Source: Nitrospirota bacterium (GTDB lineage Bacteria; Nitrospirota; Nitrospiria; 2-01-FULL-66-17). From it: a stretch of 64,000 nucleotides of DNA. The notes beneath the pieces were generated by a model, which was not told where the DNA came from, did no database searches, and was given only the letters and a program-made list of their open reading frames with translations. The position numbers and the translations under genes were made by a program. The DNA lies in contig JBMOMC010000007.1 in NCBI GenBank assembly GCA_049325335.1, forward strand, positions 259,034 to 323,033, read 5' to 3'. Positions within the stretch are counted from its first letter, which is position 1. Each line of letters starts with the position of its first letter. Below, piece by piece: positions 1 to 64,000 of the stretch.

Positions 1-2130
1 AATTTTCTCAATCCGCACCGCGGACTGCTTGTACGCGGGCTGGCGGGAATACGGATCGAGCAGGCCGAGCGCGAGCCGGTTCACGCAATCGTAGTAATGC
101 ATGGGAATGAACACCGCGTTGGGCGCCACGCGCTCGGTGAGTTGGGCCATGACCACGGCGTCCGAACGGCGCGAAACGACCCGCACGTACTCCAGGGATC
201 GGATGCCCAGGCGTTCGGCCGCGCTGGGATTAATTTCCATGTACGGCGTGGGGCTGAATTTGTTGAGGTTCCCGATCTTGCCGGTCTTGGTGCGTGTGTG
301 CCAGTGCTCGACCACCCGTCCGCTATTGAGCCAGAACGGATACTGCTCGTCCGGCCGCTCGTTGTTGTCCACGAACGGCAAAGGAATCAGTTTGGCCTTG
401 CCGTCGGGATGATGGAAGCGGCCGTCGGTATATAACCGCGGCGAGCCGGTGGGAGCGGTGTCGTTGCACGGCCACTGAATCCCGCGCTGCTTCTCGATCG
501 AGTCGTGGGTCATGCCGGAATAATCACAAGGGCGCCCCTTGGACACCGCGCGCAACTCGTCGAACACCTCGCCCGGCACGTCCGAAAACTTCAGGGAACG
601 GCCCGCCTCAAAGCGTCGGGCGAGATTCGCGAAGATCCACAAATCGGGTTTGGCCGCTCCGGGCGGCTCGATCGCCTTGCGCACGATGTTCACGCGGCGT
701 TCGGTGTTGGTGAACACGCCCTCCTTTTCCCCCCACATGGCCGCGGGCAAATACACGTGCGCGTAGTTCACGGTCTCCACATCCGCGTACGCGTCCTGCA
801 CCACGAGGAATTCCAACTTCTCCAGGGTCTTACGGATGCGGGAGGTGTTCGGCATGGAGGTCATGGGGTTGGTCGCGATCAGCCACAACCCTTTGATCGC
901 GCCGGTCTCGATGGCCGGGAAAATATCGGTCTGGAACAGTCCCCGCTTAGGAGGGAAGAATGCCTTGTCCACGCCCCAGAACTCGGCCATAAACTCGCGG
1001 TCCGCGGCTTTCTCCAACTGACGGTAACCGGGCAAGCCGGAGCAGGACGAGAATTCGCGAGTGCCCATGGCGTTGCACTGCCCGGTGATGGACAACGAGG
1101 TGCCGCCGGGCTTGCCGATGTTCCCGGTGATCAAGTTGAGATTGTTGATCGCGGCCACGCCGTCCGATCCGTGCGTGGACTGGTTGATCCCCATGGTCCA
1201 AATGGTCATGGCCGCGCCGGCCTTGGCATACACGCGCGCCACGGTGCGAATGGTGTCTTCGTCGATGCCGCAGATCTTGGACGCGGTCACGGGATCGTAT
1301 TGCTCCACCAGCGCAGCCCACTCGGCAAAACCAGTGGTGTGCGCCTCGATATAGGCGCGATCTTCCAGGCCCTCCGTGAGAATCACGTGCGCCAGGCTAT
1401 TCAGCAGCACCAGGTCCGTGCCGGGCGTGATCGGCAGGTGAATGTCGGCCATTTGCGCAAATACCGTCACGCGCGGGTCCACCACGATGATCGGAAACTT
1501 GCGGCGATCGAGTGCGTCCTTCAAGCGCCACCAAATGACGGGGTGTTGTTCGGGCAGATTGGACCCGATCGCCAGCAGGCATTCGGTGTGCGCGAAGTCG
1601 TCGTAACAGCCGGGCGGCCCGTCGCTGCCGAAGGAGCGTTTGTAGCCCGACACCGCGGAGGCCATACAGAGCGTGGTGTTGCCGTCGTAGTTGTTGGTCC
1701 CGATCACACCGCGCACCAGTTTGCCCAGCGTGTAGAATTCTTCCGTGAGAATCTGGCCGGTGGAGACCACTGCGAAACTGTCGCGGCCATAGGCGGCCTG
1801 AATCCGCGTGATCTCGGCGGCCGTGTGATCCAGCGCCTCATCCCAACCGGCCTGACGGTAGGCCTCGAACGGTGCCCGGCGCATCAACGGGGTCTTGCCC
1901 CGGTTGGACGACGCGAACAGTTCGAACTCGAAGATCCCTTTCAAACACAGTTTGCCCCGGTTCACGTCCGCGTTCGACGCGCCGCGGGCTGACACGGCCT
2001 TGCCGTGTTTGTCCACCCCCACTTCGATCGAACAGCCGGTTGAGCAATAGCCGCAGGTCGTGTACACCCAGCGGTCAACGGGTTTCACCGCGAGCGTGAT
2101 TGGGGTTTTCTTGCGGCGTCCGAACAGCAC
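1..2130 (-). CDS. nasA: Assimilatory nitrate reductase catalytic subunit (Mo-bis-PGD, NasA/NarB family), truncated at the window edge near the end of the catalytic domain
   Basis: Not in the ORF track because it lacks a stop in the window. Manual translation from GTG at 2130 gives MLFGRRKKTP...TTCGYCSTGC...NRGKLCLKG ([4Fe-4S] motif), and the edge reads FIPMHYYDCVNRL...DPYSRQPAYKQSAVRIEKI. Neighbours are NarK, P-II and Amt. Confidence 0.9.
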   Translation of the reverse strand, partial: MLFGRRKKTPITLAVKPVDRWVYTTCGYCSTGCSIEVGVDKHGKAVSARGASNADVNRGKLCLKGIFEFELFASSNRGKTPLMRRAPFEAYRQAGWDEALDHTAAEITRIQAAYGRDSFAVVSTGQILTEEFYTLGKLVRGVIGTNNYDGNTTLCMASAVSGYKRSFGSDGPPGCYDDFAHTECLLAIGSNLPEQHPVIWWRLKDALDRRKFPIIVVDPRVTVFAQMADIHLPITPGTDLVLLNSLAHVILTEGLEDRAYIEAHTTGFAEWAALVEQYDPVTASKICGIDEDTIRTVARVYAKAGAAMTIWTMGINQSTHGSDGVAAINNLNLITGNIGKPGGTSLSITGQCNAMGTREFSSCSGLPGYRQLEKAADREFMAEFWGVDKAFFPPKRGLFQTDIFPAIETGAIKGLWLIATNPMTSMPNTSRIRKTLEKLEFLVVQDAYADVETVNYAHVYLPAAMWGEKEGVFTNTERRVNIVRKAIEPPGAAKPDLWIFANLARRFEAGRSLKFSDVPGEVFDELRAVSKGRPCDYSGMTHDSIEKQRGIQWPCNDTAPTGSPRLYTDGRFHHPDGKAKLIPLPFVDNNERPDEQYPFWLNSGRVVEHWHTRTKTGKIGNLNKFSPTPYMEINPSAAERLGIRSLEYVRVVSRRSDAVVMAQLTERVAPNAVFIPMHYYDCVNRLALGLLDPYSRQPAYKQSAVRIEKI

Positions 2131-2164
2131 GTCAGTCGAGCACTCCGGTCACGCGGATCTCATA

Positions 2165-2180
2165 CGCAAGAGCGATGCCA
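2165..2180 (-). promoter_or_regulatory. Sigma-54 (-24/-12) promoter of the nitrate reductase gene
   Basis: Minus strand reads TGGCATCGCTCTTGCG (consensus TGGCAC-N5-TTGCW), about 35 bp upstream of the GTG start. Confidence 0.75.
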
Positions 2181-2230
2181 CCAACCCCGCCCGGAAACAC
2201 CGCGGAAATACGCGTGGGATGAACCGTTGT

Positions 2231-2265
2231 CGACAGAAATGTCGGACCGACCAACAGGAATGTCG
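2231..2265. promoter_or_regulatory. Tandem candidate activator sites (CGACA-N4-TGTCG)
   Basis: CGACAGAAATGTCG at 2231-2244 and CAACAGGAATGTCG at 2252-2265, 21 bp apart, upstream of the sigma-54 promoter. Confidence 0.6.
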
Positions 2266-2315
2266 AGTCGAGTGGTGAGCCGGAAGAAGGAGCGAGGATC
2301 GCGAGAACCACGGTT

Positions 2316-2339
2316 GTAGGGGCGTACGGCCGTACGCCC
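2316..2339. repeat. GTAG-type REP-like palindrome (partial copy)
   Basis: GTAGGGGCGTACGGCCGTACGCCC, the same element as at 4083 and 10970. Confidence 0.75.
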
Positions 2340-2344
2340 AGACG

Positions 2345-4051
2345 CTATCGCGTCAGCAGCGCCAGCAGCGCCAGCGCCAACAGCGCGGACACGACTTGCC
2401 AGAACCGCACCGGGTTTCGATGATACAGGGGCACTCGGTCAGGCGTGCGTTTAGCGCCTTGAACCAGGCCGTTTTCCAGTTCGAACGCCATCTCCATGGC
2501 GTCTGCGAAGCGCTGCGCCTTGTCAACGGCCGTGGCTTTGGCCAGCACCACATCCAGCCACGCCGGGAGATCCGGCCGGTGGTGGGTGAGCGACGTCCGC
2601 TTGGTAAAACGAGGACGTGAGAACGCCTCCACTTCGCCATACGGGTACGCGCCGCTGAACAGGCGATACAGCGTCACGCCCAGCGCGTACACGTCGGATT
2701 GTTCGTCACCCGCCTCGCCGGCAAACAGCTCCGGCGCCATGAAACTGGGCGTGCCCGGGATCTCCTCCGACGGCGTATCCTGGATCCCCGGCAACCGCGC
2801 GACCCCTAGGTCCAGGAGTTTTAACCCGCCGTCCGGTTGCACCAGCACGTTGTCGGGTTTGACGTCTCGGTGGATGATCCTCAGACGGTTCAACCCGTAC
2901 ACGGCCTTGGCCAGCGCGATGCCGAGCCGCACGCCTTCTTCCAGCGAGATCGCGGGCCCGCGCGCCAACCGTGATTCCAGGGTCTCACCCTCGTAAAACG
3001 GCATCACCGCGTACAAACGCGTCCTGCGGCCCGGCGGCAACTCGATCACTTCGCCGATCCACGGGCTCGTCACCCGCGAGGCGATCCAGGCCTCGCGCAC
3101 GAATGCGCGACGGTAAGACGCCTCGCCCTCGACCCGGGGATGGGGAAACTTGAGCGCCACGTCACGCCCATCAAGGGTGTCTTTGGCCCGGAACAGGCGA
3201 CTGTACCGGCCGTTCGAAACCACCCCACCCAGCAAGAACCCGTCGATCAGGTCGCCGGACTTCGGCAGGTCGGCGATGGGCAATGTCTCGATCGCGCCTT
3301 CGAATTCGGCCTCGTCCGCGGCGGGCAACCCTACGACGTCCACCACCAGCGCCGTGGCATTGTCCTGGCTGCCCGCGTCCAACGCCGCGCGCACTAATCG
3401 TTCGGCGCTCTCTTGCGGCGACGTCCGCTCGGCCACGATCCCCTGGATCGCGCGATCCGACAGAACCGCGTGTACGCCGTCGCTGCACAACACGAACCGG
3501 TCGTGCAACTTGATCCCGTCCGCGGCGTAATCCGCGCGCAGCAACGCTTCGATGCCCACGGCGCGGTACAACACGTGACGGAGATCCGGACGACTGTGGG
3601 TGTGGTCCGTGGTCAGCCGGGTCAACCGGTTGTCACGGTATCGATAGATCCGGCTGTCGCCGACGTGGATAGTGTGCACCTGACGACCTCGGAGCACCAC
3701 GGCGCTGAATGTGGTGGCCATGTGCTCCAACGCGGGATCCTGCCGCCCCTGCGCAAACACCCACCGGTTCATGGCATCCAGTGCCCGACCCGCTGCGCGC
3801 TCCACCCCGAGCGTGTCCGGCAGACCGAAATACCCGTCGAGAAATCCGCGGACCGTGACCTCCGCGGCCTGACGCCCGCCGCACGCGCCGCCGATGCCGT
3901 CCGCCACCGCGAGCACGCACCCCTTCACGGCGCGCTGGTGCGCGTCACCAAGGTGCGAGCCCACGAAATCCTCGTTGACCTCGCGTCGGCCGGTCTCGCT
4001 CACAGATCCGATGCGGATGTGCAACTCATCATGGGCTCCGGCAGGAATCAT
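2345..4051 (-). CDS. Bifunctional PP2C phosphatase / Ser-Thr protein kinase
   Basis: N-terminal PP2C motifs (NEDF, VADGIGG, HVGDSR, CSDGV, SQDNAT), C-terminal Hanks kinase motifs (VALK, HRDVKPDN, DLG, APE) and a C-terminal TM helix. Confidence 0.9.
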   Translation of the reverse strand: MIPAGAHDELHIRIGSVSETGRREVNEDFVGSHLGDAHQRAVKGCVLAVADGIGGACGGRQAAEVTVRGFLDGYFGLPDTLGVERAAGRALDAMNRWVFAQGRQDPALEHMATTFSAVVLRGRQVHTIHVGDSRIYRYRDNRLTRLTTDHTHSRPDLRHVLYRAVGIEALLRADYAADGIKLHDRFVLCSDGVHAVLSDRAIQGIVAERTSPQESAERLVRAALDAGSQDNATALVVDVVGLPAADEAEFEGAIETLPIADLPKSGDLIDGFLLGGVVSNGRYSRLFRAKDTLDGRDVALKFPHPRVEGEASYRRAFVREAWIASRVTSPWIGEVIELPPGRRTRLYAVMPFYEGETLESRLARGPAISLEEGVRLGIALAKAVYGLNRLRIIHRDVKPDNVLVQPDGGLKLLDLGVARLPGIQDTPSEEIPGTPSFMAPELFAGEAGDEQSDVYALGVTLYRLFSGAYPYGEVEAFSRPRFTKRTSLTHHRPDLPAWLDVVLAKATAVDKAQRFADAMEMAFELENGLVQGAKRTPDRVPLYHRNPVRFWQVVSALLALALLALLTR

Positions 4052-4082
4052 CGGCCCATTCTACATCCACGCGCCCACATGG

Positions 4083-4110
4083 GTAGGGGCGTACGGCCGT
4101 ACGCCCCTAC
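4083..4110. repeat. GTAG-type REP-like perfect 28-bp palindrome
   Basis: GTAGGGGCGTACGGCCGTACGCCCCTAC, intergenic. Confidence 0.8.
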
Positions 4111-4169
4111 GAAGACCGCAGGAAATGGACCCAGAGACAACGCCGCGATGTCCATGTATGGACAGGCTC

Positions 4170-5453
4170 TCACACGCGGGCCCCGGACACGGCTCCCCAC
4201 GTTGTTCTCCAACGGGCCTTCACGAGCACCAATCCGACGAGACCAACGAGCGCGAGCCCGGCAAATATCAGGAACCCCAAGGCAAAATCCCCGGTCAACC
4301 CCTTGGACCATCCGAGCGCTCGGGCCAAGACGAATCCCCCGAGCCCGCCGGCCGCCCCAACCAGTCCGGTCATTACGCCCATCTCCCGGCGAAAACGTAA
4401 CGGCACCAACTGAAACACCGATCCGTTCCCCATCCCCAACGCCATGGCCCCGACAAAAAAGATCGCCACCGCGGCCCAGGCCGCTCCGGGCAGATCGAGC
4501 AGACTCCACCCCGCCACCTTGGCGAGCGCGACGGACTCCGCGGCGGGCGACGGCCCCTCGGGCAGAAACGCCACGGCCAGATACATGAGCGAGACCACGC
4601 CAAAGAGCGTTTGCAGGGTCCGGATGCCTCCCAGGCGATCGGCCAACCACCCGCCCACCGGCCTGAACAGGGACCCCGCGAACACCACGATGGCGACCAT
4701 AAGACCAGCGGCGATCCCGGACGCGTGATACCACTGGGTGAAGTAGAGCGGGAGCGCGCTGCTCAGGCCCACGAATCCGCCGAACGTGATCGAGTAGAAG
4801 AACATGAACCACCACGTGTCCGGATCCTTGAGCACCCCGACGTAGTTTGACCACGTCACCGGCGCCGCCCGATCCGGCGCGTCCTTGGCCATCACGGCAT
4901 AGAGCAGGAACACCACGGATGCGGGAATCAACAACGCCCCGAACACCGCCTGCCACCCGAAGCGCTCGGCCAGCCACGGCACGAACATGGAGTCCAGCAC
5001 CACGCCCATGTTGCCGGCCGCGGCGATGCCCAGGACCATGCCTTGATACCGTGGGGGGTACCAGCGGCTCGCCTGCGGAAGCGCCACGGCAAAACTCGCC
5101 CCCGCGACCCCGAGGATGACCCCGAGCACCTCCACGTCCAGCTTGCCGTGCAAACCGACCAGCCAGGCGTAGGCCAACCCGGCCATGACCACGAGCTGAC
5201 CCGCTTGCCCCGCGCGTTTGGGGCCGATCTGGTCGGCCAAAATTCCCAGGGGAATCCGCAACGCGGCGCCGAACAGGATCGGGATCGCCACGATGCCGAA
5301 CTTTTCTTCAACGCTGAGCGTCAGGTCCTGGGAAATGTACAACGACAGTGGGCCGAGCACTACCCAGACCATGAAACTGATGTCGAAATACAAAAAGGCC
5401 GACAACAGCGTCGGCCAATGCCCCGCGCGCGCAAACTCTTTGACATTCCACAC
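4170..5453 (-). CDS. narK: NarK/NasA-family MFS nitrate/nitrite transporter
   Basis: Multi-TM MFS protein with nitrate-signature-like segments (GASFAVALP...WYPP...GIAAAGNMG; GMGNGSVFQLVP), conserved Arg in ALRIP and LFRPVGG, and a GGAGG RBS before the GTG. Confidence 0.9.
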   Translation of the reverse strand: MWNVKEFARAGHWPTLLSAFLYFDISFMVWVVLGPLSLYISQDLTLSVEEKFGIVAIPILFGAALRIPLGILADQIGPKRAGQAGQLVVMAGLAYAWLVGLHGKLDVEVLGVILGVAGASFAVALPQASRWYPPRYQGMVLGIAAAGNMGVVLDSMFVPWLAERFGWQAVFGALLIPASVVFLLYAVMAKDAPDRAAPVTWSNYVGVLKDPDTWWFMFFYSITFGGFVGLSSALPLYFTQWYHASGIAAGLMVAIVVFAGSLFRPVGGWLADRLGGIRTLQTLFGVVSLMYLAVAFLPEGPSPAAESVALAKVAGWSLLDLPGAAWAAVAIFFVGAMALGMGNGSVFQLVPLRFRREMGVMTGLVGAAGGLGGFVLARALGWSKGLTGDFALGFLIFAGLALVGLVGLVLVKARWRTTWGAVSGARV

Positions 5454-5482
5454 GGATCGCCTCCGGCCCGCCGTGGATACAA

Positions 5483-5498
5483 AGCAATCTCAATGCCA
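5483..5498 (-). promoter_or_regulatory. Sigma-54 promoter of the nitrate transporter gene
   Basis: Minus strand reads TGGCATTGAGATTGCT, 30 bp upstream of the start. Confidence 0.8.
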
Positions 5499-5536
5499 GG
5501 GCAATCGCGCGCACGAGGGGCGGGGGAGGGAACGTC

Positions 5537-5583
5537 TGACACAATCGTCGAACAGAAATGTCGCGCCCGCGACAAACTCGTCG
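5537..5583. promoter_or_regulatory. Candidate activator sites (CGACA-N4-YGTCG family)
   Basis: TGACACAATCGTCG at 5537-5550, GAACAGAAATGTCG at 5550-5563 and CGACAAACTCGTCG at 5570-5583. Confidence 0.6.
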
Positions 5584-5603
5584 CGGTGGGCGACGCCGGT
5601 GGG

Positions 5604-7279
<1,676 letters not shown>

Positions 7280-7309
7280 CGGCGTGACTCCAGCGTGAGG
7301 GATACGGCT

Positions 7310-7323
7310 CGACAAAATCGTCG
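7310..7323. promoter_or_regulatory. Single CGACA-N4-CGTCG site upstream of amtB
   Basis: CGACAAAATCGTCG, about 30 bp upstream of the likely start codon. Confidence 0.5.
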
Positions 7324-7465
7324 AACGTGGCGCGTATCCTGGCACAACCCGGGGTGCGGGTCAACAGGCAATTAAGTACGGTATACCGATTCGGCGATCC
7401 GCCTGCCCCGGCGCGCGGAAGCGTCCCGGGCCGGGCAGTCTCAATTGGACGGGACCCGCGGGAGA

Positions 7466-8434
7466 TTACAGCGGAAGAAGGTCGGACGCGGACGGCGCCG
7501 GCAGGTCCGCCGCGGCTTCAACCCGACGCCACGCGGGACCGCCGTCCTGGTCACGTCCCGAGGAGGCCAGGGTTTCAAACCCCCGCGTCAAGATCGCGGT
7601 GGCATCCCACCAACGCCGGGGAGCGTTCAACATCACGAGGAGGAGATCGCCCTCTTCGCGGATCGCCCGCGCGATCAAACAGCGGCCGGCCCGATTGGTA
7701 AAACCAGTCTTGACCCCCACCGCGCCGTCGAAGCTCGCCATCAGCCGGTTGGTGGTGCGGTACCGATAGATCCGGCGGCCGTCCAACGTGCGTAACACGC
7801 CCTGGTGAATCTTGACCGCCTCATCGAACGCGGGGTTCGCAAGCGCAGTGGTAGCGAGCCTCGCCAGATCGTTCGCCGTGGAGTAATGACTCGGCGCGTC
7901 GAATCCGCACGCATTCTGAAAATGCGTATTGGCCAGCCCCAAAGCGTCGGCGTAGCGGTTCATTCTCTCGACGAATCCATCTTCCGTGCCCGCGATCGCT
8001 TCAGCCACGGCCCGGCACGCATCGTTCGCGGACGTGACCAGCATGGCATCGATGAGGTCCCCAAGCCGAAACGTCTGCCCGGCCCGCACGCGCAACCGAT
8101 GGCCGGTGGCGCGTGCCGCGTGTCGGCTGATAGTCACGGTCGAGTGGAGGTCGCCTTCCTCGAACGCGATCAGGGCGGTCATCACCTTGGTCAGACTTGC
8201 CGGCGCCAGCCGAGCGCCCGCATTGGCTTCGTACAACACCCGCTGTTGGGACAGGTCCATGAGCAGGAGCCCCTTGGCCCGAACCTTGGGCCACGCCGCC
8301 TCGTCGGCCCAACTCGGGACCGCCCAGCCGAACAACGCGACGACGACAAGCGTCACGGCCCACCGTTGATGGCGCCGGATCACCATCCGATCGAACTCAC
8401 CGCCACCCGACTCCTCGCGGAACATTGGGGCCAA
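7466..8434 (-). CDS. D-alanyl-D-alanine carboxypeptidase (peptidase S11); start uncertain
   Basis: Signal peptide, SxxK (ASLTK), SxN (SAND) and KTG motifs. Confidence 0.9.
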   Translation of the reverse strand: MAPMFREESGGGEFDRMVIRRHQRWAVTLVVVALFGWAVPSWADEAAWPKVRAKGLLLMDLSQQRVLYEANAGARLAPASLTKVMTALIAFEEGDLHSTVTISRHAARATGHRLRVRAGQTFRLGDLIDAMLVTSANDACRAVAEAIAGTEDGFVERMNRYADALGLANTHFQNACGFDAPSHYSTANDLARLATTALANPAFDEAVKIHQGVLRTLDGRRIYRYRTTNRLMASFDGAVGVKTGFTNRAGRCLIARAIREEGDLLLVMLNAPRRWWDATAILTRGFETLASSGRDQDGGPAWRRVEAAADLPAPSASDLLPL

Positions 8435-8475
8435 CTATAATAGACGCCTCCCCGGTCGTCAACGCTCGTCTCACG

Positions 8476-9279
8476 CTAGACCACCCACAAGACCAGACAC
8501 TTGGCGCTCCCCCCGGCCTTGTGAAACTCCGACAGATCCACGGGATGGGGCGTGAAGCCGTGCGCGCGCAGGGTTCGTTCCAACTCCTCGCAACCGGCCT
8601 GCAGGACCACGTCGCGCCCCGCCACTACCGCGTTGCACCCAAACCGCGCGGCGTCGGCCTCGCTCACCGCGATCGGCTCGGGCACGAACTGCGCGATCAC
8701 CTTGCGGCCGTACTCGTCGAACGCGGACGGATAATACAGCGCGCGCCGGGTATCGAGCGGGCAGAAACACGTGTCCAAATGGTAAAAGCGCGGGTCCACC
8801 AGTTCGAGCGAGAGCACCTCGCGGCCCACCAGAGCGGCCACGGCCTGGTGCGAGCGGACGTCGGAACGGATGCGGTACCCCGCGAACAGGGCCTCGCCCA
8901 ACCACAACGCGTCGCCTTCGCCCTCGAAACACGTGTCCTCGGGCACGGCGTCGATCCGATACCCGCGCGCGCGAAACCACGCCTCGTAAATGGGTTGTTC
9001 CTGTTGGCGCTCCGGATGGAGGAACCGACTGGCCATGAAGCGGCCGGGTACGACCAGACCCGCGTTCGCAGTAAAGACCAAATCAGGCAGGCCCTTGACC
9101 GGGTCGAGCAGATCAACGCGAATGCCTAGGCCGTTGGTCAGCTCGTTGTACAACGCCCGCCACTGCGCCTGCGCGCGCGCCGCATCCGCAGGCCTGCGCA
9201 CATCCATCCACGGGTTGATTTCGTATTCGATCCCGTAGAAGTCCGGCGGACACATCAACAGGGATCGACCAGGCGTCAT
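8476..9279 (-). CDS. Amidinotransferase-superfamily hydrolase (ArgZ arginine-dihydrolase-like domain)
   Basis: LMCPP..Y.IEYEINPWM, PDLVFTANAG, FEGEGDA, FYHLDTCF and C-terminal KAGGSAKCL (catalytic Cys). Confidence 0.85.
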   Translation of the reverse strand: MTPGRSLLMCPPDFYGIEYEINPWMDVRRPADAARAQAQWRALYNELTNGLGIRVDLLDPVKGLPDLVFTANAGLVVPGRFMASRFLHPERQQEQPIYEAWFRARGYRIDAVPEDTCFEGEGDALWLGEALFAGYRIRSDVRSHQAVAALVGREVLSLELVDPRFYHLDTCFCPLDTRRALYYPSAFDEYGRKVIAQFVPEPIAVSEADAARFGCNAVVAGRDVVLQAGCEELERTLRAHGFTPHPVDLSEFHKAGGSAKCLVLWVV

Positions 9280-10514
9280 CCCTTCGACCGCGCACCCATC
9301 GGCGGATCCAACGCATCAACCAATGTCCGAAGAAACGGCTCCACGTCGGTGACCAGGCCCATGGCCTGAAAGCTCCCGCGATCCCCGAGTTTGGTCACCA
9401 CCGCGGGGTTGATGTCCACGCAGATCAATTTCACCGAAGCGGGCAGAATGTTACCGGTGGCGATCGAGTGCAGCGTAGTGGCGATCAGGATCGCCACGGT
9501 CACGTCCTGGATGTTTTCGCGCATGGCGTCCTGGGCGCGGACCGCGTCGGTGATTACGTCCGGCAACGGCCCGTCGTCGCGGATCGACCCGGCCAGCACC
9601 ACGTCCACGCCGCACGTCACGCACGCGTGCATGATGCCGTTGGACAGTAGGCCACGCTCCACGGCCTGGCGAATGCCCCCGACCCGACGGATCGCGTTGA
9701 TGGCACGCAGGTGGTGCTCGTGCCCCTCCTCGACCGGAATGCCCCGGTCGAGCGACATGCCCAGCGACGTGCCGAACAACGCCTGCTCGATGTCGTGCGC
9801 CGCGAGCGCGTTGCCCGCGAACAAGACCTGCACGTACCCAGATCGAATCAACCGTTCCAGGTGCGGGCCCGACCCGGTGTGGATCACGGCCGGTCCCGCG
9901 ACCACGAGAACCTTGTTCCCCGCAGCGCGCGCGGCCTTGATGTGCGCGGCCATTTCGCGGATCACCACCGCCTTGGGTTTTTCGGAGGACACGCTGCTCG
10001 CCATAAACTCGAACACGTTGCGCTCCGGTGAACGGTCAATGGGCGAGACTTTGACTCCCGCGTGCCCAACCACGATCCGATCGCCGCGGCGCACCCGGTG
10101 CATGGGCACCGTACCCGCGCGGCCGGCGGCGGGGTCGAACGCGATGCCGCAATCCATTTCCGGACGTTCGACCGGGATCCACGCGCCGTTCACACGAATC
10201 CACGAGTCAAAATGCGACGTGCAGTAGAACCCTTCGGGGAACGCGCCGTCGCAGTCCGCCGCCACGAGCTTGACGTCTTCGCCCCGCACGGGCAATGCGC
10301 CATGCTGCCCGATGCGTCCGAGGATCACGTCGAGCTGCGCAGCATCGGACGCGGTCACGTTGATCGTGGCGCAACTCGCATCTTCCCGGCGGTGCCCCAC
10401 GGTAAGATCCACGATCTCAAACCGCCCGCCCAGATTCATGATCTCGTCGAGTACCTTGGGCAGCAGCAGGGAATCAATGATGTGGCCGCGAAGTTCGACA
10501 GTTTCAGTGGGCAT
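9276..10514 (-). CDS. TIGR00300-family protein (LOR/SDH-related, ornithine cyclodeaminase-like C-terminal half of ArgZ/AgrE)
   Basis: LRGHIIDS, PEGFY, EMDC, FEFMASSVSSEKPK, GPAVIHTG, GNALAAHDIE, LAGSIRDDGPLP, LHSIATGN, KLGDRGS. Overlaps the amidinotransferase start by 4 bp. Confidence 0.85.
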   Translation of the reverse strand: MPTETVELRGHIIDSLLLPKVLDEIMNLGGRFEIVDLTVGHRREDASCATINVTASDAAQLDVILGRIGQHGALPVRGEDVKLVAADCDGAFPEGFYCTSHFDSWIRVNGAWIPVERPEMDCGIAFDPAAGRAGTVPMHRVRRGDRIVVGHAGVKVSPIDRSPERNVFEFMASSVSSEKPKAVVIREMAAHIKAARAAGNKVLVVAGPAVIHTGSGPHLERLIRSGYVQVLFAGNALAAHDIEQALFGTSLGMSLDRGIPVEEGHEHHLRAINAIRRVGGIRQAVERGLLSNGIMHACVTCGVDVVLAGSIRDDGPLPDVITDAVRAQDAMRENIQDVTVAILIATTLHSIATGNILPASVKLICVDINPAVVTKLGDRGSFQAMGLVTDVEPFLRTLVDALDPPMGARSKG

Positions 10515-10521
10515 TTAGAAG

Positions 10522-10556
10522 ATCCCCCCTTTGACAAAGGGGGGAAGGGGGGGATT
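10522..10556. repeat. CCCCCCTTT-N3-AAAGGGGGG hairpin-type intergenic repeat
   Basis: ATCCCCCCTTTGACAAAGGGGGGAAGGGGGGGATT just upstream of the 10514 start; single copy in the window. Confidence 0.5.
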
Positions 10557-10592
10557 TGCAGGGCGCGCGATCGAGCCGAGAACGCACGGCGA

Positions 10593-10946
10593 CTACCCGA
10601 TCAAATGCTCTCGAATCGCATTCGCCAACGCGTCGGCTTCCAATCGCTCGGACGCGGAGAACACCAGCTTGCCCCGTTTGTACAGGTGCGTGGTCGGAAA
10701 ACTCTCGAACTCGTAGCGCTTCTTGATCTCCCGGCTCCCCGGAATGTGCATGAGGCCTCGCCCGAATTTCACCTTGGGAGAGAACTCCCGCGCCGCGGCC
10801 TGGATCGCGGGTTCGTACTCGTCGCAGTTGTGGCAGTTGGCGATTTTATAGAACACGGCGGCCGCTGGCGCCGCATGGTACTCCTCAAAGTTCTCGTCGT
10901 TGACGCGCGGCAGTTCAATCGGCTCAGTGTGCACGGTATCCATCAT
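10593..10946 (-). CDS. Thioredoxin-family protein
   Basis: CHNC (CxxC) motif and cis-Pro loop (ESFPT). Start placed at ATG 10946, downstream of the REP element. Confidence 0.75.
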   Translation of the reverse strand: MMDTVHTEPIELPRVNDENFEEYHAAPAAAVFYKIANCHNCDEYEPAIQAAAREFSPKVKFGRGLMHIPGSREIKKRYEFESFPTTHLYKRGKLVFSASERLEADALANAIREHLIG

Positions 10947-10969
10947 GGGCTCGGGGCACGATAAAGAAC

Positions 10970-10997
10970 GTAGGGGCGCACGGCCGTGCGCCCCTAC
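10970..10997. repeat. GTAG-type REP-like perfect 28-bp palindrome
   Basis: GTAGGGGCGCACGGCCGTGCGCCCCTAC, with compensatory changes relative to the 4083 copy. Confidence 0.8.
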
Positions 10998-11017
10998 CCG
11001 TCTCACGGCATACCGTA

Positions 11018-11479
11018 CTACTTGAGCGATTTGATGGCGTTCAGAATTTCCTGGTCATCACGCGCGGTCAGGATCTCCTGGACCTTCACGTACTTGACCA
11101 CGCCGGCCTTGTCGATCACCACGGTGGCGCGCTTGGTGATGAATTTATCTTCCAAATACATGCCGTACTTCTTGGCCGTGTTGCCGCCCATGTCCGACAG
11201 CAGGCGGTGCTTCAAGCCGAGCGAGTCGGCCCACGCCTTGTGCGAGTAGACGCTGTCGATGCTGATGCCGAGCACCTCCGTATCTGCCGAGGAGAACTTC
11301 GGGAAATCGTCGGTCAAGCACCGGTTTTCCTTGGTGCACACCGGGCTCCAATCCAGCGGATAGAACGCCAACACCACGTTCTTCTTGCCCTTGAAGTCGG
11401 CAAGTTTCACTTCCTTTTGGTCCTGATCCTTGAGCGTAAAATCCGGAGCCGTCGCCCCCACTTGAATTTCTGCCGCCAT
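11018..11479 (-). CDS. Peroxiredoxin (AhpC/TSA family, AhpE/BCP-like)
   Basis: APDFTL, FYPLDWSPVC (PxxxSxxC), GISIDS, LLSD and RATVVID. ATG 11479 has an AGGAGG RBS. Confidence 0.9.
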   Translation of the reverse strand: MAAEIQVGATAPDFTLKDQDQKEVKLADFKGKKNVVLAFYPLDWSPVCTKENRCLTDDFPKFSSADTEVLGISIDSVYSHKAWADSLGLKHRLLSDMGGNTAKKYGMYLEDKFITKRATVVIDKAGVVKYVKVQEILTARDDQEILNAIKSLK

Positions 11480-11559
11480 TGCCGTCCCTCCTGTGTCTAT
11501 GAGAAATCGCGCAACCGTGCGGAAGACCCCGCACCGCGCACCGGAAGAAAAGAGGCCAC

Positions 11560-11589
11560 GTTCTATCACGGGGATTTTGGGGTTGTCAA
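11560..11589 (-). promoter_or_regulatory. Sigma-70-like promoter of the peroxiredoxin gene
   Basis: TTGACA-N18-TAGAAC with a TG extension on the minus strand. Confidence 0.4.
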
Positions 11590-11914
11590 GCAACCGGTGC
11601 CGACGTGGGGATGATTCGGTAAGTCCGGCGGTCCGAATCAGGACGATGGCGATGTTCGCCTTCTGCGGTCTCGTCACCCCGCTCGGTCAAACGCAAGTCA
11701 AAAGCCACGCCTGTCCATTGGTATCTTGTTCGGTCAGAATCCTTATTCCTGTGGCCGACCCATGTTTCCGGTACTTTATCCTCCACAAGCGTTCCCGCCG
11801 TCATCGTCACTTACGAATCTGAAATCCGCATTACGGATCACGTGGGTAGAAACTCGGCATTCATGTACGGATTTCCGTCAATCGGGCTGTCATCGACCAT
11901 AAGAAATGTCGACC

Positions 11915-11927
11915 TTTCAATGAGTTA
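11915..11927 (+). promoter_or_regulatory. IHF-like site
   Basis: TTTCAATGAGTTA versus WATCAANNNNTTR (one mismatch), between upstream palindromes and a sigma-54 promoter. Confidence 0.45.
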
Positions 11928-11953
11928 CTCTTGCTTAATCATCAATTGACCAG

Positions 11954-11969
11954 TGGCACCTAAGTTGCT
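11954..11969 (+). promoter_or_regulatory. Sigma-54 promoter of the FN3/secreted-protein operon
   Basis: TGGCACCTAAGTTGCT, a perfect TGGCAC-N5-TTGCT match. Confidence 0.85.
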
Positions 11970-12064
11970 ATACATGTCCCCGGATTTGACGGACCTGACA
12001 TAAGATGGTCAGCGTAGCTCTAGAACATTGGGCGAGAATTGAGACCGGGAGGAGGACGGTGTTC

Positions 12065-12544
12065 ATGACAAGCGGACGTTTACCGCGACTCTTGATACCC
12101 ACGGTATCGGCGATGGGGGAGGAACTCACCGCTCGCAAACGCCACGCCCGTCTCTTCGCCGGCTCGTTGCGCCAACTGTCCGGTCTCGCCCTTGGCGTCG
12201 GCCTCTTGGTGTTGGCGGGGTGCGGTAACGGAGCAGGATCAACCGACGCCCAGAGCCCGTCGGACCCCGTCAACCTCAGTACCGCGGTCTTAAATTGGGA
12301 TGCGCCTTCCACCAGCGAGGACGGGACGCCGATCGCGGATCTGGCCGGATACAGAGTTTACTACGGCACCACCGAACCGGTGACCAAATCGAACAGTGAC
12401 AGCGTTGATGTCGGCGACACCTTGGGCCACACCTTCGACAGCCTCCCCGCCGGCACGTACTACTTCGCGGTCGCCGCGTATGATCTGTACAACAACGAGA
12501 GCGAGTTATCGGGGTCCGTGACCAAGGTCATCTCGGAAGGTTAG
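12065..12544 (+). CDS. Lipoprotein with a single fibronectin type III-like domain
   Basis: Hydrophobic stretch plus lipobox LAGC, then AVLNWDAP...DLAGYRVYYG...GTYYFAVAAYD..NNES. GGAGGAGG RBS precedes GTG 12059/ATG 12065. Confidence 0.75.
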   Translation: MTSGRLPRLLIPTVSAMGEELTARKRHARLFAGSLRQLSGLALGVGLLVLAGCGNGAGSTDAQSPSDPVNLSTAVLNWDAPSTSEDGTPIADLAGYRVYYGTTEPVTKSNSDSVDVGDTLGHTFDSLPAGTYYFAVAAYDLYNNESELSGSVTKVISEG

Positions 12545-12583
12545 GCCATCACCATCACACGGGATATATTCGGGGTATCGGCT

Positions 12584-13993
12584 ATGCGGTTATCGCAATG
12601 GGGCGTGGGAATCGCGGGAGGAGTGCTCGCCGGTGTTCTGGGAGGCTGGGGGCTATCGTCCGACGCGTGGGGCGCGACGTACTACGTGGATCAGGCGCAC
12701 CCCAGCGCCAACGACAGCGGTCCCGGCACGAGTGAAACCGCACCCTGGTTGACGCTCCAGCGCGCGATGCAATCCGACATCGTGGCGGGAGACACGGTCT
12801 ACGTGAAGAATGGCACATATGACGCGGGAGCGGGTGAATTTAATCCGGCAAATTCCGGAACCCCAAGCGCGCCGATCGCCTTTCGCGCGTTCTCGGGACA
12901 CCGTCCCGTGGTCACGAAGCCCGGCGGAGATCCGGCAGGCGGAAACCGTATGGTGATCGGCGCGGACGGCCGAGGGAGTTATGTGATTTGGGATGGATTC
13001 ACCCTTGGTCCGTGGACCAACGTCTTGGTGATGAACGCCGATGGCGTCGTGTTGGAAAATTTGATCATCGACAAAGGCGCATCGGTACCGGCGAGCTGCG
13101 GACAAGGCAACTACAACGGCATTTTCGTCGAACTCGCTAACAACACCGTAATTCGCAACAACATCATTCGCAACATCAACTATACCGGCTGCAACTTGTG
13201 GAACGCGGGTGGGATCGTGTTGTACGAAGCGCACAACACGCGTATTTATAATAACGAAATCTATAACACCAACACGGGCATCAACGATAAAGAAAATGGC
13301 GTCTCCAACATCCACGAGTTCAACTACTTTCATGACATCGCCGGCCCCGGGGTGATGTTTCAGGGCTACGCCACGAGCCGGTGCGGGGCCTGCCCGGTTG
13401 AGAACATTGCGGTCCGCAACAATATCTTCGTCAACACCGATGTTGGAGTGTATCTGAATCTTTCGGACCCCTCGCGCGAGCGAAATATCGATGTCTACAA
13501 CAATGTCCTGTATAACGTCCGCAAGGGGTTCGGCATGATCACCGCCATTCCGGACATCGACGTTTACAACAACATTCTGATCACGCGAGCCGTTTCCGAC
13601 TCTGCTGAAATCGACCTCGATGCGATTCCCGCTGATTGGATGTCCAACTACAACAATTTCGAAGCGGCGTCAGGCGGAACGATCACCTTTAACACCCCGT
13701 CCGGCGCCGTCACGCTCACCCAGTGGCGGACCTCGCTGGGCGCTGACTTGAACTCAACCACGCTCGGTTCTCTATTTATCGGACCACTCACAGGGTCGAT
13801 CCGTCCCGAGGCGTTCCGGCTGAGCGGGATATCACCACTGATCAACCAGGGTCGCACCGGGGGAGTCTTGACCGGTACGCCGGTCAATATGGGAGCATTT
13901 CTCAGCAGCAATGATGTGGTCGGCTTGCGATCGGACTTGGGTCCGGTGGATTTCACTCCGCCTGCGCGGCCGACCGGCCTGAACGTTCGATAG
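12584..13993 (+). CDS. Secreted right-handed parallel beta-helix (pectin-lyase-fold) protein with C-terminal DxTPP..PTGL tail
   Basis: Signal peptide, ATYYVD...NDSGPGT..APWLT...GDTVYVKNGTY, many I.NN.I.N repeats; ends DFTPPARPTGLNVR. Confidence 0.8.
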   Translation: MRLSQWGVGIAGGVLAGVLGGWGLSSDAWGATYYVDQAHPSANDSGPGTSETAPWLTLQRAMQSDIVAGDTVYVKNGTYDAGAGEFNPANSGTPSAPIAFRAFSGHRPVVTKPGGDPAGGNRMVIGADGRGSYVIWDGFTLGPWTNVLVMNADGVVLENLIIDKGASVPASCGQGNYNGIFVELANNTVIRNNIIRNINYTGCNLWNAGGIVLYEAHNTRIYNNEIYNTNTGINDKENGVSNIHEFNYFHDIAGPGVMFQGYATSRCGACPVENIAVRNNIFVNTDVGVYLNLSDPSRERNIDVYNNVLYNVRKGFGMITAIPDIDVYNNILITRAVSDSAEIDLDAIPADWMSNYNNFEAASGGTITFNTPSGAVTLTQWRTSLGADLNSTTLGSLFIGPLTGSIRPEAFRLSGISPLINQGRTGGVLTGTPVNMGAFLSSNDVVGLRSDLGPVDFTPPARPTGLNVR

Positions 13994-14054
13994 GTCTGTC
14001 CGGCGCCTCCGCGCGCCGGACGAGCATTGGCATTCCGCGGATACTGGAGCCACC

Positions 14055-14894
14055 ATGAAGCCATTGCGCCCTGTAATCGTCGCGATCGTTCTCGGACTGG
14101 CGCTGTCCGGACTAAGCCGGACCGCTTCGGCCCAGATTCTGCTCCAAGAAGATTTTGAGGACAGTAATCTCTCCAGCCGCGGCTGGTACGACATGGCGCG
14201 ATGGGGCACGGAACAATTCATCTCGACTACCCAAGCCCGAAGCGGGAGTGCGTCCCTGGAAGTCCGCTACCAGAGCGGATCAACCGGCCCCTATATGCGT
14301 CATCAGTTTTCAGGTCAAAACCGCGTGTACACCCGGTACTACCGCAAGTGGGCGTCCAACTGGCGGTGGTCAACGGTGCCGGGACCGCACGATACATACC
14401 TGTTCGCCATGTACGGCCAACAATACTTCGCTCCGACCGAGACGTATCTGACCGTTTATACCGACGCCGTGTATCAGGGATTACCAAGTTGGCAACCGGG
14501 AACCATCGGGCTCCAAACAAAACGCTCGCTACAAGGCGAGTCGTATCGGACGTTGACGAGCTTGAGTCAGCCGCCCGCGCGATTCGTCCTTGATCAATGG
14601 TATTGCGTGGAGGTGATGGCCACCATGAACACCCCTGGAAGCAGCGACGGACGGCTTCAGTTATGGCTCGATGGGACACCGATCTTCGACGTGAGCGGCC
14701 GGCTACTTCGGGATGCCAACAATGCGGGGCTTCAGTTCGACCAGTTTATGTTCGGCCCGTACTTTCACGGTGGAACGTCGCAAGTCCAGTCAACCTGGAT
14801 TGATGCGCTGGTGATCGCTACCGAACGAGTGGGGTGTCTCGATGCCTCCGACACCACGCCTCCAAGTGCGCCGACCGGCCTCGTGGTTGAATAG
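14055..14894 (+). CDS. Secreted concanavalin/polysaccharide-lyase-like beta-sandwich protein with C-terminal tail
   Basis: Signal peptide, EDFED, WYCVEV...NTPG..DGRLQLWLDG, WIDALVIATERVGC; ends DTTPPSAPTGLVVE. Confidence 0.65.
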   Translation: MKPLRPVIVAIVLGLALSGLSRTASAQILLQEDFEDSNLSSRGWYDMARWGTEQFISTTQARSGSASLEVRYQSGSTGPYMRHQFSGQNRVYTRYYRKWASNWRWSTVPGPHDTYLFAMYGQQYFAPTETYLTVYTDAVYQGLPSWQPGTIGLQTKRSLQGESYRTLTSLSQPPARFVLDQWYCVEVMATMNTPGSSDGRLQLWLDGTPIFDVSGRLLRDANNAGLQFDQFMFGPYFHGGTSQVQSTWIDALVIATERVGCLDASDTTPPSAPTGLVVE

Positions 14895-14926
14895 CGATGT
14901 ATACCAGGCGTCGCGGGAGGAATCGA

Positions 14927-15973
14927 ATGCCCACGCGACTCGTTGTTTTCGTGGTAACCGTCGTCATGTTCAACGGTCAGTTCGCCTTCGCAGCGCACGA
15001 CTCAATCGCCCCATCAGCGCCACGGGGCGTCACGGGCCACGGTGTGAGCGCCACGTCGATAGAACTGACGTGGTGGCCTTCCCAGGACAATGCCGGCATC
15101 GACCACTACAACATCTATCGGTGCCAGGGATCGTCCTGCACCGGGACGCTCGTCGGCACCGCCGACACCAATTATTTTCTCGATACGGGTTTATCCGCCC
15201 AAACCCCGTACTCCTACACCGTCACGGCGGTTGATCCCGAAGGACGGGAGTCGGCTCGTTCACTCACGCTGGACGGCTACAGCCGGAGCATTCTGACACA
15301 CCCAACGGGCGGAACCGAAACGATCGAGATCACCAGCTCGCCGACTCAGGTAGCGCCTGGAGCGACGTTCAGCGTGAGCTGGCGACCGACGCTCAACTAT
15401 CAGCCGGGCTCATTCGGTCATCATGACGCCCATTTTAACGATTCGTTGGACACATGGGGGTGTAATCCGCCCAACTGCTGGTACGAGGTGGATATCACCA
15501 GTAATGGCGGAGTGTATTCCGTCACGTCCACCGCGCCAGCCGCCACCAAAGACATCTATTGGATCCCGGACCCGCACGCGGCCGGAGCCACATACAATAT
15601 CAACACCCACCAGCACTATCCGCTTGCGCGGATCGTCGTGACCAACGGCAACCCGCTAGCCATCACGACCACCACCTTGCCGAACGCCACGCTGAACACG
15701 CCCTATTCCCGAACCATCGTCCACAACGCCAGCAACGAGGCGGTCGGACCGTTCGCGTGCGGGGTCTCCGAGGGCAGACTGCCGAATAATGTGCTGCTCA
15801 ACAGCGCGACCTGCGTCCTATCGGGAACCCCCACCGAGTCCGGGAGCTTCATCTTCACCGCTCGCGTCAAAGCGACCAGTGAAAATTACGCCATGCGCCG
15901 GCTCGCGTTGACGGTCGGCACCTCATCCGACACGATCCCGCCCAGCCCCCCCACCGGCCTCACCGTCCGATAG
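14927..15973 (+). CDS. Secreted FN3 + putative Ig (He_PIG-like) domain protein with C-terminal tail
   Basis: Signal peptide, complete FN3 (APSAPRGV...IELTW...YSYTVTAVD..GRES), Ig-like repeat (LAITTTTLP...GRLP...LSGTPT); ends DTIPPSPPTGLTVR. Start at ATG 14927 with a GGAGG RBS. Confidence 0.75.
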   Translation: MPTRLVVFVVTVVMFNGQFAFAAHDSIAPSAPRGVTGHGVSATSIELTWWPSQDNAGIDHYNIYRCQGSSCTGTLVGTADTNYFLDTGLSAQTPYSYTVTAVDPEGRESARSLTLDGYSRSILTHPTGGTETIEITSSPTQVAPGATFSVSWRPTLNYQPGSFGHHDAHFNDSLDTWGCNPPNCWYEVDITSNGGVYSVTSTAPAATKDIYWIPDPHAAGATYNINTHQHYPLARIVVTNGNPLAITTTTLPNATLNTPYSRTIVHNASNEAVGPFACGVSEGRLPNNVLLNSATCVLSGTPTESGSFIFTARVKATSENYAMRRLALTVGTSSDTIPPSPPTGLTVR

Positions 15974-16049
15974 TCCCAGCAGGGAACACCTGGAAGACCG
16001 GTTTGAAGCGCCACGACCCCACCCGCGGCATGCGAATACAGACCGGTTC

Positions 16050-16877
16050 TCATAGATGCAATGCTCGATTAACCCTCCCTTTAAGCTTATTAACAACGCC
16101 TTTAATTTTATAATTGATAACACGATCTCTTTTTTTTAGAAGTTCGTCGGCCCCGTTGAACTCAGAGAGAAACTTGTTCGCCCATTTCGCATTGATGTCG
16201 TTACTCTGCCTTTTTGTGACTTGCTCATTCGGTATTTTTTCTGGATCAATCTCCGCACCAACAAATTCTGCGATCCGTTTTATTGATTGCGTAAGACTGT
16301 CACGAACATCTCTAAAGTCCATGTCAATTCGTTTACATCCGCAGGCGGCCAGACTATACCGCCAAGAAGAATTTTCGAGAATGGTTTGACGGAGATATGC
16401 GTTAATCTGATTGAAATTATATTTCGGATTATCATGCACAGGTTTTTGACCAGATATCCATACACCCGTTTGACTCGCGATTGCCAATGACACAGCTTGT
16501 CCTATCAGGTCTTCCCGAGAGAGAAGGATGTAGTACGCGTTTGGGAAATATTCCATTAACCGATGGAATCCACCAAACTGATTTATATGGGAGTAATGGA
16601 TCTTTATTCCAAATACTCCGTTAGGCGATGTCCTTCGCCGCTGTATTTCCGTCAAAACATCAAAAAAAAGTTTTTTACCAAAGCGCCTCTTCCATTCGGC
16701 GATATTCGCGGAATTTGCATACTCAAGTGGAAACCCAAAACAGCTGGTCTTATGCAGCGCATGCCCCAACATATGGCCGCCCGATCTGGCGGTCGAAGCG
16801 ATGATCAGGATCTTCGAGGGCTTTTCTACTCGAGGGAAATCATGGTGCTCTGAGAATTGGTCGTCATATAAGTGCAT
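16050..16877 (-). CDS. Stf0-family sulfotransferase, AT-rich
   Basis: ASTARSGGHML (5'-PAPS loop), GFPLEY, TSPNGVFGIKIH and R.D...QAVS..IA.QTGVW. ATG 16877 has a GGGGAG RBS. Confidence 0.8.
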   Translation of the reverse strand: MHLYDDQFSEHHDFPRVEKPSKILIIASTARSGGHMLGHALHKTSCFGFPLEYANSANIAEWKRRFGKKLFFDVLTEIQRRRTSPNGVFGIKIHYSHINQFGGFHRLMEYFPNAYYILLSREDLIGQAVSLAIASQTGVWISGQKPVHDNPKYNFNQINAYLRQTILENSSWRYSLAACGCKRIDMDFRDVRDSLTQSIKRIAEFVGAEIDPEKIPNEQVTKRQSNDINAKWANKFLSEFNGADELLKKRDRVINYKIKGVVNKLKGRVNRALHL

Positions 16878-17159
16878 CGTGCTCCCCGTTGCGTTGCCAA
16901 ACGAGTCCGGAGAATTCCTCCATCCGTTCCCGGTATCGTTTTCCCTTTCGAACGACAACGCCATGAATACTACATTCTTCCGGCACGCCTGCTTCGGATA
17001 CCACCGGCGACATGGGCGAGTACCCGAACCACCTCATCGACCACGTGGCGGTCGCCGCGCAGATGTCCTCGGCGGATAACCCCTGCGTCGAGGCTGCGAT
17101 TATAATTCTTTTCGGAATTTTTCTACAACGCAACGACTTTCTGAGCGAGGACCTGTTGT

Positions 17160-17936
17160 CTAGCGACGATGGCAACGGTTGCATGACGTCAGCGGGAACG
17201 CAACCTTCCCGTGGCAGGTTCCGCAGAAACGTCCGGCGTTCAAATCCGACATGGACATGACATTCGCTCCCTTCTTCTGCGTGAACACACCAGGATGGCA
17301 ATTGCGACATTCAAGCCAGAGCGCGTGGGAGGCATGCGGGAAAACTACCGGCGGCATGCCGTCGGTTTCCGTAAACACGATATCCGCCGGCCCGGGTTCG
17401 GGAGAACCCGATGACGGGTTCGGTTTGTAGGATGGGCGCGGTGTAATCACGCCCTCTTTCACCGCGGCAATCCAGTCGATGCCACCGTCCTCGTCCCGTG
17501 GAAACGGCTGCAACAAGACCTCTGGATCCCGATTGTCCTCCGCATATGGCGGTCCCGGTTCCGGCAGTGTGGTTGCGCTTGGATCAGACCGGGCAATGAG
17601 GCGATCGTCAACCCGGTGACACCGCGTACAAGTGATGGGCCGCCACGCAACCGTGCCGTTGTGACAGGTTGAGCAAAAGTTTTGCTTCGCCGCCATCCGT
17701 TCCATCATGATGTTCAGCGTGTTGGCCGCCATGGGGAACACATCGGGATGACAGGCCGAACACATAAATTCGGTTCGGTGAATCCAGTGCGGAAACACCA
17801 CGGCGGGAGCGCCGAATTCCTTGGCAGTGGTGTTCATCTGAACGTCGCCATAGAAGCCGAACGCAGGACCTCCGTCGCCAATGACCGACCACAGCAACAC
17901 GAGGGAGGGAAGAACCGCGTGGGCGATGATTCTCAC
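17160..17936 (-). CDS. Hexaheme cytochrome c with two c7-type triheme domains
   Basis: Signal peptide and six CxxCH motifs (CSACH, CSTCH, CTRCH, CRNCH, CGTCH, CNRCH); each domain is preceded by VVFPHxxH. Confidence 0.9.
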   Translation of the reverse strand: MRIIAHAVLPSLVLLWSVIGDGGPAFGFYGDVQMNTTAKEFGAPAVVFPHWIHRTEFMCSACHPDVFPMAANTLNIMMERMAAKQNFCSTCHNGTVAWRPITCTRCHRVDDRLIARSDPSATTLPEPGPPYAEDNRDPEVLLQPFPRDEDGGIDWIAAVKEGVITPRPSYKPNPSSGSPEPGPADIVFTETDGMPPVVFPHASHALWLECRNCHPGVFTQKKGANVMSMSDLNAGRFCGTCHGKVAFPLTSCNRCHRR

Positions 17937-18028
17937 GGAGTCGGTCCGACCGGCAGGATGGCCAAGAACGCACTATCGCCGAAAAGCGAGGACGTCACCA
18001 TGGTTGCGGAATCAATCGCGTTCTGACC

Positions 18029-18982
18029 TCAAGGAGACTGATTGATTGGGATACAGCCGCTGCGCGCGGTGGAGAACACCACCCCGTCAAAGTGGATCGC
18101 CGGCGTAGTGTTGGTGGCTGCTGCGCCGCCTTCGGCTCCCACGAAGTTGTCCGAGATGTTGACCATGGTCCACGCAAAGGTCCCCGGCCCGCTGGCGCCC
18201 CGCGTGTCGGCTGATGGATTTGAGGCAACAAGTTTTCCGTCAACGTAGATCTCCATCAATCCATTGGCGGGATTGACTCGGGTATTCTGCCGGACGTGGA
18301 GTTCAAGACAATACCACCGGTCGACCGCAAACTCACCGGGCAAACTGCCCACGAGCAGATTGTTCTGACAGCACCACGTTGTGCCGTCCGCGGTGTACGC
18401 GTAGGTCCACCGAATTCGCGTCGGGTCTCCATGAAAGGGGCCCCAGTAGCTCTCGATGCACGGACGTCCGGACTGACAGGAGTCGACGGTCCTTAACCGA
18501 CCGAATTTAATCCCGCCGTACAACGCCGGCCACTCCCACCCTTTGGGTAGCCGAACATAGTGTCGGACCCACAACTCCTCGCTTGGAGATGTCCACGTGG
18601 TTGGTTCCTGATTCGCATGGTCACGTAGTTCTGACGCGCCCTGCCGACCTGGAAGAAAATGTTCCGCGAAGAAGCAGTTCCCAGTGGCCGCAGTGCCGTC
18701 ACAGATGATCTGAATTGCGTCCGAGGAATGCCAATACACGACGTTATCCCAGACATGGTCGAGGGGTTTCCCGGTTCCGACCGGCGGACTCAGCACGTGG
18801 ACGCCGGAATTGGTTGGGAAATACTCGAAGTCATCCGCAATCAATGTTTCGGCCCAAACCGGAGCGGACACCAACCATCCGGCGGTCACCCAGGCGCCCA
18901 GGAACGCGTTCCATCGTGCGCGGCGATCGAACACGCTGATCTTAGCGATGAGAGGGACCAGATCGTTGCCGACCCTGAACAC
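18029..18982 (-). CDS. Secreted concanavalin/polysaccharide-lyase-like protein; start uncertain
   Basis: Signal-like segment ending VWA, DDFE, WYCLELHVRQNT....NGLMEIYVDG and FDGVVFSTARSGC; same pattern as 14055..14894. Confidence 0.6.
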   Translation of the reverse strand: MFRVGNDLVPLIAKISVFDRRARWNAFLGAWVTAGWLVSAPVWAETLIADDFEYFPTNSGVHVLSPPVGTGKPLDHVWDNVVYWHSSDAIQIICDGTAATGNCFFAEHFLPGRQGASELRDHANQEPTTWTSPSEELWVRHYVRLPKGWEWPALYGGIKFGRLRTVDSCQSGRPCIESYWGPFHGDPTRIRWTYAYTADGTTWCCQNNLLVGSLPGEFAVDRWYCLELHVRQNTRVNPANGLMEIYVDGKLVASNPSADTRGASGPGTFAWTMVNISDNFVGAEGGAAATNTTPAIHFDGVVFSTARSGCIPINQSP

Positions 18983-18983
18983 G

Positions 18984-21900
18984 CTACGGATTCACCGTGA
19001 CAACCTGCGTGGCGTCCGTGGCCGAGATGAATCCTGAGGCGCTCACGGACACGGTAGTTGTTCCAGCCCCCACTGGGTCAAACGCCACACCCAATTCCGC
19101 GCCATCCAAAAACGCCGGCGGCGTCGAATAGTGGCCCGGTGTTAGGACCAGGGGGACCGAAGGAGCCCGATTGTCCCGGGTAGCCAATTGTCCAACCGCC
19201 CCGTTACTACTGGTAATGTTCAGCGTCACCCCTGGGAGACCACTTCCCACCCGGACCAGTTGGGCCGCAATGAGCGGACCGCCGCCTTCAGCCGTCACGC
19301 CTGACAACACACGGAAGAAACTGTCAGCGCCACTCGCGACGTGGGTCGGCGTGAGGTCCCTTATTGCAACGGCCGGTTGCACAATGTGTATGGGACCACT
19401 TGTGGCCGGTATGTAGCCGGGGGCAGAAATCGTGAGCTGTCCCGTACCGCGCGCCTCTTCCACGCCCTGGATTGTAAATGTGGAGATCGAGGACGTACCG
19501 CCTGGTATGACCAGCGTAATCGATGAGCTCCCAGTTCGAGGCCATGCCTCTGGTGCAACCAATAGCGTGGGGAGATTACTGGTTACCGTCACCGGCAGCC
19601 CGCCGGTCGGCGCAGTAGCCCCGTTGAGCAGACGAATCAGGAAGCAGCCGGCGCATTCCAGGCCTGCACCCAAACGGAAGTCGCCCCCCCCGAACCCGAA
19701 ATGGACTATCTCCATGGCGAGGGCGGTGCCGACGGTGACGAACTGACTGGCGCCGGTGGTGGAGCCCACGCCGACCGCGCTCGCGGTCACGGTCGTGGTC
19801 TGCCCCGTGGCAGTATTGTCCGGATCAAACGCGATCCCGCCCGTGGCCACGCTCGCCGCCGACTCGCTCTGCCCCGGCGCAATACTCACCTCCTTGGACA
19901 GCCCACTCCCGGTGGTGGTCACCAGCGTCCCGGCTGCGGGCTCGCTGCTCATGACGGTCACGGTCAGTGTGCCCGGCCCGCCCTGCCGTAGGGCTTGCGC
20001 GGTCCCGAACGTGGTCCCGCCCGCACTACTCGGCAATCCCACGCGCACGCCAAACTCATCATTCGCCGCGCCTGGGCTCAGCGTGCTCGCCAAGTTGATC
20101 AGCGTCAGCACCGGCGGCTCGATGGAGACGGCCGGACTCGTGCCGTCGAGGTACCCGGCCGCACTCGCCACCACCTGCACGGGTCCGCTCGCGCCTTCCA
20201 CCCCCTGCAGGCTAAATGCCGTGCTGGTGCTGCCGGCCTGGATGACCACCATGAGGGTTCCACTGCCGCCCCCCGCCGGGATCACCGCTTCGGCCACGCG
20301 CAGGCGCGTAACGTCCGTGCTGGTCAGGGTAACTACGAGCCCGCCCGCGGGCGCGGGTTGGTTACTCGTCACGGTGCAGCACGCGCTCACTTCCAAGCCT
20401 GCCCCCAAGCGGGTCAGGGTTCCGAGATTCACACTCAACGTCGGGCTGGTTACGCTCACCAGTTGGCTCGCCCCCGTGGTGCTGCCGACCCCCGGCGCGC
20501 TCGCCGTGATGGTTGTGATCTCGTTCGCCACCCCATCAGCGGGATTAAACGCCACGCCGCCCGTCGCCACCGTCGCCGAGGAATCGCTCTGGCCCGGCTG
20601 GATCTGGACGAGTTGGCTCGCGCCGCTGCCGCCACTGGTCACCAGGGTCCCCGCCGCCGGGGTACTGGTCGTGACCGTGGCGGTCAGCCCGCCCGGCCCC
20701 CCTTGCCGCAGAGCCTGCGCGGTTCCGAATGTCGTTCCGCCACTGCTCGTCGTGATACCCAGTCGCACACGAAATTCATCATCCGGCGCGGCCGCCGCCA
20801 GGTTTGCGCTCAAATCCACCAGGGTCAGCACGGGCGCTTCCACGCTCACCGCCGGGCTCGTTCCCGCGGTGTGGCCCGTCGCGGTCGCCGTCACGCTCGC
20901 ACTGCCCACCGCGCTCTCCACGCCTTGCAGGCTGAACGCCGCGCTGGTCCCGCCTTCCGGAATCGTCACCACCACGCTGCTCCCACCGCCGCTCCCCGGG
21001 ATTGTGCCCGGGGCCACCAACAGCCGCGTGGCATCGCTGCTCGTGAGGGTCACCGCCACGCCCCCGGCCGGCGCCGGTTGATTGGCGATCACGCTACAGC
21101 AGGCCGCCACTTCTAAGCCCGCACCGATGCGGGTCACGGTCCCCAAATTCACGCTCAGTCGCGGCGGCGCCGGCGTCACGCTCACCACTTGGCTCGCCCC
21201 CGTGGCCGCCGTGAATCCGGCAATCAGCGCGGTCACCGTCGTGCTGCCGCCAGTCTCCATCGGCCGAAACGCCATGCCCCCCGCCGCCACGGTGGTCCGC
21301 GTCTCGTAATAGGTCGTCGTGATCGACGCCGCCGCGCTCGCCCCCGCCCCCGCGTTCGTCACCACTTGCCCCGCGCTCGGGTCACTGCTCGTCACGGTCA
21401 CGCTGATCGCGCCCGGCGCGCCCCGCCGCACGGGTTGCGGGCTCACAATCCCATCCGGACGAATCGGCCCGATACGGACCCGAAACACATTGTCCGCCCC
21501 GCCGCCCGCTTGCGGACTGGTCAACGCAACGATCGTGTACCCCGGCGTCACCACGCTGATCGGCCGGCTCGTCGCCGGGGTAAACCCCGTGGCCGTGGCC
21601 GTCACCGTCGTCAGCCCGGTCACGCCTTCCAGCCCCTGCAGGCTAAACGTGGTCGTACTGGCTCCCGCCGCAATCGTCACCACGGTCGACGCCGTGCCCC
21701 CTGTGCTCGGCACGGTCGCGCCCGCCACCAACAACCGCGTCGGATCGTTGCTCGTGAGCGTGACTCCCAACCCGCCAGCCGGCGCGACCGCCCCATTCAA
21801 TAACCGCACCTGTAAACAACTCCCGCACTCCAAACCGGATCCGACGAGAAATGGCTCCGTCGTAAAATACCGAATCTCCATGGCGAGGGCGGTGCCGACG

Positions 21901-24152
21901 GTGACGAACTGACTGGCGCCGGTGGTGGAGCCCACGCCGACCGCGCTCGCGGTCACGGTCGTGGTCTGCCCCGTGGCAGTATTGTCCGGATCAAACGCGA
22001 TCCCGCCCGTGGCCACGCTCGCCGCCGACTCGCTCTGCCCCGGCGCAATACTCACCTCCTTGGACAGCCCACTCCCGGTGGTGGTCACCAGCGTCCCGGC
22101 TGCGGGCTCGCTGCTCATGACGGTCACGGTCAGTGTGCCCGGCCCGCCCTGCCGTAGGGCTTGCGCGGTCCCGAACGTGGTCCCGCCCGCACTACTCGGC
22201 AATCCCACGCGCACGCCAAACTCATCATTCGCCGCGCCTGGGCTCAGCGTGCTCGCCAAGTTGATCAGCGTCAGCACCGGCGGCTCGATGGAGACGGCCG
22301 GACTCGTGCCGTCGAGGTACCCGGCCGCACTCGCCACCACCTGCACGGGTCCGCTCGCGCCTTCCACCCCCTGCAGGCTAAATGCCGTGCTGGTGCTGCC
22401 GGCCTGGATGACCACCATGAGGGTTCCACTGCCGCCCCCCGCCGGGATCACCGCTTCGGCCACGCGCAGGCGCGTAACGTCCGTGCTGGTCAGGGTAACT
22501 ACGAGCCCGCCCGCGGGCGCGGGTTGGTTACTCGTCACGGTGCAGCACGCGCTCACTTCCAAGCCTGCCCCCAAGCGGGTCAGGGTTCCGAGATTCACAC
22601 TCAACGTCGGGCTGGTTACGCTCACCAGTTGGCTCGCCCCCGTGGTGCTGCCGACCCCCGGCGCGCTCGCCGTGATGGTTGTGATCTCGTTCGCCACCCC
22701 ATCAGCGGGATTAAACGCCACGCCGCCCGTCGCCACCGTCGCCGAGGAATCGCTCTGGCCCGGCTGGATCTGGACGAGTTGGCTCGCGCCGCTGCCGCCA
22801 CTGGTCACCAGGGTCCCCGCCGCCGGGGTACTGGTCGTGACCGTGGCGGTCAGCCCGCCCGGCCCCCCTTGCCGCAGAGCCTGCGCGGTTCCGAATGTCG
22901 TTCCGCCACTGCTCGTCGTGATACCCAGTCGCACACGAAATTCATCATCCGGCGCGGCCGCCGCCAGGTTTGCGCTCAAATCCACCAGGGTCAGCACGGG
23001 CGCTTCCACGCTCACCGCCGGGCTCGTTCCCGCGGTGTGGCCCGTCGCGGTCGCCGTCACGCTCGCACTGCCCACCGCGCTCTCCACGCCTTGCAGGCTG
23101 AACGCCGCGCTGGTCCCGCCTTCCGGAATCGTCACCACCACGCTGCTCCCACCGCCGCTCCCCGGGATTGTGCCCGGGGCCACCAACAGCCGCGTGGCAT
23201 CGCTGCTCGTGAGGGTCACCGCCACGCCCCCGGCCGGCGCCGGTTGATTGGCGATCACGCTACAGCAGGCCGCCACTTCTAAGCCCGCACCGATGCGGGT
23301 CACGGTCCCCAAATTCACGCTCAGTCGCGGCGGCGCCGGCGTCACGCTCACCACTTGGCTCGCCCCCGTGGCCGCCGTGAATCCGGCAATCAGCGCGGTC
23401 ACCGTCGTGCTGCCGCCAGTCTCCATCGGCCGAAACGCCATGCCCCCCGCCGCCACGGTGGTCCGCGTCTCGTAATAGGTCGTCGTGATCGACGCCGCCG
23501 CGCTCGCCCCCGCCCCCGCGTTCGTCACCACTTGCCCCGCGCTCGGGTCACTGCTCGTCACGGTCACGCTGATCGCGCCCGGCGCGCCCCGCCGCACGGG
23601 TTGCGGGCTCACAATCCCATCCGGACGAATCGGCCCGATACGGACCCGAAACACATTGTCCGCCCCGCCGCCCGCTTGCGGACTGGTCAACGCAACGATC
23701 GTGTACCCCGGCGTCACCACGCTGATCGGCCGGCTCGTCGCCGGGGTAAACCCCGTGGCCGTGGCCGTCACCGTCGTCAGCCCGGTCACGCCTTCCAGCC
23801 CCTGCAGGCTAAACGTGGTCGTACTGGCTCCCGCCGCAATCGTCACCACGGTCGACGCCGTGCCCCCTGTGCTCGGCACGGTCGCGCCCGCCACCAACAA
23901 CCGCGTCGGATCGTTGCTCGTGAGCGTGACTCCCAACCCGCCAGCCGGCGCGACCGCCCCATTCAATAACCGCACCTGTAAACACGTCACGCACTCCAGC
24001 CCCGCCCCGACGAGAAATGGCTCCGTCGTAAAATACCGAATCTCCATGGTGGATTGGGCAAAAGCGGACCCGCTCAACGGCGGGAACGCGGTGGTCAGAC
24101 CTGCCATCGTCAACATACCCAACATCCATCCGGTCAGCCGCGTCAGTCGCAT
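18984..24152 (-). CDS. 1722-aa secreted Thr/Gly/Val/Ala-rich repeat protein (adhesin/matrix-like, seven ~240-aa modules)
   Basis: Signal peptide (…SAFA|Q). Modules start G[AS]GLE-CxxC or GAGLEVxACC, contain AP[AT]GGxxVT[LV]TS and [FT]x[LI]QG[LV]E, and end near QxVxV. Confidence 0.8.
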   Translation of the reverse strand: MRLTRLTGWMLGMLTMAGLTTAFPPLSGSAFAQSTMEIRYFTTEPFLVGAGLECVTCLQVRLLNGAVAPAGGLGVTLTSNDPTRLLVAGATVPSTGGTASTVVTIAAGASTTTFSLQGLEGVTGLTTVTATATGFTPATSRPISVVTPGYTIVALTSPQAGGGADNVFRVRIGPIRPDGIVSPQPVRRGAPGAISVTVTSSDPSAGQVVTNAGAGASAAASITTTYYETRTTVAAGGMAFRPMETGGSTTVTALIAGFTAATGASQVVSVTPAPPRLSVNLGTVTRIGAGLEVAACCSVIANQPAPAGGVAVTLTSSDATRLLVAPGTIPGSGGGSSVVVTIPEGGTSAAFSLQGVESAVGSASVTATATGHTAGTSPAVSVEAPVLTLVDLSANLAAAAPDDEFRVRLGITTSSGGTTFGTAQALRQGGPGGLTATVTTSTPAAGTLVTSGGSGASQLVQIQPGQSDSSATVATGGVAFNPADGVANEITTITASAPGVGSTTGASQLVSVTSPTLSVNLGTLTRLGAGLEVSACCTVTSNQPAPAGGLVVTLTSTDVTRLRVAEAVIPAGGGSGTLMVVIQAGSTSTAFSLQGVEGASGPVQVVASAAGYLDGTSPAVSIEPPVLTLINLASTLSPGAANDEFGVRVGLPSSAGGTTFGTAQALRQGGPGTLTVTVMSSEPAAGTLVTTTGSGLSKEVSIAPGQSESAASVATGGIAFDPDNTATGQTTTVTASAVGVGSTTGASQFVTVGTALAMEIRYFTTEPFLVGSGLECGSCLQVRLLNGAVAPAGGLGVTLTSNDPTRLLVAGATVPSTGGTASTVVTIAAGASTTTFSLQGLEGVTGLTTVTATATGFTPATSRPISVVTPGYTIVALTSPQAGGGADNVFRVRIGPIRPDGIVSPQPVRRGAPGAISVTVTSSDPSAGQVVTNAGAGASAAASITTTYYETRTTVAAGGMAFRPMETGGSTTVTALIAGFTAATGASQVVSVTPAPPRLSVNLGTVTRIGAGLEVAACCSVIANQPAPAGGVAVTLTSSDATRLLVAPGTIPGSGGGSSVVVTIPEGGTSAAFSLQGVESAVGSASVTATATGHTAGTSPAVSVEAPVLTLVDLSANLAAAAPDDEFRVRLGITTSSGGTTFGTAQALRQGGPGGLTATVTTSTPAAGTLVTSGGSGASQLVQIQPGQSDSSATVATGGVAFNPADGVANEITTITASAPGVGSTTGASQLVSVTSPTLSVNLGTLTRLGAGLEVSACCTVTSNQPAPAGGLVVTLTSTDVTRLRVAEAVIPAGGGSGTLMVVIQAGSTSTAFSLQGVEGASGPVQVVASAAGYLDGTSPAVSIEPPVLTLINLASTLSPGAANDEFGVRVGLPSSAGGTTFGTAQALRQGGPGTLTVTVMSSEPAAGTLVTTTGSGLSKEVSIAPGQSESAASVATGGIAFDPDNTATGQTTTVTASAVGVGSTTGASQFVTVGTALAMEIVHFGFGGGDFRLGAGLECAGCFLIRLLNGATAPTGGLPVTVTSNLPTLLVAPEAWPRTGSSSITLVIPGGTSSISTFTIQGVEEARGTGQLTISAPGYIPATSGPIHIVQPAVAIRDLTPTHVASGADSFFRVLSGVTAEGGGPLIAAQLVRVGSGLPGVTLNITSSNGAVGQLATRDNRAPSVPLVLTPGHYSTPPAFLDGAELGVAFDPVGAGTTTVSVSASGFISATDATQVVTVNP
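19708..24049. repeat. Near-perfect tandem duplication with 2166-bp period inside the large repeat gene
   Basis: Identical off-frame ORFs recur exactly 2166 bp apart (19756/21922, 19995/22161, 21082/23248, 21189/23355). The differences I could see lie at 21819-21840 versus 23985-24006. Confidence 0.9.
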
Positions 24153-24252
24153 CGCAATATTGTCCTTTTTGTTGATAACAATTGTCGAGGGAAGTACCGA
24201 TTAAACCGCTAAAACCTGCGCAGAATTCCGTGCGCGATGGGGCTAGTTTCGA

Positions 24253-25347
24253 CTAGTACGATTGGCCCCGCAATAGGTCAAAAATCCACCGGGCTCGCTC
24301 CACCAGCCGTTCCTCGGCAAAACGAAAGCCCTGGTACCACACCGGCTTGAATACTAAATCGTAATAACCCGTCAAAAACACTCCCTCGGCCCGAAAACCG
24401 CTTTTAAACGTATAGATCGAGTAGGCCGGCGAGTCCGCTTGCGGAGGCCAGTCCGTCCCGGTTCCACCAAAATCAAACGTGGCAGCACCCTTGCGTTTGG
24501 CCCATCGCAGACCTTCCCACCAGAGCGCTTCATTCGGGTGCAGTGACCGTGCCGCGTGGATCAACCCGGTGTACAGCAGCCAAGCCCGATTCCCCACCGC
24601 AATGGTCAGAAACCCGGCAATGATTTCCCCGTCCTTCTCCGCCACCAGCAATGTCCCGTGTCCGGGTTTGATGACGTGCCGCCACAACAGTTCGTAGTAC
24701 GCGGGGCTGCGCACCACAAACCCCCAGCGGTCTCCGACCTCGGTCATGATGGTGCGGAACTTTTCCATTTCACGCTCGTCGCAGGCCTCCCGAATCACCA
24801 CGCCCCGTTTCGCCGCGCCGCGGATGTGCCGCTGATGGGTATCGCGCATCCGCTTGATCAGATCGGTTTCTGACGGACGAAGATCCATCCAACTCACGAT
24901 TCGAGGATCATTCAGCGACGACCACTTCTTATCCGCGAGATGGCGAAATCCCGCCTGATGCAACCGTGCGCGCGCGTCCGCGTCGTCGTCAACGAGATCG
25001 GGATCCACACGAAGGAACACGGATCGATACCGTCCGGCAACATCTCGCACGCCGTCGAGGAGACAGTTCAACGCCTCGGCATCCTTGAGGTCTACGACCG
25101 GCCCCCTGGGACTGCACAAGAAGGTCAATGATGTCTTGGGAATCTTGCGCACTAAGAGCGATGCGGCACCGCACAGTTGGCCGTTCCGCTCCACTCCCAG
25201 TCTGACTGTGTGCGTGCCTTCATAGGCCACCACCTCGCCCCACTCGTAAAGCTGTTTAAAATGCGGGTGCGGTGAGCCCGCCACCCACGCATTGAAGCGA
25301 TCGCGGTCCCCCTCGCCTAACTCGATCAGTTCCACGGGTGCGCTCAT
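24253..25347 (-). CDS. FemABX-family (GNAT-fold) aminoacyl/peptidyl transferase
   Basis: HFKQLYEWG, PRGPV, FLRVDP, R.IR.A.KRGV, PNEALWW, FDFGG and FKSGF. Start at 25347 or 25371. Confidence 0.8.
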   Translation of the reverse strand: MSAPVELIELGEGDRDRFNAWVAGSPHPHFKQLYEWGEVVAYEGTHTVRLGVERNGQLCGAASLLVRKIPKTSLTFLCSPRGPVVDLKDAEALNCLLDGVRDVAGRYRSVFLRVDPDLVDDDADARARLHQAGFRHLADKKWSSLNDPRIVSWMDLRPSETDLIKRMRDTHQRHIRGAAKRGVVIREACDEREMEKFRTIMTEVGDRWGFVVRSPAYYELLWRHVIKPGHGTLLVAEKDGEIIAGFLTIAVGNRAWLLYTGLIHAARSLHPNEALWWEGLRWAKRKGAATFDFGGTGTDWPPQADSPAYSIYTFKSGFRAEGVFLTGYYDLVFKPVWYQGFRFAEERLVERARWIFDLLRGQSY

Positions 25348-25372
25348 ATGACCCTTTGGGCGGTTCCCCACA

Positions 25373-25633
25373 TCACCGGCGAGACCCGAACGCCACCACC
25401 AGCAACACGCCCACCACGCCCACTATCAGGGCGATCACGGCCAACATGCCGGCCCCGCCGACCGACCCGCTGAGTTGATCAAAAAAGGAACTCGTAGCGG
25501 CGGCCGCCGGAGCGGCAGCCTTTCGCGGAGCCTCACTATGGTCGTGGCCCTCGTGGGCCCACAGCAACGCCGTCTGGAGGAACCACCCCATCGACCACAG
25601 TCCAACCAATAACCGCTTGCGCTGGTTCTTCAT
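25373..25633 (-). CDS. Small exported membrane-anchored protein with N-terminal HEGHDH motif
   Basis: AGAGGA RBS, signal peptide ending LWA, mature N-terminus HEGHDH, Ala-rich linker, SGSVGGAG, TM helix and terminal RR. Confidence 0.65.
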   Translation of the reverse strand: MKNQRKRLLVGLWSMGWFLQTALLWAHEGHDHSEAPRKAAAPAAAATSSFFDQLSGSVGGAGMLAVIALIVGVVGVLLVVAFGSRR

Positions 25634-25703
25634 TTTTTTCCTCTGTGTGCAGGCCCGTGGGGCGATCACCACGCCACGGACAGACATACAGTTATGCGAA
25701 ACA

Positions 25704-26378
25704 CTACAACGATAGGCGGGGGCGAATCTGGACTCCCAACACCCTCACGTTGAAGAAGGTGCTCACTCGGCGAAATCCCACTCGCATCAGCGCCATTTCC
25801 AGTCCGAGCCGAAACGCCGCGCCGTGATCCACGACGTGTCCATACACGCGCTGATATCCGCGCCGCGCCAGTTCCTGCGCCATCACGGCATTCGTGGTGC
25901 CGTACAACCCGTGGCCCCGGAACGCCTCGAAGGTGTACGCATGTTTGAGTTCGGCTTCCTGGGGCGCGAGGCGGACGAAACGATTCGGGATCGAATGATC
26001 GTAGATCCAGGCGATGTGCGCGGGCTGCCCCTCCCACCACGCCACGAACGGCTCGGCGCCGTCGATCTGATCGCGATAGAATTCGCTCCGAGTGCCTTCC
26101 GGCGTCTGGCGAAACCGCGCCAAATCGCTCGGCGTCGCCCGTCTGATTTCGGCTCGCGGATCGGGCGGCGGCGCGGTGTAGCCGGCCCGCAAGTCAATGG
26201 CCAACAATGACACGCGTTGGCGACAGAAGAGGAACGGACCAAGCGCCTCGCGAAAACCTTGTAGGCCGCCATCCTGCAACAGCCTCCGCGCCGATCGCAT
26301 CATTCGACCGAACACACCCGGCCGAGCCGGCCGGGATTCGGCGATGGGATGCGCCTCCAGCAAACGATCGCGGCTCAT
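25704..26378 (-). CDS. GNAT-family N-acyltransferase
   Basis: YTFEAFRGHGLY acyl-CoA-binding motif A and C-terminal RVGF; ATAG-type overlap with the dehydrogenase stop. Confidence 0.7.
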   Translation of the reverse strand: MSRDRLLEAHPIAESRPARPGVFGRMMRSARRLLQDGGLQGFREALGPFLFCRQRVSLLAIDLRAGYTAPPPDPRAEIRRATPSDLARFRQTPEGTRSEFYRDQIDGAEPFVAWWEGQPAHIAWIYDHSIPNRFVRLAPQEAELKHAYTFEAFRGHGLYGTTNAVMAQELARRGYQRVYGHVVDHGAAFRLGLEMALMRVGFRRVSTFFNVRVLGVQIRPRLSL

Positions 26379-27520
26379 AGGCCCAGTCGACTCGCGATAA
26401 GGTTGCGCTGAATATCCGAGGTGCCGGAATAGATACGACTCCCGATCGCGTCCCGCACCTCCCGCTCCAGTTCGGATTCGACCTTGTACCCAGAACCGCC
26501 GTGGATCTGCAGCGCATCCAGGCTGGACTGCACGTAGCCTTCGCTGACGACCAGCTTGGTGATCGCAGACTCCAGCAACGCCGACTTACCCTCCCGCTTC
26601 AACCAGCCCACGTGATAGAGCAACAACCGCGAGGTTTCCAAGCGGACTTTCATCTCGGCGATCCGATGGGAGACGGCCTGAAACGAGCCAATGGCCCGGC
26701 CGAACTGTTGTCGTCGTTTCGCATAGTCAATACAGCGGTCGAGTTGGCGCGCCATTCCGCCCACCGCGCTCGCCATGATGAGACTCCGTTCCCAATCCAT
26801 CGAGGAGTTAAAAATCGTGGTCCCGGCGCCGGGTTGTCCCAACATATTCTCTGCCGGAATGTCGCAATCGACCAACTCCAGTTCCGACGCCAGACCGGTT
26901 CGCAGCCCCATCTTGTTCAGCGTCTTGCCCACCCGCAGGCCCGGAGCGGAGCGATCGATCAGAAACGCGGAGATGCCTGCAAAACGTTTGCGCGGATCCG
27001 TGGAGGCAAATACCACGAACACGTCCGCCACCGGACCATTGCAGACGAACACCTTTCTCCCATTAAGCCGGAACCGGTCGCCCACACGCTCGGCCGTTGA
27101 CGTGAGGCTGAAGGCGTCCGATCCCGATTCGGCCTCGGTGATGGCATGTCCGGCGATCAGGGACCCGTCGCTCAGTCCCGGCAAATACCGTCGTTTCTGG
27201 GGCTCCGTGCCGAACTTGAGGATGGCCACTACGCACGAGCAAATTTGCGCGCTGATGGAAAAGAGCAGTCCGTTGTCGCGGCATCCGTACCCGAGGGCTT
27301 CCATGGCCAACACCAATCGGAGCGCGTCCGCGCCTTGTCCGCCGTATTCCTTGGGAATCAACAGACCCTGAATCCCGAATCGGGCGCACTTGTTCCACGC
27401 CTCGCGGGAGAAGAGGCCCTCCGCATCCCGCTGAATCAGGTTTTCCCCCAACTCCCGTTGCGCAAACGCGACGACCGCGTCCCGATACCGTTGTTCCTCT
27501 TCCGTCCAACCGAATTCCAT
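26375..27520 (-). CDS. Acyl-CoA dehydrogenase-family L-prolyl-PCP dehydrogenase (PltE/RedW/AnaB-like)
   Basis: EYGGQG, LGYGCRDNGLLFS, HAITEAESGSD, QFGRAIGSFQAV and IYSGTSDIQRN; adjacent to a carrier protein and an A domain. Confidence 0.85.
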   Translation of the reverse strand: MEFGWTEEEQRYRDAVVAFAQRELGENLIQRDAEGLFSREAWNKCARFGIQGLLIPKEYGGQGADALRLVLAMEALGYGCRDNGLLFSISAQICSCVVAILKFGTEPQKRRYLPGLSDGSLIAGHAITEAESGSDAFSLTSTAERVGDRFRLNGRKVFVCNGPVADVFVVFASTDPRKRFAGISAFLIDRSAPGLRVGKTLNKMGLRTGLASELELVDCDIPAENMLGQPGAGTTIFNSSMDWERSLIMASAVGGMARQLDRCIDYAKRRQQFGRAIGSFQAVSHRIAEMKVRLETSRLLLYHVGWLKREGKSALLESAITKLVVSEGYVQSSLDALQIHGGSGYKVESELEREVRDAIGSRIYSGTSDIQRNLIASRLGL

Positions 27521-27527
27521 TCCGCCG

Positions 27528-27776
27528 TTATCTCCCGCTCCGCGCGTTCACCAACGCAACGATCGAGCTGATGGTTTCAAAATGATCCGGGACTACCTCT
27601 TCATCCGGCAACACGATCCGAAATTCTTGCTCCAAGAACGCCAGGAGTTTGACCAACCCCAATGAGTCGAGAATGCCTCGTTCCAGCAACGAGTCGTGAT
27701 CACCGACCGCGCCTTGACTCTTCTCGTGCATCAATTCCTTGACGATGAACTCCCGGACTCGTTCCGTCACGCCCAT
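27528..27776 (-). CDS. Stand-alone acyl/peptidyl carrier protein
   Basis: 82 aa, acidic, GILDSL phosphopantetheine-attachment Ser; AAGGAG RBS before ATG 27776. Confidence 0.9.
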   Translation of the reverse strand: MGVTERVREFIVKELMHEKSQGAVGDHDSLLERGILDSLGLVKLLAFLEQEFRIVLPDEEVVPDHFETISSIVALVNARSGR

Positions 27777-27813
27777 TCCATTCTCCTTTACCATCCGGCC
27801 TCCGCCTTGACCT

Positions 27814-29499
27814 TCAACCGACGCCGCCATGTTGCCGCGGCGTGTCGGCCAACGCTTTGCGGTCCACCTTTCCGGTGGAGGTTCTCGGCAGCTCGGCATG
27901 TATCTCCACGGTCTCCGGCACCATGTACGACGGGAGTCGGTCCGCGCAGATTTTCTTCACGTCGGCCTCGGTCAGTGATCCGGAAGAATCCACCACCACG
28001 CAGGCCTTGATGCGATTGCCGAACTCCTCATCCGGCACCGCCACCGCCGCCGCTTCTTTGATATGCGGACTGGCGTACAGAGCGGTTTCAATTTCCCCCA
28101 GCTCGATCCGATACCCGCGGCTCTTGATCATATGGTCTCGGCGGCCGACCAAGAGGTAGTTGCCGTCCGCATCCAATGTGACGATGTCGCCGGTGCGGTA
28201 GAGTCGTTCGGGAAAATTCGACTGCAAGGGATTGCCCACCACGACTTTGTCGGTCTTGGCAGGATCGCCCCAGTATCCCTTCATCACCAAAGGCCCACGG
28301 ACATAGAGTTCCCCTTCTTCACCCGCCTGAATCAGCCGCCCCCCTTCCGAGAGCGCGAACACCTCCGTGTTGGCGCACGCCTTGCCAATCGGGATCGGCT
28401 GCACGCGATCCGTATCCAGCGTCGGCACGCGGTAATACGTGCAGACATTAGTTTCCGTGGGGCCGTAAAGGTTATAGAACTCCGTATGCGGAATCGCGGC
28501 CATGAGCGATCGCAAATACTTGACGGGAAACACCTCGCCGGCAAACAAGACGGTGCGGAGCCGTTCAAACGAGAAGCGACCGAGTTGGCCGCGCTGCAAC
28601 AAGAGAATGAGCGCGGACGGCACCGAGTACCAAATCGTGATCGCCTGCCGCTGAATAAACTCCGCCAACCGAATCGGAAAGGTCGAGAGCCCCTCCGGGA
28701 CCAGCACCACGGCACCGCCGGTCTTGATGGCGCAGAAGATATCCAAAATCGAGAGATCAAAATGCAGGGGTGCGTGGTTGGACAACCGATCTTCGGCGGT
28801 GACTGCAAACGTGGAGACCGCCCATTGGATAAAGACCATCGCGTGGCGATGGCTCAACATGACACCTTTGGGTTCGCCCGTGGACCCGGAGGTATACAGG
28901 ATGTACGCAAGATCGTCTTCCACCCCCTGGGCGGACTCCCGGCTCGCCGGCTCCGGCGGTCCACCCTCCTCACCGGCTTGCGGCCAGGCCGCGACACGCA
29001 CGCCGGACCACGACCGCTCCATCCTCGCGGTATCCCCGTCACCGACCACGATTGATTCGGGGTATCCCTCATGTTCAGCGGCCGCCGCCAAGGCGTTTAG
29101 CTTGAGGCGAGCACTGATCAGGACGCGCATGCGGCAGTTCTTGATGATATACGCAATGCGCCGCGGGGGACTGTTGGGGTCGAGCGGGACATACACGCCA
29201 CCCGCGTCGAGGATGCCGAGGAGACTGATCACGGACTCGATGGACTTCGGCAGATAGATCCCGACCCGGTCTCCCCGACGGACACCGAGGTGGCGCAACC
29301 GTCCGGCCAGTCGGCAGACGGCTTCGGCCAGCTCTGCGTAGCTCAGGGTTCGATCGTTCAACACCACCGCCGGCCGATCAGGGAACCGAGCCGCACTCTG
29401 CTCAAGCAGATGGGACAGCAGATACGCCTCGGACGGCGCCGCGGTCCCCGCGACCCGCGCCACCTCGAGCCGATCCTGGTGCCGTTGGCTCATGGTCAT
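27814..29499 (-). CDS. Stand-alone amino-acid adenylation enzyme, predicted L-proline-activating (PltF/RedM/CloN4-like)
   Basis: YTSGSTGEPKG, HFDLS, NLYGPTE, YRTGD, GYRIELGEIE and PRTSTGK. Pocket residues read by hand as DLLYLALVCK. Start at 29499 overlaps the upstream stop. Confidence 0.85.
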   Translation of the reverse strand: MTMSQRHQDRLEVARVAGTAAPSEAYLLSHLLEQSAARFPDRPAVVLNDRTLSYAELAEAVCRLAGRLRHLGVRRGDRVGIYLPKSIESVISLLGILDAGGVYVPLDPNSPPRRIAYIIKNCRMRVLISARLKLNALAAAAEHEGYPESIVVGDGDTARMERSWSGVRVAAWPQAGEEGGPPEPASRESAQGVEDDLAYILYTSGSTGEPKGVMLSHRHAMVFIQWAVSTFAVTAEDRLSNHAPLHFDLSILDIFCAIKTGGAVVLVPEGLSTFPIRLAEFIQRQAITIWYSVPSALILLLQRGQLGRFSFERLRTVLFAGEVFPVKYLRSLMAAIPHTEFYNLYGPTETNVCTYYRVPTLDTDRVQPIPIGKACANTEVFALSEGGRLIQAGEEGELYVRGPLVMKGYWGDPAKTDKVVVGNPLQSNFPERLYRTGDIVTLDADGNYLLVGRRDHMIKSRGYRIELGEIETALYASPHIKEAAAVAVPDEEFGNRIKACVVVDSSGSLTEADVKKICADRLPSYMVPETVEIHAELPRTSTGKVDRKALADTPRQHGGVG

Positions 29500-30584
29500 G
29501 ACGCGAGTCCTTGCGCCATGGTCGCGGCTAGATCCGCCGCCTTGCGCTGCTGAAGGTCCCGAAAATACCCCGCGCGTTTCGCAATACGTTGCTGGAAGGC
29601 GTCGATGTTCGCGGCAAGTTCGTCCAGCAAATCCACCGCGGCGTCGAGCGAGAGGCGGTCCGTGCGAATACTGAACCGTTCCAATTCCATGGACATCATG
29701 AAATCCAAACACTTCGGTTGATACTCCAACATGACCGACGGGGTGTTCGCGCACAACGCCAATACCACCGAGTGCAGTTTCTCCCCCACAAAGACATCGC
29801 ACGTTCGCAGACACTGCATCGTTGCTTCCACCGAGTGATAGTCGCGAAACACCGACACCGCACCGGGGTCATTGATCCGCTTGACCGCTTCCTGGATATA
29901 GGGCAGATCGGCGTCCCACATCGGCACAAACACGGCCCGATACCCCAGGCCGATCATCGTGGTCACCAGTTGTACCACAAACTCCAGAATGCGTTCTTCA
30001 TCGCCCCACACGTTTCCGTACGCAGTCCCAATGTTAACCCCGAGGAGCTGTGTTCCGCGTTTCGGAGCGATCGTGACGTCCGCGAACGTCAGGGCCGTAT
30101 CACCGACGATCTCCGCGCTTGGGTACCCGGCCTGCGCGAGCAGGTGCTGGGACAACGGGCCCCGAACCCCGACGAATCGACACCGTTCCAGACACTCGAT
30201 CCATTCATGCAGGCCATCCGGCTCGCCGCGTTTCTGCATCCCAAACACCGGGTCAGCCACGCCGGTCCCCAGTGCAAACGATGGTTGGTAGCGGCTCTGA
30301 GCCGCTCGGAGCGCGTCCAGAATAGCGCGTTTATTGATGAGGGTTCCGCCACCCAGGATCGTGGCCACGAAGACTTTCCGTCTCATGATCTGCTCCAGCC
30401 ACACAGTTTTGGCCGAATATTTAAAGGGCAAGAGCCGGTGGCGTGGGAACAACCGTTGAAAGGCCAGGTACAACGCCTCATCTCCGAGGTTGCCGTGCCC
30501 GACCCATCCTAAGTAACCGATCTTGGGCGCTGAGGGAAGGACATACTGCCAATTCCCGCTCAGGATGGACAGCGTCATCCTCAT
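29496..30584 (-). CDS. Polysaccharide pyruvyl transferase family protein
   Basis: GHGNLGDEA, LGGGTL, VGVRGPLS, GDTAL, KLHS and YQPK. Confidence 0.8.
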   Translation of the reverse strand: MRMTLSILSGNWQYVLPSAPKIGYLGWVGHGNLGDEALYLAFQRLFPRHRLLPFKYSAKTVWLEQIMRRKVFVATILGGGTLINKRAILDALRAAQSRYQPSFALGTGVADPVFGMQKRGEPDGLHEWIECLERCRFVGVRGPLSQHLLAQAGYPSAEIVGDTALTFADVTIAPKRGTQLLGVNIGTAYGNVWGDEERILEFVVQLVTTMIGLGYRAVFVPMWDADLPYIQEAVKRINDPGAVSVFRDYHSVEATMQCLRTCDVFVGEKLHSVVLALCANTPSVMLEYQPKCLDFMMSMELERFSIRTDRLSLDAAVDLLDELAANIDAFQQRIAKRAGYFRDLQQRKAADLAATMAQGLAS

Positions 30585-32119
30585 CCGCCGAGTTCCACCG
30601 GTGCGTCAACCGGCCGTCCCTCGCGACGCCCGGAGTCATCGGTCCCTGGTGACGCGGTGACTCCTCGCATCGCCGCCAGCAGATTCCCGGGTGTGATCAT
30701 CGCGCGCTCCTCCGCGGTGAGAAACCACCGATGCACCACGACCAAGAAACACGCCATGAGGCCGGTATTCACGACCAGTGATCCGACGAGAGAGGGCATC
30801 GCCACCAAACGGCTCAGGACGTAGATCCCCACCCCCGTCGCCAGCAGCCCGGACTGTTTCGCCCATCCGTACTCGATCGGATAGAGCGTTTGCGAATACC
30901 GGTAGACCAACAGAAACCGCAAGGCCCACGCGCTCATCGTGGCCAGGCCAGCCCCATAGGCCCCATACCGGGGCACGAGGATCAGGAGTAAAGCCATCGC
31001 CGCTCCGGCTGAAATCAAGGCGGAGGTGGCCATGTATCGGCTTCGGTCCTTGAGAAAGAGCCCGATATTACAAAACGCCGCCCAAATCTGAAGGATGTAG
31101 ATCACGAGAATCAGCGGAACGATGTTCGCAGCCCCGCGATACGAGGGGGCGGACATGACCCCCAGAAAATCCCTCACGAACAAGCAGATGACAAGCGACA
31201 GGGCCACGATAACGATATTGCAGTAAAAAAATACCTGCTGAAAGATCGCCCGGCCGTCGTCGCGCTTCGCGATCTCAAACCGCCGCGACTCCCAGATCAA
31301 ATTGAAGGGCATGAACGCCACGGTCGACAAGATGAACCCGAATTTGTAGGCCAAGGCGTACAGTCCGACCGTCTCCAGATCGCTAAAAATATTGAGTACG
31401 TATCGGTCGGCGGACGTCATCAGGAATCCACCCAGCGAAACAAAGATAAATGGATAGCCGAAACGGAGCATGCTCCGACATTTCTCCGGGGAAAATCGCC
31501 ATCCAATCCGACGAACCGTGTAGTAGAGGACGTAGCACCCGACGCCCGCCTCGGCGACCAGAGCGCTGTAGAGCGCGCCGCGCACGTCCCAATCCAGGAA
31601 TACGATGAAATACACGTTCAGCGCGACCTGGACCGCCAGTTTACATAAGTTGACCCCCACAAATCGCAGGGAGTCCTGCACGGCTCGGATATACATTAGG
31701 GGAATTACCGCCATGCCTGACTGGAAAAAATAGACCGCAAACAAGACCCGGAAATAGCCGGCGTAGTCCGACCGGGCGAACACGAGCTGGGCGAGCCGGG
31801 GAGACAGCCAGATTCCCACCAAGGCGGTCACCGCGGCGATGCCCACCATCATGACAATGACGGTGCTGATCACCTCCTGTTTCTCGCGGGGGTCGTCGTA
31901 TTGTGAATAGAATTTAAAGACCGTCGAGACGAGGCCCACCGCCGCGATCATCGCGATGATTTCGATCGTGGTCCCCAGCAGTTCCAGCACGCCATATTCG
32001 TGCGGATCCAGATACCGGGTGTATACCGGCAACATGATGAATCCAGTGGCCTTACTGGCCACAATACCGACCCCGTAGATCACCGTATGTTTGCCCAACA
32101 TTCTGATTTCGGTAGCCAT
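30581..32119 (-). CDS. wzx: Wzx-type oligosaccharide flippase
   Basis: Multi-TM protein with LPVYTRYLDPHEYG, DRYVL...VGLYALA and LVPRYGAYGA. Confidence 0.85.
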   Translation of the reverse strand: MATEIRMLGKHTVIYGVGIVASKATGFIMLPVYTRYLDPHEYGVLELLGTTIEIIAMIAAVGLVSTVFKFYSQYDDPREKQEVISTVIVMMVGIAAVTALVGIWLSPRLAQLVFARSDYAGYFRVLFAVYFFQSGMAVIPLMYIRAVQDSLRFVGVNLCKLAVQVALNVYFIVFLDWDVRGALYSALVAEAGVGCYVLYYTVRRIGWRFSPEKCRSMLRFGYPFIFVSLGGFLMTSADRYVLNIFSDLETVGLYALAYKFGFILSTVAFMPFNLIWESRRFEIAKRDDGRAIFQQVFFYCNIVIVALSLVICLFVRDFLGVMSAPSYRGAANIVPLILVIYILQIWAAFCNIGLFLKDRSRYMATSALISAGAAMALLLILVPRYGAYGAGLATMSAWALRFLLVYRYSQTLYPIEYGWAKQSGLLATGVGIYVLSRLVAMPSLVGSLVVNTGLMACFLVVVHRWFLTAEERAMITPGNLLAAMRGVTASPGTDDSGRREGRPVDAPVELGG

Positions 32120-32136
32120 TTACACCCGTTTCCGGA

Positions 32137-34146
32137 TCACGTTTTCGCCAAACTCAGGCCGCCACGCGGTCGAAAGAAAAACTCCACCACGAGATCTCCC
32201 TCAGGAAGCTCATCGAGTTCCATCATCCGATCGCGTTCGGTCAGCATGGTCGCCTGTCCATTCACCCGCGCGGACCACCAGGGGTGGTAGCTGATCTTCA
32301 GGCGAAGCCGATTGCGCGGGACGTTGTTGTGGATCTCGAACACCAAGCGCTCATTGTCAAACGAGACAAGCTTGGCCGGGACCCTTGTTCCCTGCTCAAG
32401 TGCCAGCCATTGAAGATCAGCATCATTGACCTGGAGGACCGAGAACAACCGACGCCGACTCTCATAGACCCGCGTGAACTGTCCCCCGTTGAGTAGCTTC
32501 TGGGTAATCATCGGGTGCCAGACCACGAGATACGAGCAATTGAGCCCTTTCATCAGCTCGTCGACCTGATCGATCGAGCCGAACGGATTGTCGTTCGGAA
32601 ACACCGCGGGTTGGCGGAAGGAAAACTGGGTCTTTAATCGCTGGGTGACGATCGACCCGACTCCGGTCATCTGAGTGGACAACGCGGCCACATTCGCGTA
32701 TCCCCCGTCCAAGAACCCGATGCCCTCGAGCTCCTCATACATCACCCGACTGTTGGACGCCGCAACGTGTTCTTTGACAAAGGCCCACACCCCGGCCATT
32801 TCCTCGTAGATGACCGATTCATCGCTTGTTTTCAGCGCCACGTAGTTCGTGTACGTGGCGTACCGCACGCCGTGTAAGACCGCGAGCACCACCACCGCGA
32901 CCGCGGCATACCGCGCCGACCCGAATCGGCGCAGAATTCCCTGAAGACCGTAGGCTGCCGCCACGATCAGGGCCGCGTTGACGTACAGGACAAACCGGTC
33001 CTGGCGAAAGGCCGCGATCACGCTGTCCCCCCCGCCCACGAAATGCCACGGGCCGATCACGAACAGCACAAAAACCGCCAGAATCCAGGCCGTGTACCGG
33101 AGAAAGACCCCGCGTTCCGCGTCGCGTTCGCCGCGGTCACGCGCAATACCGACCAGCCCCCCTACGGCCAACAGCACCAGCAGACCTTCGGCAAGGTGTT
33201 CGGCCGCGAGCTGGGCGGCCAGCCGCACACCGTCGGAAACCTGGCCGGAACGGACCGCAGGCAATACGTCCTCGACAATCTGCTCGAAGCCGCCGGGGAA
33301 CATGAACCAGGCGGGAAGACGAACCACGAGACCGAGCAAGCCGCCGCTGGAGGCTGGATTCGGGCTCCCCCATCCCGTCTGGCCGACCACTACCGCGGCA
33401 ATCCACCACCCGATCGCGACGCCGGACACCAAAAACGCGCCCACGCCCACGACCAGCGCCCGCCCGGTGATCCCGCGTTTGCGAGTGTAGAAGACAACGG
33501 TTACTGGAATCACGATCGCCAGCAGCGGCCACGTCAGCGCATCGGTCAAGGCCGTGATCACCGTCAACGCGCCAAGGGTCGCCGCCTGGAGAAGCGTCAG
33601 GCTCCTGGTCAACCAACGATCGCAATAATGGACCAGCAGGAGCAATGGGCCGAGCGCGAGGTAGTGAATCCACATCCCTTGCAACGGCTGGAGAAGCTGA
33701 TAGGTCAACGCAAGATACAACCCCACCGCGCCGCAAGCCGCGAGGCGGTCCACGCGCTCGGACAACGTCACCCAGAGCGCGATGGCAGGAAACACAAACG
33801 AGAAAAAGACCATCAGCTTGTACAAGACGGCCAGCGAAATACTCGTCGCCTGGTTCAGGGCCACCAAGACCAGCACACTTAGCGGCGCGGGGACCAACGG
33901 AGAGAAGGCGGGAAAACCGCCGAAATCGCTCTCAAACCATCCGACCGCACCGCCCGCTGCATGCAATCGCTCCGCTACCTGGGAAACCAGGGCGAAGTAA
34001 AACGGATGATCCCCGGTAATCAACAAACCGGGACCGAACATCGGGTGCAAATACACACCCCCGACGCCCAGGATCGCGGCAACCGCGACGAGGTTCCAGC
34101 GCCTCATCCCCACGCGACACGGCATCCCGGTTTCAAACCGACCCAT
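32137..34146 (-). CDS. Polytopic membrane protein, PTPS-related/YfhO-like (GT-C-type glycosyltransferase candidate)
   Basis: GDH after TM1, W....FGGFP.F loop, about 12 TM helices and a soluble C-terminus with SYHPWWSARVNG. Confidence 0.55.
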   Translation of the reverse strand: MGRFETGMPCRVGMRRWNLVAVAAILGVGGVYLHPMFGPGLLITGDHPFYFALVSQVAERLHAAGGAVGWFESDFGGFPAFSPLVPAPLSVLVLVALNQATSISLAVLYKLMVFFSFVFPAIALWVTLSERVDRLAACGAVGLYLALTYQLLQPLQGMWIHYLALGPLLLLVHYCDRWLTRSLTLLQAATLGALTVITALTDALTWPLLAIVIPVTVVFYTRKRGITGRALVVGVGAFLVSGVAIGWWIAAVVVGQTGWGSPNPASSGGLLGLVVRLPAWFMFPGGFEQIVEDVLPAVRSGQVSDGVRLAAQLAAEHLAEGLLVLLAVGGLVGIARDRGERDAERGVFLRYTAWILAVFVLFVIGPWHFVGGGDSVIAAFRQDRFVLYVNAALIVAAAYGLQGILRRFGSARYAAVAVVVLAVLHGVRYATYTNYVALKTSDESVIYEEMAGVWAFVKEHVAASNSRVMYEELEGIGFLDGGYANVAALSTQMTGVGSIVTQRLKTQFSFRQPAVFPNDNPFGSIDQVDELMKGLNCSYLVVWHPMITQKLLNGGQFTRVYESRRRLFSVLQVNDADLQWLALEQGTRVPAKLVSFDNERLVFEIHNNVPRNRLRLKISYHPWWSARVNGQATMLTERDRMMELDELPEGDLVVEFFFRPRGGLSLAKT

Positions 34147-34149
34147 CCG

Positions 34150-36045
34150 TCACCCACGCTCAACGTAGCGGTGGTGCCACATCGAAAACATCAGGAGCAA
34201 CCACAGTCTGTTCTCGTGGTTGTGACGGCACGAGAGATGTTCCGACACCAGGGTGGCGACATACCGCTGGTTGAACAGGCCCAGCCGCTTCACCCGGGTC
34301 TCCGAAAGCCACTCCATCAGCGCCGGACGCAGCGCGCCGCGCAGCCACGCGGCCAGCGGCACGGAGAACCCCCGCTTCTTGCGGGATAAAATCGCGGCGG
34401 GCAGGATCGGGGCGAACGCTTGTTTGAGCAAGTACTTCTTGGTCAACCCGCGCATCTTCAGGTGCGACGGGATCGTCGCCGAAAATTCCAGGAGGCGATG
34501 ATCGATGAACGGGGCTCTGACCTCCAGCGAATGGGCCATACTGAGCCGGTCCGAGAGCACCAACAGATCGTCCGGGAGATACACCGCCAGATCGCAGAAC
34601 ATCATTTGGGTCAACGGATCACACGATCGGGTTCGTGAAAATGCCTGCGCGAACGCGGTCTCGGACGCGCGCGAGCTCGCTCCGTTCCGCGCGTCGCGAT
34701 TGAACAGACTCCGCATCTCGTCCGCGCGATACACCGCGGCGTAATTGTGATACCGCTCCTGAATCGTCCCCTCGGCTCCGGCCACGAACCGCTTCGCGCG
34801 ATCGATGATGGGCCATCCGCGTTTGGAATCGGGAAGGTGTTCGACCAGCGGACGAATGATCCGCTCGCGAAGCACGCGCGGCAGCGCGTGGTACCGCTCG
34901 GCCAACAACACGCCCACGTAACGCTCGTACCCGGCCCCCACCTCGTCCCCTCCCACCCCGGAGAGCGCCACCGTCACGTGTTCGCGCGCGAGTTTCGACA
35001 CCACGTAGTTGGGAATCACCGAAGAGTCGCCGAACGGCTCGTCGAACGACCGAACGATCGCGGACAACAGATCCTCGTTGGGGGGACCGAGAAGCACCTC
35101 GTGATGGTCCGTGCCGAACCGATCCGCGACCAACCGCGCGTACGGTCGCTCATCGTAAAACGCGCCCTCCTCGCCGTAGCCGATGGTAAAGGTCTTGACC
35201 GGGTGCGGGGTGAGCGCGGCCATCTCCGCGACAATCGCGCTCGAATCAATGCCCCCGCTCAAAAACGCGCCGACCGGCACGTCGCTGACCAATCGCAGGC
35301 GCACGGCCTCTCGAAACTGGACGCGGAACTCCTCGATGATGTCCTGCTCGGTCCGATCCTCGCGGGGCTGCGGGGACAGATCCCAATAACGGCGGCACGA
35401 CCACTTGCCTTGCTCCGCGACCAACATCTCGCCGGGCAACACCCGGCGGATCCCCCGGAAAATCGTGCGGTCGCCCGCGATATAGCCGTACTGAAAAAAG
35501 TCATCAACCGCGTCCCAGTCGAGCGCGCGGTCCTGCGCGGGATCCTGCAACAAACACTTGATCTCGGAGCCGAACCGCAACGTGCGCGGCCCGACCGCAT
35601 AGTAGAGCTGTTTGACCCCGACGCGGTCGCGCAGCAACACCAGTCGCTTGCGTTTGACGTCCCAGATCGCGACGCCGAACATGCCGCGCAAGTGCTGCAC
35701 GCACTCCAGCCCGTATTCCTCATACAGGTGTACGATCGACTCGGTATCGGTCTGCGTGGCGTAACGATGCCCTCGTTGTTCCATCAACGCGCGCAGCTCG
35801 CGATAGTTGTAGATCTCGCCGTTAAACACGGTCCAGACCGTCCCGTCCTCGTTCCGAATGGGTTGGCGCCCGGTCGCAAGGTCGATCACTTTGAGGCGCC
35901 GAATGCCGAGACCGATCTCCCCTTCAAGATAAAACCCTTCCTCATCGGGCCCACGGTGCCGGATCACGTCGGTCATAGACTGGAGCGCGCCGCGATCGCC
36001 CAATGGTTCGCCGCGCAGATCCAAGATGCCGGAAATCCCGCACAC
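34150..36045 (-). CDS. asnB: Asparagine synthase (glutamine-hydrolysing) family amidotransferase
   Basis: N-terminal MCGI, HRGPD, FNGEIYN, LSGGIDSS, SGVGGDE and E.RAPF. In EPS loci these usually amidate the polymer. Confidence 0.93.
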   Translation of the reverse strand: MCGISGILDLRGEPLGDRGALQSMTDVIRHRGPDEEGFYLEGEIGLGIRRLKVIDLATGRQPIRNEDGTVWTVFNGEIYNYRELRALMEQRGHRYATQTDTESIVHLYEEYGLECVQHLRGMFGVAIWDVKRKRLVLLRDRVGVKQLYYAVGPRTLRFGSEIKCLLQDPAQDRALDWDAVDDFFQYGYIAGDRTIFRGIRRVLPGEMLVAEQGKWSCRRYWDLSPQPREDRTEQDIIEEFRVQFREAVRLRLVSDVPVGAFLSGGIDSSAIVAEMAALTPHPVKTFTIGYGEEGAFYDERPYARLVADRFGTDHHEVLLGPPNEDLLSAIVRSFDEPFGDSSVIPNYVVSKLAREHVTVALSGVGGDEVGAGYERYVGVLLAERYHALPRVLRERIIRPLVEHLPDSKRGWPIIDRAKRFVAGAEGTIQERYHNYAAVYRADEMRSLFNRDARNGASSRASETAFAQAFSRTRSCDPLTQMMFCDLAVYLPDDLLVLSDRLSMAHSLEVRAPFIDHRLLEFSATIPSHLKMRGLTKKYLLKQAFAPILPAAILSRKKRGFSVPLAAWLRGALRPALMEWLSETRVKRLGLFNQRYVATLVSEHLSCRHNHENRLWLLLMFSMWHHRYVERG

Positions 36046-36055
36046 GATTCGTTCC

Positions 36056-37282
36056 CTACAACGCCGCGCTCGCGGACCACGCGCGATGCGATCCGCGCGC
36101 CACCGAGCCGGCGGTCTGGAGCAGCCGGGAGGCCTCCAGATTCCAATTGTAGGTGTTGCGCACCGCCTGACGGCCGTTCTCCCCGAGCCGTCGGCGAAGC
36201 GCCGGGTCCCGCAACGCCGTCAACGCGTCGAGAAACTCGGCCTCGTTGCGATACACGAACCCGCACTGCGCGTCGGCGATGACCCGGGCGATGGGCCCGA
36301 GATCCGTGGCGATGACGGGTTTGCCCAGGAGCATGTACTCGAACAATTTATTGGGAATGGTGGCGGTCGTGTGGGGCGTGATGAGATGCGGAATGATCCC
36401 GACATCGCATTGGCCCGCCCGGCGCTGCGCCTCGGCATACTCCTGCCGACCGGTGAGCACCACCCGTTCATTGAGCCCCAGGGCGTTGATCCGTTGTCTG
36501 AGACCGTCCTCCCCCTTACCGCCCCCGACAATGACGAACTGAAACAACGGGATCGCTCGCGTCACCGCTGGAATCATGTCCAACACGCGTTCCAGCCCGC
36601 GCATCGGTTCCACCCCGCCGACATAACCGAGCGATAACGACGCGATGGCCGCGGGCCGTGGATCACTCGGCGACGGAGAGACGGCCTCATCCAGGTACGG
36701 CACGTTGCTGATCGTCGAGAGTTTCGCGGCCGGGACCCCCTTGGCGAGCAGGTATTGCCTCGCCTCCTCAACCACCACGACCGTGTGATCGGCCAATCGG
36801 GTCGCGGCGAATTCCACCATCGTGGCCAACCCGACGTTCCGGACCAGCAGATTGTGCCAACGAAACGGCTCGAACCGCCACATGTCGCGCAACATCGCCG
36901 GGTAGGGCTCGGCCATGTCATAGATCACCGGCACCCCCGCGACGCGACCCACCCCAATCGCGGTCAGGGCCAACGGGAGATCCCGAACGACGATGAGGTC
37001 GATGTGATGCTCCCTGACCACGCCGTTGATGCGCCGTATCCACCACGGGCTGAAAAACGCGGGGAAGTTGAGCGCGTCGTTCACACGCGGGCGAGCGTGA
37101 GCGGCCACCCGGTGAATGAACACGCCGTCTCGCGTTTCCTCGCGGGGAGGCGTCTCGGGACCCGGGTGAAGCAAGCGACAAACCAGGTGCACCTCGTGGC
37201 CGTGTTCGACAAACGTCCGACTGAACTTCCACACCCGGACGTCCCACGGATACGCCCCGTCGTAGATCAGACAGACCTTCAT
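36056..37282 (-). CDS. Glycosyltransferase family 4
   Basis: True start MKVCLIYDG at 37282 (ATGA overlap with wecB); PNKLFEYM..GKPVI. Confidence 0.85.
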   Translation of the reverse strand: MKVCLIYDGAYPWDVRVWKFSRTFVEHGHEVHLVCRLLHPGPETPPREETRDGVFIHRVAAHARPRVNDALNFPAFFSPWWIRRINGVVREHHIDLIVVRDLPLALTAIGVGRVAGVPVIYDMAEPYPAMLRDMWRFEPFRWHNLLVRNVGLATMVEFAATRLADHTVVVVEEARQYLLAKGVPAAKLSTISNVPYLDEAVSPSPSDPRPAAIASLSLGYVGGVEPMRGLERVLDMIPAVTRAIPLFQFVIVGGGKGEDGLRQRINALGLNERVVLTGRQEYAEAQRRAGQCDVGIIPHLITPHTTATIPNKLFEYMLLGKPVIATDLGPIARVIADAQCGFVYRNEAEFLDALTALRDPALRRRLGENGRQAVRNTYNWNLEASRLLQTAGSVARGSHRAWSASAAL

Positions 37283-38433
37283 TCGTCGGCGCCTTCGCGC
37301 GGAAACAACTTGAGCACATGGCGAACGATGCGCTCGCTCGCCTTCCCGTCTCCGAATGGATTGCGGGCCGCGCTCATCCGGCGATAATCGCGCGGGTCGT
37401 CGAGCAGGCGTTGGGCCGCCGCCACGATCGTCTCCGCGCGGGCCCCGACCAACCGCGCGGTGCCCGCCTCGACCGCTTCGGGACGTTCGGTGGTGTCCCG
37501 CATCACCAAGACGGGTTTCCCCAGCGACGGCGCCTCCTCCTGGATACCGCCGGAGTCGGTCAAAATCAGATACGCGCGGTCCAGCAGCCGGACAAAGGAC
37601 AGATAGTCCAACGGCTTGACCAACTGGATCTGGCGAAACCCCGCCAATCGTGAAAACGCCACGTCGTGGACGCGCGGATTGAGGTGCACCGGGTACACCA
37701 CGTCCACGTCGGGGTTGCGCGTCACCAGATCGATCAACGCCCGACAAATCTCGTCGAAGGGCTCGCCGAAATTCTCCCGGCGGTGCGCGGTCACCAGCAC
37801 CAGACGCCGACCGGCCGGCCCGCCTCGCGGCACCCGCCCGGCGGACCGTCGCGCCACCCGGAGCGCCACGAACAAGGCGTCGATCCCGGTATTGCCGGTC
37901 ACGATCACCCGTCGCGGATTCACGCCCTCCTGCAACAAGTTGCGCCGGCTGTTGGCGGTGGGCGCGTAGTGGTAGTCCGCCAACACCCCGGTCAAACGCC
38001 GATTGACCTCCTCGGGAAAGGGCTCGTATTTTCGCAAGGTGCGAAGGCCGGCTTCGACGTGTCCGATCGGAATACGCTGATAGAAGGCCGCGAGGCTCGC
38101 CGCGAAGCTGGTCGTGGTATCCCCTTGAACCAGCACCAGATCGGGCTCCTCCTTCACCAACACCTGTTCCATACGAACGAGCACGTTCGCGGTCAGTTCC
38201 GTCAAGGACTGGGCCGGTTTCATGACATGTAACGCATGGTCGGGTTGAATGTCGAAGATATCGAGCACTTGGTTCAACATCTCCCGGTGTTGGCCCGTCA
38301 CGCAGACGACGGGTCGACACGCGCGCGGACGCGCCCACAAGGCGCGGATCACCGGCGCCAGCTTGATCGCTTCGGGCCGCGTGCCGAACGCCACGAACAC
38401 GGTCAGCGGGCGGCGTTTGCGGGTGCGGTTCAT
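37279..38433 (-). CDS. wecB: UDP-N-acetylglucosamine 2-epimerase (non-hydrolysing)
   Basis: GTRPEAIK, TGQHREM, VQGDTT, HVEAGLR, PFPEE, HRREN, TDSGGIQEE and TERPE. Confidence 0.95.
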   Translation of the reverse strand: MNRTRKRRPLTVFVAFGTRPEAIKLAPVIRALWARPRACRPVVCVTGQHREMLNQVLDIFDIQPDHALHVMKPAQSLTELTANVLVRMEQVLVKEEPDLVLVQGDTTTSFAASLAAFYQRIPIGHVEAGLRTLRKYEPFPEEVNRRLTGVLADYHYAPTANSRRNLLQEGVNPRRVIVTGNTGIDALFVALRVARRSAGRVPRGGPAGRRLVLVTAHRRENFGEPFDEICRALIDLVTRNPDVDVVYPVHLNPRVHDVAFSRLAGFRQIQLVKPLDYLSFVRLLDRAYLILTDSGGIQEEAPSLGKPVLVMRDTTERPEAVEAGTARLVGARAETIVAAAQRLLDDPRDYRRMSAARNPFGDGKASERIVRHVLKLFPREGADE

Positions 38434-39587
38434 GAGGCATCCAGCGACACCAACCCGAGCGGGTTGGCGCGTCGCGCCAGGTCTTGATACAACGCCCATG
38501 TTTGGTGGCACATGGTCGAGGCCGCGGACTCCAACTCGTCGCGCCGCGCCGCGACGGTCACGTGCCGAGCCGGACTTCGGCTGAACGCGTACGCGTCGAG
38601 GCATGCCGTCGTCAACGCCGACGCGTCGCGCGGCGGCACGACCCATCCGGTGGGGGGACGCACGATCTCAGGGATGCCCCCCACCGCGCTCGCCACGATC
38701 GGGGTGCCCACCGCGATCGCTTCCAAGATCACCATGGGCAGGCCCTCGGACAACGAGGGCAACACGAACACGTCCATCATGTTCACCAGATCCACGACGT
38801 CGGCGCGAAACCCGGTGAACTCCACCGCGGACTCCACGCGGCGTTCGCGCGCGCGGGCCATGAGCGGCTCGCGCAACGGCCCGTCGCCCACCACGAAAAA
38901 CCGCGCGTCGGGCAACACCTCGCGAATCGCCTGCGCCGCGTCCAAAAAATATTCGATGCCCTTGACCGCGACGAGGCGTCCCGCGGTGCCGAAGACCGGG
39001 GTTCGATCGGTCAGACCGAACCGCGCGCGCACCTCGCCCGGGTCGGCGGTCGGACGGACCCGGTCGAGCACGATGCCGTTCTGGATGAAGGCCACCCGGT
39101 CGCCGGGGTACGAGCGAATCAGGTTCGCATACATCTCGTGGGAGACCGCGATAATCCAGTGCGTCGCGAATCGGCCGAACAAAAAGTCCACGCCCTTATA
39201 CGCGCCCATCTTGAGCCGATCAACGCCGGTGAACGGTTCGGTGTACCCGTGTTCGGTCCGCACGAACCACCGGACTCCGACCCTCCGCCCGGCCAGCCCG
39301 CCCACGATATTGGCCTTGTATCCGTGGGTATGGAGGATGTCGACAGGCCGATCGCGCAGCGCGGCCGCCACACCGCTCACCAGTCTTCCGCCGCGTCGGC
39401 CAGCGTCGACGACCGCCGCCGCGACGCCCAACCGACGGAACTCGTCGGCCAATCGTCCTTCCGAGAATAGAATCGCGGAGAGTTCAAGATCGTGACAGCG
39501 CACGAGGCCGTCCGCCAAGTGCGCGCACTGCACCTCGGCTCCCGCCCAGTGCTCCCCGTCCATCAGATGACAGACCCGGATCGCCAC
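38430..39587 (-). CDS. Glycosyltransferase family 4
   Basis: GAEVQ, GRLVAVKG and PSLSEGLPMVILEA. Confidence 0.9.
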   Translation of the reverse strand: MAIRVCHLMDGEHWAGAEVQCAHLADGLVRCHDLELSAILFSEGRLADEFRRLGVAAAVVDAGRRGGRLVSGVAAALRDRPVDILHTHGYKANIVGGLAGRRVGVRWFVRTEHGYTEPFTGVDRLKMGAYKGVDFLFGRFATHWIIAVSHEMYANLIRSYPGDRVAFIQNGIVLDRVRPTADPGEVRARFGLTDRTPVFGTAGRLVAVKGIEYFLDAAQAIREVLPDARFFVVGDGPLREPLMARARERRVESAVEFTGFRADVVDLVNMMDVFVLPSLSEGLPMVILEAIAVGTPIVASAVGGIPEIVRPPTGWVVPPRDASALTTACLDAYAFSRSPARHVTVAARRDELESAASTMCHQTWALYQDLARRANPLGLVSLDAS

Positions 39588-39590
39588 GGA

Positions 39591-40766
39591 TTACGCGCGC
39601 TCCCGGGTAACCGCGCCGCGCGATCGGTCGCCGTCGCGGGTGGTGGGTTCCCACACGATGAACCGCTCGCCCCGCGCGTACTTGCCCCACGCCAACAGAA
39701 TCGCCAGGTTGGACATACAAAAAAAGTACGGCACCCTCACGAGCGCAGCCGACCGCCACGACGGCAGAAGGTATCCCAAGAGCGCGATCCCGTAAAACAG
39801 GACTTGGGCCGCGACCAGCGTCCGGAAGACCGGGCCGTCGGGAGCCAGGGCCAGACTGGAGGCGAACACCCCCAGCAATAGGAACGGCACCATCCAGCGC
39901 AACAGTTTATGGCTGATCAATTGCCAGGCAAACACGGGATAGGCGATCGGGTTGAGCAGCGCGCGTTGCGCAACCAACACCGCGATACCCCGTGTACTGG
40001 TTCGGATCTTCCGCCGCAATTCCTGCCCATGAGAAGGCACCACCCACGAATAGGCCGCTGCACGGGGCTCGCAGACCCCGCGGTACCCGGCCTTGACCGT
40101 GTTGAGCAACATATAAAAATCGCTGGCAAACCCCACCGGCCAGTCCCGACACAGGCTCTTTCGGACCGCAAACAGCCATCCGCTCATCCCCACCACCGAG
40201 TTGACCCGACTCTCCAGCCGCCGCAGCCAGGTTTCATACCGCACGTACGCGCCCTCCCCGACCACGTCCCCGGTCTCATTGAGCACCCGGTCTTCCCCGG
40301 TCACGCAGCCGACCCGGTGGTCGGCAAAGTGCGCTGCCACGTACCGGAGCGTCGGGGGATCAACGAGAATGCCGGCGTCGGTGAACACCACGATCTCCCC
40401 GGTGGCGGATTCAGCCGCCCGTTTCTGCGCGGCTTCTTTTCCCAGTCGCGTGGGCGAGGCGACCAACCGAAGCCTGGGATGGGCAAACCGCGCCACGATG
40501 TCATGGGTCGCATCGGTGGAACAATCCGACGCGACGATCAGCTCCAATTTGTCCTCGGGATAATCCAGCGCGCGGCAGTTTTCGAGTTTGCGCTGGATGA
40601 TGCGCTCGCCGTTATACACGCTCACCACCAAGCTCACGGTCGGGAGGACGCTCTCCCGCGAAACGGTCTGATCCCTCCTTCGAGCCAACCCGACCAACAG
40701 CAGCGGGTAGCCGACATACGTATACGCAACGGCGGCGATCATGCCCACGAGCAGCGCCTCGATCAT
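39591..40766 (-). CDS. Glycosyltransferase family 2 (membrane-associated)
   Basis: SVYNGE, SDCSTD, FTDAG, SDF and C-terminal TM helices. Confidence 0.9.
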   Translation of the reverse strand: MIEALLVGMIAAVAYTYVGYPLLLVGLARRRDQTVSRESVLPTVSLVVSVYNGERIIQRKLENCRALDYPEDKLELIVASDCSTDATHDIVARFAHPRLRLVASPTRLGKEAAQKRAAESATGEIVVFTDAGILVDPPTLRYVAAHFADHRVGCVTGEDRVLNETGDVVGEGAYVRYETWLRRLESRVNSVVGMSGWLFAVRKSLCRDWPVGFASDFYMLLNTVKAGYRGVCEPRAAAYSWVVPSHGQELRRKIRTSTRGIAVLVAQRALLNPIAYPVFAWQLISHKLLRWMVPFLLLGVFASSLALAPDGPVFRTLVAAQVLFYGIALLGYLLPSWRSAALVRVPYFFCMSNLAILLAWGKYARGERFIVWEPTTRDGDRSRGAVTRERA

Positions 40767-41902
40767 GTCGGTCGATCCGTTCCCGGCTCACCGAGCGTGC
40801 GAGCGAACAGCCGCTCATAACGCTCAACCATGGCGTCGGCGCTGAAGCGACGTTGAATATCCGCCTGCGCCCGCGTCACCATCTCCGACGCCGTCTCGCG
40901 TTCCATCAACAACCGGATAATGCGATCCGCGATCAAATCCGGCCGCTCCGGAGGCAGCAAAAATCCCGTGACGCCGTCCTGCACCACTTCGGTGTTACCT
41001 CCAACGCTGGTGGCCACCACCGGGCAACCCGAGGCCATGGCCTCCAGCAACGACAGCGGCAAGCCCTCCGACAACGACGGCAACACGAACAGATCGCTCA
41101 TGCCCAAGAGCGTGGGCACGTCTTGCCGATATCCCAAAAACCGAACCGACTGGGTCAACTCGAGTTGCTGAACCTCTCGTTCCAATTCCGCGCGCAAATG
41201 GCCGTGGCCCACCAGGAGGCACGTGGCCGAGGGCACGCGTTTGAGGATCGCGGGCATCGCGCGGATCAAATACCGCTGGCCTTTGACGGGATACAAGCTG
41301 CCGACCGCCGTGATCACCCGATCATTTGGGGCGATCCCCAGCTCCAGGCGCAGGTCGGACGAGGCGCCGTTGCGATGGTAGGCGCCGAGATCAATGCCAT
41401 TGTAGATGGTCTCGACTCGCGCGGCCGACACCCCGACCGTGTCGTTCAGAAACGCGGCCACCGCGTTGGACACCGCCACGATCCGATCGCACGGCCGCGA
41501 CAGCCACCGGAACCTGGCTTGCCGGCGCCGGCTGACCGCCAAGTACTCGCGGCCGTGAACGGTCGCGATCAGCGGGGGCGTTGTCACGCACCGAATGACG
41601 GCGCCGCCGACGATGGATCCGAACTCATGCGCGTGCACGATCTGCACGCGCCGTTGCCTGATGAACCGGGCGATCTCGATGAACGGACGAGGGTCCCACT
41701 TGTTCGCCCACGGGAACAATGCGACTTCGACCCCCCGGCGCGTTAACTGGTCGTAGAGCCATCCCTCGCGAAACAGGCCCACCACCACGTCATGGCCGCG
41801 ATCGACCAGACCGCGCGAGAGATTCACGATCATCTGCTCCGCGCCGCCCGGGCCGGTGTCGTGATACAGCTGGACGATCCGTAGGCCCGCCACCCGACTC
41901 AC
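40763..41902 (-). CDS. Glycosyltransferase family 4
   Basis: GGAEQM, VGSLYPVKG and PSLSEGLPLSLLEAM. Confidence 0.9.
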   Translation of the reverse strand: MSRVAGLRIVQLYHDTGPGGAEQMIVNLSRGLVDRGHDVVVGLFREGWLYDQLTRRGVEVALFPWANKWDPRPFIEIARFIRQRRVQIVHAHEFGSIVGGAVIRCVTTPPLIATVHGREYLAVSRRRQARFRWLSRPCDRIVAVSNAVAAFLNDTVGVSAARVETIYNGIDLGAYHRNGASSDLRLELGIAPNDRVITAVGSLYPVKGQRYLIRAMPAILKRVPSATCLLVGHGHLRAELEREVQQLELTQSVRFLGYRQDVPTLLGMSDLFVLPSLSEGLPLSLLEAMASGCPVVATSVGGNTEVVQDGVTGFLLPPERPDLIADRIIRLLMERETASEMVTRAQADIQRRFSADAMVERYERLFARTLGEPGTDRPT

Positions 41903-42978
41903 CCCCGTCGCAACAACCCGGTTGCGCCGCTGAGTTTAAACGCGAATCGGCTCGGCGAAAAGGTCCGCAGCAACCCGGCGGAGGACCCGTCGTCCATACA
42001 AAACGCGGGCAACACCTTCGACGAGTGATACCGTTCGTTCCCGGGCTTGACCGACAAAAACACGACCCGGTATCCGGCCTCCCACACCATGCCGAGCAAG
42101 GCGTCGGAACAGTTGCCGTTGGGAAACGCCATGGACTCCACGGGACACCCCAATTGCTTCTCGATGTCGGCCTTTGATCCGACCAATTCGCCCCTCGCGT
42201 CTTCAGCGGTCAATTGCGTCAATATGCGATGGCTGCGGGAATGTGCGCCCATGGCGACCCCGCCGCGCCGCAATTCACGCACTTCATCCCAGTTCAGCAT
42301 GAGCCGACCTTCGGGGCCTTGCGCCGGGGCGTCGAGACACGCGGCCAACCGCGACACCACCGCCTCGATCTCCGCGATCGGGAACCGTTTCATGATTTCG
42401 AGGAGCGGGTCCGCGTGGCGCGGAACCAACGGAGTCCCGATCCTGCGCAGTCTGACCAGCTCGGCCCACACCGCGTCGGGACACCCGTCGAACGGCCGGT
42501 CCTCGGGACGGAACCGACGGAACGCGTCGGAGACCACCAGGGGGATTAACCGGCTGTACCAAAAACTGTCGGTGGTACCGATGTAGTCGGAGGTTAACAA
42601 GATCGTGGCGGGCGCGCGGTACCGCTGCAGCACCGGAAACGCCACGTCGTAGTTGTCGCGCCAGCCGTCGTCGAACGTAATGATACAGGCCCGCGCGGGC
42701 ATCGGACGGCGGCGCTCACAGAGGTCGATCACCTCGGGTAGGTCCATGATTCGCCATCGCCGACTCAGGTACCGAATCTGTCGTTCAAAGGTATCGCGGG
42801 TCACCACCATCCCATGCGGAGCGGTGGTGACCATGTCCAGGGGTTGAGCCACCACCCGGTGGTACCCAATTACGGAAACCCCCGAGCCCAGACGCGAACG
42901 CTGCACGGATTTCAACAACGAGATCCCGCCGCTGTAGTAAAGCGCTCCACACGCGAGTGATTTGAGCAATTCTTTCAT
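41899..42978 (-). CDS. Polysaccharide deacetylase (CE4/NodB)
   Basis: YHRV, TFDDGW.DNY, AHSRSH and AFPNG; start at MKELL 42978. Confidence 0.88.
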   Translation of the reverse strand: MKELLKSLACGALYYSGGISLLKSVQRSRLGSGVSVIGYHRVVAQPLDMVTTAPHGMVVTRDTFERQIRYLSRRWRIMDLPEVIDLCERRRPMPARACIITFDDGWRDNYDVAFPVLQRYRAPATILLTSDYIGTTDSFWYSRLIPLVVSDAFRRFRPEDRPFDGCPDAVWAELVRLRRIGTPLVPRHADPLLEIMKRFPIAEIEAVVSRLAACLDAPAQGPEGRLMLNWDEVRELRRGGVAMGAHSRSHRILTQLTAEDARGELVGSKADIEKQLGCPVESMAFPNGNCSDALLGMVWEAGYRVVFLSVKPGNERYHSSKVLPAFCMDDGSSAGLLRTFSPSRFAFKLSGATGLLRRG

Positions 42979-42979
42979 A

Positions 42980-44029
42980 TCACGCCGGGATCGCCCCGCG
43001 CAGCCAGGGCCCCACGTACCGGGTAACCCCGACCGGCAACCGTTTCCAACACGCGATAAACATTTGCTCTCGCCAACCTCCATCGGAAAAGGCGGGAACC
43101 GACCCGCCGGAAAACGCCACGTTGTACCACGGCAACGGCACCGGCCGGGCGCCCCATTGCCGCTTGAACTCGTACGTGCCGGAGTCCTTGGTGGACCGCC
43201 CGAAGTCCAACACTGAATACCCGTTCTCGCACCCGTGTTCGATCACGCCCCAATACAGCAGCATGTTCGGGTTCTGCTTGAAAAACCGGCGACGGGACGA
43301 CACCCACGGCACCAGGATGGTGTCCCGGAACCCCAGGCACCAGGCCGCGCCGATGACCTGCCCCTCGAATTCGACCAACACGAATCGGCCGTGCTCGCCC
43401 AATGCCTCGACCGCGATGTCAAAAAAGAACCGACTGTGAACGGGCGACCCCAGGTCGCGCATGTTCTCGACGAACACGTCATAAAACGCATCGAGACTTT
43501 CCGGCCCGCCCCACCGGACCGTGACCCCGGACTGACGCGCCCGCTTGATGCGGTTCCTGCGTTCGGTCGGCAAGCGCTTCCAAATCAGCTCGTGGTCACG
43601 GCTCAGATCCAGGAGCATGGTCACCTTGTTGGTCATCACCTGCACGCCGGGCACCGCCAATGCGCCGTGCGAAGTAAAGGGGCTTTGTCGGATCTGGAGA
43701 TAGTCCGCGCGCACCTCGCATCCCAACCGCACGGCTTCGTCCATCAACCTGGAAAATACCTCCGGTGTATCCGTCCCGCAGACGCCCGCGTAGTCACAAT
43801 ACGGCATCGACACTAGGGCCCGACCGAACAGCCGGCTGTTGACCAGCACCAGGGGTAACACCGCAAGTGGGGTGCCTCCCTCGGTCGCCATCAAATAATG
43901 CGCCTGATGGCCGTACGCCCGTTGGATCACGGATCGCCATTCCTGGAGGTGAAACACCGACGCACCGCCGGACTCCGAAACCAGACGGTTCCAGGATGGC
44001 TCGACTCGATCGCAGCGCTCGACCTTCAC
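42980..44029 (-). CDS. FemAB-related GNAT-fold protein of exosortase/PEP-CTERM EPS loci
   Basis: FH..EW......YGH, SRLFG..LVSMPY, MRDLGSPV, PNMLLYW, DFGRS and FKRQWGA. Confidence 0.85.
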   Translation of the reverse strand: MKVERCDRVEPSWNRLVSESGGASVFHLQEWRSVIQRAYGHQAHYLMATEGGTPLAVLPLVLVNSRLFGRALVSMPYCDYAGVCGTDTPEVFSRLMDEAVRLGCEVRADYLQIRQSPFTSHGALAVPGVQVMTNKVTMLLDLSRDHELIWKRLPTERRNRIKRARQSGVTVRWGGPESLDAFYDVFVENMRDLGSPVHSRFFFDIAVEALGEHGRFVLVEFEGQVIGAAWCLGFRDTILVPWVSSRRRFFKQNPNMLLYWGVIEHGCENGYSVLDFGRSTKDSGTYEFKRQWGARPVPLPWYNVAFSGGSVPAFSDGGWREQMFIACWKRLPVGVTRYVGPWLRGAIPA

Positions 44030-44030
44030 G

Positions 44031-45311
44031 TCACGCTCGCTGGTACACCGGGGTCATGTCGAGTTCCGCGGTCTGGGCGGCGGGCGCGACCCGCTCAGCG
44101 CGCTCCTTTGCGATGTGAGTGAGAATCAAGGTGAACGCGGCGTTAAACCACAGATGGGGGTAGTAGGCGGCGGACAACAACGCGCCCCCCACCAGAAAGG
44201 CCAACAAGCTGGCTTGGGCGGCATGGGCCGCGGCCCGGATGAATCTCGCGTCCTCGGGGTCGCCGAATTCCGCCGGTTCGCGCGCAAGGATCGCGCGTTG
44301 CGCTTTGAACGAGGAGATGATCAAGGCGATCAACAGCACGAGGCCCACGAACCCCAACTCGCCCATGATCTGAAAATAGACGCTGTGTGCGGTAAACAGA
44401 GTGCGGTTCCGCGCTTCCGGCGGCTTGTACTTCACGCGGTACCCCGTGACGAAATTTCCCGGCCCCATCCCCAGCAACGGGTTATCGACTGCCATATTCC
44501 ATCCGGCTTTCCACGCCCAGAAACGGCTCTGGGCATTGTTGTCCTCTTGGAAGCTCCCGATGGTTTCAATCCGGTCCCAATACGTCTGCGGCACCACCGC
44601 GGCGACCACGACCATCAGCACAACGCCGATCGCCATCAACCCAAATCGGCGCCTGGTCTTGACCACAAAGTGCAGCGACAACACGAGCAACGTGAGGAAT
44701 CCTCCGCGGGAAAACGTGAACATACTGGCCACGGTGAGGAGTCCCACGCAGCCGAACAAGGACCATCGCGCCAACCGCGTTTGCGCCGCGGTGCCGAGAA
44801 AATAGGCGTAGGGAATAATGACGTTGACGGCCAGCGAGTAGTCGTTGGTATCCCCGAGAAAATTGCTCAATGTACCCTTGAGGCCCTTGCGATCCGCGCG
44901 GTCGGACTCGGTGTAAAAGCCCTGGAGCCCCTCCAGCCCGACCCCAACATGGATCACGATCAGCGCATAGAGCAACCCCTTGAACTTGGGAAGCGAATCC
45001 ACCACGTTGACCAGAAATACCGTGAACAGGACGACCTTGGCGAACGCGAACCAGGCGTCATACGCGGTGAGCTTGATATACGCGAAGACTCCCGACAACC
45101 CCATAAACGCCAGGATGATGAACATCTGTTTCATCTGGCCGCCCAGGATCAACGGCCGTCCTTGCCGACGCATGAGATAGACCGTCCCCGAGATCATGGC
45201 GAGCAGCCCCAAGACGATCAGCGGCCGGAACGGGGCGAGTGCGGGGAATTTGATCCCGGGTTGAAGATACAACGCGGCAAGATACCCCAAGATGGCGCAG
45301 TAAGCGATCAT
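44031..45311 (-). CDS. O-antigen ligase/Wzy-family protein
   Basis: Multi-TM with D.ND, T.SRGG, SR...W..G..M..DNP..G.GPGNF and AHSVYF...GELG; start at 45311. Confidence 0.85.
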   Translation of the reverse strand: MIAYCAILGYLAALYLQPGIKFPALAPFRPLIVLGLLAMISGTVYLMRRQGRPLILGGQMKQMFIILAFMGLSGVFAYIKLTAYDAWFAFAKVVLFTVFLVNVVDSLPKFKGLLYALIVIHVGVGLEGLQGFYTESDRADRKGLKGTLSNFLGDTNDYSLAVNVIIPYAYFLGTAAQTRLARWSLFGCVGLLTVASMFTFSRGGFLTLLVLSLHFVVKTRRRFGLMAIGVVLMVVVAAVVPQTYWDRIETIGSFQEDNNAQSRFWAWKAGWNMAVDNPLLGMGPGNFVTGYRVKYKPPEARNRTLFTAHSVYFQIMGELGFVGLVLLIALIISSFKAQRAILAREPAEFGDPEDARFIRAAAHAAQASLLAFLVGGALLSAAYYPHLWFNAAFTLILTHIAKERAERVAPAAQTAELDMTPVYQRA

Positions 45312-46453
45312 TGAGGCGGCAAGTCCCGCACGTGGCGTCCTGCGCGAGCATCCCCTTGGCTCGCCCGTGCTGGCTCCATCGCATACACATTCAACCAGTC
45401 CCGAATGATCAGCGGGAGCGACGCATTCCCGACGGTGACTCTCGCCAAGCCGAAGACGTCCACGCCAAGTCCCACGGTCCCCGGTCCGATCACGCAGCCG
45501 TACCGAAACCCGACCCGTCGCGCGATCCGTTTGACCGACTCGGTGTACGTGCCCGGCACCCCCCAAGGGTATGCCAACCCGACGATCGGCGCGCCAAACT
45601 TTTCATCGAGGATTGTTTTGGACGTCCGTAATTCGTCTTCCACCTCCGCGTCGGTCAACAGGGCAAGGTTGCGGTGTGAGTGGGTATGGGCTTCGATCGA
45701 AATGCCGTGATTCCGCATCTCCAGAATCTGCTTCCAGGTCAACAACAGATCCGAACCGGTCTCTTGCGGATCGGATGTTTTCAGCGCGGCTCGAAGTGCC
45801 GCAAGCGTTTCGGGCAAACGGTCTGGAGGAAGACAACGCATCCGTTCGTTTACCACTTCCGAGGCTTCGGTCTTGTGCCGCCTGGTGATCAGCGGGATCA
45901 CGGCGTCGCGCCCACCGGTCACCCAATGCTCTCGGTGGGGCGGTAGTGAGCCGAGATCGAGCGCTTCCTGCGTCGTGCTGCGCAACATCGCGAACACCTG
46001 GTCCCACCAGAACATGCGCCCGGAATCCACCATTCCGGTCGGCACAAAGATGGTGGCCGGAATGCGGTACCGAGCGAGAATGGGAAAGGCGTGTAGGTAG
46101 TTGTCCTGATAGCCGTCATCAAACGTGACCGCGATCGCCCGCGGAGGCAGCGGGGTGTCGAGGTGGACGTGTTCGGCCAACTCCGCGAGCGACACCGGAT
46201 TCATTTCCTCCCGGATAAACCGCATATGGCCTTCAAACCGCGCCGCACTCACGCCGTGTTCAAATCCGTTCGCCCAGACGTCTCCGCGCGCCGCGTCCGG
46301 CCCACCGACTCGGTGATACGCCAGGATGATCGCGCGATTCCGGACCCGACGGATGCGCGCACGGTAATATCCGCTATAAAACAGCGCAGAAGCGATGGGT
46401 GGCTTACTGATCTGCTTCGCGTGATGAAGCCAACTCAATGGCTGATCCGACAT
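45308..46453 (-). CDS. Polysaccharide deacetylase (CE4/NodB)
   Basis: YHRV, TFDDGYQDNY, HTHSH and AYPWG. Confidence 0.88.
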   Translation of the reverse strand: MSDQPLSWLHHAKQISKPPIASALFYSGYYRARIRRVRNRAIILAYHRVGGPDAARGDVWANGFEHGVSAARFEGHMRFIREEMNPVSLAELAEHVHLDTPLPPRAIAVTFDDGYQDNYLHAFPILARYRIPATIFVPTGMVDSGRMFWWDQVFAMLRSTTQEALDLGSLPPHREHWVTGGRDAVIPLITRRHKTEASEVVNERMRCLPPDRLPETLAALRAALKTSDPQETGSDLLLTWKQILEMRNHGISIEAHTHSHRNLALLTDAEVEDELRTSKTILDEKFGAPIVGLAYPWGVPGTYTESVKRIARRVGFRYGCVIGPGTVGLGVDVFGLARVTVGNASLPLIIRDWLNVYAMEPARASQGDARAGRHVRDLPPQ

Positions 46454-47589
46454 CAGGTCGACCCCTGCAACACGCCTTGAGCGCTCCGCCAAATTTTCTT
46501 CAGCGCTCGTTCGGCGAAATCTGAGGTCTGAAACAACGCGTACCGCCCGCGATGGTTAATGACGTGGAGTGAGATGGACTTACGTTCGTCGGAAGTCCAT
46601 CGATATTTATACGCTTCATCGCCGCGCAGGAAATCGTACACCTTCAGTCCACCCTCCCAACTGTCCCGAATTGCGTGCCGAAAGAGACAGGTGCCTACCC
46701 CACGACGTTGCCATTCCGGATTAAACCCGCTCAAGTAACCGTACACTCGCGAGCCATGGACAAAATTGAGGTTCAGGGCGATAAACTCGCCTCCGACCGC
46801 GACGTAATAGAGACGCAGCCATCCCCCTTGCAGGGCGATCCGCGTAATCTCCGCAACGAAGCGGCAGAACCGTTCATTCCCCAGGCTCGGCGCGCCGTCC
46901 TTGCTCAACACGCGTTCTCGGTTTAATCGCACCAATGCGTCCACCGCGCACTCCAAAACGTCGGGGCTTTGGACCACGCCGAATTCGGCGCCGGCCGCGT
47001 CCAACGCCTTGACATACTTCTTGAGGTCCCGAAATTTTCGGTGAGCGCGTTCTTCGTACACGGCCCACGGTTGATCCAACCGCAGGTAGGGACAGACCGC
47101 GCAGGGTTGCGTGTTGCCCCGTAAACCGGCCGCTTGAAAGATTTCGGCGAAGGCCGAGCCGGTCCGTGACCCGTCGGACACGTCGGTCAACCGGGCCGCG
47201 TCCCATTCGTTCCGTCGCCGGAGCAGTTCGGTCCCCACCGCGTCGTGAACCTCCCCCTCCCGCCCGCGTCGGCTCACCACGTCCAGCGCGTCGGACCACA
47301 CGGGCGAGCCGGACCCGAGCCACTCCAACACCCGTAGCCCCGCGCCCCCGGCGGACCGATGCCGCACGATCCGCAAGGGCGCAAACCCGATCAGCGCGCC
47401 GTCGGCATCCCGCGCGCAGAGCACGAATAATCGTCCGTCCGATCCGAAATGCCGTTGCCACGTGGACAACCACTCCCAGGTGACGAACAGGGAATCCGCG
47501 TCGCTCTCCGCCACCACGCGGCGCCACTCGTCAGACAGATTCCGGAAGTCGGCCTCTTCGCCGACGCACTCAACGGACAGCCCAGTCAC
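46453..47589 (-). CDS. CelD/BcsL-like GNAT acyltransferase
   Basis: F.TWEW...W, G.APL, GWLRL, GVGT.L and DFLRGDEAYK.RW. Confidence 0.85.
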   Translation of the reverse strand: MTGLSVECVGEEADFRNLSDEWRRVVAESDADSLFVTWEWLSTWQRHFGSDGRLFVLCARDADGALIGFAPLRIVRHRSAGGAGLRVLEWLGSGSPVWSDALDVVSRRGREGEVHDAVGTELLRRRNEWDAARLTDVSDGSRTGSAFAEIFQAAGLRGNTQPCAVCPYLRLDQPWAVYEERAHRKFRDLKKYVKALDAAGAEFGVVQSPDVLECAVDALVRLNRERVLSKDGAPSLGNERFCRFVAEITRIALQGGWLRLYYVAVGGEFIALNLNFVHGSRVYGYLSGFNPEWQRRGVGTCLFRHAIRDSWEGGLKVYDFLRGDEAYKYRWTSDERKSISLHVINHRGRYALFQTSDFAERALKKIWRSAQGVLQGST

Positions 47590-48815
47590 CGTCCCGCCCC
47601 CCGGCCCGAGGCTCCGACCGACGGCTCCCTTTCCTCAACGCGATCCGGTCCCGCGGACGGCGCCCGGCCGCTCGCGCGTTCAAGCAATGCCTCGAATTGT
47701 TCGGCCTGCCGGCGCCACGAATACCCGGTGAGGACGTGCGCTCGTCCTTGTCGGCCCATCCGGTCTCGAAGTCCCGGGTCCTTGAGCAGGGTGATGACCG
47801 CGTCGGCAAACCCCTCCGGGTCGTCCGCCACCATCAGCGTCTCGCCCGGCCGACCGCCCAATCCGTCGCACGCCACGGACGTCGCCACCACGGGCTTGGC
47901 CATGGCAAACGCCTCCAAAATCTTATTTTTTATGCCCGACCCCGACACCATCGGCGCCACGTACACCGCGGCGCGATTGAGATACGGGCGGATATCCGGC
48001 ACGAACCCCGTGACCGTCACCCGAGGATCCACGCGCAGCATCCGAGCAAGATCATCGGGGGGAGACTTGCCGACCACGGTAAACCGCAGATCCGGATACG
48101 CCTTCCACACGCGCGGCAACACCTCCGCGTAAAAATACGTGACCGCGGCGGCATTGGGGGGAAAACCGATCACCCCGCTGAACACCACCTCCGTCCGGCC
48201 GGAGTCACCCGGTTGCGGCTGAAAATAGTCGGTGTCCACCCCGTTGGGAATCACCGTGACATTCGCGCACGGGGCGCGCTTGCGGACCACCGCGGCATCG
48301 ACCTCCGACACCAATACCAACTCCCGAAACGCGCCCAATCGACGGCGTTCGTATTGTCGATACCCCCACCACGCGCGCAATAACCGCAGTGTGTCGACCG
48401 GGCGCGACGCGCGCTTCATGTCGCGGTAAATCAACAACGACATGGCGTCGACCAGATCCACCACCACGGGTAACGGCGTGAGACGCCGAACATACTCCAC
48501 CATGTAAATCGACGACGCCACCACCACGTCGATTTTCGCGGTCTCCAGCACGCGCCGAATCGCCCGCTCCATGGCGATCGAATAGTCCCGGCAATGCCGA
48601 AAGGCTCGGCCCCGCGAGCCCATGATCGGCACCGTCGTGGTCGCCACGAACGGGATCGGCGCCGGCTCGGATGGGCCCGGCTCCTCCTGAAGGTGGCACA
48701 GCCAAATCGAATGCCGAGCCGCCAGATCCCGAAAGAAATACCTTAAGCGGATATTTAACCCGTCTTCAAGGGGAACCAGCGGCTGGGGTGCCAGCAATAA
48801 AATCCTCATCACCAC
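47586..48815 (-). CDS. Glycosyltransferase family 4 (exosortase-locus type)
   Basis: DLVDA.S, IPNGVD, F.G...F.PN and GSGIKNKILEAFAM. Confidence 0.88.
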   Translation of the reverse strand: MVMRILLLAPQPLVPLEDGLNIRLRYFFRDLAARHSIWLCHLQEEPGPSEPAPIPFVATTTVPIMGSRGRAFRHCRDYSIAMERAIRRVLETAKIDVVVASSIYMVEYVRRLTPLPVVVDLVDAMSLLIYRDMKRASRPVDTLRLLRAWWGYRQYERRRLGAFRELVLVSEVDAAVVRKRAPCANVTVIPNGVDTDYFQPQPGDSGRTEVVFSGVIGFPPNAAAVTYFYAEVLPRVWKAYPDLRFTVVGKSPPDDLARMLRVDPRVTVTGFVPDIRPYLNRAAVYVAPMVSGSGIKNKILEAFAMAKPVVATSVACDGLGGRPGETLMVADDPEGFADAVITLLKDPGLRDRMGRQGRAHVLTGYSWRRQAEQFEALLERASGRAPSAGPDRVEEREPSVGASGRGAGR

Positions 48816-48862
48816 GTACTCGGGCGCGAGAGCGGGCTAGGGGCTGGCGGACGGCCGCATGA

Positions 48863-49903
48863 TTACAGCCATCGCTGATCCTTCCAAAACACCAGTCGAT
48901 TCTTCCAAAACAGGTTGGGCACAAACTTCCATTCGTGGCAATTGGCGCACAAACTGTTTTGGTTGAAGTTGCCGCTCAGATGGGCGTCGCGGACATTCCG
49001 GACCGGCGCGTCATTCCACATTTCTTCGATACTGGTTTTGCTGACGTCCCCCAATTTGACGGCACAGTTCCAGTCGAGGCTGCACAAGGACACCTGTCCG
49101 TCCCAATTAATCACCGCGTTGTGAAACGGATCAATACACGGAGGGCGCCGCGGGTCATTGTTGTCCACCTGCAGAGTCGGATCGCTGGTCCAACCGCCCC
49201 ACGACATAAAGTCCTTGATCTCCATGAACACGTCTTCCTGTTCCCATGTCCGTCGGAACAAGTCGATTTCGTCCTTGGTGTCGTCACACACCACGATCTG
49301 GGTGATGATCTTGGGGGTTTTGGACGCGGCCTCCCGCCGCAGCCGCAGCAGGGTGTAGATGTTGTCTTTGACGCGCTGGAAATGTTGCTTTTTATGGATC
49401 TTAAAAAACGTCTCTTCGGTCGCAGCTCTGATGCCGACCCGCACGATATCGACCTTGAGCTCGATGAGCCGACGGGCGATCGATTCCTTCATCAACACGC
49501 CGTTGGTCGTCAGATGGATCGTGTTCTTTGGGTGAGCCGCTTTAATGTATCGGATGATCTCCAGAATCTGCGGGTGCATGAGCGGCTCGCCGTCCTTGTG
49601 CAGAAAATACGTGATGGGGCCGTGCGGCACGCCCTCGTCCACGATTCTCTTGACCAGATCCATGCTGACGAACCCAAACCCGCGGGTGGCGTCCGCGCGC
49701 GGGCAGAACCAACATTCTTCGTTGCAATGATTGGTGGTCTCGATATTAATGGCGGTCGGAAACCGCAGCGCGCGCTGATGATTGTTCACCCGATATTGCA
49801 TGCGGATCGCCGAATTCTGCCAATACACCACCGGCCGCCGCGTCAATCGATTCGTCTTGAGAAACCGCTTCACCTTTCTGATCGTTCGCTCCGTGCGCGT
49901 CAT
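48863..49903 (-). CDS. Radical SAM protein with SPASM/Twitch domain
   Basis: CNEECWFC (CxxxCxxC), GEPL and TNG; C-terminal CIDPF...DG.V.LC..D...LG...CANC. Confidence 0.9.
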   Translation of the reverse strand: MTRTERTIRKVKRFLKTNRLTRRPVVYWQNSAIRMQYRVNNHQRALRFPTAINIETTNHCNEECWFCPRADATRGFGFVSMDLVKRIVDEGVPHGPITYFLHKDGEPLMHPQILEIIRYIKAAHPKNTIHLTTNGVLMKESIARRLIELKVDIVRVGIRAATEETFFKIHKKQHFQRVKDNIYTLLRLRREAASKTPKIITQIVVCDDTKDEIDLFRRTWEQEDVFMEIKDFMSWGGWTSDPTLQVDNNDPRRPPCIDPFHNAVINWDGQVSLCSLDWNCAVKLGDVSKTSIEEMWNDAPVRNVRDAHLSGNFNQNSLCANCHEWKFVPNLFWKNRLVFWKDQRWL

Positions 49904-49922
49904 CGTCTTCTCCCCGTATCCC

Positions 49923-51038
49923 TCAAAACGTTTCCTGTCGATTTAAGAGTCGTTTGACCCACGGTTTGACCACCATCTTCTCCGCGAACACCATGGTCGG
50001 CCGCCACCCGCGGTTAAAACTCCACAGTTGCCCGTGGGGTCGCACCTGGTCGGTCCATTCGAGTTTCCACGTCATGCTCGGCCCCAAAAAATCAAACTCC
50101 GTCATACCCTCTCGATACGCTTCCTCGATCACCTCTTTTTGCAGGAGGTGTCCAGGCGCGTAGGTCGCATACGCGAGGTCGTACTCCGTCTTGAGCAGGA
50201 ACAGACGGCCTCGATAGCGCAGCGAATAATGAAAGACCACGGGTCGGTCGTCCAGTTTCAACACGTGGAGGCTCAGCCAACCCTGCCGATCCGCTTCAAC
50301 CGCCAGGTCCCCGTAAAATCGCTTCAGCGCGGGCGTGGAAGCGATGGCGCTCTCGTCGGCTTCCTTCCAACTCTTCGCCCCAACGTCGAACAACTCCTCC
50401 AAGAACGGTTTGAGCTCGCGTCCCTCGGAAGGATAACGCTCGTACGTCAAGGTGCCAAGTTGATTCAGCCGTTTCGCGCGGTTCTTCAGATTGCGCTTAA
50501 AATGGCCCTTCAACCCGCCGTAATACGCATCCCAATCGTTTGTCAAGGGAATGTACGGGGAATGATACGAGCGCTTCCGCCCCAGCCGATACCCCAACGT
50601 CGCGGCCGTGTCCAGCCACAAGGACGACAACGGGCCGTCGGGGAAATAATCCAGCACCACCAGATCCCACTCCGTCCGATGCGCCTGCAGCGCAAGCCAC
50701 AACGCACGCACCACGCCGTCCTGTTCGTCCGGGCCGACGATGAACTCCGCTCGATTGGTGTGTTCGTTTTCGATAAATGAGATCACCCGCAACGGACGCA
50801 TGCCGTAGCGTCGCGCGCTCCGCATCAAGGGCGCAAGCCCCACCAGCCGGTCGCCGTCGAACACGGCCGCCACCCACAAATCCTTGCCCTCGCCGAACGT
50901 CATCCACCAGACCGTGAACCATTCGTGCCGAAGCATCACGTTGTCGCGCTGCGGACTGGCGTCCAGGTGTCGGTTCCACCGCTCTTTCCACGCGAGGAAC
51001 TCGGACCAATGCGTAATAAAACGGACGGTCAACGCCAT
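49923..51038 (-). CDS. CelD/BcsL-like GNAT acyltransferase; start 51038 or 51077
   Basis: HEWF..WW..FG, GLAPL, APG.LL and FDFLG....WK..W. Confidence 0.85.
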   Translation of the reverse strand: MALTVRFITHWSEFLAWKERWNRHLDASPQRDNVMLRHEWFTVWWMTFGEGKDLWVAAVFDGDRLVGLAPLMRSARRYGMRPLRVISFIENEHTNRAEFIVGPDEQDGVVRALWLALQAHRTEWDLVVLDYFPDGPLSSLWLDTAATLGYRLGRKRSYHSPYIPLTNDWDAYYGGLKGHFKRNLKNRAKRLNQLGTLTYERYPSEGRELKPFLEELFDVGAKSWKEADESAIASTPALKRFYGDLAVEADRQGWLSLHVLKLDDRPVVFHYSLRYRGRLFLLKTEYDLAYATYAPGHLLQKEVIEEAYREGMTEFDFLGPSMTWKLEWTDQVRPHGQLWSFNRGWRPTMVFAEKMVVKPWVKRLLNRQETF

Positions 51039-51066
51039 CCGCAGCACCCCGTCGCACAACGGGACC

Positions 51067-52653
51067 TCATATCGCATCCCCCGGCAGGTATCGGCGGAGC
51101 ACCGGCGCCAGGTCGCGGACAAACCGCTGCTGCGCAGCCGTCACGGCGTCCGCATCGCCCGGACGACGGATCGGCGAGGAGACCACGACCATGGCCCCGT
51201 TGGCATGGCCCCTCGTCGCGGCGTTCCAAACGGTCCACCACTTGATCTGGTTCCGATCAACCAGCACTCGCCCGTCCACGTCATACCAAAACACCGCCTG
51301 ATGGAGGTCTTTGCCATTCCGTATGGTGGTCCGGTTGACACGAACGACCGCATTCGATCCGACCGGAATATCCACGTTCGTCACGTCCTGATGAAACTTC
51401 GCGAACACCGGATAGGGCGCCAATTCCCGTCCCTGTTCTTGGCTCTCGAAATAACTGAGCGACAAGGTGACGACATGCCCCTGGGCGTCGCGATAGAGCC
51501 GCACGACCTGGTGATCGGCCGACTCAAGCGGCAAGAAGTGCGTGCGGGCATTGACCGGTTCCCCTCGCCATTCCCCGATCACCAGCGGGAAAACCGCCAG
51601 CGCCTGCTTCAGGGGGACTGCCGAGATCCGATGGAGATAGTAATACCCAGTCGTCGCGAGCAGACAGACCATGGCGATGGCCCACGCCCGGTTCCAGCGG
51701 CGATCCACGAACGACTCGCGGCGCGGTTCGGTATTCCGAGCCGGCAATCGACGGCCCGCGTCCTCTCGGTGCGTCGGCGCGCCTCGATCAGGCGAAATTC
51801 TGCTCAACAACCATGCCCCGAGAAACAACGCCGTGAACCCGACCCACGCGACGAACACCCCTTGAAACACGTGATTGGGACCGTGGATGGGCAACCCGCC
51901 GTGATGGGCCCACACCCCGATCAGCGCCACCCGGACGCCGTTGCCCAAAATCGCGATCACCACCGCGAACGCCACGAGCCCCACCCGACGCACCCACGTG
52001 CGTTGCGTAAAATACGCTAACGGGATGCCGATCGCGATCAACGCGGTGAGGTATTGGATCCCGCTGCACGCTTTGGCAACCTCCAACACGATGCGGGGCA
52101 GGTGGATATACTGCTCGTCCAGCAAGGCTGGGACCCCGACCACTTGCAACAAGCCGACGCCGATGCGGGCGGCCAGGAGCTGGAACGGCCAATGCACCCG
52201 TTCGGACGCTTCGCCGAACACATTGATCATGAAGATCAGATACCCGATGGGAAGTGCCAACACCCCCAGAGCTCGTCGCCCCATCAGGAGCGCCACCAGC
52301 CCGGCGAGCATGACCAACAGGGAGAGCTCCTGCAGCAGCGCGACGCTCCCCAGCTTGCCCGCCACCAGCATCAGCCCCGCGCACAACACGAGCGGGAGCC
52401 CCCACGCCGGATCCGGCGGGAAGACGACGCGCCGCAACGCGTCGCGTTTGATCCACACCAAATACCCCGCAATGAACGGAATGAGGAATCCGTGGCCGAA
52501 GTCGTCGCTCGCGGACCACATCGCGGCCAGGGCCGTCAGCACCGGCACATACAACACGAGCAGGAGCCCGACGAGCGCGAGGACTTGTAGCCGCGCCACG
52601 CGCGCCGCGGGATGGGTTCCGACGAGCGATCGAGCCAGAATCGCGTCGCTCAC
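51067..52653 (-). CDS. Exosortase (EpsH) fused to an EpsI-like periplasmic domain
   Basis: W....DFGHG.LIP, catalytic Cys (VAKACSG), Arg (NGVRV) and His (NHVFQG), plus a soluble C-terminal domain (FP..IG.W.G, YFESQ.QG.E). Confidence 0.9.
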   Translation of the reverse strand: MSDAILARSLVGTHPAARVARLQVLALVGLLLVLYVPVLTALAAMWSASDDFGHGFLIPFIAGYLVWIKRDALRRVVFPPDPAWGLPLVLCAGLMLVAGKLGSVALLQELSLLVMLAGLVALLMGRRALGVLALPIGYLIFMINVFGEASERVHWPFQLLAARIGVGLLQVVGVPALLDEQYIHLPRIVLEVAKACSGIQYLTALIAIGIPLAYFTQRTWVRRVGLVAFAVVIAILGNGVRVALIGVWAHHGGLPIHGPNHVFQGVFVAWVGFTALFLGAWLLSRISPDRGAPTHREDAGRRLPARNTEPRRESFVDRRWNRAWAIAMVCLLATTGYYYLHRISAVPLKQALAVFPLVIGEWRGEPVNARTHFLPLESADHQVVRLYRDAQGHVVTLSLSYFESQEQGRELAPYPVFAKFHQDVTNVDIPVGSNAVVRVNRTTIRNGKDLHQAVFWYDVDGRVLVDRNQIKWWTVWNAATRGHANGAMVVVSSPIRRPGDADAVTAAQQRFVRDLAPVLRRYLPGDAI

Positions 52654-52701
52654 AATCCCCCCGCAGTGTCGGCGATCAGGGTCTCCACGCGAGACACCGC
52701 G

Positions 52702-53619
52702 TCACCGCCCCTGTGATGTGGTGGGCTTGACCCGGAGGTAGTCGCCGTGACCCGCGCCCGACGGTTGACCGTCACGGGCTTCCGTCAGGTTCAACACGGT
52801 GCGGATGGCGGCAAAACGGAACGCGGTCAGCATCCCCTCCAATCGGGAGGTGGTGCGCCCTAAGTTCTGATAGTGGCGAAATCGAGAGAGCGCCCGCCCG
52901 GCGATCCGCGGCTGGTCCGGGTCGATCTCCCAGGGATGCACATACACAATCGCGGGCTGTCCCTCCCGTTGGTTCACCCGTCGAATGCCCCAGTGGGTCA
53001 ACCAGGAAGGAAACAGACGAAGATACCCTCCGCCCGCAATCGGGAGGTTGATTCCCGCGACCGTCACCGTGGACATCGGGAATTCATGGAAGGTTCGGTC
53101 GCCGAAGGTCATGGTATGGGGAAATCGGACCGCGTCGGGAATCCCGTACCGGTCATGATGGATCGGGAAGAGGCTGGAGTCGTATTGAAAGCCCTCGTCC
53201 GAGAGAATCTCCAACGCCCACATGGTGTCTCGGGTCAGCGAGAAACTCGGCGCGCGAAACCCGATGACCGGAGCATGGATCAGGTCTTCGAGGACGGCCT
53301 TGGCCGAGCGGATCTCCTCGCGGAATGCGTCCGGAGAGCTTTGATCCAGGGTGCGGTGCGCGTACCCATGACTCGCCACTTCGTGGCCCCGTAGGTGAAT
53401 TTCCTGCACTAAACTAGGGCAGCGCTCGGCGATCCATCCGAGGATAAAAAACGTCGCCTTGACGGCATGACGATCGAACACATCCAAGAGCCGCAGCGTA
53501 TTGTCCTGCGCGCGACACGGAAACCGATCCCACGAGGCGTACGGCACCACGTCGCTGAACGCGGACACCTGAAAATAGTCCTCGACGTCAACCGACAGCG
53601 CATTGAGCACCTGGGTCAT
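52702..53619 (-). CDS. Exosortase-system polysaccharide deacetylase (DUF3473-containing)
   Basis: NALSVDVEDYFQVSAF, ATFFILGW, HEVASHG, GFRAPSFS, GGGYLRL and HPWEIDP. Confidence 0.9.
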   Translation of the reverse strand: MTQVLNALSVDVEDYFQVSAFSDVVPYASWDRFPCRAQDNTLRLLDVFDRHAVKATFFILGWIAERCPSLVQEIHLRGHEVASHGYAHRTLDQSSPDAFREEIRSAKAVLEDLIHAPVIGFRAPSFSLTRDTMWALEILSDEGFQYDSSLFPIHHDRYGIPDAVRFPHTMTFGDRTFHEFPMSTVTVAGINLPIAGGGYLRLFPSWLTHWGIRRVNQREGQPAIVYVHPWEIDPDQPRIAGRALSRFRHYQNLGRTTSRLEGMLTAFRFAAIRTVLNLTEARDGQPSGAGHGDYLRVKPTTSQGR

Positions 53620-55007
53620 CGCGCACCGCGACGCAGGAGCACGATCTTGATGGTTTCAAACAAGATCGTCGCGTCCAGCAAAAACGACGTGTTCTTGATG
53701 TAATACAGGTCGTACTGAAGCTTCTCGACGGTATCCCCAACGCTCCCGCCGTACCGATAGCGGACCTGCGCCCACCCCGTGAGTCCCGGTTTGACGGTGT
53801 GCCGGAACCCGTAGTAGGGAATCTGCGCCTCCAATTCCTCGACAAACATCGGGCGCTCCGGGCGCGGGCCGACGAAACTCATCTCGCCCCGCAGGACATT
53901 AAGCAGTTGCGGCAACTCGTCCAGGCGAAACTCCCGGAGCCACGCCCCGACCCGGGTGACGCGGTCGTCGCGTCGTTTGGCCCAGACCGGCCCCGTGAGC
54001 GACTCCGCGTCGGCGCGCATGGACCGAAACTTGACCAACGTGAACCGCTTGCCCCCGGCGCCGACGCGCTCCTGCCGGTAGAAGATCGGTCCCGGGGAGT
54101 CGAGACGAATCGCCAGCGCCACCAACACCATCACCGGCGCCGACACCGCCAACCCCACCAGCGACCCGACCACGTCCAACCCGCGTTTGGCCAACGCCCC
54201 GAATCGGTGTCGGTTGAATCCTTCGGAGAAAATCAGCCAACTCGGTTTGAGCGAATCCACGTGTACTTTTCCGGTCAATCGTTCAAAAAACGACAGTCCG
54301 TGATCGATCTTGATGCCGGCGAAGCGACACCGCAACAAATCGTTGACCGGCAACTTGCCGCGGGAATCCCCCAGCGCCACCACCACGCGGGTAATACCGT
54401 ATCGGTCCACCACGCGATCCAAGGTCGCGTCGTGACCGCGCTGGCCGACAGATTGCGGGCCCGTCAACTCGCTGCTCGGGATCTCCGACAACCGCGCGGC
54501 AATCGTGTACCCGCAGTCCGGTCGCGCATTCAACGCGGACACTAGATCGGCAATAAGCCGACTTTCCCCCACCAACAGAAGGCGTTGACCGAATGCCGGA
54601 TTCGTCACGAGTTTGGTGTAGCCCGCTCGCAACACAATCAACGTAAACGGCAACGACGCCAGCGCCACCACCATCCCCAGCCCGAACCGTTGGTGCGGGA
54701 AGAAAATGCAGTGCGCCAAGACCACCAGCGCGGCCAAGGCAATCGACTGGAAAATCCGGAGACACGAATTCCACGTGGACTGAGATTGGCCCCCGACGTA
54801 CAGATCATGGAAGTACAGAGACAACTGACACAACGGCACCACCCAGAGGATATTCAGAAACGCCGGATCGATGGCGACCACCCCGTCCCCGGCGGCGGAG
54901 AAGTGCCACCGGTTGGCCGCCCACACCACGGAGAGAATCAGACCCGCTTCAACGCCCCAGAAGAGCAGCGTTGAGATCGGGATGTAGCGCGAGAAAATCC
55001 TGAGCAT
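53616..55007 (-). CDS. Priming polyprenyl glycosylphosphotransferase (sugar transferase, exosortase-locus type)
   Basis: N-terminal TMs; [38 protein letters not shown] and [10 protein letters not shown]. Confidence 0.93.
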
Positions 55008-55028
55008 AGGCGTGCTCGACGGGCTCCG

Positions 55029-55850
55029 TTACTTCCGCGGCTGGTGATAGTGATAGTAGTAATACGGCGCGTCCGTCGCCTTCACGCCGTTGAGGACCGT
55101 ACCCACCAGTTTCGGACGGGGCAACATCCCCAGCGCCTTTTGTAAGGCCGTTCTCGGCGTGCTTCCCGACCTCACCACCAACACCACGCCGTCCACCAGG
55201 TCGGCCGTCAGCGCGGCATCCACGCCCGCCAATACCGGGGGCGTGTCTACCACGATGTAGTCGTACTGAGACTCCAAGTGGGTGAACAGGCGTTGGATTA
55301 CGTCGGAACGCCACATCCTGGTCGGGTTTAGTTGCGTCACGCCGGCCCCCACCACCGCCAGGTGCTGGTGACCCAAGGGACGAATCACCGCATCGAGCGA
55401 CTCGCGTCCGGCCACAACATCGGTCAACCCCGGGCCCGGCTCCGGACCAAGATAGCGCCAGAGACTCGGCTCGCGCAGATCGCCGTCAATCACCGCCACC
55501 CGGCGTCCGAAATCCCGAGCCAACACGAACGCCACGTTCACCGAGGTTTCCGTCTTACCTTCACCCGCGAGCGTGCTGGTCACCGCGACCTTCCGAAAAC
55601 TCGGGTGTTTACTCAGTCCCTCGAGGCGGGCGGCCAGCAGGCGGTACCGTTCGGTCACGATCGGCCCGGTCTCCTCGTTGGCCACCAATGACCGGGTCGC
55701 GCCGGGAGGACCCGCGAGCGCCAGGCTCTGGCCGGTCTCCTCGACCGGCGGCGGTCCGCCAAGCGGCGCGTCCGTCTTCTGGACGGCCTTCCGTTGGATC
55801 CACGAGTTCCAGGCATCAGCGGGCTTCAAGGTATCGTCTCCCTTGCTCAT
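55029..55850 (-). CDS. BY-kinase (CpsD/CapB family tyrosine autokinase)
   Basis: Walker A STLAGEGKT, IDGDLR.P, VVDTPP and C-terminal Tyr cluster PYYYYHYH. Confidence 0.92.
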   Translation of the reverse strand: MSKGDDTLKPADAWNSWIQRKAVQKTDAPLGGPPPVEETGQSLALAGPPGATRSLVANEETGPIVTERYRLLAARLEGLSKHPSFRKVAVTSTLAGEGKTETSVNVAFVLARDFGRRVAVIDGDLREPSLWRYLGPEPGPGLTDVVAGRESLDAVIRPLGHQHLAVVGAGVTQLNPTRMWRSDVIQRLFTHLESQYDYIVVDTPPVLAGVDAALTADLVDGVVLVVRSGSTPRTALQKALGMLPRPKLVGTVLNGVKATDAPYYYYHYHQPRK

Positions 55851-57424
55851 GACCGAGCCATAGGCGAGGCTTTTTTCGTCGCGGATTCCGGTTTGGCCGC
55901 GCGGCGACCCAGCCCCGGTTCTCGCAGGGGAATCACGGCCAAGAGCGGGATTCCGGCGGCCGCGCTGATGAGTTCTTCTTCGGTCCGAATCGACGCGTCC
56001 ATCTGCTCACGCAGCATCACCAACCCGATCCCGGCGCCGAGCCCCAGACCGAGCCCGACCAGCATCAGCAGCGGCCGGTTGGGACGGTATGGCGCGCTGG
56101 GGCGATCCGCTGGGTCCAACACGCGAAAGATTTCGCCCTTTTGCCGCCGTTCCAGGCTTTCCGCGATGCGTGCGTTTTGACGCTTATCGAGCAGGCTCTG
56201 ATACGCCTTGTGGACGTTTTCATAGTCGCGCAAGATAATGGCCAATTGCTGCTCGCGAATCGGCGTGTTCTCCACATGTTGCTCGTACAGGCGAATCTGG
56301 GCCTCGACGATTTCCTGTCGCCGTTTAATCGCGGCAACCTGCTGTCCCTGATCCGCTCGCTGCGCAGTGCCCGCCGTCTCCCGCTCCCGAGGCCCGGGGT
56401 GGATCTGAGGCGTCGGGTCACCCGGGTGAACGTGCACCTCCGCGCTCGGTTGCGTGGGCGCCTCCGTGGTCTCGGCGGCCAGTTCCATCTCGAGCGATTC
56501 GATTTCTTTGCGTGCCAGGATGACGTCGGGATACTCCTCTTTATATTCCGTCAATAACGCCGCCAGTTTGACTCGCGCTGCCTGCAATCGAGCCGAGAGC
56601 GGCGAGGCCGGCTCGCCGGTTCCGGACCGAGTCGCGCCCGGCGCCCCCGATGACGCGGACATCAGGGTCAAGCGGTCTTCGGCGTTGCGAAGCGCGTCTT
56701 GGAGCGTACCCTTCTCCATCTGCAAGCGATCCAAGGTGCGAAGGTTGGCGTCGAGCTGCTCGGGCAGTTCTCCCATGTGTCGTTGTTTAAACGCGCTCAA
56801 GACCGACTCCTGCGATTCGAGCTCGCCCTTCATCCGTTGGAGTTCAGCCTCAAGAAATTCGGAGGTCCCTTCCGCCTGCTCTTCACGATCCTTCAGATTC
56901 TCCTCGATAAACAGGGCGGCCAGCCGGTTCGTCACGTGCATGACCGTGTCGGGATCATCGCCCTCGTACGCGATCGAAAATGTGTTGCCGCTTTTCCCGT
57001 CACTTACCACGATCTGAATCTGCTGCTTCATCTGCTCAACGACGCCCAACGGCACGGCCTCCGACCACGCGTTCCCATCGTCCGGCCCGTCTCCCGAGGA
57101 GGCGCCGGCGGAGGACTCCTTGGGGCGATAGAGTCCGAATTCCCTGATCACCCGCTCCAAGCGGGTCCGACTGAGCACTTGTTGCGTAATCGAGTGCAGT
57201 CGATCTTCCACGTCCGTGGTCACCGTCGGCTTGACGAATTCCTCCGGCACTTTCTGGGCTTCGACCAGAATGAGGGTCGAGGAGCGATACGTGGCCGGCA
57301 ACGCCAACACGATGGGAATGGTCAGTGCGCTGATCACCACCGTCGGCACCGCAAACCACCACCGACGACGCCTCAGGGCCTCGACCCACTCCGACACGAT
57401 GTCTTGTTTTGGGGGTTGCGCCAT
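55847..57424 (-). CDS. Polysaccharide chain-length determinant / co-polymerase (Wzc N-terminal module)
   Basis: Two TMs flanking a coiled coil; LP..YRSS.LILVE, Y.EEYPDV and DPA..P..P..PNR. Confidence 0.9.
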   Translation of the reverse strand: MAQPPKQDIVSEWVEALRRRRWWFAVPTVVISALTIPIVLALPATYRSSTLILVEAQKVPEEFVKPTVTTDVEDRLHSITQQVLSRTRLERVIREFGLYRPKESSAGASSGDGPDDGNAWSEAVPLGVVEQMKQQIQIVVSDGKSGNTFSIAYEGDDPDTVMHVTNRLAALFIEENLKDREEQAEGTSEFLEAELQRMKGELESQESVLSAFKQRHMGELPEQLDANLRTLDRLQMEKGTLQDALRNAEDRLTLMSASSGAPGATRSGTGEPASPLSARLQAARVKLAALLTEYKEEYPDVILARKEIESLEMELAAETTEAPTQPSAEVHVHPGDPTPQIHPGPRERETAGTAQRADQGQQVAAIKRRQEIVEAQIRLYEQHVENTPIREQQLAIILRDYENVHKAYQSLLDKRQNARIAESLERRQKGEIFRVLDPADRPSAPYRPNRPLLMLVGLGLGLGAGIGLVMLREQMDASIRTEEELISAAAGIPLLAVIPLREPGLGRRAAKPESATKKASPMARS

Positions 57425-57495
57425 GATCTCTTACCAGCCTCCGTTCCGGCTCGCCGCGGCGGAGGCGCTGCATCTCCTCCGTCGGGCCGCCCCGG

Positions 57496-58089
57496 CTACT
57501 GCACGATGAGCGTATCTCCCGGCATGAGGCCCGGATCGCCGCGGCGGATTAAATCTTTGTACCGCAATCGCAGACGCTGATCTTTCGGCTCGCCGGCGCG
57601 ACGCACGACCACGATTTCACTGGTATCGGCCCACTCCGTAAATCCGCCGGCCAGCGCCAAGGCCTGCAGCACCGTCGTGTAGCTTTTGACCTGGTACCGT
57701 CCTGGTGCCTTCACTTCGCCCAAGATATAGAGGCTATAACTCCTGACCTCCGCAACTGTCACCGTCACGTCCGGCAGTTCTTTGTATCGTTCGAGGCGGG
57801 TTTTGATCTCATTGCGCACGTCGTCCGCGGTGAGCCCCCCCGCGCGCAGTTCGCCGATCAAGGGCAGGGTAATCATGCCGTCCGGCCGGACCGTGACGGT
57901 TTTGGACAAATCCGCGTTTTTCCACACCGTCACTTCCAACAGGTCCTCGGGCCCGATCCGGTAGTCGGCGGTCGGAGGCGGCGGAGCCACGGCGGGACGG
58001 GGCGGCCCCGTGACCGGACGAACCGCGCAGCCGCCGCACATCGCGACCAACACCAGCGCACTTAGCAATCGAACATTCATACGTGACAT
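57496..58089 (-). CDS. wza: Polysaccharide export lipoprotein
   Basis: Lipobox-like CGGC, YRIGPEDLL.V.VW, VRPDG.ITLPLIG, GEV..PG and LALAGG; start at 58089 or 58080. Confidence 0.9.
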   Translation of the reverse strand: MSRMNVRLLSALVLVAMCGGCAVRPVTGPPRPAVAPPPPTADYRIGPEDLLEVTVWKNADLSKTVTVRPDGMITLPLIGELRAGGLTADDVRNEIKTRLERYKELPDVTVTVAEVRSYSLYILGEVKAPGRYQVKSYTTVLQALALAGGFTEWADTSEIVVVRRAGEPKDQRLRLRYKDLIRRGDPGLMPGDTLIVQ

Positions 58090-58290
58090 CTCGCCTCTGG
58101 ACGCCCCGCACGCCCACGTGGTCGCCGCGACGACGGCCAACGGACGGGCAAGAACGCCACCTCAATGTTTAGGGTATGACCCGAAACGCGGTGTGCTTAT
58201 TCTCTGTCCGGTGACCGTTTGGTCGGGGATAGGCCGACGGATGGCAGCTAATACGCCATCGGTGGAGTACCGTCCCCAGGAATGGTGCGA

Positions 58291-58320
58291 ATGATAGCCC
58301 AAAATCGGGCGAAAACGCAA
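58291..58320 (-). promoter_or_regulatory. Sigma-70-like promoter of the EPS locus
   Basis: TTGCGT-N18-TATCAT on the minus strand, about 200 bp upstream of wza. Confidence 0.4.
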
Positions 58321-58329
58321 TGTCCGCCG

Positions 58330-59529
58330 TTACCCGCGGGGCTGGTATCCGGCCAGTCGGATGGCCTCGCGCACGCGTTCGTCAGCGCCGTGTCGGCCGT
58401 CAACCGTCACGTCCACGGAACGGGTCGCCAAATCGATCCGAACCGCGCTCACCCCGGCCACGCCGTTGAGGGCTCGTTCAACGGCGCGGACGCAATAGGC
58501 GCAGGTCATTCCGTCGATGACCATGTGCAGCCGGTGCGCGCCGTTGAGCGACTCGGCTCGCGCCGGGGGCGACGCGGTCTGCGCGACCGGATGATGGCTG
58601 TGCTCGATGTCTTGCTTTTCCGGGTGTTCATGTTGATGGAGGATGTCGCCGTGCTGGTGCGCGTGCTCGTGCTGCGAGGACGCGGCCGTCGCCACGACCG
58701 TCGGACGCATCGCGGCGCGTCGGAACGAGTCATAGGCCACGGCCGCGGCAAACACCGCGGCTGCGAACAGCACGATGGTGGCACCGGAAGACGCGTTGGA
58801 CTGAAAACTCAGGTACATGCCCCCGACCCCGCACAGCACGCCGAGCCCGATCGAAACGAACACGAGTCGATGAAAACTGTGCGTCAGCAGACGGGCCGTG
58901 GCCGCGGGAATCACGATCGCCGCGACGATCAACATCACCCCGAGCACCTGCATCGACACCACGATCGTCGCCGCCAGCACCAACGCGAACGCGGTGTCCA
59001 CCCACTCGCTCGGCACGCCGTACACTTTGGCAACCTCGGGGTCGAACGTTGTGAACAACAACTGTTTGTACAAGACCACGATCACCAAGGCCGACAGCAA
59101 CGAGACGCCGGCGATGACGATCAGATCCTCCGGCGTCACCCCGAGAATATTGCCGAACAAAGCGGCTTCGAAATTTCTGGTGAACTTGCGCACCCGGCTG
59201 ATCAACACCACCCCGACCGCGAAGCTGGCCGTGGTGACGATCCCGATCACCGCGTCCGCGCCGATTTTCTTGCGTTTGGCCACCGCGTTGATCAACAACG
59301 CGGACAAGAACCCCCACAACCCGGCGCCGAGGTAAAAATTCCAATTCATGACGTAGCTGACCACCGCGCCCCCGAACACCGAATGCGACAGCCCGTGGCC
59401 GATATAACTCATGTTCCGCAGGACGATGTAGACCCCGATCAGGCCGCAAATGGCGCCGGTCATGGCCGCGGCGAGCAGCCCGTTGCGGAAAAACTCGTAT
59501 TGCAACGGTTCAAATAGGGTCTCGATCAT
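58330..59529 (-). CDS. Zn/Mn-type ABC transporter permease with C-terminal His-rich linker and HMA domain
   Basis: ABC-3 permease motifs (GHGLSHS.FGG, LFGNIL, FDP..A...G), then QHEHAHQHG..HQHEH and GMTCAYC. Confidence 0.9.
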   Translation of the reverse strand: MIETLFEPLQYEFFRNGLLAAAMTGAICGLIGVYIVLRNMSYIGHGLSHSVFGGAVVSYVMNWNFYLGAGLWGFLSALLINAVAKRKKIGADAVIGIVTTASFAVGVVLISRVRKFTRNFEAALFGNILGVTPEDLIVIAGVSLLSALVIVVLYKQLLFTTFDPEVAKVYGVPSEWVDTAFALVLAATIVVSMQVLGVMLIVAAIVIPAATARLLTHSFHRLVFVSIGLGVLCGVGGMYLSFQSNASSGATIVLFAAAVFAAAVAYDSFRRAAMRPTVVATAASSQHEHAHQHGDILHQHEHPEKQDIEHSHHPVAQTASPPARAESLNGAHRLHMVIDGMTCAYCVRAVERALNGVAGVSAVRIDLATRSVDVTVDGRHGADERVREAIRLAGYQPRG

Positions 59530-60373
59530 TCTCCTCCACGCCCACCGTCCGAGGGCCGTAGTGCGCTCCCGCGGCCGGACTGTCCGCGATCAGCAGCAGT
59601 CCGTTTTGTCGGACCACCACCATCTCCGAGTTATAGGTTCGGCTGAGCGTGGCCGACGTGAAGACCTCTTGGGGATCGCCTTGTTCGACGATCGCGCGAT
59701 TAAAACAGATGACCCACGGCAGGTGCCGCGCCACGCTGTTGAGGTCATGCGTGGTCAAAATGATCGTCACGCCTTCGCGGTTGAGTTGCGAGAGCAGGTG
59801 CAAAATGTGATGTTGCGTCTTGAGGTCCACCCCGGACGTGGGCTCGTCGAGAATCAAAATCTCCGGACGACTGATCAACGCTCGCGCCAGGAAGACGCGC
59901 TGCTGCTCGCCGCCGGACAACGCCCGGATCTGCCGGTCCGCGTATTGTCGAATACCCAAGTGCTCCAAGAGATCCAGCGCAATTCGCCGGTCCTCGCGGC
60001 TCGGCCACGGCAGCCATCCCATCTGCCGGTGTCGGCCCATCAACACCACCTGCTCCACGGTAACCGGGAAATTCCAGTTCACGGTCTCGATCTGGGGCAC
60101 GTACCCGACTCCGCGGGCCGTGTTCCCGTTGATCCGTTGTCCGGCCACGATCACCTCGCCGGCCGCGGTCGGGACCACCCCCAAGATCACCTTCAGCAGC
60201 GTGGTTTTGCCGGACCCGCTGGGCCCCACGATCCCCGTGTACAAGCCGCGGGGGATCGCGAGATCCATGCCCTCGAACACCACCTTGTCGTCGTATCCGC
60301 ATCGCACGCCGCGCAGCAAGACGTGAGGGGGCGCCGCCCGATCCACCGAGAACCCGATTCGCTCGTCATCCAC
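59510..60373 (-). CDS. Zn/Mn-type ABC transporter ATP-binding protein
   Basis: GPSGSGKT, GYVPQ, FPVTV, LSGGEQQR, LDEPT and THDL. Confidence 0.92.
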   Translation of the reverse strand: MDDERIGFSVDRAAPPHVLLRGVRCGYDDKVVFEGMDLAIPRGLYTGIVGPSGSGKTTLLKVILGVVPTAAGEVIVAGQRINGNTARGVGYVPQIETVNWNFPVTVEQVVLMGRHRQMGWLPWPSREDRRIALDLLEHLGIRQYADRQIRALSGGEQQRVFLARALISRPEILILDEPTSGVDLKTQHHILHLLSQLNREGVTIILTTHDLNSVARHLPWVICFNRAIVEQGDPQEVFTSATLSRTYNSEMVVVRQNGLLLIADSPAAGAHYGPRTVGVEENDRDPI

Positions 60374-60656
60374 GGCGTGTCACCGACGCGACGCGGAATC
60401 GAGAGACCCCATTCCGGCGATCGACGAGTCGCGCAGGCGCGTGCAATGGGAAGTTGAGCGGTGGCCGATCCATGCGTAATGGCTTACCGTAACAGAGGCC
60501 TAAAAAACCTGTCAAGAAAACAATGCGACGACGGCGCGCGATCGTCTGCTCCGACCCGGGTTCCTCGACTCGCACACATATTTGCTATAATGAGGCCTGC
60601 ATGCAATTCATGAGGTCCGCGCGAAGGGGGCCACCTAACGGTGACGTGACGAACGA

Positions 60657-62495
60657 ATGATCGAAGACATTCGACTGCACGGCCAAGTCAATTCGGAAAT
60701 CGAATACTTCGCCACCATCGCAGGGCGATCGGTCGGACACCAGTTTTTTTACGAGCCCTCGCCGGACGGACAGGCCGGCACGATCCGATTTTTCGCGGCG
60801 GGCAACGAATTTCTCATCGGCCGCGACGGGATCCGCTACAAGGGCAACGGCGGCAGCTTCTGCCGCTATATGTTCGGCGTGAATCTACCGCTCAAAGACC
60901 TCGTGAAGAAGGAGGTCGTCAACCGCTTGGTGCTCAACGGCGCGGTCCTCGACCCGACCGGCCAATCCATTCGTTTCACCGATTCCACCGAGGGACACGA
61001 GACCTTCGAGGAGGTGTTCCGAAGCGGAAACGCCACCTGCAACTATTATTTGTTCGTCCACTTTCCCGACCAACCGCCCGTGCCGAAACAACAGGAATTC
61101 CTGTTGCGCATGATCGGGCGCGCGGTGAAACACTCGGTGCTGGTCGGCATCCAGGACGACGTGCAAATCGTCCATCTGCTCTATGACGCGCTCAAGGAGC
61201 CCCGCGCGATCCTGTATCTGTTCCGGCTGACTCACGCGGGACACACCGCGTATTACCAGGCGTATCAACACGCGTACGCCGCGCGGACCCAAAACGACGA
61301 CCCCGTCGCGCAGCGGCTCGCAGAGATCACCCGCGCGCACACGATCGACCTCTATCAGCAAACCCGGATGCAGATCGACGTGGTGTACCAGCACCCGGAG
61401 AACAAGCGCCTCATCGACGAGTACAAAGACTTGCTGGTGGAAATGTTGACCGATCCCAGTTCCACCCAGGCCATCCTCGCCAAACTCAACCGCCTGCGCA
61501 CCTTGTCCGTACGCCACGCGATTCCGCTCGAGGTCTTCCACACCCTCGACGGCATCTTTCTGAAGGACAAATCCGGAGAACGCTACGAGGAGCCCGAACA
61601 CCTGGCCGCCGCCCGCAGCATCCTGGACAGCCTCTTTCTCCAACGCCAGACGACCAACGACACCGTGCTCAAGGAAGAGTTGACCACCCTGTTGCGCGCC
61701 AAGCGCCAAGCCATCGAGCGACGGGATTTCGCGTTCGACGCGTTGCTCTTGGACGTGGGCCGCAGTTGCGACGAATACGCGTCCCAAACCGGAGACTCCG
61801 GCATCCTGGAGCGATTCAGCCTGATCGTCACGTGTTTTGATCGCTTCGACGCCACCTACACCTATTTGAACCAAATGGTGTTCATGGACGATGACCATAC
61901 CGCGGAATCCGTGCTCAAGACGATTCACGCCAACAAAAAGATTTTCGATGACTTGGCGCCGAAATTGTTCAAGGAACTGTTTATCGACTCCATCATCAAA
62001 GACCGCTATCTGACGGACTTCGGCCGCCGGAAGATTTTCATCGTGTTTCAAGGACTCAAAGAGATCGACGACGGCCGACTCACCTTGCGTGAAGTCGCCA
62101 ACCAAGTCCGTCAGGTCAACACCGAGGCGCAGGAGTATCGGCAGATCCACAAACATCTCAGACGATTCTTGAAGCAATTCGTCAAAGAACCCCAAGCCGA
62201 AGCCATGACGCACCTGCGCGATCAGCTCTCCCAAGAACTGATGCACAAACATTTGATCAGCACGCCGATCCCCGAGGGGATTTTTCGCAAGGTGATCCGC
62301 GACCTGCACCGCGAGGCCGTGTATTTTTACGAAGTGTTGCCCGCGCTGGTGGCGTCGCCCGAGGGATCCGACGGCCGGCGGGACGCATATTTTTCCTCCA
62401 GCGGCGTGGATCGGTACGATCTGGAGGAATTGGAACGCGAATACTTTCACCAACACCGGCTCGATGAGGCGCTGCTCCAAGCCTTGCAGCGCTGA
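60657..62495 (+). CDS. TIGR04442-like protein of unknown function
   Basis: N-terminus MIEDIRLHG...EYFA, Y.GNGGSFC.YMFG and V.NRLV..GA match this family as I recall it. Typical codon usage and an upstream TATAAT at 60586. Confidence 0.7.
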   Translation: MIEDIRLHGQVNSEIEYFATIAGRSVGHQFFYEPSPDGQAGTIRFFAAGNEFLIGRDGIRYKGNGGSFCRYMFGVNLPLKDLVKKEVVNRLVLNGAVLDPTGQSIRFTDSTEGHETFEEVFRSGNATCNYYLFVHFPDQPPVPKQQEFLLRMIGRAVKHSVLVGIQDDVQIVHLLYDALKEPRAILYLFRLTHAGHTAYYQAYQHAYAARTQNDDPVAQRLAEITRAHTIDLYQQTRMQIDVVYQHPENKRLIDEYKDLLVEMLTDPSSTQAILAKLNRLRTLSVRHAIPLEVFHTLDGIFLKDKSGERYEEPEHLAAARSILDSLFLQRQTTNDTVLKEELTTLLRAKRQAIERRDFAFDALLLDVGRSCDEYASQTGDSGILERFSLIVTCFDRFDATYTYLNQMVFMDDDHTAESVLKTIHANKKIFDDLAPKLFKELFIDSIIKDRYLTDFGRRKIFIVFQGLKEIDDGRLTLREVANQVRQVNTEAQEYRQIHKHLRRFLKQFVKEPQAEAMTHLRDQLSQELMHKHLISTPIPEGIFRKVIRDLHREAVYFYEVLPALVASPEGSDGRRDAYFSSSGVDRYDLEELEREYFHQHRLDEALLQALQR

Positions 62496-62505
62496 GGAGA
62501 TCATC

Positions 62506-63924
62506 ATGTCACCGACAAGGAGTCCCATTATGGTTGTTCGTTCCGAATCGCGTCGTCCGTTCCCGTATGCCGTCGCCCTGGCGGGGCTCGGCATCTTGCT
62601 CTGGCTCGTCGGAGCCTCGCCGGCCGCCGCATCGGCAAAGGAACTGGCCGGGCTGAAGGCCTTAACCGAACTGCAAGACGTGTTCATTGAACTGGCCGAC
62701 AAGGTCAACCCCGCGGTGGTGAATATCTCCACAGGAACCGAGACTCCGCCGAAGAGCGGCGAACGGTTTCGTCAACGACCGGACTCATCGAGCAGCGGCT
62801 CCGGCGTGATTATCGACAAGGAGGGGCACATCATCACCAATAACCACGTGGTGGGCGACGCGAGCGAAGTTCAGGTCCACCTGTTGGACAAGCGAAAACT
62901 AACCGGGAAGGTGGTGGGCCGGGACCCCGACACCGACCTGGCGGTGGTCAAGGTCGAATCCAAAACACCATTGCCCACGGTGCCGCTGGGCGACTCCACC
63001 AAGGTCAAGGTGGGACAGTGGGTGGTCGCAGTGGGCAACCCTTTCGGACTCGAGCACACGCTGACGGTCGGCGTGGTCAGCGCGCTCAAACGGGAGAACG
63101 TGAACCTCTCGCGGTATGAAGATTTCATCCAGACCGACGCGTCGATCAACCCCGGCAACAGCGGCGGGCCGCTCTTTAACATTCAGGGCGAGGTGATCGG
63201 AATCAACACCGCCATCATAAATTTCGCGCAAGGCATTGGCTTCGCCATCCCCTCCAAAATGGTCCAGGACATCTACCCCCAACTGATCGCCAAAGGTCGC
63301 GTAAGCCGCGGGTGGTTGGGCGTGGGAATTCAGACCGTCACGGAGGAGTTGGCCAGTCAGTTTCATTTGGACAAAGAGCAGGGCGTGTTGGTCAACGAGG
63401 TATTCGACGGCGAACCCGCGCACAAAGCCGGCGTGCAGCCCGGCGACATCATCTTAAAGGTCGGCGGCGCCGAGGTGGACACGCCCACCAGCCTGGCCAA
63501 AGTCGTGGCCGGCCTCCCACCCGGAAAACCCGCCAAACTGACCGTGTTGCGAAACGGAGAATCCGTGGATCTCTCCGTGATGTTGAGCGAGCGCAAAGAC
63601 GACTCCGAAACCCCGCAAGTCGTCCCGGTGAAGACTCCTGAATCCATGCTGGGACTAACCATCGAGGACATCTCTAAAGACGTCGCGGATCGCCTGAAGT
63701 TAAAAGACACCTCCGGCGTGTTGGTCACAAAAGTGGATGAGGACAGCTTGGCGGGCCGCGGCGGCATCAAGGAAGGCGACGTGATCAAGGAGATCAATCG
63801 CCAGACGATCGCGGACTCTGGCGATTTCCGCAAAGCCAACGAGGTCCTCAAGCCGGAAGACGGCGTCCTGATCCGTATCATCCGCGAACAGCGGGGCCTG
63901 TTCCTTGTTTTGAATGACAAGTAG
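62506..63924 (+). CDS. degQ: HtrA/DegQ serine endoprotease with two PDZ domains
   Basis: GSGVII, TNNHV, TDLA and QTDASINPGNSGGPL; two PDZ domains; GAGGAG RBS before ATG 62506. Confidence 0.93.
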   Translation: MSPTRSPIMVVRSESRRPFPYAVALAGLGILLWLVGASPAAASAKELAGLKALTELQDVFIELADKVNPAVVNISTGTETPPKSGERFRQRPDSSSSGSGVIIDKEGHIITNNHVVGDASEVQVHLLDKRKLTGKVVGRDPDTDLAVVKVESKTPLPTVPLGDSTKVKVGQWVVAVGNPFGLEHTLTVGVVSALKRENVNLSRYEDFIQTDASINPGNSGGPLFNIQGEVIGINTAIINFAQGIGFAIPSKMVQDIYPQLIAKGRVSRGWLGVGIQTVTEELASQFHLDKEQGVLVNEVFDGEPAHKAGVQPGDIILKVGGAEVDTPTSLAKVVAGLPPGKPAKLTVLRNGESVDLSVMLSERKDDSETPQVVPVKTPESMLGLTIEDISKDVADRLKLKDTSGVLVTKVDEDSLAGRGGIKEGDVIKEINRQTIADSGDFRKANEVLKPEDGVLIRIIREQRGLFLVLNDK

Positions 63925-63957
63925 TCGATCGGTCGAGGGCGGGGCGGTCCGATGACC

Positions 63958-63997
63958 GCCCCCCCCCCCCCCCCCCCCCCCCCCACCCCCCCCCCCC
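63958..63997. other. Poly-C low-complexity run at the window end
   Basis: About 40 almost uninterrupted C residues; probably a contig-end or sequencing artefact. Confidence 0.6.
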
Positions 63998-64000
63998 AGG

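Follow-up and report, generated by a model that had tools for sequence, protein, structure and literature searches.

Gene organization of the module

The window, that is, the whole 64,000-nucleotide stretch of DNA that was analysed, contains four co-directional ORFs on the plus strand (12065-12544, 12584-13993, 14055-14894, and 14897/14927-15973), which are separated by gaps of 39, 61, and 2-32 nt. The first ORF (12065-12544) encodes a lipoprotein with a signal peptide, the lipobox LAGC, a flexible linker, and a fibronectin type III (FN3) domain without strand A, and we refer to it as the socket. The codon of the lipobox Cys is located at 12221-12223, and this residue is almost invariant across 59 aligned sequences; the true start of the lipoprotein may lie downstream of 12065. 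The other three ORFs encode predicted exported proteins, cargoes 1-3, whose sequences contain no lipobox. Domain-family matches revealed no chaperone or usher gene among the four module genes, and a scan for promoters and terminators gave no promoter and two terminators on the minus strand, which is no more than in shuffled sequence.

Cargo 1 (12584-13993, 469 aa) is a predicted right-handed β-helix protein with an N-terminal hydrophobic segment, and it matches PF13229 at 33 bits, above the cut-off. Cargo 2 (14055-14894, 279 aa) matches PF21294 and PF14099 above cut-off. Its model has a pLDDT of 91, and the best Foldseek match was the alginate lyase Aly36B (6kcv, E 2e-11, 17% identity), while the folds of X122, Cip1, and calreticulin, which are non-catalytic or uncharacterised, were also matched. 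The model indicates a PL14/PL36-like jelly-roll fold, and lyase activity is putative. Cargo 3 (14927-15973, alternative start 14897; 348 aa) contains a complete FN3 domain beginning at 14999 (PF00041, residues 30-110) and, after a middle domain, a He_PIG Ig domain (PF05345, residues 245-330). The initial annotation described the cargoes as carbohydrate-active, which fits cargoes 1 and 2 at the fold level only, but not cargo 3, where only FN3/Ig-like domains were found. Judged from fold and neighbourhood only, the cargoes are probably envelope or exopolysaccharide-acting proteins and adhesins. As context outside the module, an exopolysaccharide gene cluster of the XrtA/PEP-CTERM-associated type with exosortase W occupies 24253-58161 on the minus strand (NF038142, TIGR03019, TIGR03006, and TIGR03013 above cut-off). 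The exosortase W gene is about 35 kb from the module.

An assembly or frameshift artefact was rejected as the origin of this arrangement, since the socket gene is upstream of the cargo genes here and downstream elsewhere, and the tails described below were found again in other genomes.

The C-terminal tails correspond to FN3 strand A

Each cargo ends in a tail of 14 amino acids followed directly by the stop codon, exactly as originally read: DFTPPARPTGLNVR (13949-13993), DTTPPSAPTGLVVE (14850-14894), and DTIPPSPPTGLTVR (15929-15973). We built a tail profile from 30 tails taken only from proteins of other organisms, and the three tails scored 21, 30.5, and 31.5 bits, respectively. When 11,784 genome ORFs (stop-to-stop, at least 120 aa) were searched, only three reached at least 15 bits, and these were precisely tails 1-3. 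No Pfam or NCBIfam model matched the tails (last 35 residues), and the T9SS C-terminal domain TIGR04183 (about 75 residues) had no match in the window proteins or tails. The cargoes also contain no C-terminal hydrophobic segment (best 19-residue Kyte-Doolittle means 0.12-0.88), in agreement with the proposed lack of a transmembrane helix. Identity among the tails is 20-24 of 30 at the first and second codon positions and falls to only 6-8 of 15 at the third, indicating that they are kept as protein; a recent DNA repeat as their origin was therefore rejected.

The proposal that the tail is an orphan FN3 A-strand was borne out by complete domains. On the tandem FN3 protein of this genome, the tail profile gave 56 matches, and 55 of them preceded the strand-B Trp by exactly 14 residues. 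The tail motif also opens the complete FN3 domain of cargo 3, whose own strand A scored 11.8 bits. In this genome, which encodes a 9,014-residue ORF with about 60 FN3 repeats, bacterial FN3 repeats most often begin with DTTPPxxPxGLxV. In the monomer model of cargo 2, tail 2 has no secondary structure (pLDDT 63), and thus packing of the tail onto its own domain was not seen for this cargo.

The lipoprotein domain is predicted to lack strand A

The AlphaFold2 model of the lipoprotein domain shows six strands, B to G (12278-12541), extending from model residues 20-25 to 100-104 with pLDDT values of 77-90, while residues 1-19 form no strand and are unstructured (pLDDT about 50). Foldseek top matches were FN3 throughout. 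The structural alignment with 4yfe_B (Z 9.4, rmsd 2.1, 80 aligned residues) starts at residue 18, and that with 3teu_A begins at chain residue 14, so that solved FN3 structures align from strand B on. The conserved residues W26, Y44, and Y81 correspond to the strand-B Trp and the strand C/F Tyr residues. The Pfam fn3 match is below cut-off and covers profile positions 11-69 of 84. No solved bacterial relative came up in a sequence search of the PDB, where the matches listed were mostly FN3 domains from animals or of designed proteins, along with that of one chitinase. The domain is thus predicted to adopt the FN3 β-sandwich with six strands instead of seven, as the initial annotation had supposed.

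PxxP and Trp are separated by 9 residues in the lipoprotein, against 16 in the complete FN3 domain of cargo 3, as noted before. However, the lipoprotein PxxP (PSDP) is not a conserved remnant. The region upstream of strand B scored at best 2.3 bits on the tail profile, the linker preceding strand B is variable and of low complexity among socket homologues, and only 1 of 67 homologues reached at least 8 bits there. PSDP was therefore rejected as a vestigial strand A.

We then predicted the tail-socket complex, and the score was 0.55 compared with 0.02 for the best of three controls, with at least 91% of contacts shared between runs and partner pLDDT of at least 57; this supports the pairing weakly, and no interface was returned. 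Of 78 solved complexes, 51 reached the mark applied to these scores, as did 2 of 108 mismatched pairs, but scores of 0.60 or lower that reached it came from only 5 of the 78 solved complexes, yet from all 4 mismatches that passed. The score may reflect memory of intact FN3 domains. Since the six-stranded domain is modelled confidently alone, it may not need a partner.

Socket-plus-tail proteins

Six proteins from other loci (L199, L203, L253, L263, L296, and L310) bear both a socket and a tail. In four small ones, the spacing from strand G to the tail is 26 residues, which is the modal G-to-A value of the tandem FN3 array (38 of 45), and one can be aligned with the solved structure of Dscam (7y8s) across an FN3-FN3 junction without gaps. 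Proteins resembling them are common in phages. These proteins raise the idea that the system builds filaments in the manner of a minimal pilus, with a lipoprotein base, a socket-plus-tail shaft, and tail-only tips. Their occurrence in other bacteria and the similar proteins of phages speak for it, but this genome has no such subunit, as its two clear sockets are tail-free and its three tails are on proteins without a strand-less FN3 domain, and none was found at three same-genus loci. As an account of the present module, a filament builder is thus distinctly unlikely.

Tail position in cargo 2 homologues

Among 150 homologues of cargo 2, the tail motif matched 53 times: 38 matches were at most 11 residues from the end, none was 12-100 residues from it, and 15 were internal. 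This end clustering with no intermediate positions indicates that the tail is not a random truncation of a full FN3 domain. Accordingly, we regard it as quite improbable that gene fission or domain loss reduced FN3 stalks to tails without a function, with the six-stranded FN3 domain as a stable stand-alone variant. This explanation would account for the resemblance of the tail to the commonest FN3 repeat start and for the many sockets with no tail nearby, but it agrees poorly with the missing intermediates, with conservation at the protein level despite diverged third codon positions, and with the presence of tails on runs of up to five adjoining unrelated genes.

In 20 hand-picked homologues without the tail, T9SS sorting domains (7), MYXO-CTERM (1), and dockerins (2) were found above cut-off at the same place, and some homologues end in no anchor. 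The tail therefore sits in the slot of known anchors. This position is also compatible with the tail being a sorting or secretion signal for another machine (type II secretion, an outer-membrane protein, or the exosortase W locus), the strand-less FN3 protein being an independent, co-regulated envelope protein. Many tail loci without a nearby socket and the exosortase W gene 35 kb away point in the same direction. However, the tail is specifically the strand absent from the neighbouring protein and has no membrane helix, which sortase-type signals require, and the small socket-plus-tail-only proteins in tandem-array register would be left unexplained. We therefore consider such a signal unlikely.

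Distribution and gene linkage

In all three same-genus genomes examined, the lipoprotein is kept and followed by one or two different tail-bearing proteins, in line with the view that the cargo is interchangeable. In a survey of 301 genomes of the phylum, 35 were followed up for tail genes, and 19 had a verified tail gene; all 19 had a socket-profile match, against a background of 195 of 301. Tail candidates in eight socket-negative genomes of the phylum were not credible gene ends. Kinship confounds this co-occurrence, as most tail genomes belong to one family in which 53 of 60 genomes have a socket-profile match, and in another family 54 of 54 genomes have one with no verified tail by the strict pattern. 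Within a stretch of at most 19 kb, a strand-less FN3 domain was found at 9 of 21 tail loci of this survey, compared with two clear socket genes in the 3.25-Mb genome studied here.

Among loci picked by the socket, a separate tail gene (at least 10 bits) was present at only 7 of the 79 from genomes and at none of the 40 viral ones. Many sockets of Gammaproteobacteria are on long stalks with no adjoining tail gene; a loose pattern applied to five such genomes yielded verified tail genes, distant from any socket, in two of them and none in the other three. A loose DNA pattern applied to 41 relatives gave no more matches than the reversed control and was left out of the counts. When loci were picked by the tail instead (60 metagenome and 2 viral, counted over the stretch near the tail, with the metagenome contigs examined in part), a strand-less FN3 domain was present at 13 of 62; the other 49 had no socket, many on short contigs, and among loci of at least 8 kb the figure was 5 of 15. 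The strict pattern has more than 131 matches, many on hypothetical exported proteins, and only two loci in viral contigs.

By strand addition or swapping, the tail might instead bind to complete FN3/Ig repeats in giant surface proteins. The 9,014-residue ORF would offer such repeats, and strand A is the first to detach when human FN3 is pulled at the RGD loop in simulations, according to the excerpted text of PMC2585069. However, gene linkage runs with strand-less domains, and an intramolecular strand A would be expected to outcompete a free one, which makes this the least probable of the alternatives, and a very improbable one.

Proposed docking mode

The match between the tail and the strand that its neighbour lacks suggests an undescribed snap-in fastening in the envelope. 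Based on these observations, we propose, with a probability of roughly 0.65, that the tail and the strand-less lipoprotein form a non-covalent donor-strand tether for exported cargo. The docking tag suggested in the initial annotation is favoured by the identity of the tail as strand A, the strand-less lipoprotein, the interchangeable cargo, and the anchor slot, whereas tail genes are missing from the vicinity of most strand-less FN3 genes elsewhere. Together, the tail and the lipoprotein would make up one FN3 domain that is split between two chains. All four proteins would be exported via their signal peptides, and the lipidated Cys of the conserved lipobox would hold the lipoprotein in a membrane, where it would display strands B-G with, according to the model, an open strand-A groove. 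The free C-terminal tail of a cargo would then insert as strand A and complete the fold, a step to which the complex prediction lends weak support, and this would fasten the cargo non-covalently, with no protease, chaperone, or sortase required. One type of socket could hold any of the three cargoes. Judging from their spacing, socket-plus-tail proteins may act as extenders that chain head to tail. Somewhat short of even odds, and so tentatively, we consider that naturally split FN3 domains may provide a widespread enzyme-free code for anchoring and assembly in bacteria and phages. It would comprise 14-residue C-terminal strand-A tags on many unrelated exported proteins, membrane-anchored sockets, and extenders with both parts, which would polymerise into fibronectin-like filaments with exchangeable heads.

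Comparison with known systems

In the cellulosome, interchangeable enzymes carry a small tag at one end, the dockerin, which binds the cohesin of a membrane-anchored scaffold non-covalently, and the cargo 2 family carries dockerins in other organisms. The dockerin is, however, a folded domain that binds calcium and pairs with a complete cohesin, while the tail is one 14-residue strand. The tail shares its terminal slot on the cargo 2 family with PEP-CTERM, MYXO-CTERM, and T9SS C-terminal signals and is found near an XrtA/PEP-CTERM-type exopolysaccharide cluster, but it differs from them in having no membrane helix, basic tail, or NCBIfam/Pfam match. The split pair resembles tandem FN3 arrays (PF00041; Dscam 7y8s, titin) in fold and G-to-A junction spacing, although the chain breaks after strand A, which places this strand and strands B-G on different genes.

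Type V pili of Bacteroidia (FimA, Mfa1), as described in the excerpted text of PMC13655056, resemble the proposed tether in that a C-terminal donor strand fills the groove of a β-sandwich partner and a lipoprotein stands at the base. According to the same text, their pilins have two-domain transthyretin-like folds, all begin as lipoproteins, and require protease cleavage and strand exchange, whereas here the acceptor is a single FN3 domain, the donors are unrelated cargoes without a lipobox, the groove seems to be open at the outset in the model, and the anchored partner is the acceptor. Chaperone-usher and CPR Pam pili likewise complete an incomplete Ig-like fold with a strand from another chain, but they use chaperones (PMC13278184, excerpted text), for which the four-gene module has no gene, nor one for an usher. 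The donor strand of chaperone-usher pili is N-terminal (PMC13655056, excerpted text), while the tail is C-terminal and the strand missing from the acceptor is FN3 strand A. Anastellin is an artificial FN3 fragment and not a natural split domain, according to the excerpted text of PMC8471655.

Full-text searches over the main texts of mostly openly accessible papers found no description of the tail tag. If the proposed tether is correct, the tail would join a short list of C-terminal anchoring signals in bacteria as one without a membrane helix or sortase, and would explain both its occurrence on many hypothetical exported proteins and the common strand-less FN3 family annotated merely as 'fibronectin type III domain'. 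In addition, a natural pair of a 14-mer peptide and a 90-residue domain could serve for protein coupling.

Organization of the module and its C-terminal tails

By ORF calling, the module consists of four co-directional ORFs (12065-15973). The first (12065-12544, forward strand) encodes a lipoprotein with an FN3 domain predicted to contain strands B-G only, which we call the socket, and the following three encode putatively exported proteins on the same strand. Domain and structure searches showed that cargo 1 (12584-13993) is a beta-helix, cargo 2 (14055-14894) is a lyase-like jelly roll whose nearest solved fold is the alginate lyase Aly36B (17% identity), and cargo 3 (14927-15973) contains Ig-like domains and one complete FN3. 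The initial annotation had claimed that these three ORFs end in a 14-residue tail followed directly by the stop codon and lack a TM helix; the tails were confirmed for all three cargoes, and none has a C-terminal hydrophobic segment. When we compared the codons of the tails, positions one and two were conserved while the third had diverged. Searches of the final 35 residues of each cargo against Pfam and NCBIfam returned no match.

Using a profile built from 30 tails on proteins of other organisms, the three cargo tails scored 21-32 bits. Among 11,784 ORFs of at least 120 aa in the genome containing the window (G000), three reached at least 15 bits; a threshold of 8 bits admitted four, adding a 13-bit match dissimilar to the tail motif. 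The same genome carries an ORF of 9,014 residues in which roughly 60 complete FN3 repeats follow one another in tandem (C7:191516-218560, reverse strand). The profile matched 56 sites in this ORF, 55 of them exactly 14 residues ahead of the strand-B Trp. We also examined the best 150 of 1,974 cargo 2 homologues and found 53 motif matches: 38 lay no more than 11 residues from the C-terminus, the interval of 12-100 residues was empty, and 15 lay deeper inside. Thirty of these homologue tails had served to train the profile, which affects the scores but not the empty middle class. The tail is an FN3 strand A rather than debris. Some cargo 2 homologues end without a tail, and the tail is unstructured (pLDDT 63) in the monomer model of cargo 2, indicating that the cargo domain is independent of the tail.

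The socket lacks strand A

Homologue searching with the lipoprotein yielded 68 proteins including the query, most of them lipoproteins with a low-complexity, variable linker, and a strand-A-like stretch (8 bits) precedes the Trp in only 1 of the 67 homologues. In the AlphaFold2 model (59 sequences), the first 19 residues are unstructured and are followed by six strands. Structural alignments to solved FN3 domains start at model residue 16-19 in most cases, and that to the consensus domain 3teu starts at its residue 14. In many relatives only 4-6 residues separate the predicted cleavage site of the signal peptide from the start of the domain, too few to accommodate strand A. The modeled socket is an FN3 domain without strand A. 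A second socket in G000 (C43:83157-85493) lies at the N-terminal tip of a repeat stalk protein, which ends in a GGCG (Cys) motif, a membrane helix and basic residues; a tail gene is absent from the 12 kb fetched around it.

Linkage of tails and sockets

All three same-genus genomes encode the lipoprotein followed by one or two different tail-bearing proteins. A strict tail pattern returned more than 131 metagenome stretches, and we analyzed 71 loci for which flanking sequence was fetched; this set includes 2 viral loci, and 7 duplicates and 51 short loci were removed. The tail ORF was readable in 62 of 71, and a strand-less FN3 was present in 13 of these 62 and in 5 of the 15 loci of at least 8 kb. 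Within the phylum, the socket profile matched in 195 of 301 genomes, strand-A absence being checked for part of the matches. Of 159 tail-pattern matches, 150 were inspected manually, and 40 stretches in 35 genomes were retrieved. A genuine tail gene was present in 21 of these stretches, from 19 genomes, and all 19 genomes were socket-positive, a co-occurrence that is confounded by kinship and determined with a pattern that overlooks variant tails. A strand-less FN3 lay within 9 of the 21 stretches, compared with 2 clear sockets in the 3.25 Mb of G000. In 8 socket-negative genomes, the tail candidates were no credible gene ends (best 8-10 bits, short ORFs).

The link is weak when starting from sockets: among 79 genome loci, 7 have a separate tail gene, and none of the 40 viral loci has one. 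Among five gammaproteobacterial genomes whose sockets stand alone, two have verified tail genes at other positions. Taken together, these surveys indicate that tails usually accompany sockets in a genome and that sockets are commoner; sockets may also function alone. At five loci (L207, L211, L170, L190 and L226), four or five neighboring genes in a run are all tail-ended.

Complex prediction and proposed mechanism

A single alignment-free prediction of the socket-tail complex reached a score of 0.55, and the best control 0.02; contacts were at least 91% alike between runs, and partner pLDDT was at least 57. The tool rated the prediction weak and returned no interface. In the benchmark, 51 of 78 solved complexes passed the mark, as did 2 of 108 mismatched pairs, but passes with a score of 0.60 or lower comprised 5 of the 78 solved complexes and all 4 passing mismatches. 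Recall of intact FN3 domains may contribute to the score.

Sequence and models show the FN3 fold to be split between adjacent genes, one supplying strand A and the other strands B-G. We suggest, with a probability of roughly 0.65, that the tail completes the socket: both proteins would be exported, the socket would be lipidated, and the tail would enter its strand-A groove, thereby tethering the cargo.

Four small proteins (L199, L203, L253 and L263) consist of a signal peptide, strands B-G and a tail, and larger ones combining socket and tail are present in two other genomes (G004 and G058); no such subunit was found in G000. In the four small proteins, strand G is spaced 26 from the end of the tail core, equal to the mode of the G000 repeat ORF. 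L199 spans the FN3-FN3 junction of solved Dscam without gaps, and its tail aligns with strand A of the domain that follows. The tail of such a protein points away from its own domain and could thus complete only another molecule. The nearest Atlas clusters of L199 are phage proteins. On the viral contigs L143, L144, L148 and L155, a phage strand-less FN3 is followed by a strand-A-like motif and a short Trp/Ile-rich C-terminal extension.

Comparison with known anchors and systems

We compared 20 cargo 2 homologues without a tail, chosen by eye. A C-terminal T9SS sorting domain was found in seven and MYXO-CTERM in one (above cut-off); among the eight scanned for the following anchors, dockerin was above cut-off in two and PEP-CTERM below cut-off in one. 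Members of a single cargo family thus carry either the tail or an established anchor, and sequence comparison and modeling show both this alternation and cargo exchange. A second exported lyase-like protein in the window (18029-18982, reverse strand; PF14099, weak) stops soon after a Gly-Cys shared with cargo 2 and has no tail, a local case of a cargo 2-type domain without the tag.

The proposed role of the tail resembles that of dockerin, and membership tests did not place the module with dockerin. Its proposed working resembles the donor-strand complementation of type V pili (PMC13655056) and Pam pili (PMC13278184), and membership tests placed it in neither system. No description of a tail-socket system was found in the literature searched. 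The module is real and undescribed in the sources searched, and its proposed mechanism is of a known type in a new form.

Genomic neighborhood

Immediately behind the module lies a Stf0-type sulfotransferase gene (16050-16964, reverse strand; domain match) in visibly AT-richer DNA. A cytochrome with two c7-type triheme domains (17160-17936, reverse strand; TIGR04257) is flanked by exported-protein genes. Pfam and NCBIfam searches gave no match for a 1,722-aa exported protein (18984-24152, reverse strand; ORF calling), which contains an internal duplication with copies about 2,166 nt apart and opposite-strand ORFs of identical translation.

Sockets in two relatives adjoin PrsK/PrsT-like genes, and these neighbors together with a nearby exopolysaccharide cluster suggest a matrix or envelope role. 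The window also encodes exosortase W (XrtW; 51067-52701, reverse strand; NF038142, above cut-off), for which no paper was found in the literature searched. Within the exopolysaccharide cluster, an acyl-CoA dehydrogenase adjoins an adenylation-domain protein (26375-29868, reverse strand), and the dehydrogenase resembles the prolyl-carrier-protein dehydrogenases PigA/RedW (below cut-off).

Follow-up and report, generated by a model that had tools for sequence, protein, structure and literature searches.

A gene cassette in a Nitrospirota bacterium raises the question of what a proline-activating enzyme, a carrier protein and a flavin oxidase do inside an exosortase polysaccharide operon, and where the acyl group that they would produce is delivered. 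All genes named in the sequence-only reading of this DNA were found in the window, i.e. the whole stretch of 64,000 nt that was analysed, and these as well as all other features given below lie on its (-) strand. The explanation favoured here, with a probability of about 0.6, is that a proline-derived acyl group, probably pyrrole-2-carbonyl, goes to the glycan of the locus, most likely via a GNAT-fold acyltransferase. We infer the acceptor, the oxidation state of the group and the transferase from gene identities, active-site residues and contexts.

A polysaccharide pyruvyl transferase gene (29496..30584; PF04230), whose product has a 35% relative near the closest trio (L001), overlaps by ATGA the gene of a stand-alone adenylation (A) enzyme of 561 aa (27814..29499; TIGR01733 above cut-off). 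It is followed by genes for a stand-alone carrier protein (PCP) of 82 aa (27528..27776; PF00550; start placed by Shine-Dalgarno spacing, alternative start at 27794), an oxidase of 381 aa with the acyl-CoA dehydrogenase (ACAD) fold (26375..27520) and a GNAT-fold protein of 224 aa (25704..26378), whose gene shares an ATGA with the stop of the oxidase gene. The coordinates thus agree with the earlier description of a tightly packed trio overlapping the pyruvyl transferase gene. GNAT and Fem genes had been described as following the trio, and both are present, the latter encoding a FemX/FemAB-like protein of 372 aa (24253..25371; PF02388 with 122.6 bits; FemX model with 84 bits, below cut-off), but they are separated by a small ORF of 86 aa (25373..25633), or 104 aa from an upstream ATG (to 25687). 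As read from its sequence, this ORF has a signal-like N-terminus, a His-rich stretch, a C-terminal hydrophobic helix and Arg-Arg, and is without Pfam match. All reading frames of the cassette are intact with active-site residues retained, and its GC3 of 0.70-0.76 lies within about 1.5 standard deviations of the genome mean of 0.79. A scan for promoters and terminators yielded sites no commoner than in shuffled sequence.

The pocket of the A enzyme is formed by D248, L249, L252, Y291, L318, A320, L344, V352, C353 and K544; re-reading gave the same code, DLLYLALVCK, as had been read by hand. It is identical to PltF at 7/7 visible positions, as expected from the proposed assignment to the proline-activating PltF type, and to an AnaC-type gene (L330) at 9/10 positions. 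In a PDB search with the pocket region, PltF (6O6E) was the best match with 180 bits, followed by PigI with 126 and DltA with 100 bits. Since the string DLLYLALVCK was absent from the literature searched, the link to PltF rests on the comparison with 6O6E. An identity as DltA was ruled out by these bit scores and by the DltA models (291/560 and 297/476, below cut-off), and so was an exosortase-A ligase, although TIGR03098 gave the top NCBIfam score (384 vs. a cut-off of 592).

The carrier protein, with Ser38 in the motif GILDSL, matched best to 6CXT_A, 2MY5/2MY6, PltL and PigG in the PDB, while DltC and fatty-acid ACP ranked lower. For the oxidase, AnaB was the best PDB match (420 bits), ahead of 6CXT_B (323), PigA (320) and the best ordinary ACAD (281); the NCBIfam models for PigA (444, cut-off 500) and RedW (412, cut-off 650) both scored below cut-off. 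Glu244 aligns with the catalytic Glu of AnaB, and Ser365 occupies the position of the Glu of ordinary ACADs. The helix-G Glu is present in 117 of 128 aligned relatives, whereas eight ordinary ACADs have Gly at this position and the Glu in the C-terminal loop. The active-site pattern is therefore that of prolyl oxidases, and an ordinary acyl-CoA dehydrogenase, which would have acted only on acyl-CoAs, was ruled out. With a PltF-type pocket, a PltL/Bmp1-type carrier and a prolyl-carrier oxidase, the predicted enzymology of the trio as a prolyl-carrier oxidation module is well supported.

The surrounding genes form an exosortase-W polysaccharide operon. Its start (53616..58140) encodes a Wza export protein, a chain-length determinant, a tyrosine kinase and a priming glycosyltransferase (TIGR03013 and TIGR01007 above, TIGR03007 and TIGR03027 below cut-off; PF02563, PF02706, PF02397). 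Exosortase W (51067..52653; NF038142 above cut-off), a radical SAM/SPASM protein (48863..49903; PF04055, PF13186), two Acetyltransf_6 GNAT proteins (46453..47589 and 49923..51122; PF13480) and a FemAB-family PEP-CTERM-system protein (42980..44029; TIGR03019 above cut-off) are also encoded. An O-antigen-ligase-like protein, putatively an O-glycosylation ligase (44031..45566; PF04932; TIGR03097 188 bits vs. a cut-off of 188.1), probably starts downstream of the ORF start. Closer to the cassette lie genes for an asparagine-synthase-like amidotransferase (34150..36045; TIGR01536 above, TIGR03108 below cut-off), a multi-pass membrane protein without Pfam match (32137..34146), for which the Atlas look-alikes YfhO, PTPS-related and GT-C proteins provide a lead towards YfhO/GT-C glycosyltransferases, and a Wzx-type flippase (30581..32119; PF01943).

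Among the 30 locus proteins scanned, no ketosynthase (KS), condensation (C) or halogenase protein was found, as previously claimed for the window, nor was any match to MBOAT or DltD. The search for a cognate PKS or NRPS was extended to the genome (45 contigs, 99% complete) and none was found: condensation domains (PF00668) and type III PKS (PF00195) each gave 0 matches, PF00109 retrieved only FabF and thiolase, no halogenase was detected, and queries for thioesterases or a hydrolase pair gave no match. A weak KS match on C37 was assigned to a thiolase in a beta-oxidation operon. KAS III is represented in the genome by two unlinked FabH-like genes only, the second of which was rejected as PKS partner owing to its FabH-like sequence and unrelated context. 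Three carrier domains are present in the genome, none of them a second linked PCP; the only phosphopantetheinyl transferase found is AcpS-sized, and two Sfp-type queries gave zero matches, which counts against the route proposed below.

The protein at 25704..26378 is predicted to have a GNAT fold. This part of the earlier annotation was borne out by a language-model search (Atlas GNAT score 0.96; the structural look-alikes include clusters in which carrier and GNAT are fused) and by the predicted structure (pLDDT 81.6; Z 13.0, rmsd 9.0 and 198 residues aligned to 5KF1; Z 12.6, rmsd 2.9 and 142 residues aligned to 3TT2; Foldseek agrees), but not by Pfam or NCBIfam, which gave no match, and the PDB contained no sequence match. 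Its only close relative with context (69% identical) is encoded in L288 by a gene overlapping that of a similar carrier protein, in the order O-ligase, PCP, GNAT. This pair is directly preceded by a 50% relative of the window's O-antigen-ligase-like protein and adjoined by a 66% relative of the radical SAM/SPASM protein, and a 47% relative of the Acetyltransf_6 protein at 49923..51122 is also encoded there. Fem relatives occur near GNAT relatives in L288 (51%) and L292 (34%). One relative of the GNAT protein was found in metagenomes and two in the 300 other genomes of the phylum, one of these weak and fused; none was confirmed in the genome contig collection. In G199, a relative with 29% identity lies alongside a Fem gene, about 33 kb from the trio of that genome. 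A second PCP-adjacent GNAT-like family matched only weakly (hhalign probability 14%). The loop RGHGLY, which we take to be of the acyl-CoA-binding GNAT type, is retained, so the protein may be a plain acetyltransferase. A predicted GNAT-PCP complex scored 0.01 and was counted neither for nor against. On balance the GNAT protein is slightly favoured as the transferase, the alternatives being the Acetyltransf_6 or Fem proteins; by sequence the Fem protein of the cassette looks like a FemX-type enzyme and is the weaker candidate.

The following route is proposed for decorating the glycan of this Wzx/Wzc, exosortase-W locus. The single phosphopantetheinyl transferase would prime Ser38 of the carrier, onto which the A enzyme, judging strongly from its pocket, would load activated L-proline. 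Prolyl-S-PCP would then very probably be oxidised by the flavin-dependent enzyme, whose Glu244 would act as the base; pyrrolyl-2-carbonyl-S-PCP is the likely product and a pyrroline the distinctly less likely one. In the cytoplasm, before flipping by Wzx, the translationally coupled GNAT protein may acylate either a nucleotide sugar or the lipid-linked repeat at an amino group, and the decorated repeat would be polymerised or ligated onto exosortase-sorted surface proteins.

The trio was seen to recur in glycan loci elsewhere in a phylum sample, a motif-drawn sample and the oxidase tree. In the maximum-likelihood tree of 55 oxidases (support as SH-aLRT; L006 was omitted from the alignment owing to an in-frame stop codon), the window oxidase falls into a clade of six (99), and the other five members lie beside glycan genes without KS/C match. 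This clade is separate from the AnaB clade (100) and the PigA/PKS clade, with the backbone between clades left open. In the phylum sample, the oxidase occurred in 12/301 genomes; glycan genes surrounded it in 10 of the 11 others and the PCP directly adjoined a GNAT or GNAT-like gene in 8 of the 11, related genomes being non-independent in both counts. Those trios of the phylum in which PCP is paired with a GNAT have non-proline pockets, so they back the architecture and not the proline chemistry. Among motif-drawn trios, glycan genes or an envelope-type acyltransferase were found at 24/26 of the near type vs. 1/16 distant ones (kin again non-independent), and KS or C domains at 4/26 of the near type, a broad group that includes AnaB. 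Families unrelated to each other occupy the acyltransferase slot (GNAT, hydrolase pair, MBOAT-SGNH, AT3, LpxL-like, LbH), the nearest oxidase relatives being paired with the hydrolase pair and not with GNAT. Proline-type trios among glycan genes were also found in Microvirga sp. VF16 (L371) and Anabaena sp. UHCC 0451 (L345).

Three other explanations were weighed. It is unlikely, though the strongest of the three, that the acyl group ends up on a lipid or small molecule (glycolipid, aminolipid or secreted amino-sugar conjugate) and the glycan operon is a mere host. In clorobiocin, the accepting sugar belongs to a small molecule according to excerpts of PMC11218499. Three near-type trios (L178, L234, L220) have LpxL-like acyltransferases as neighbours, and the stretch analysed around them contains no glycan gene. 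Within the genus, trios are patchy: G000 and G001 carry them, in different clades, and G002 and G003 yielded none. However, the cassette is translationally coupled to the pyruvyl transferase downstream of the flippase, AT3 and MBOAT-SGNH partners across lineages typify glycan modification, and no MFS or RND exporter was seen among the 30 locus proteins scanned. The patchy distribution and a GC3 slightly below the genome mean would also suit a trio that is carried along as a passenger or left over from a pyrrole-antibiotic cluster, or one that releases free pyrrole-2-carboxylate, with the glycan unconnected; excerpts of PMC10849742 describe how ChmF sets free an N-hydroxypyrrole acid in the manner of a thioesterase. 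This is the least probable explanation, given the intact frames and active sites, the modest GC3 deviation, the missing thioesterase and hydrolase-pair matches in the genome and a glycan association recurring in separate clades and phyla.

Improbable as well, but less so than a passenger, is that the glycan receives a two-electron product (a pyrroline, ring-opened or further modified) or a ring altered by the radical SAM protein, with an Acetyltransf_6, Fem or unlinked enzyme as transferase; the acceptor is shared with the preferred reading, and the chemistry differs. No halogenase that would require a pyrrole was found here. Radical SAM, Acetyltransf_6 and Fem genes accompany the PCP-GNAT pair in L288, and AnaB, the closest solved structure, forms pyrroline-5-carboxyl-AnaD according to excerpts of PMC3252866. 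The window oxidase, however, lies outside the AnaB clade, whose sister group is mostly halogenase-linked; PltA-type halogenases use the carrier-bound pyrrole as substrate. A pyrroline thioester is moreover unstable unless captured by a PKS. Four-electron oxidation prevails in most characterised members in the parts of PMC10849742 available, which also give the order of pyrrole formation and halogenation.

Transfer of the pyrrole-2-carbonyl group to the glycan would mean that enzymes so far described only for the biosynthesis of antibiotics and toxins supply a heteroaromatic substituent for capsules or surface glycoproteins, and glycans would gain a new class of decoration. Effects on the binding of phages and metals and on the properties of flocs or biofilms would then be likely, which is speculation, and many stand-alone 'NRPS-like' genes of uncultured lineages would be reassigned. 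More tentatively, and with somewhat less than even odds, thiotemplated pyrrole synthesis may be a widespread unrecognised route of glycan decoration, in which one conserved A/PCP/oxidase module is combined with at least six unrelated acyltransferase folds, in some cases also with a halogenase, and has given rise to variants for other amino acids. In the present locus, the GNAT would depend on the carrier as donor and attach pyrrole-2-carbonyl groups to the glycans of proteins sorted by exosortase. The modules that provide the starters of antibiotics and anatoxin would then have branched off from a larger family that modifies the envelope.

PltF/PltL/PltE, PigI/PigG/PigA, RedM/RedO/RedW and Bmp4/Bmp1/Bmp3 share with the window a stand-alone proline A enzyme, a carrier and an ACAD-fold oxidase with catalytic Glu, an organisation described in excerpts of PMC10849742. 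In contrast to the pyoluteorin, prodiginine and Bmp modules, the window cassette is part of a glycan operon that includes a GNAT gene, in a genome without detected PKS, NRPS or halogenase, and its oxidase misses the family cut-offs of both PigA and RedW and groups apart from the PigA/PKS clade. The anatoxin-a starter module AnaC/AnaD/AnaB has the closest solved oxidase and a pocket differing at 1/10 positions, whereas the window lacks an AnaE-G-type PKS and the carriers are only 28% identical. The Dlt system (DltA/B/C/D) acylates an envelope polymer via a carrier protein, as proposed here; the window differs by its proline-type pocket, the added oxidase and the absence of a DltB/DltD-like gene in the locus. 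An AMP-forming enzyme and a carrier in an exosortase polysaccharide locus are shared with the exosortase-A ligase/ACP/hydrolase set (TIGR03098 and neighbours), but the TIGR03098-like ligase of the same-genus genome G002 has a different pocket and no oxidase. A pyrrolyl-decorated glycan was not described in the literature searched, chiefly main texts of non-subscription papers. In clorobiocin biosynthesis (CloN1-CloN7), proline is converted to a pyrrolyl-carrier and passed on to a sugar, as the context suggests for the window; according to excerpts of PMC11218499, CloN1/CloN7 move the pyrrolyl group onto the sugar of a small molecule and thereby set a precedent. The window has no linked KAS III (CloN2), second carrier (CloN1), B12 methyltransferase or hydrolase-fold transferase (CloN7), and its acceptor would be a surface glycan instead of an aminocoumarin glycoside.

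Gene calls and family searches placed the trio close to the end of an operon that spans 34 kb on the minus strand and begins, in order, with wza, wzz, a tyrosine kinase, a priming transferase, a deacetylase and exosortase W. These are followed by two Acetyltransf_6 GNATs flanking a radical SAM gene and a GT4 gene, by deacetylases, an O-ligase and a FemAB protein, and then by four further glycosyltransferases, an amidotransferase, a GT-C-like membrane protein, wzx and a pyruvyl transferase. Directly after the latter come, all on the minus strand, the A enzyme (27814-29499), the carrier (27528-27776), the oxidase (26375-27520), a GNAT (25704-26378), a small ORF (25373-25633) and, 3′ of it, a FemX-like gene (24253-25371), with ATGA overlaps at the pyruvyl transferase/A enzyme and oxidase/GNAT junctions. 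The small protein was without a family match; it has a stretch rich in His, and its C-terminal tail, made up of Gly-Gly, a hydrophobic helix and Arg-Arg, is what we take to resemble protein-sorting signals.

Directly 3′ of the cassette, a secreted-looking, Thr/Gly/Ala-rich protein of 1722 aa (18984-24152, minus strand) is encoded, which had no match in Pfam or NCBIfam and is a possible glycosylation target. Within its gene, a segment recurs, apparently without any change, 2166 bases further on (identical ORFs 19756-21081 and 21922-23247); this is a duplication of recent date or else an artefact of the assembly. A cluster of secreted proteins (12005-15973, plus strand, and 17160-18982, minus strand) comprises beta-helix, polysaccharide-lyase-like and fibronectin-III/Ig proteins whose C-terminal tails are alike; a multiheme cytochrome c is also encoded there. 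A Stf0-type sulfotransferase (16050-16964, minus strand), with a GC3 of 0.46 far under the genome mean, is probably a recent arrival at the locus edge.

Over the pocket region of the A enzyme, PltF was the top solved match (180 bits), followed by PigI (126) and DltA (100). The sequence-only reading had derived the pocket D-L-L-Y-L-A-L-V-C-K by hand and assigned it to the PltF type, and both points were borne out: the full code is DLLYLALVCK, and PltF holds the same residues at all 7 pocket positions visible, the last three lying outside the alignment. Among 99 aligned relatives (duplicates counted), a set biased because many members were drawn by a motif holding two pocket residues, 39 had DLFYLALVCK and 15 DLLYLALVCK. 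The oxidase scored 420 bits with AnaB, 323 and 320 with two further prolyl-carrier oxidases, and no more than 281 with ordinary acyl-CoA dehydrogenases. Glu244 occupies the AnaB position and Ser365 the position where ordinary enzymes hold the catalytic Glu, with the opposite pattern in the 8 outgroup rows of the 128-row oxidase alignment. In the chalkophomycin paper (PMC10849742) this Glu is described as essential in AnaB and Bmp3, and four-electron oxidation is ascribed to RedW, PltE and Bmp3; a review gives pyrroline-5-carboxyl-AnaD as the AnaB product (PMC3252866). The best matches of the carrier were pyrrole-pathway carriers. Judged by sequence, the parts are those of a known type II prolyl-carrier module, which belongs to none of the known pathways because their downstream partners are missing.

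The absence of KS, condensation and halogenase genes, previously noted for the window, extends to the genome (99% complete, 45 contigs), where searches for condensation domains, halogenases and type III PKSs were all negative and the only ketosynthase matches were FabF and a thiolase. Three carrier domains were present, namely the fatty-acid ACP, a domain encoded on contig C11 that is fused to an AMP-ligase, and the trio carrier, together with a single, AcpS-sized PPTase; the trio occurs once. On contig C43 (143724-145289), a divergent pair near a second FabH-like gene was read by eye as LuxR-type sensor-like and autoinducer-synthase-like acyltransferase genes.

A maximum-likelihood tree (LG+G4, SH-aLRT support only) was computed from 55 of the 128 oxidases, hand-picked to span the groups of an earlier FastTree run. 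The window oxidase fell into a six-member clade (support 99) with those of L001, L002, L190, L205 and L369, all five of which lie by glycan genes without a KS, C or halogenase match; the hydrolase pair is present at three. The AnaB clade (100) and the PigA/PKS clade (99) stood apart, the backbone between clades being unresolved. AnaB-type oxidases (L330, L346, L191, L327) were sister (SH-aLRT 96) to cyanobacterial halogenase-linked ones (L345, L351, L334, L340), and at least one halogenase-linked cyanobacterial oxidase (L345, Anabaena sp. UHCC 0451) sits among glycan genes.

The oxidase family occurred in 12 of 301 phylum genomes, the window's own included, and in 2 of 4 genomes of the genus, each in a different clade; of its congeners, G002 has other carrier-ligase genes at the equivalent locus and G003 showed no carrier-ligase genes in 60 kb. 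When the surroundings of the 11 other oxidases were fetched, glycan genes were found at 10, the remaining contig (G145, 4 kb) being too short, and the marker set used gave no KS or condensation match at any. At 8 of 11 the carrier directly adjoins a GNAT: in G001, G191, G216 and G273 this is a tandem GNAT supported by Pfam, and in G126, G136, G199 and G211 a member of a GNAT-like family that Pfam does not support. In G243 a hexapeptide acyltransferase takes this place, and at two other loci the carrier lies at the contig end. With an identity of 49-55%, and with differing pockets in all six A enzymes that were read (DMVNLAMSSK, DMFNLA[LM]SSK, DLFNHSISSK), these relatives probably load something other than the window enzyme does. 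In G043 and G047, two genomes of the same class, a proline-type trio lies amid glycan genes together with a halogenase and a hexapeptide acyltransferase; an MFS transporter-halogenase-like fusion stands beside the free halogenase and the trio (L087:11623-14616; G043, and likewise G047).

Beyond the phylum, a motif scan gave at least 120 stretches, 80 with flanks, 38 of which were left out as shorter than 13 kb or lacking an oxidase; oxidases with a profile score of at least 500 were termed near-type and the rest distant. Neighbours were labelled with tblastn markers and with Pfam on 108 of 182 (near) and 91 of 125 (distant) listed ORFs. Among the matches listed, the 26 near-type trios had glycan genes in 17 cases, an envelope-type acyltransferase in 22, a KS or condensation domain in 4 and a halogenase in 7, and the 16 distant trios had a KS or C domain in 7. 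The expected recurrence of the trio in glycan loci of other genomes was found, with a glycan gene or envelope-type acyltransferase at 24 of 26 near-type versus 1 of 16 distant trios among the matches listed, a contrast overstated to some degree because near-type loci supplied the markers and several rows are related to one another. The acyltransferase partners fall into structurally unrelated types: AT3, LpxL-like and hexapeptide enzymes, the hydrolase pair and GNATs, as well as a membrane protein that ends in an SGNH-like tail and is, by its motifs, presumably an MBOAT. On a plasmid of the cultured Microvirga sp. VF16 (L371:6877-15512), a membrane acyltransferase-SGNH fusion, carrier, proline-type A enzyme, oxidase and GT4 genes adjoin Wzc and a priming transferase. 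Ornithine cyclodeaminase-like genes lie beside the trio in L008, L183 and L227. In related modules (L315:7570-13399, L316:6584-12827, L317:4399-7667), with the pocket DLFNHSISSK as read in L315 and L316, an arginase-family gene stands between carrier/GNAT and oxidase; these may load a non-proline residue.

The GNAT is the likeliest candidate for the transferase. Its predicted structure was a confident model with a GNAT fold, and its structural look-alikes include two carrier-GNAT fusion clusters (PF00550 in 63% and 94% of members). Its 12 relatives are 60-97% identical. For only one close relative, L288 (69%), is the context available: here the gene overlaps one for a carrier that shares about 50% identity with the window carrier, and this pair follows an O-ligase on an 18-kb contig that also bears radical SAM, one Acetyltransf_6 and Fem relatives and holds neither A enzyme nor oxidase. 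The GNAT would fill the slot of the hydrolase pair that serves the nearest oxidase relatives, because a search of the window's genome did not find that pair. Two points speak against this role: the GNAT may be a plain acetyl-CoA user, and in G199 a distant relative is paired with the Fem gene at a long distance from that genome's trio. At four acidobacterial polysaccharide loci (L168, L170, L188, L230) the trio is accompanied by extra A-domain genes of the stand-alone kind and by NRPS-like genes, and a small-molecule product is less easily dismissed there.

The reading we favour, at a probability of about 0.6, is that a pyrrolyl group decorates the locus glycan. No report of a pyrrolyl group on a surface glycan was found in the literature searched; pyrrolyl transfer to a sugar is already known from clorobiocin (PMC11218499). 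In its mode of action the module most plausibly resembles CloN3-5 combined with a transferase, while its purpose would be Dlt-like.
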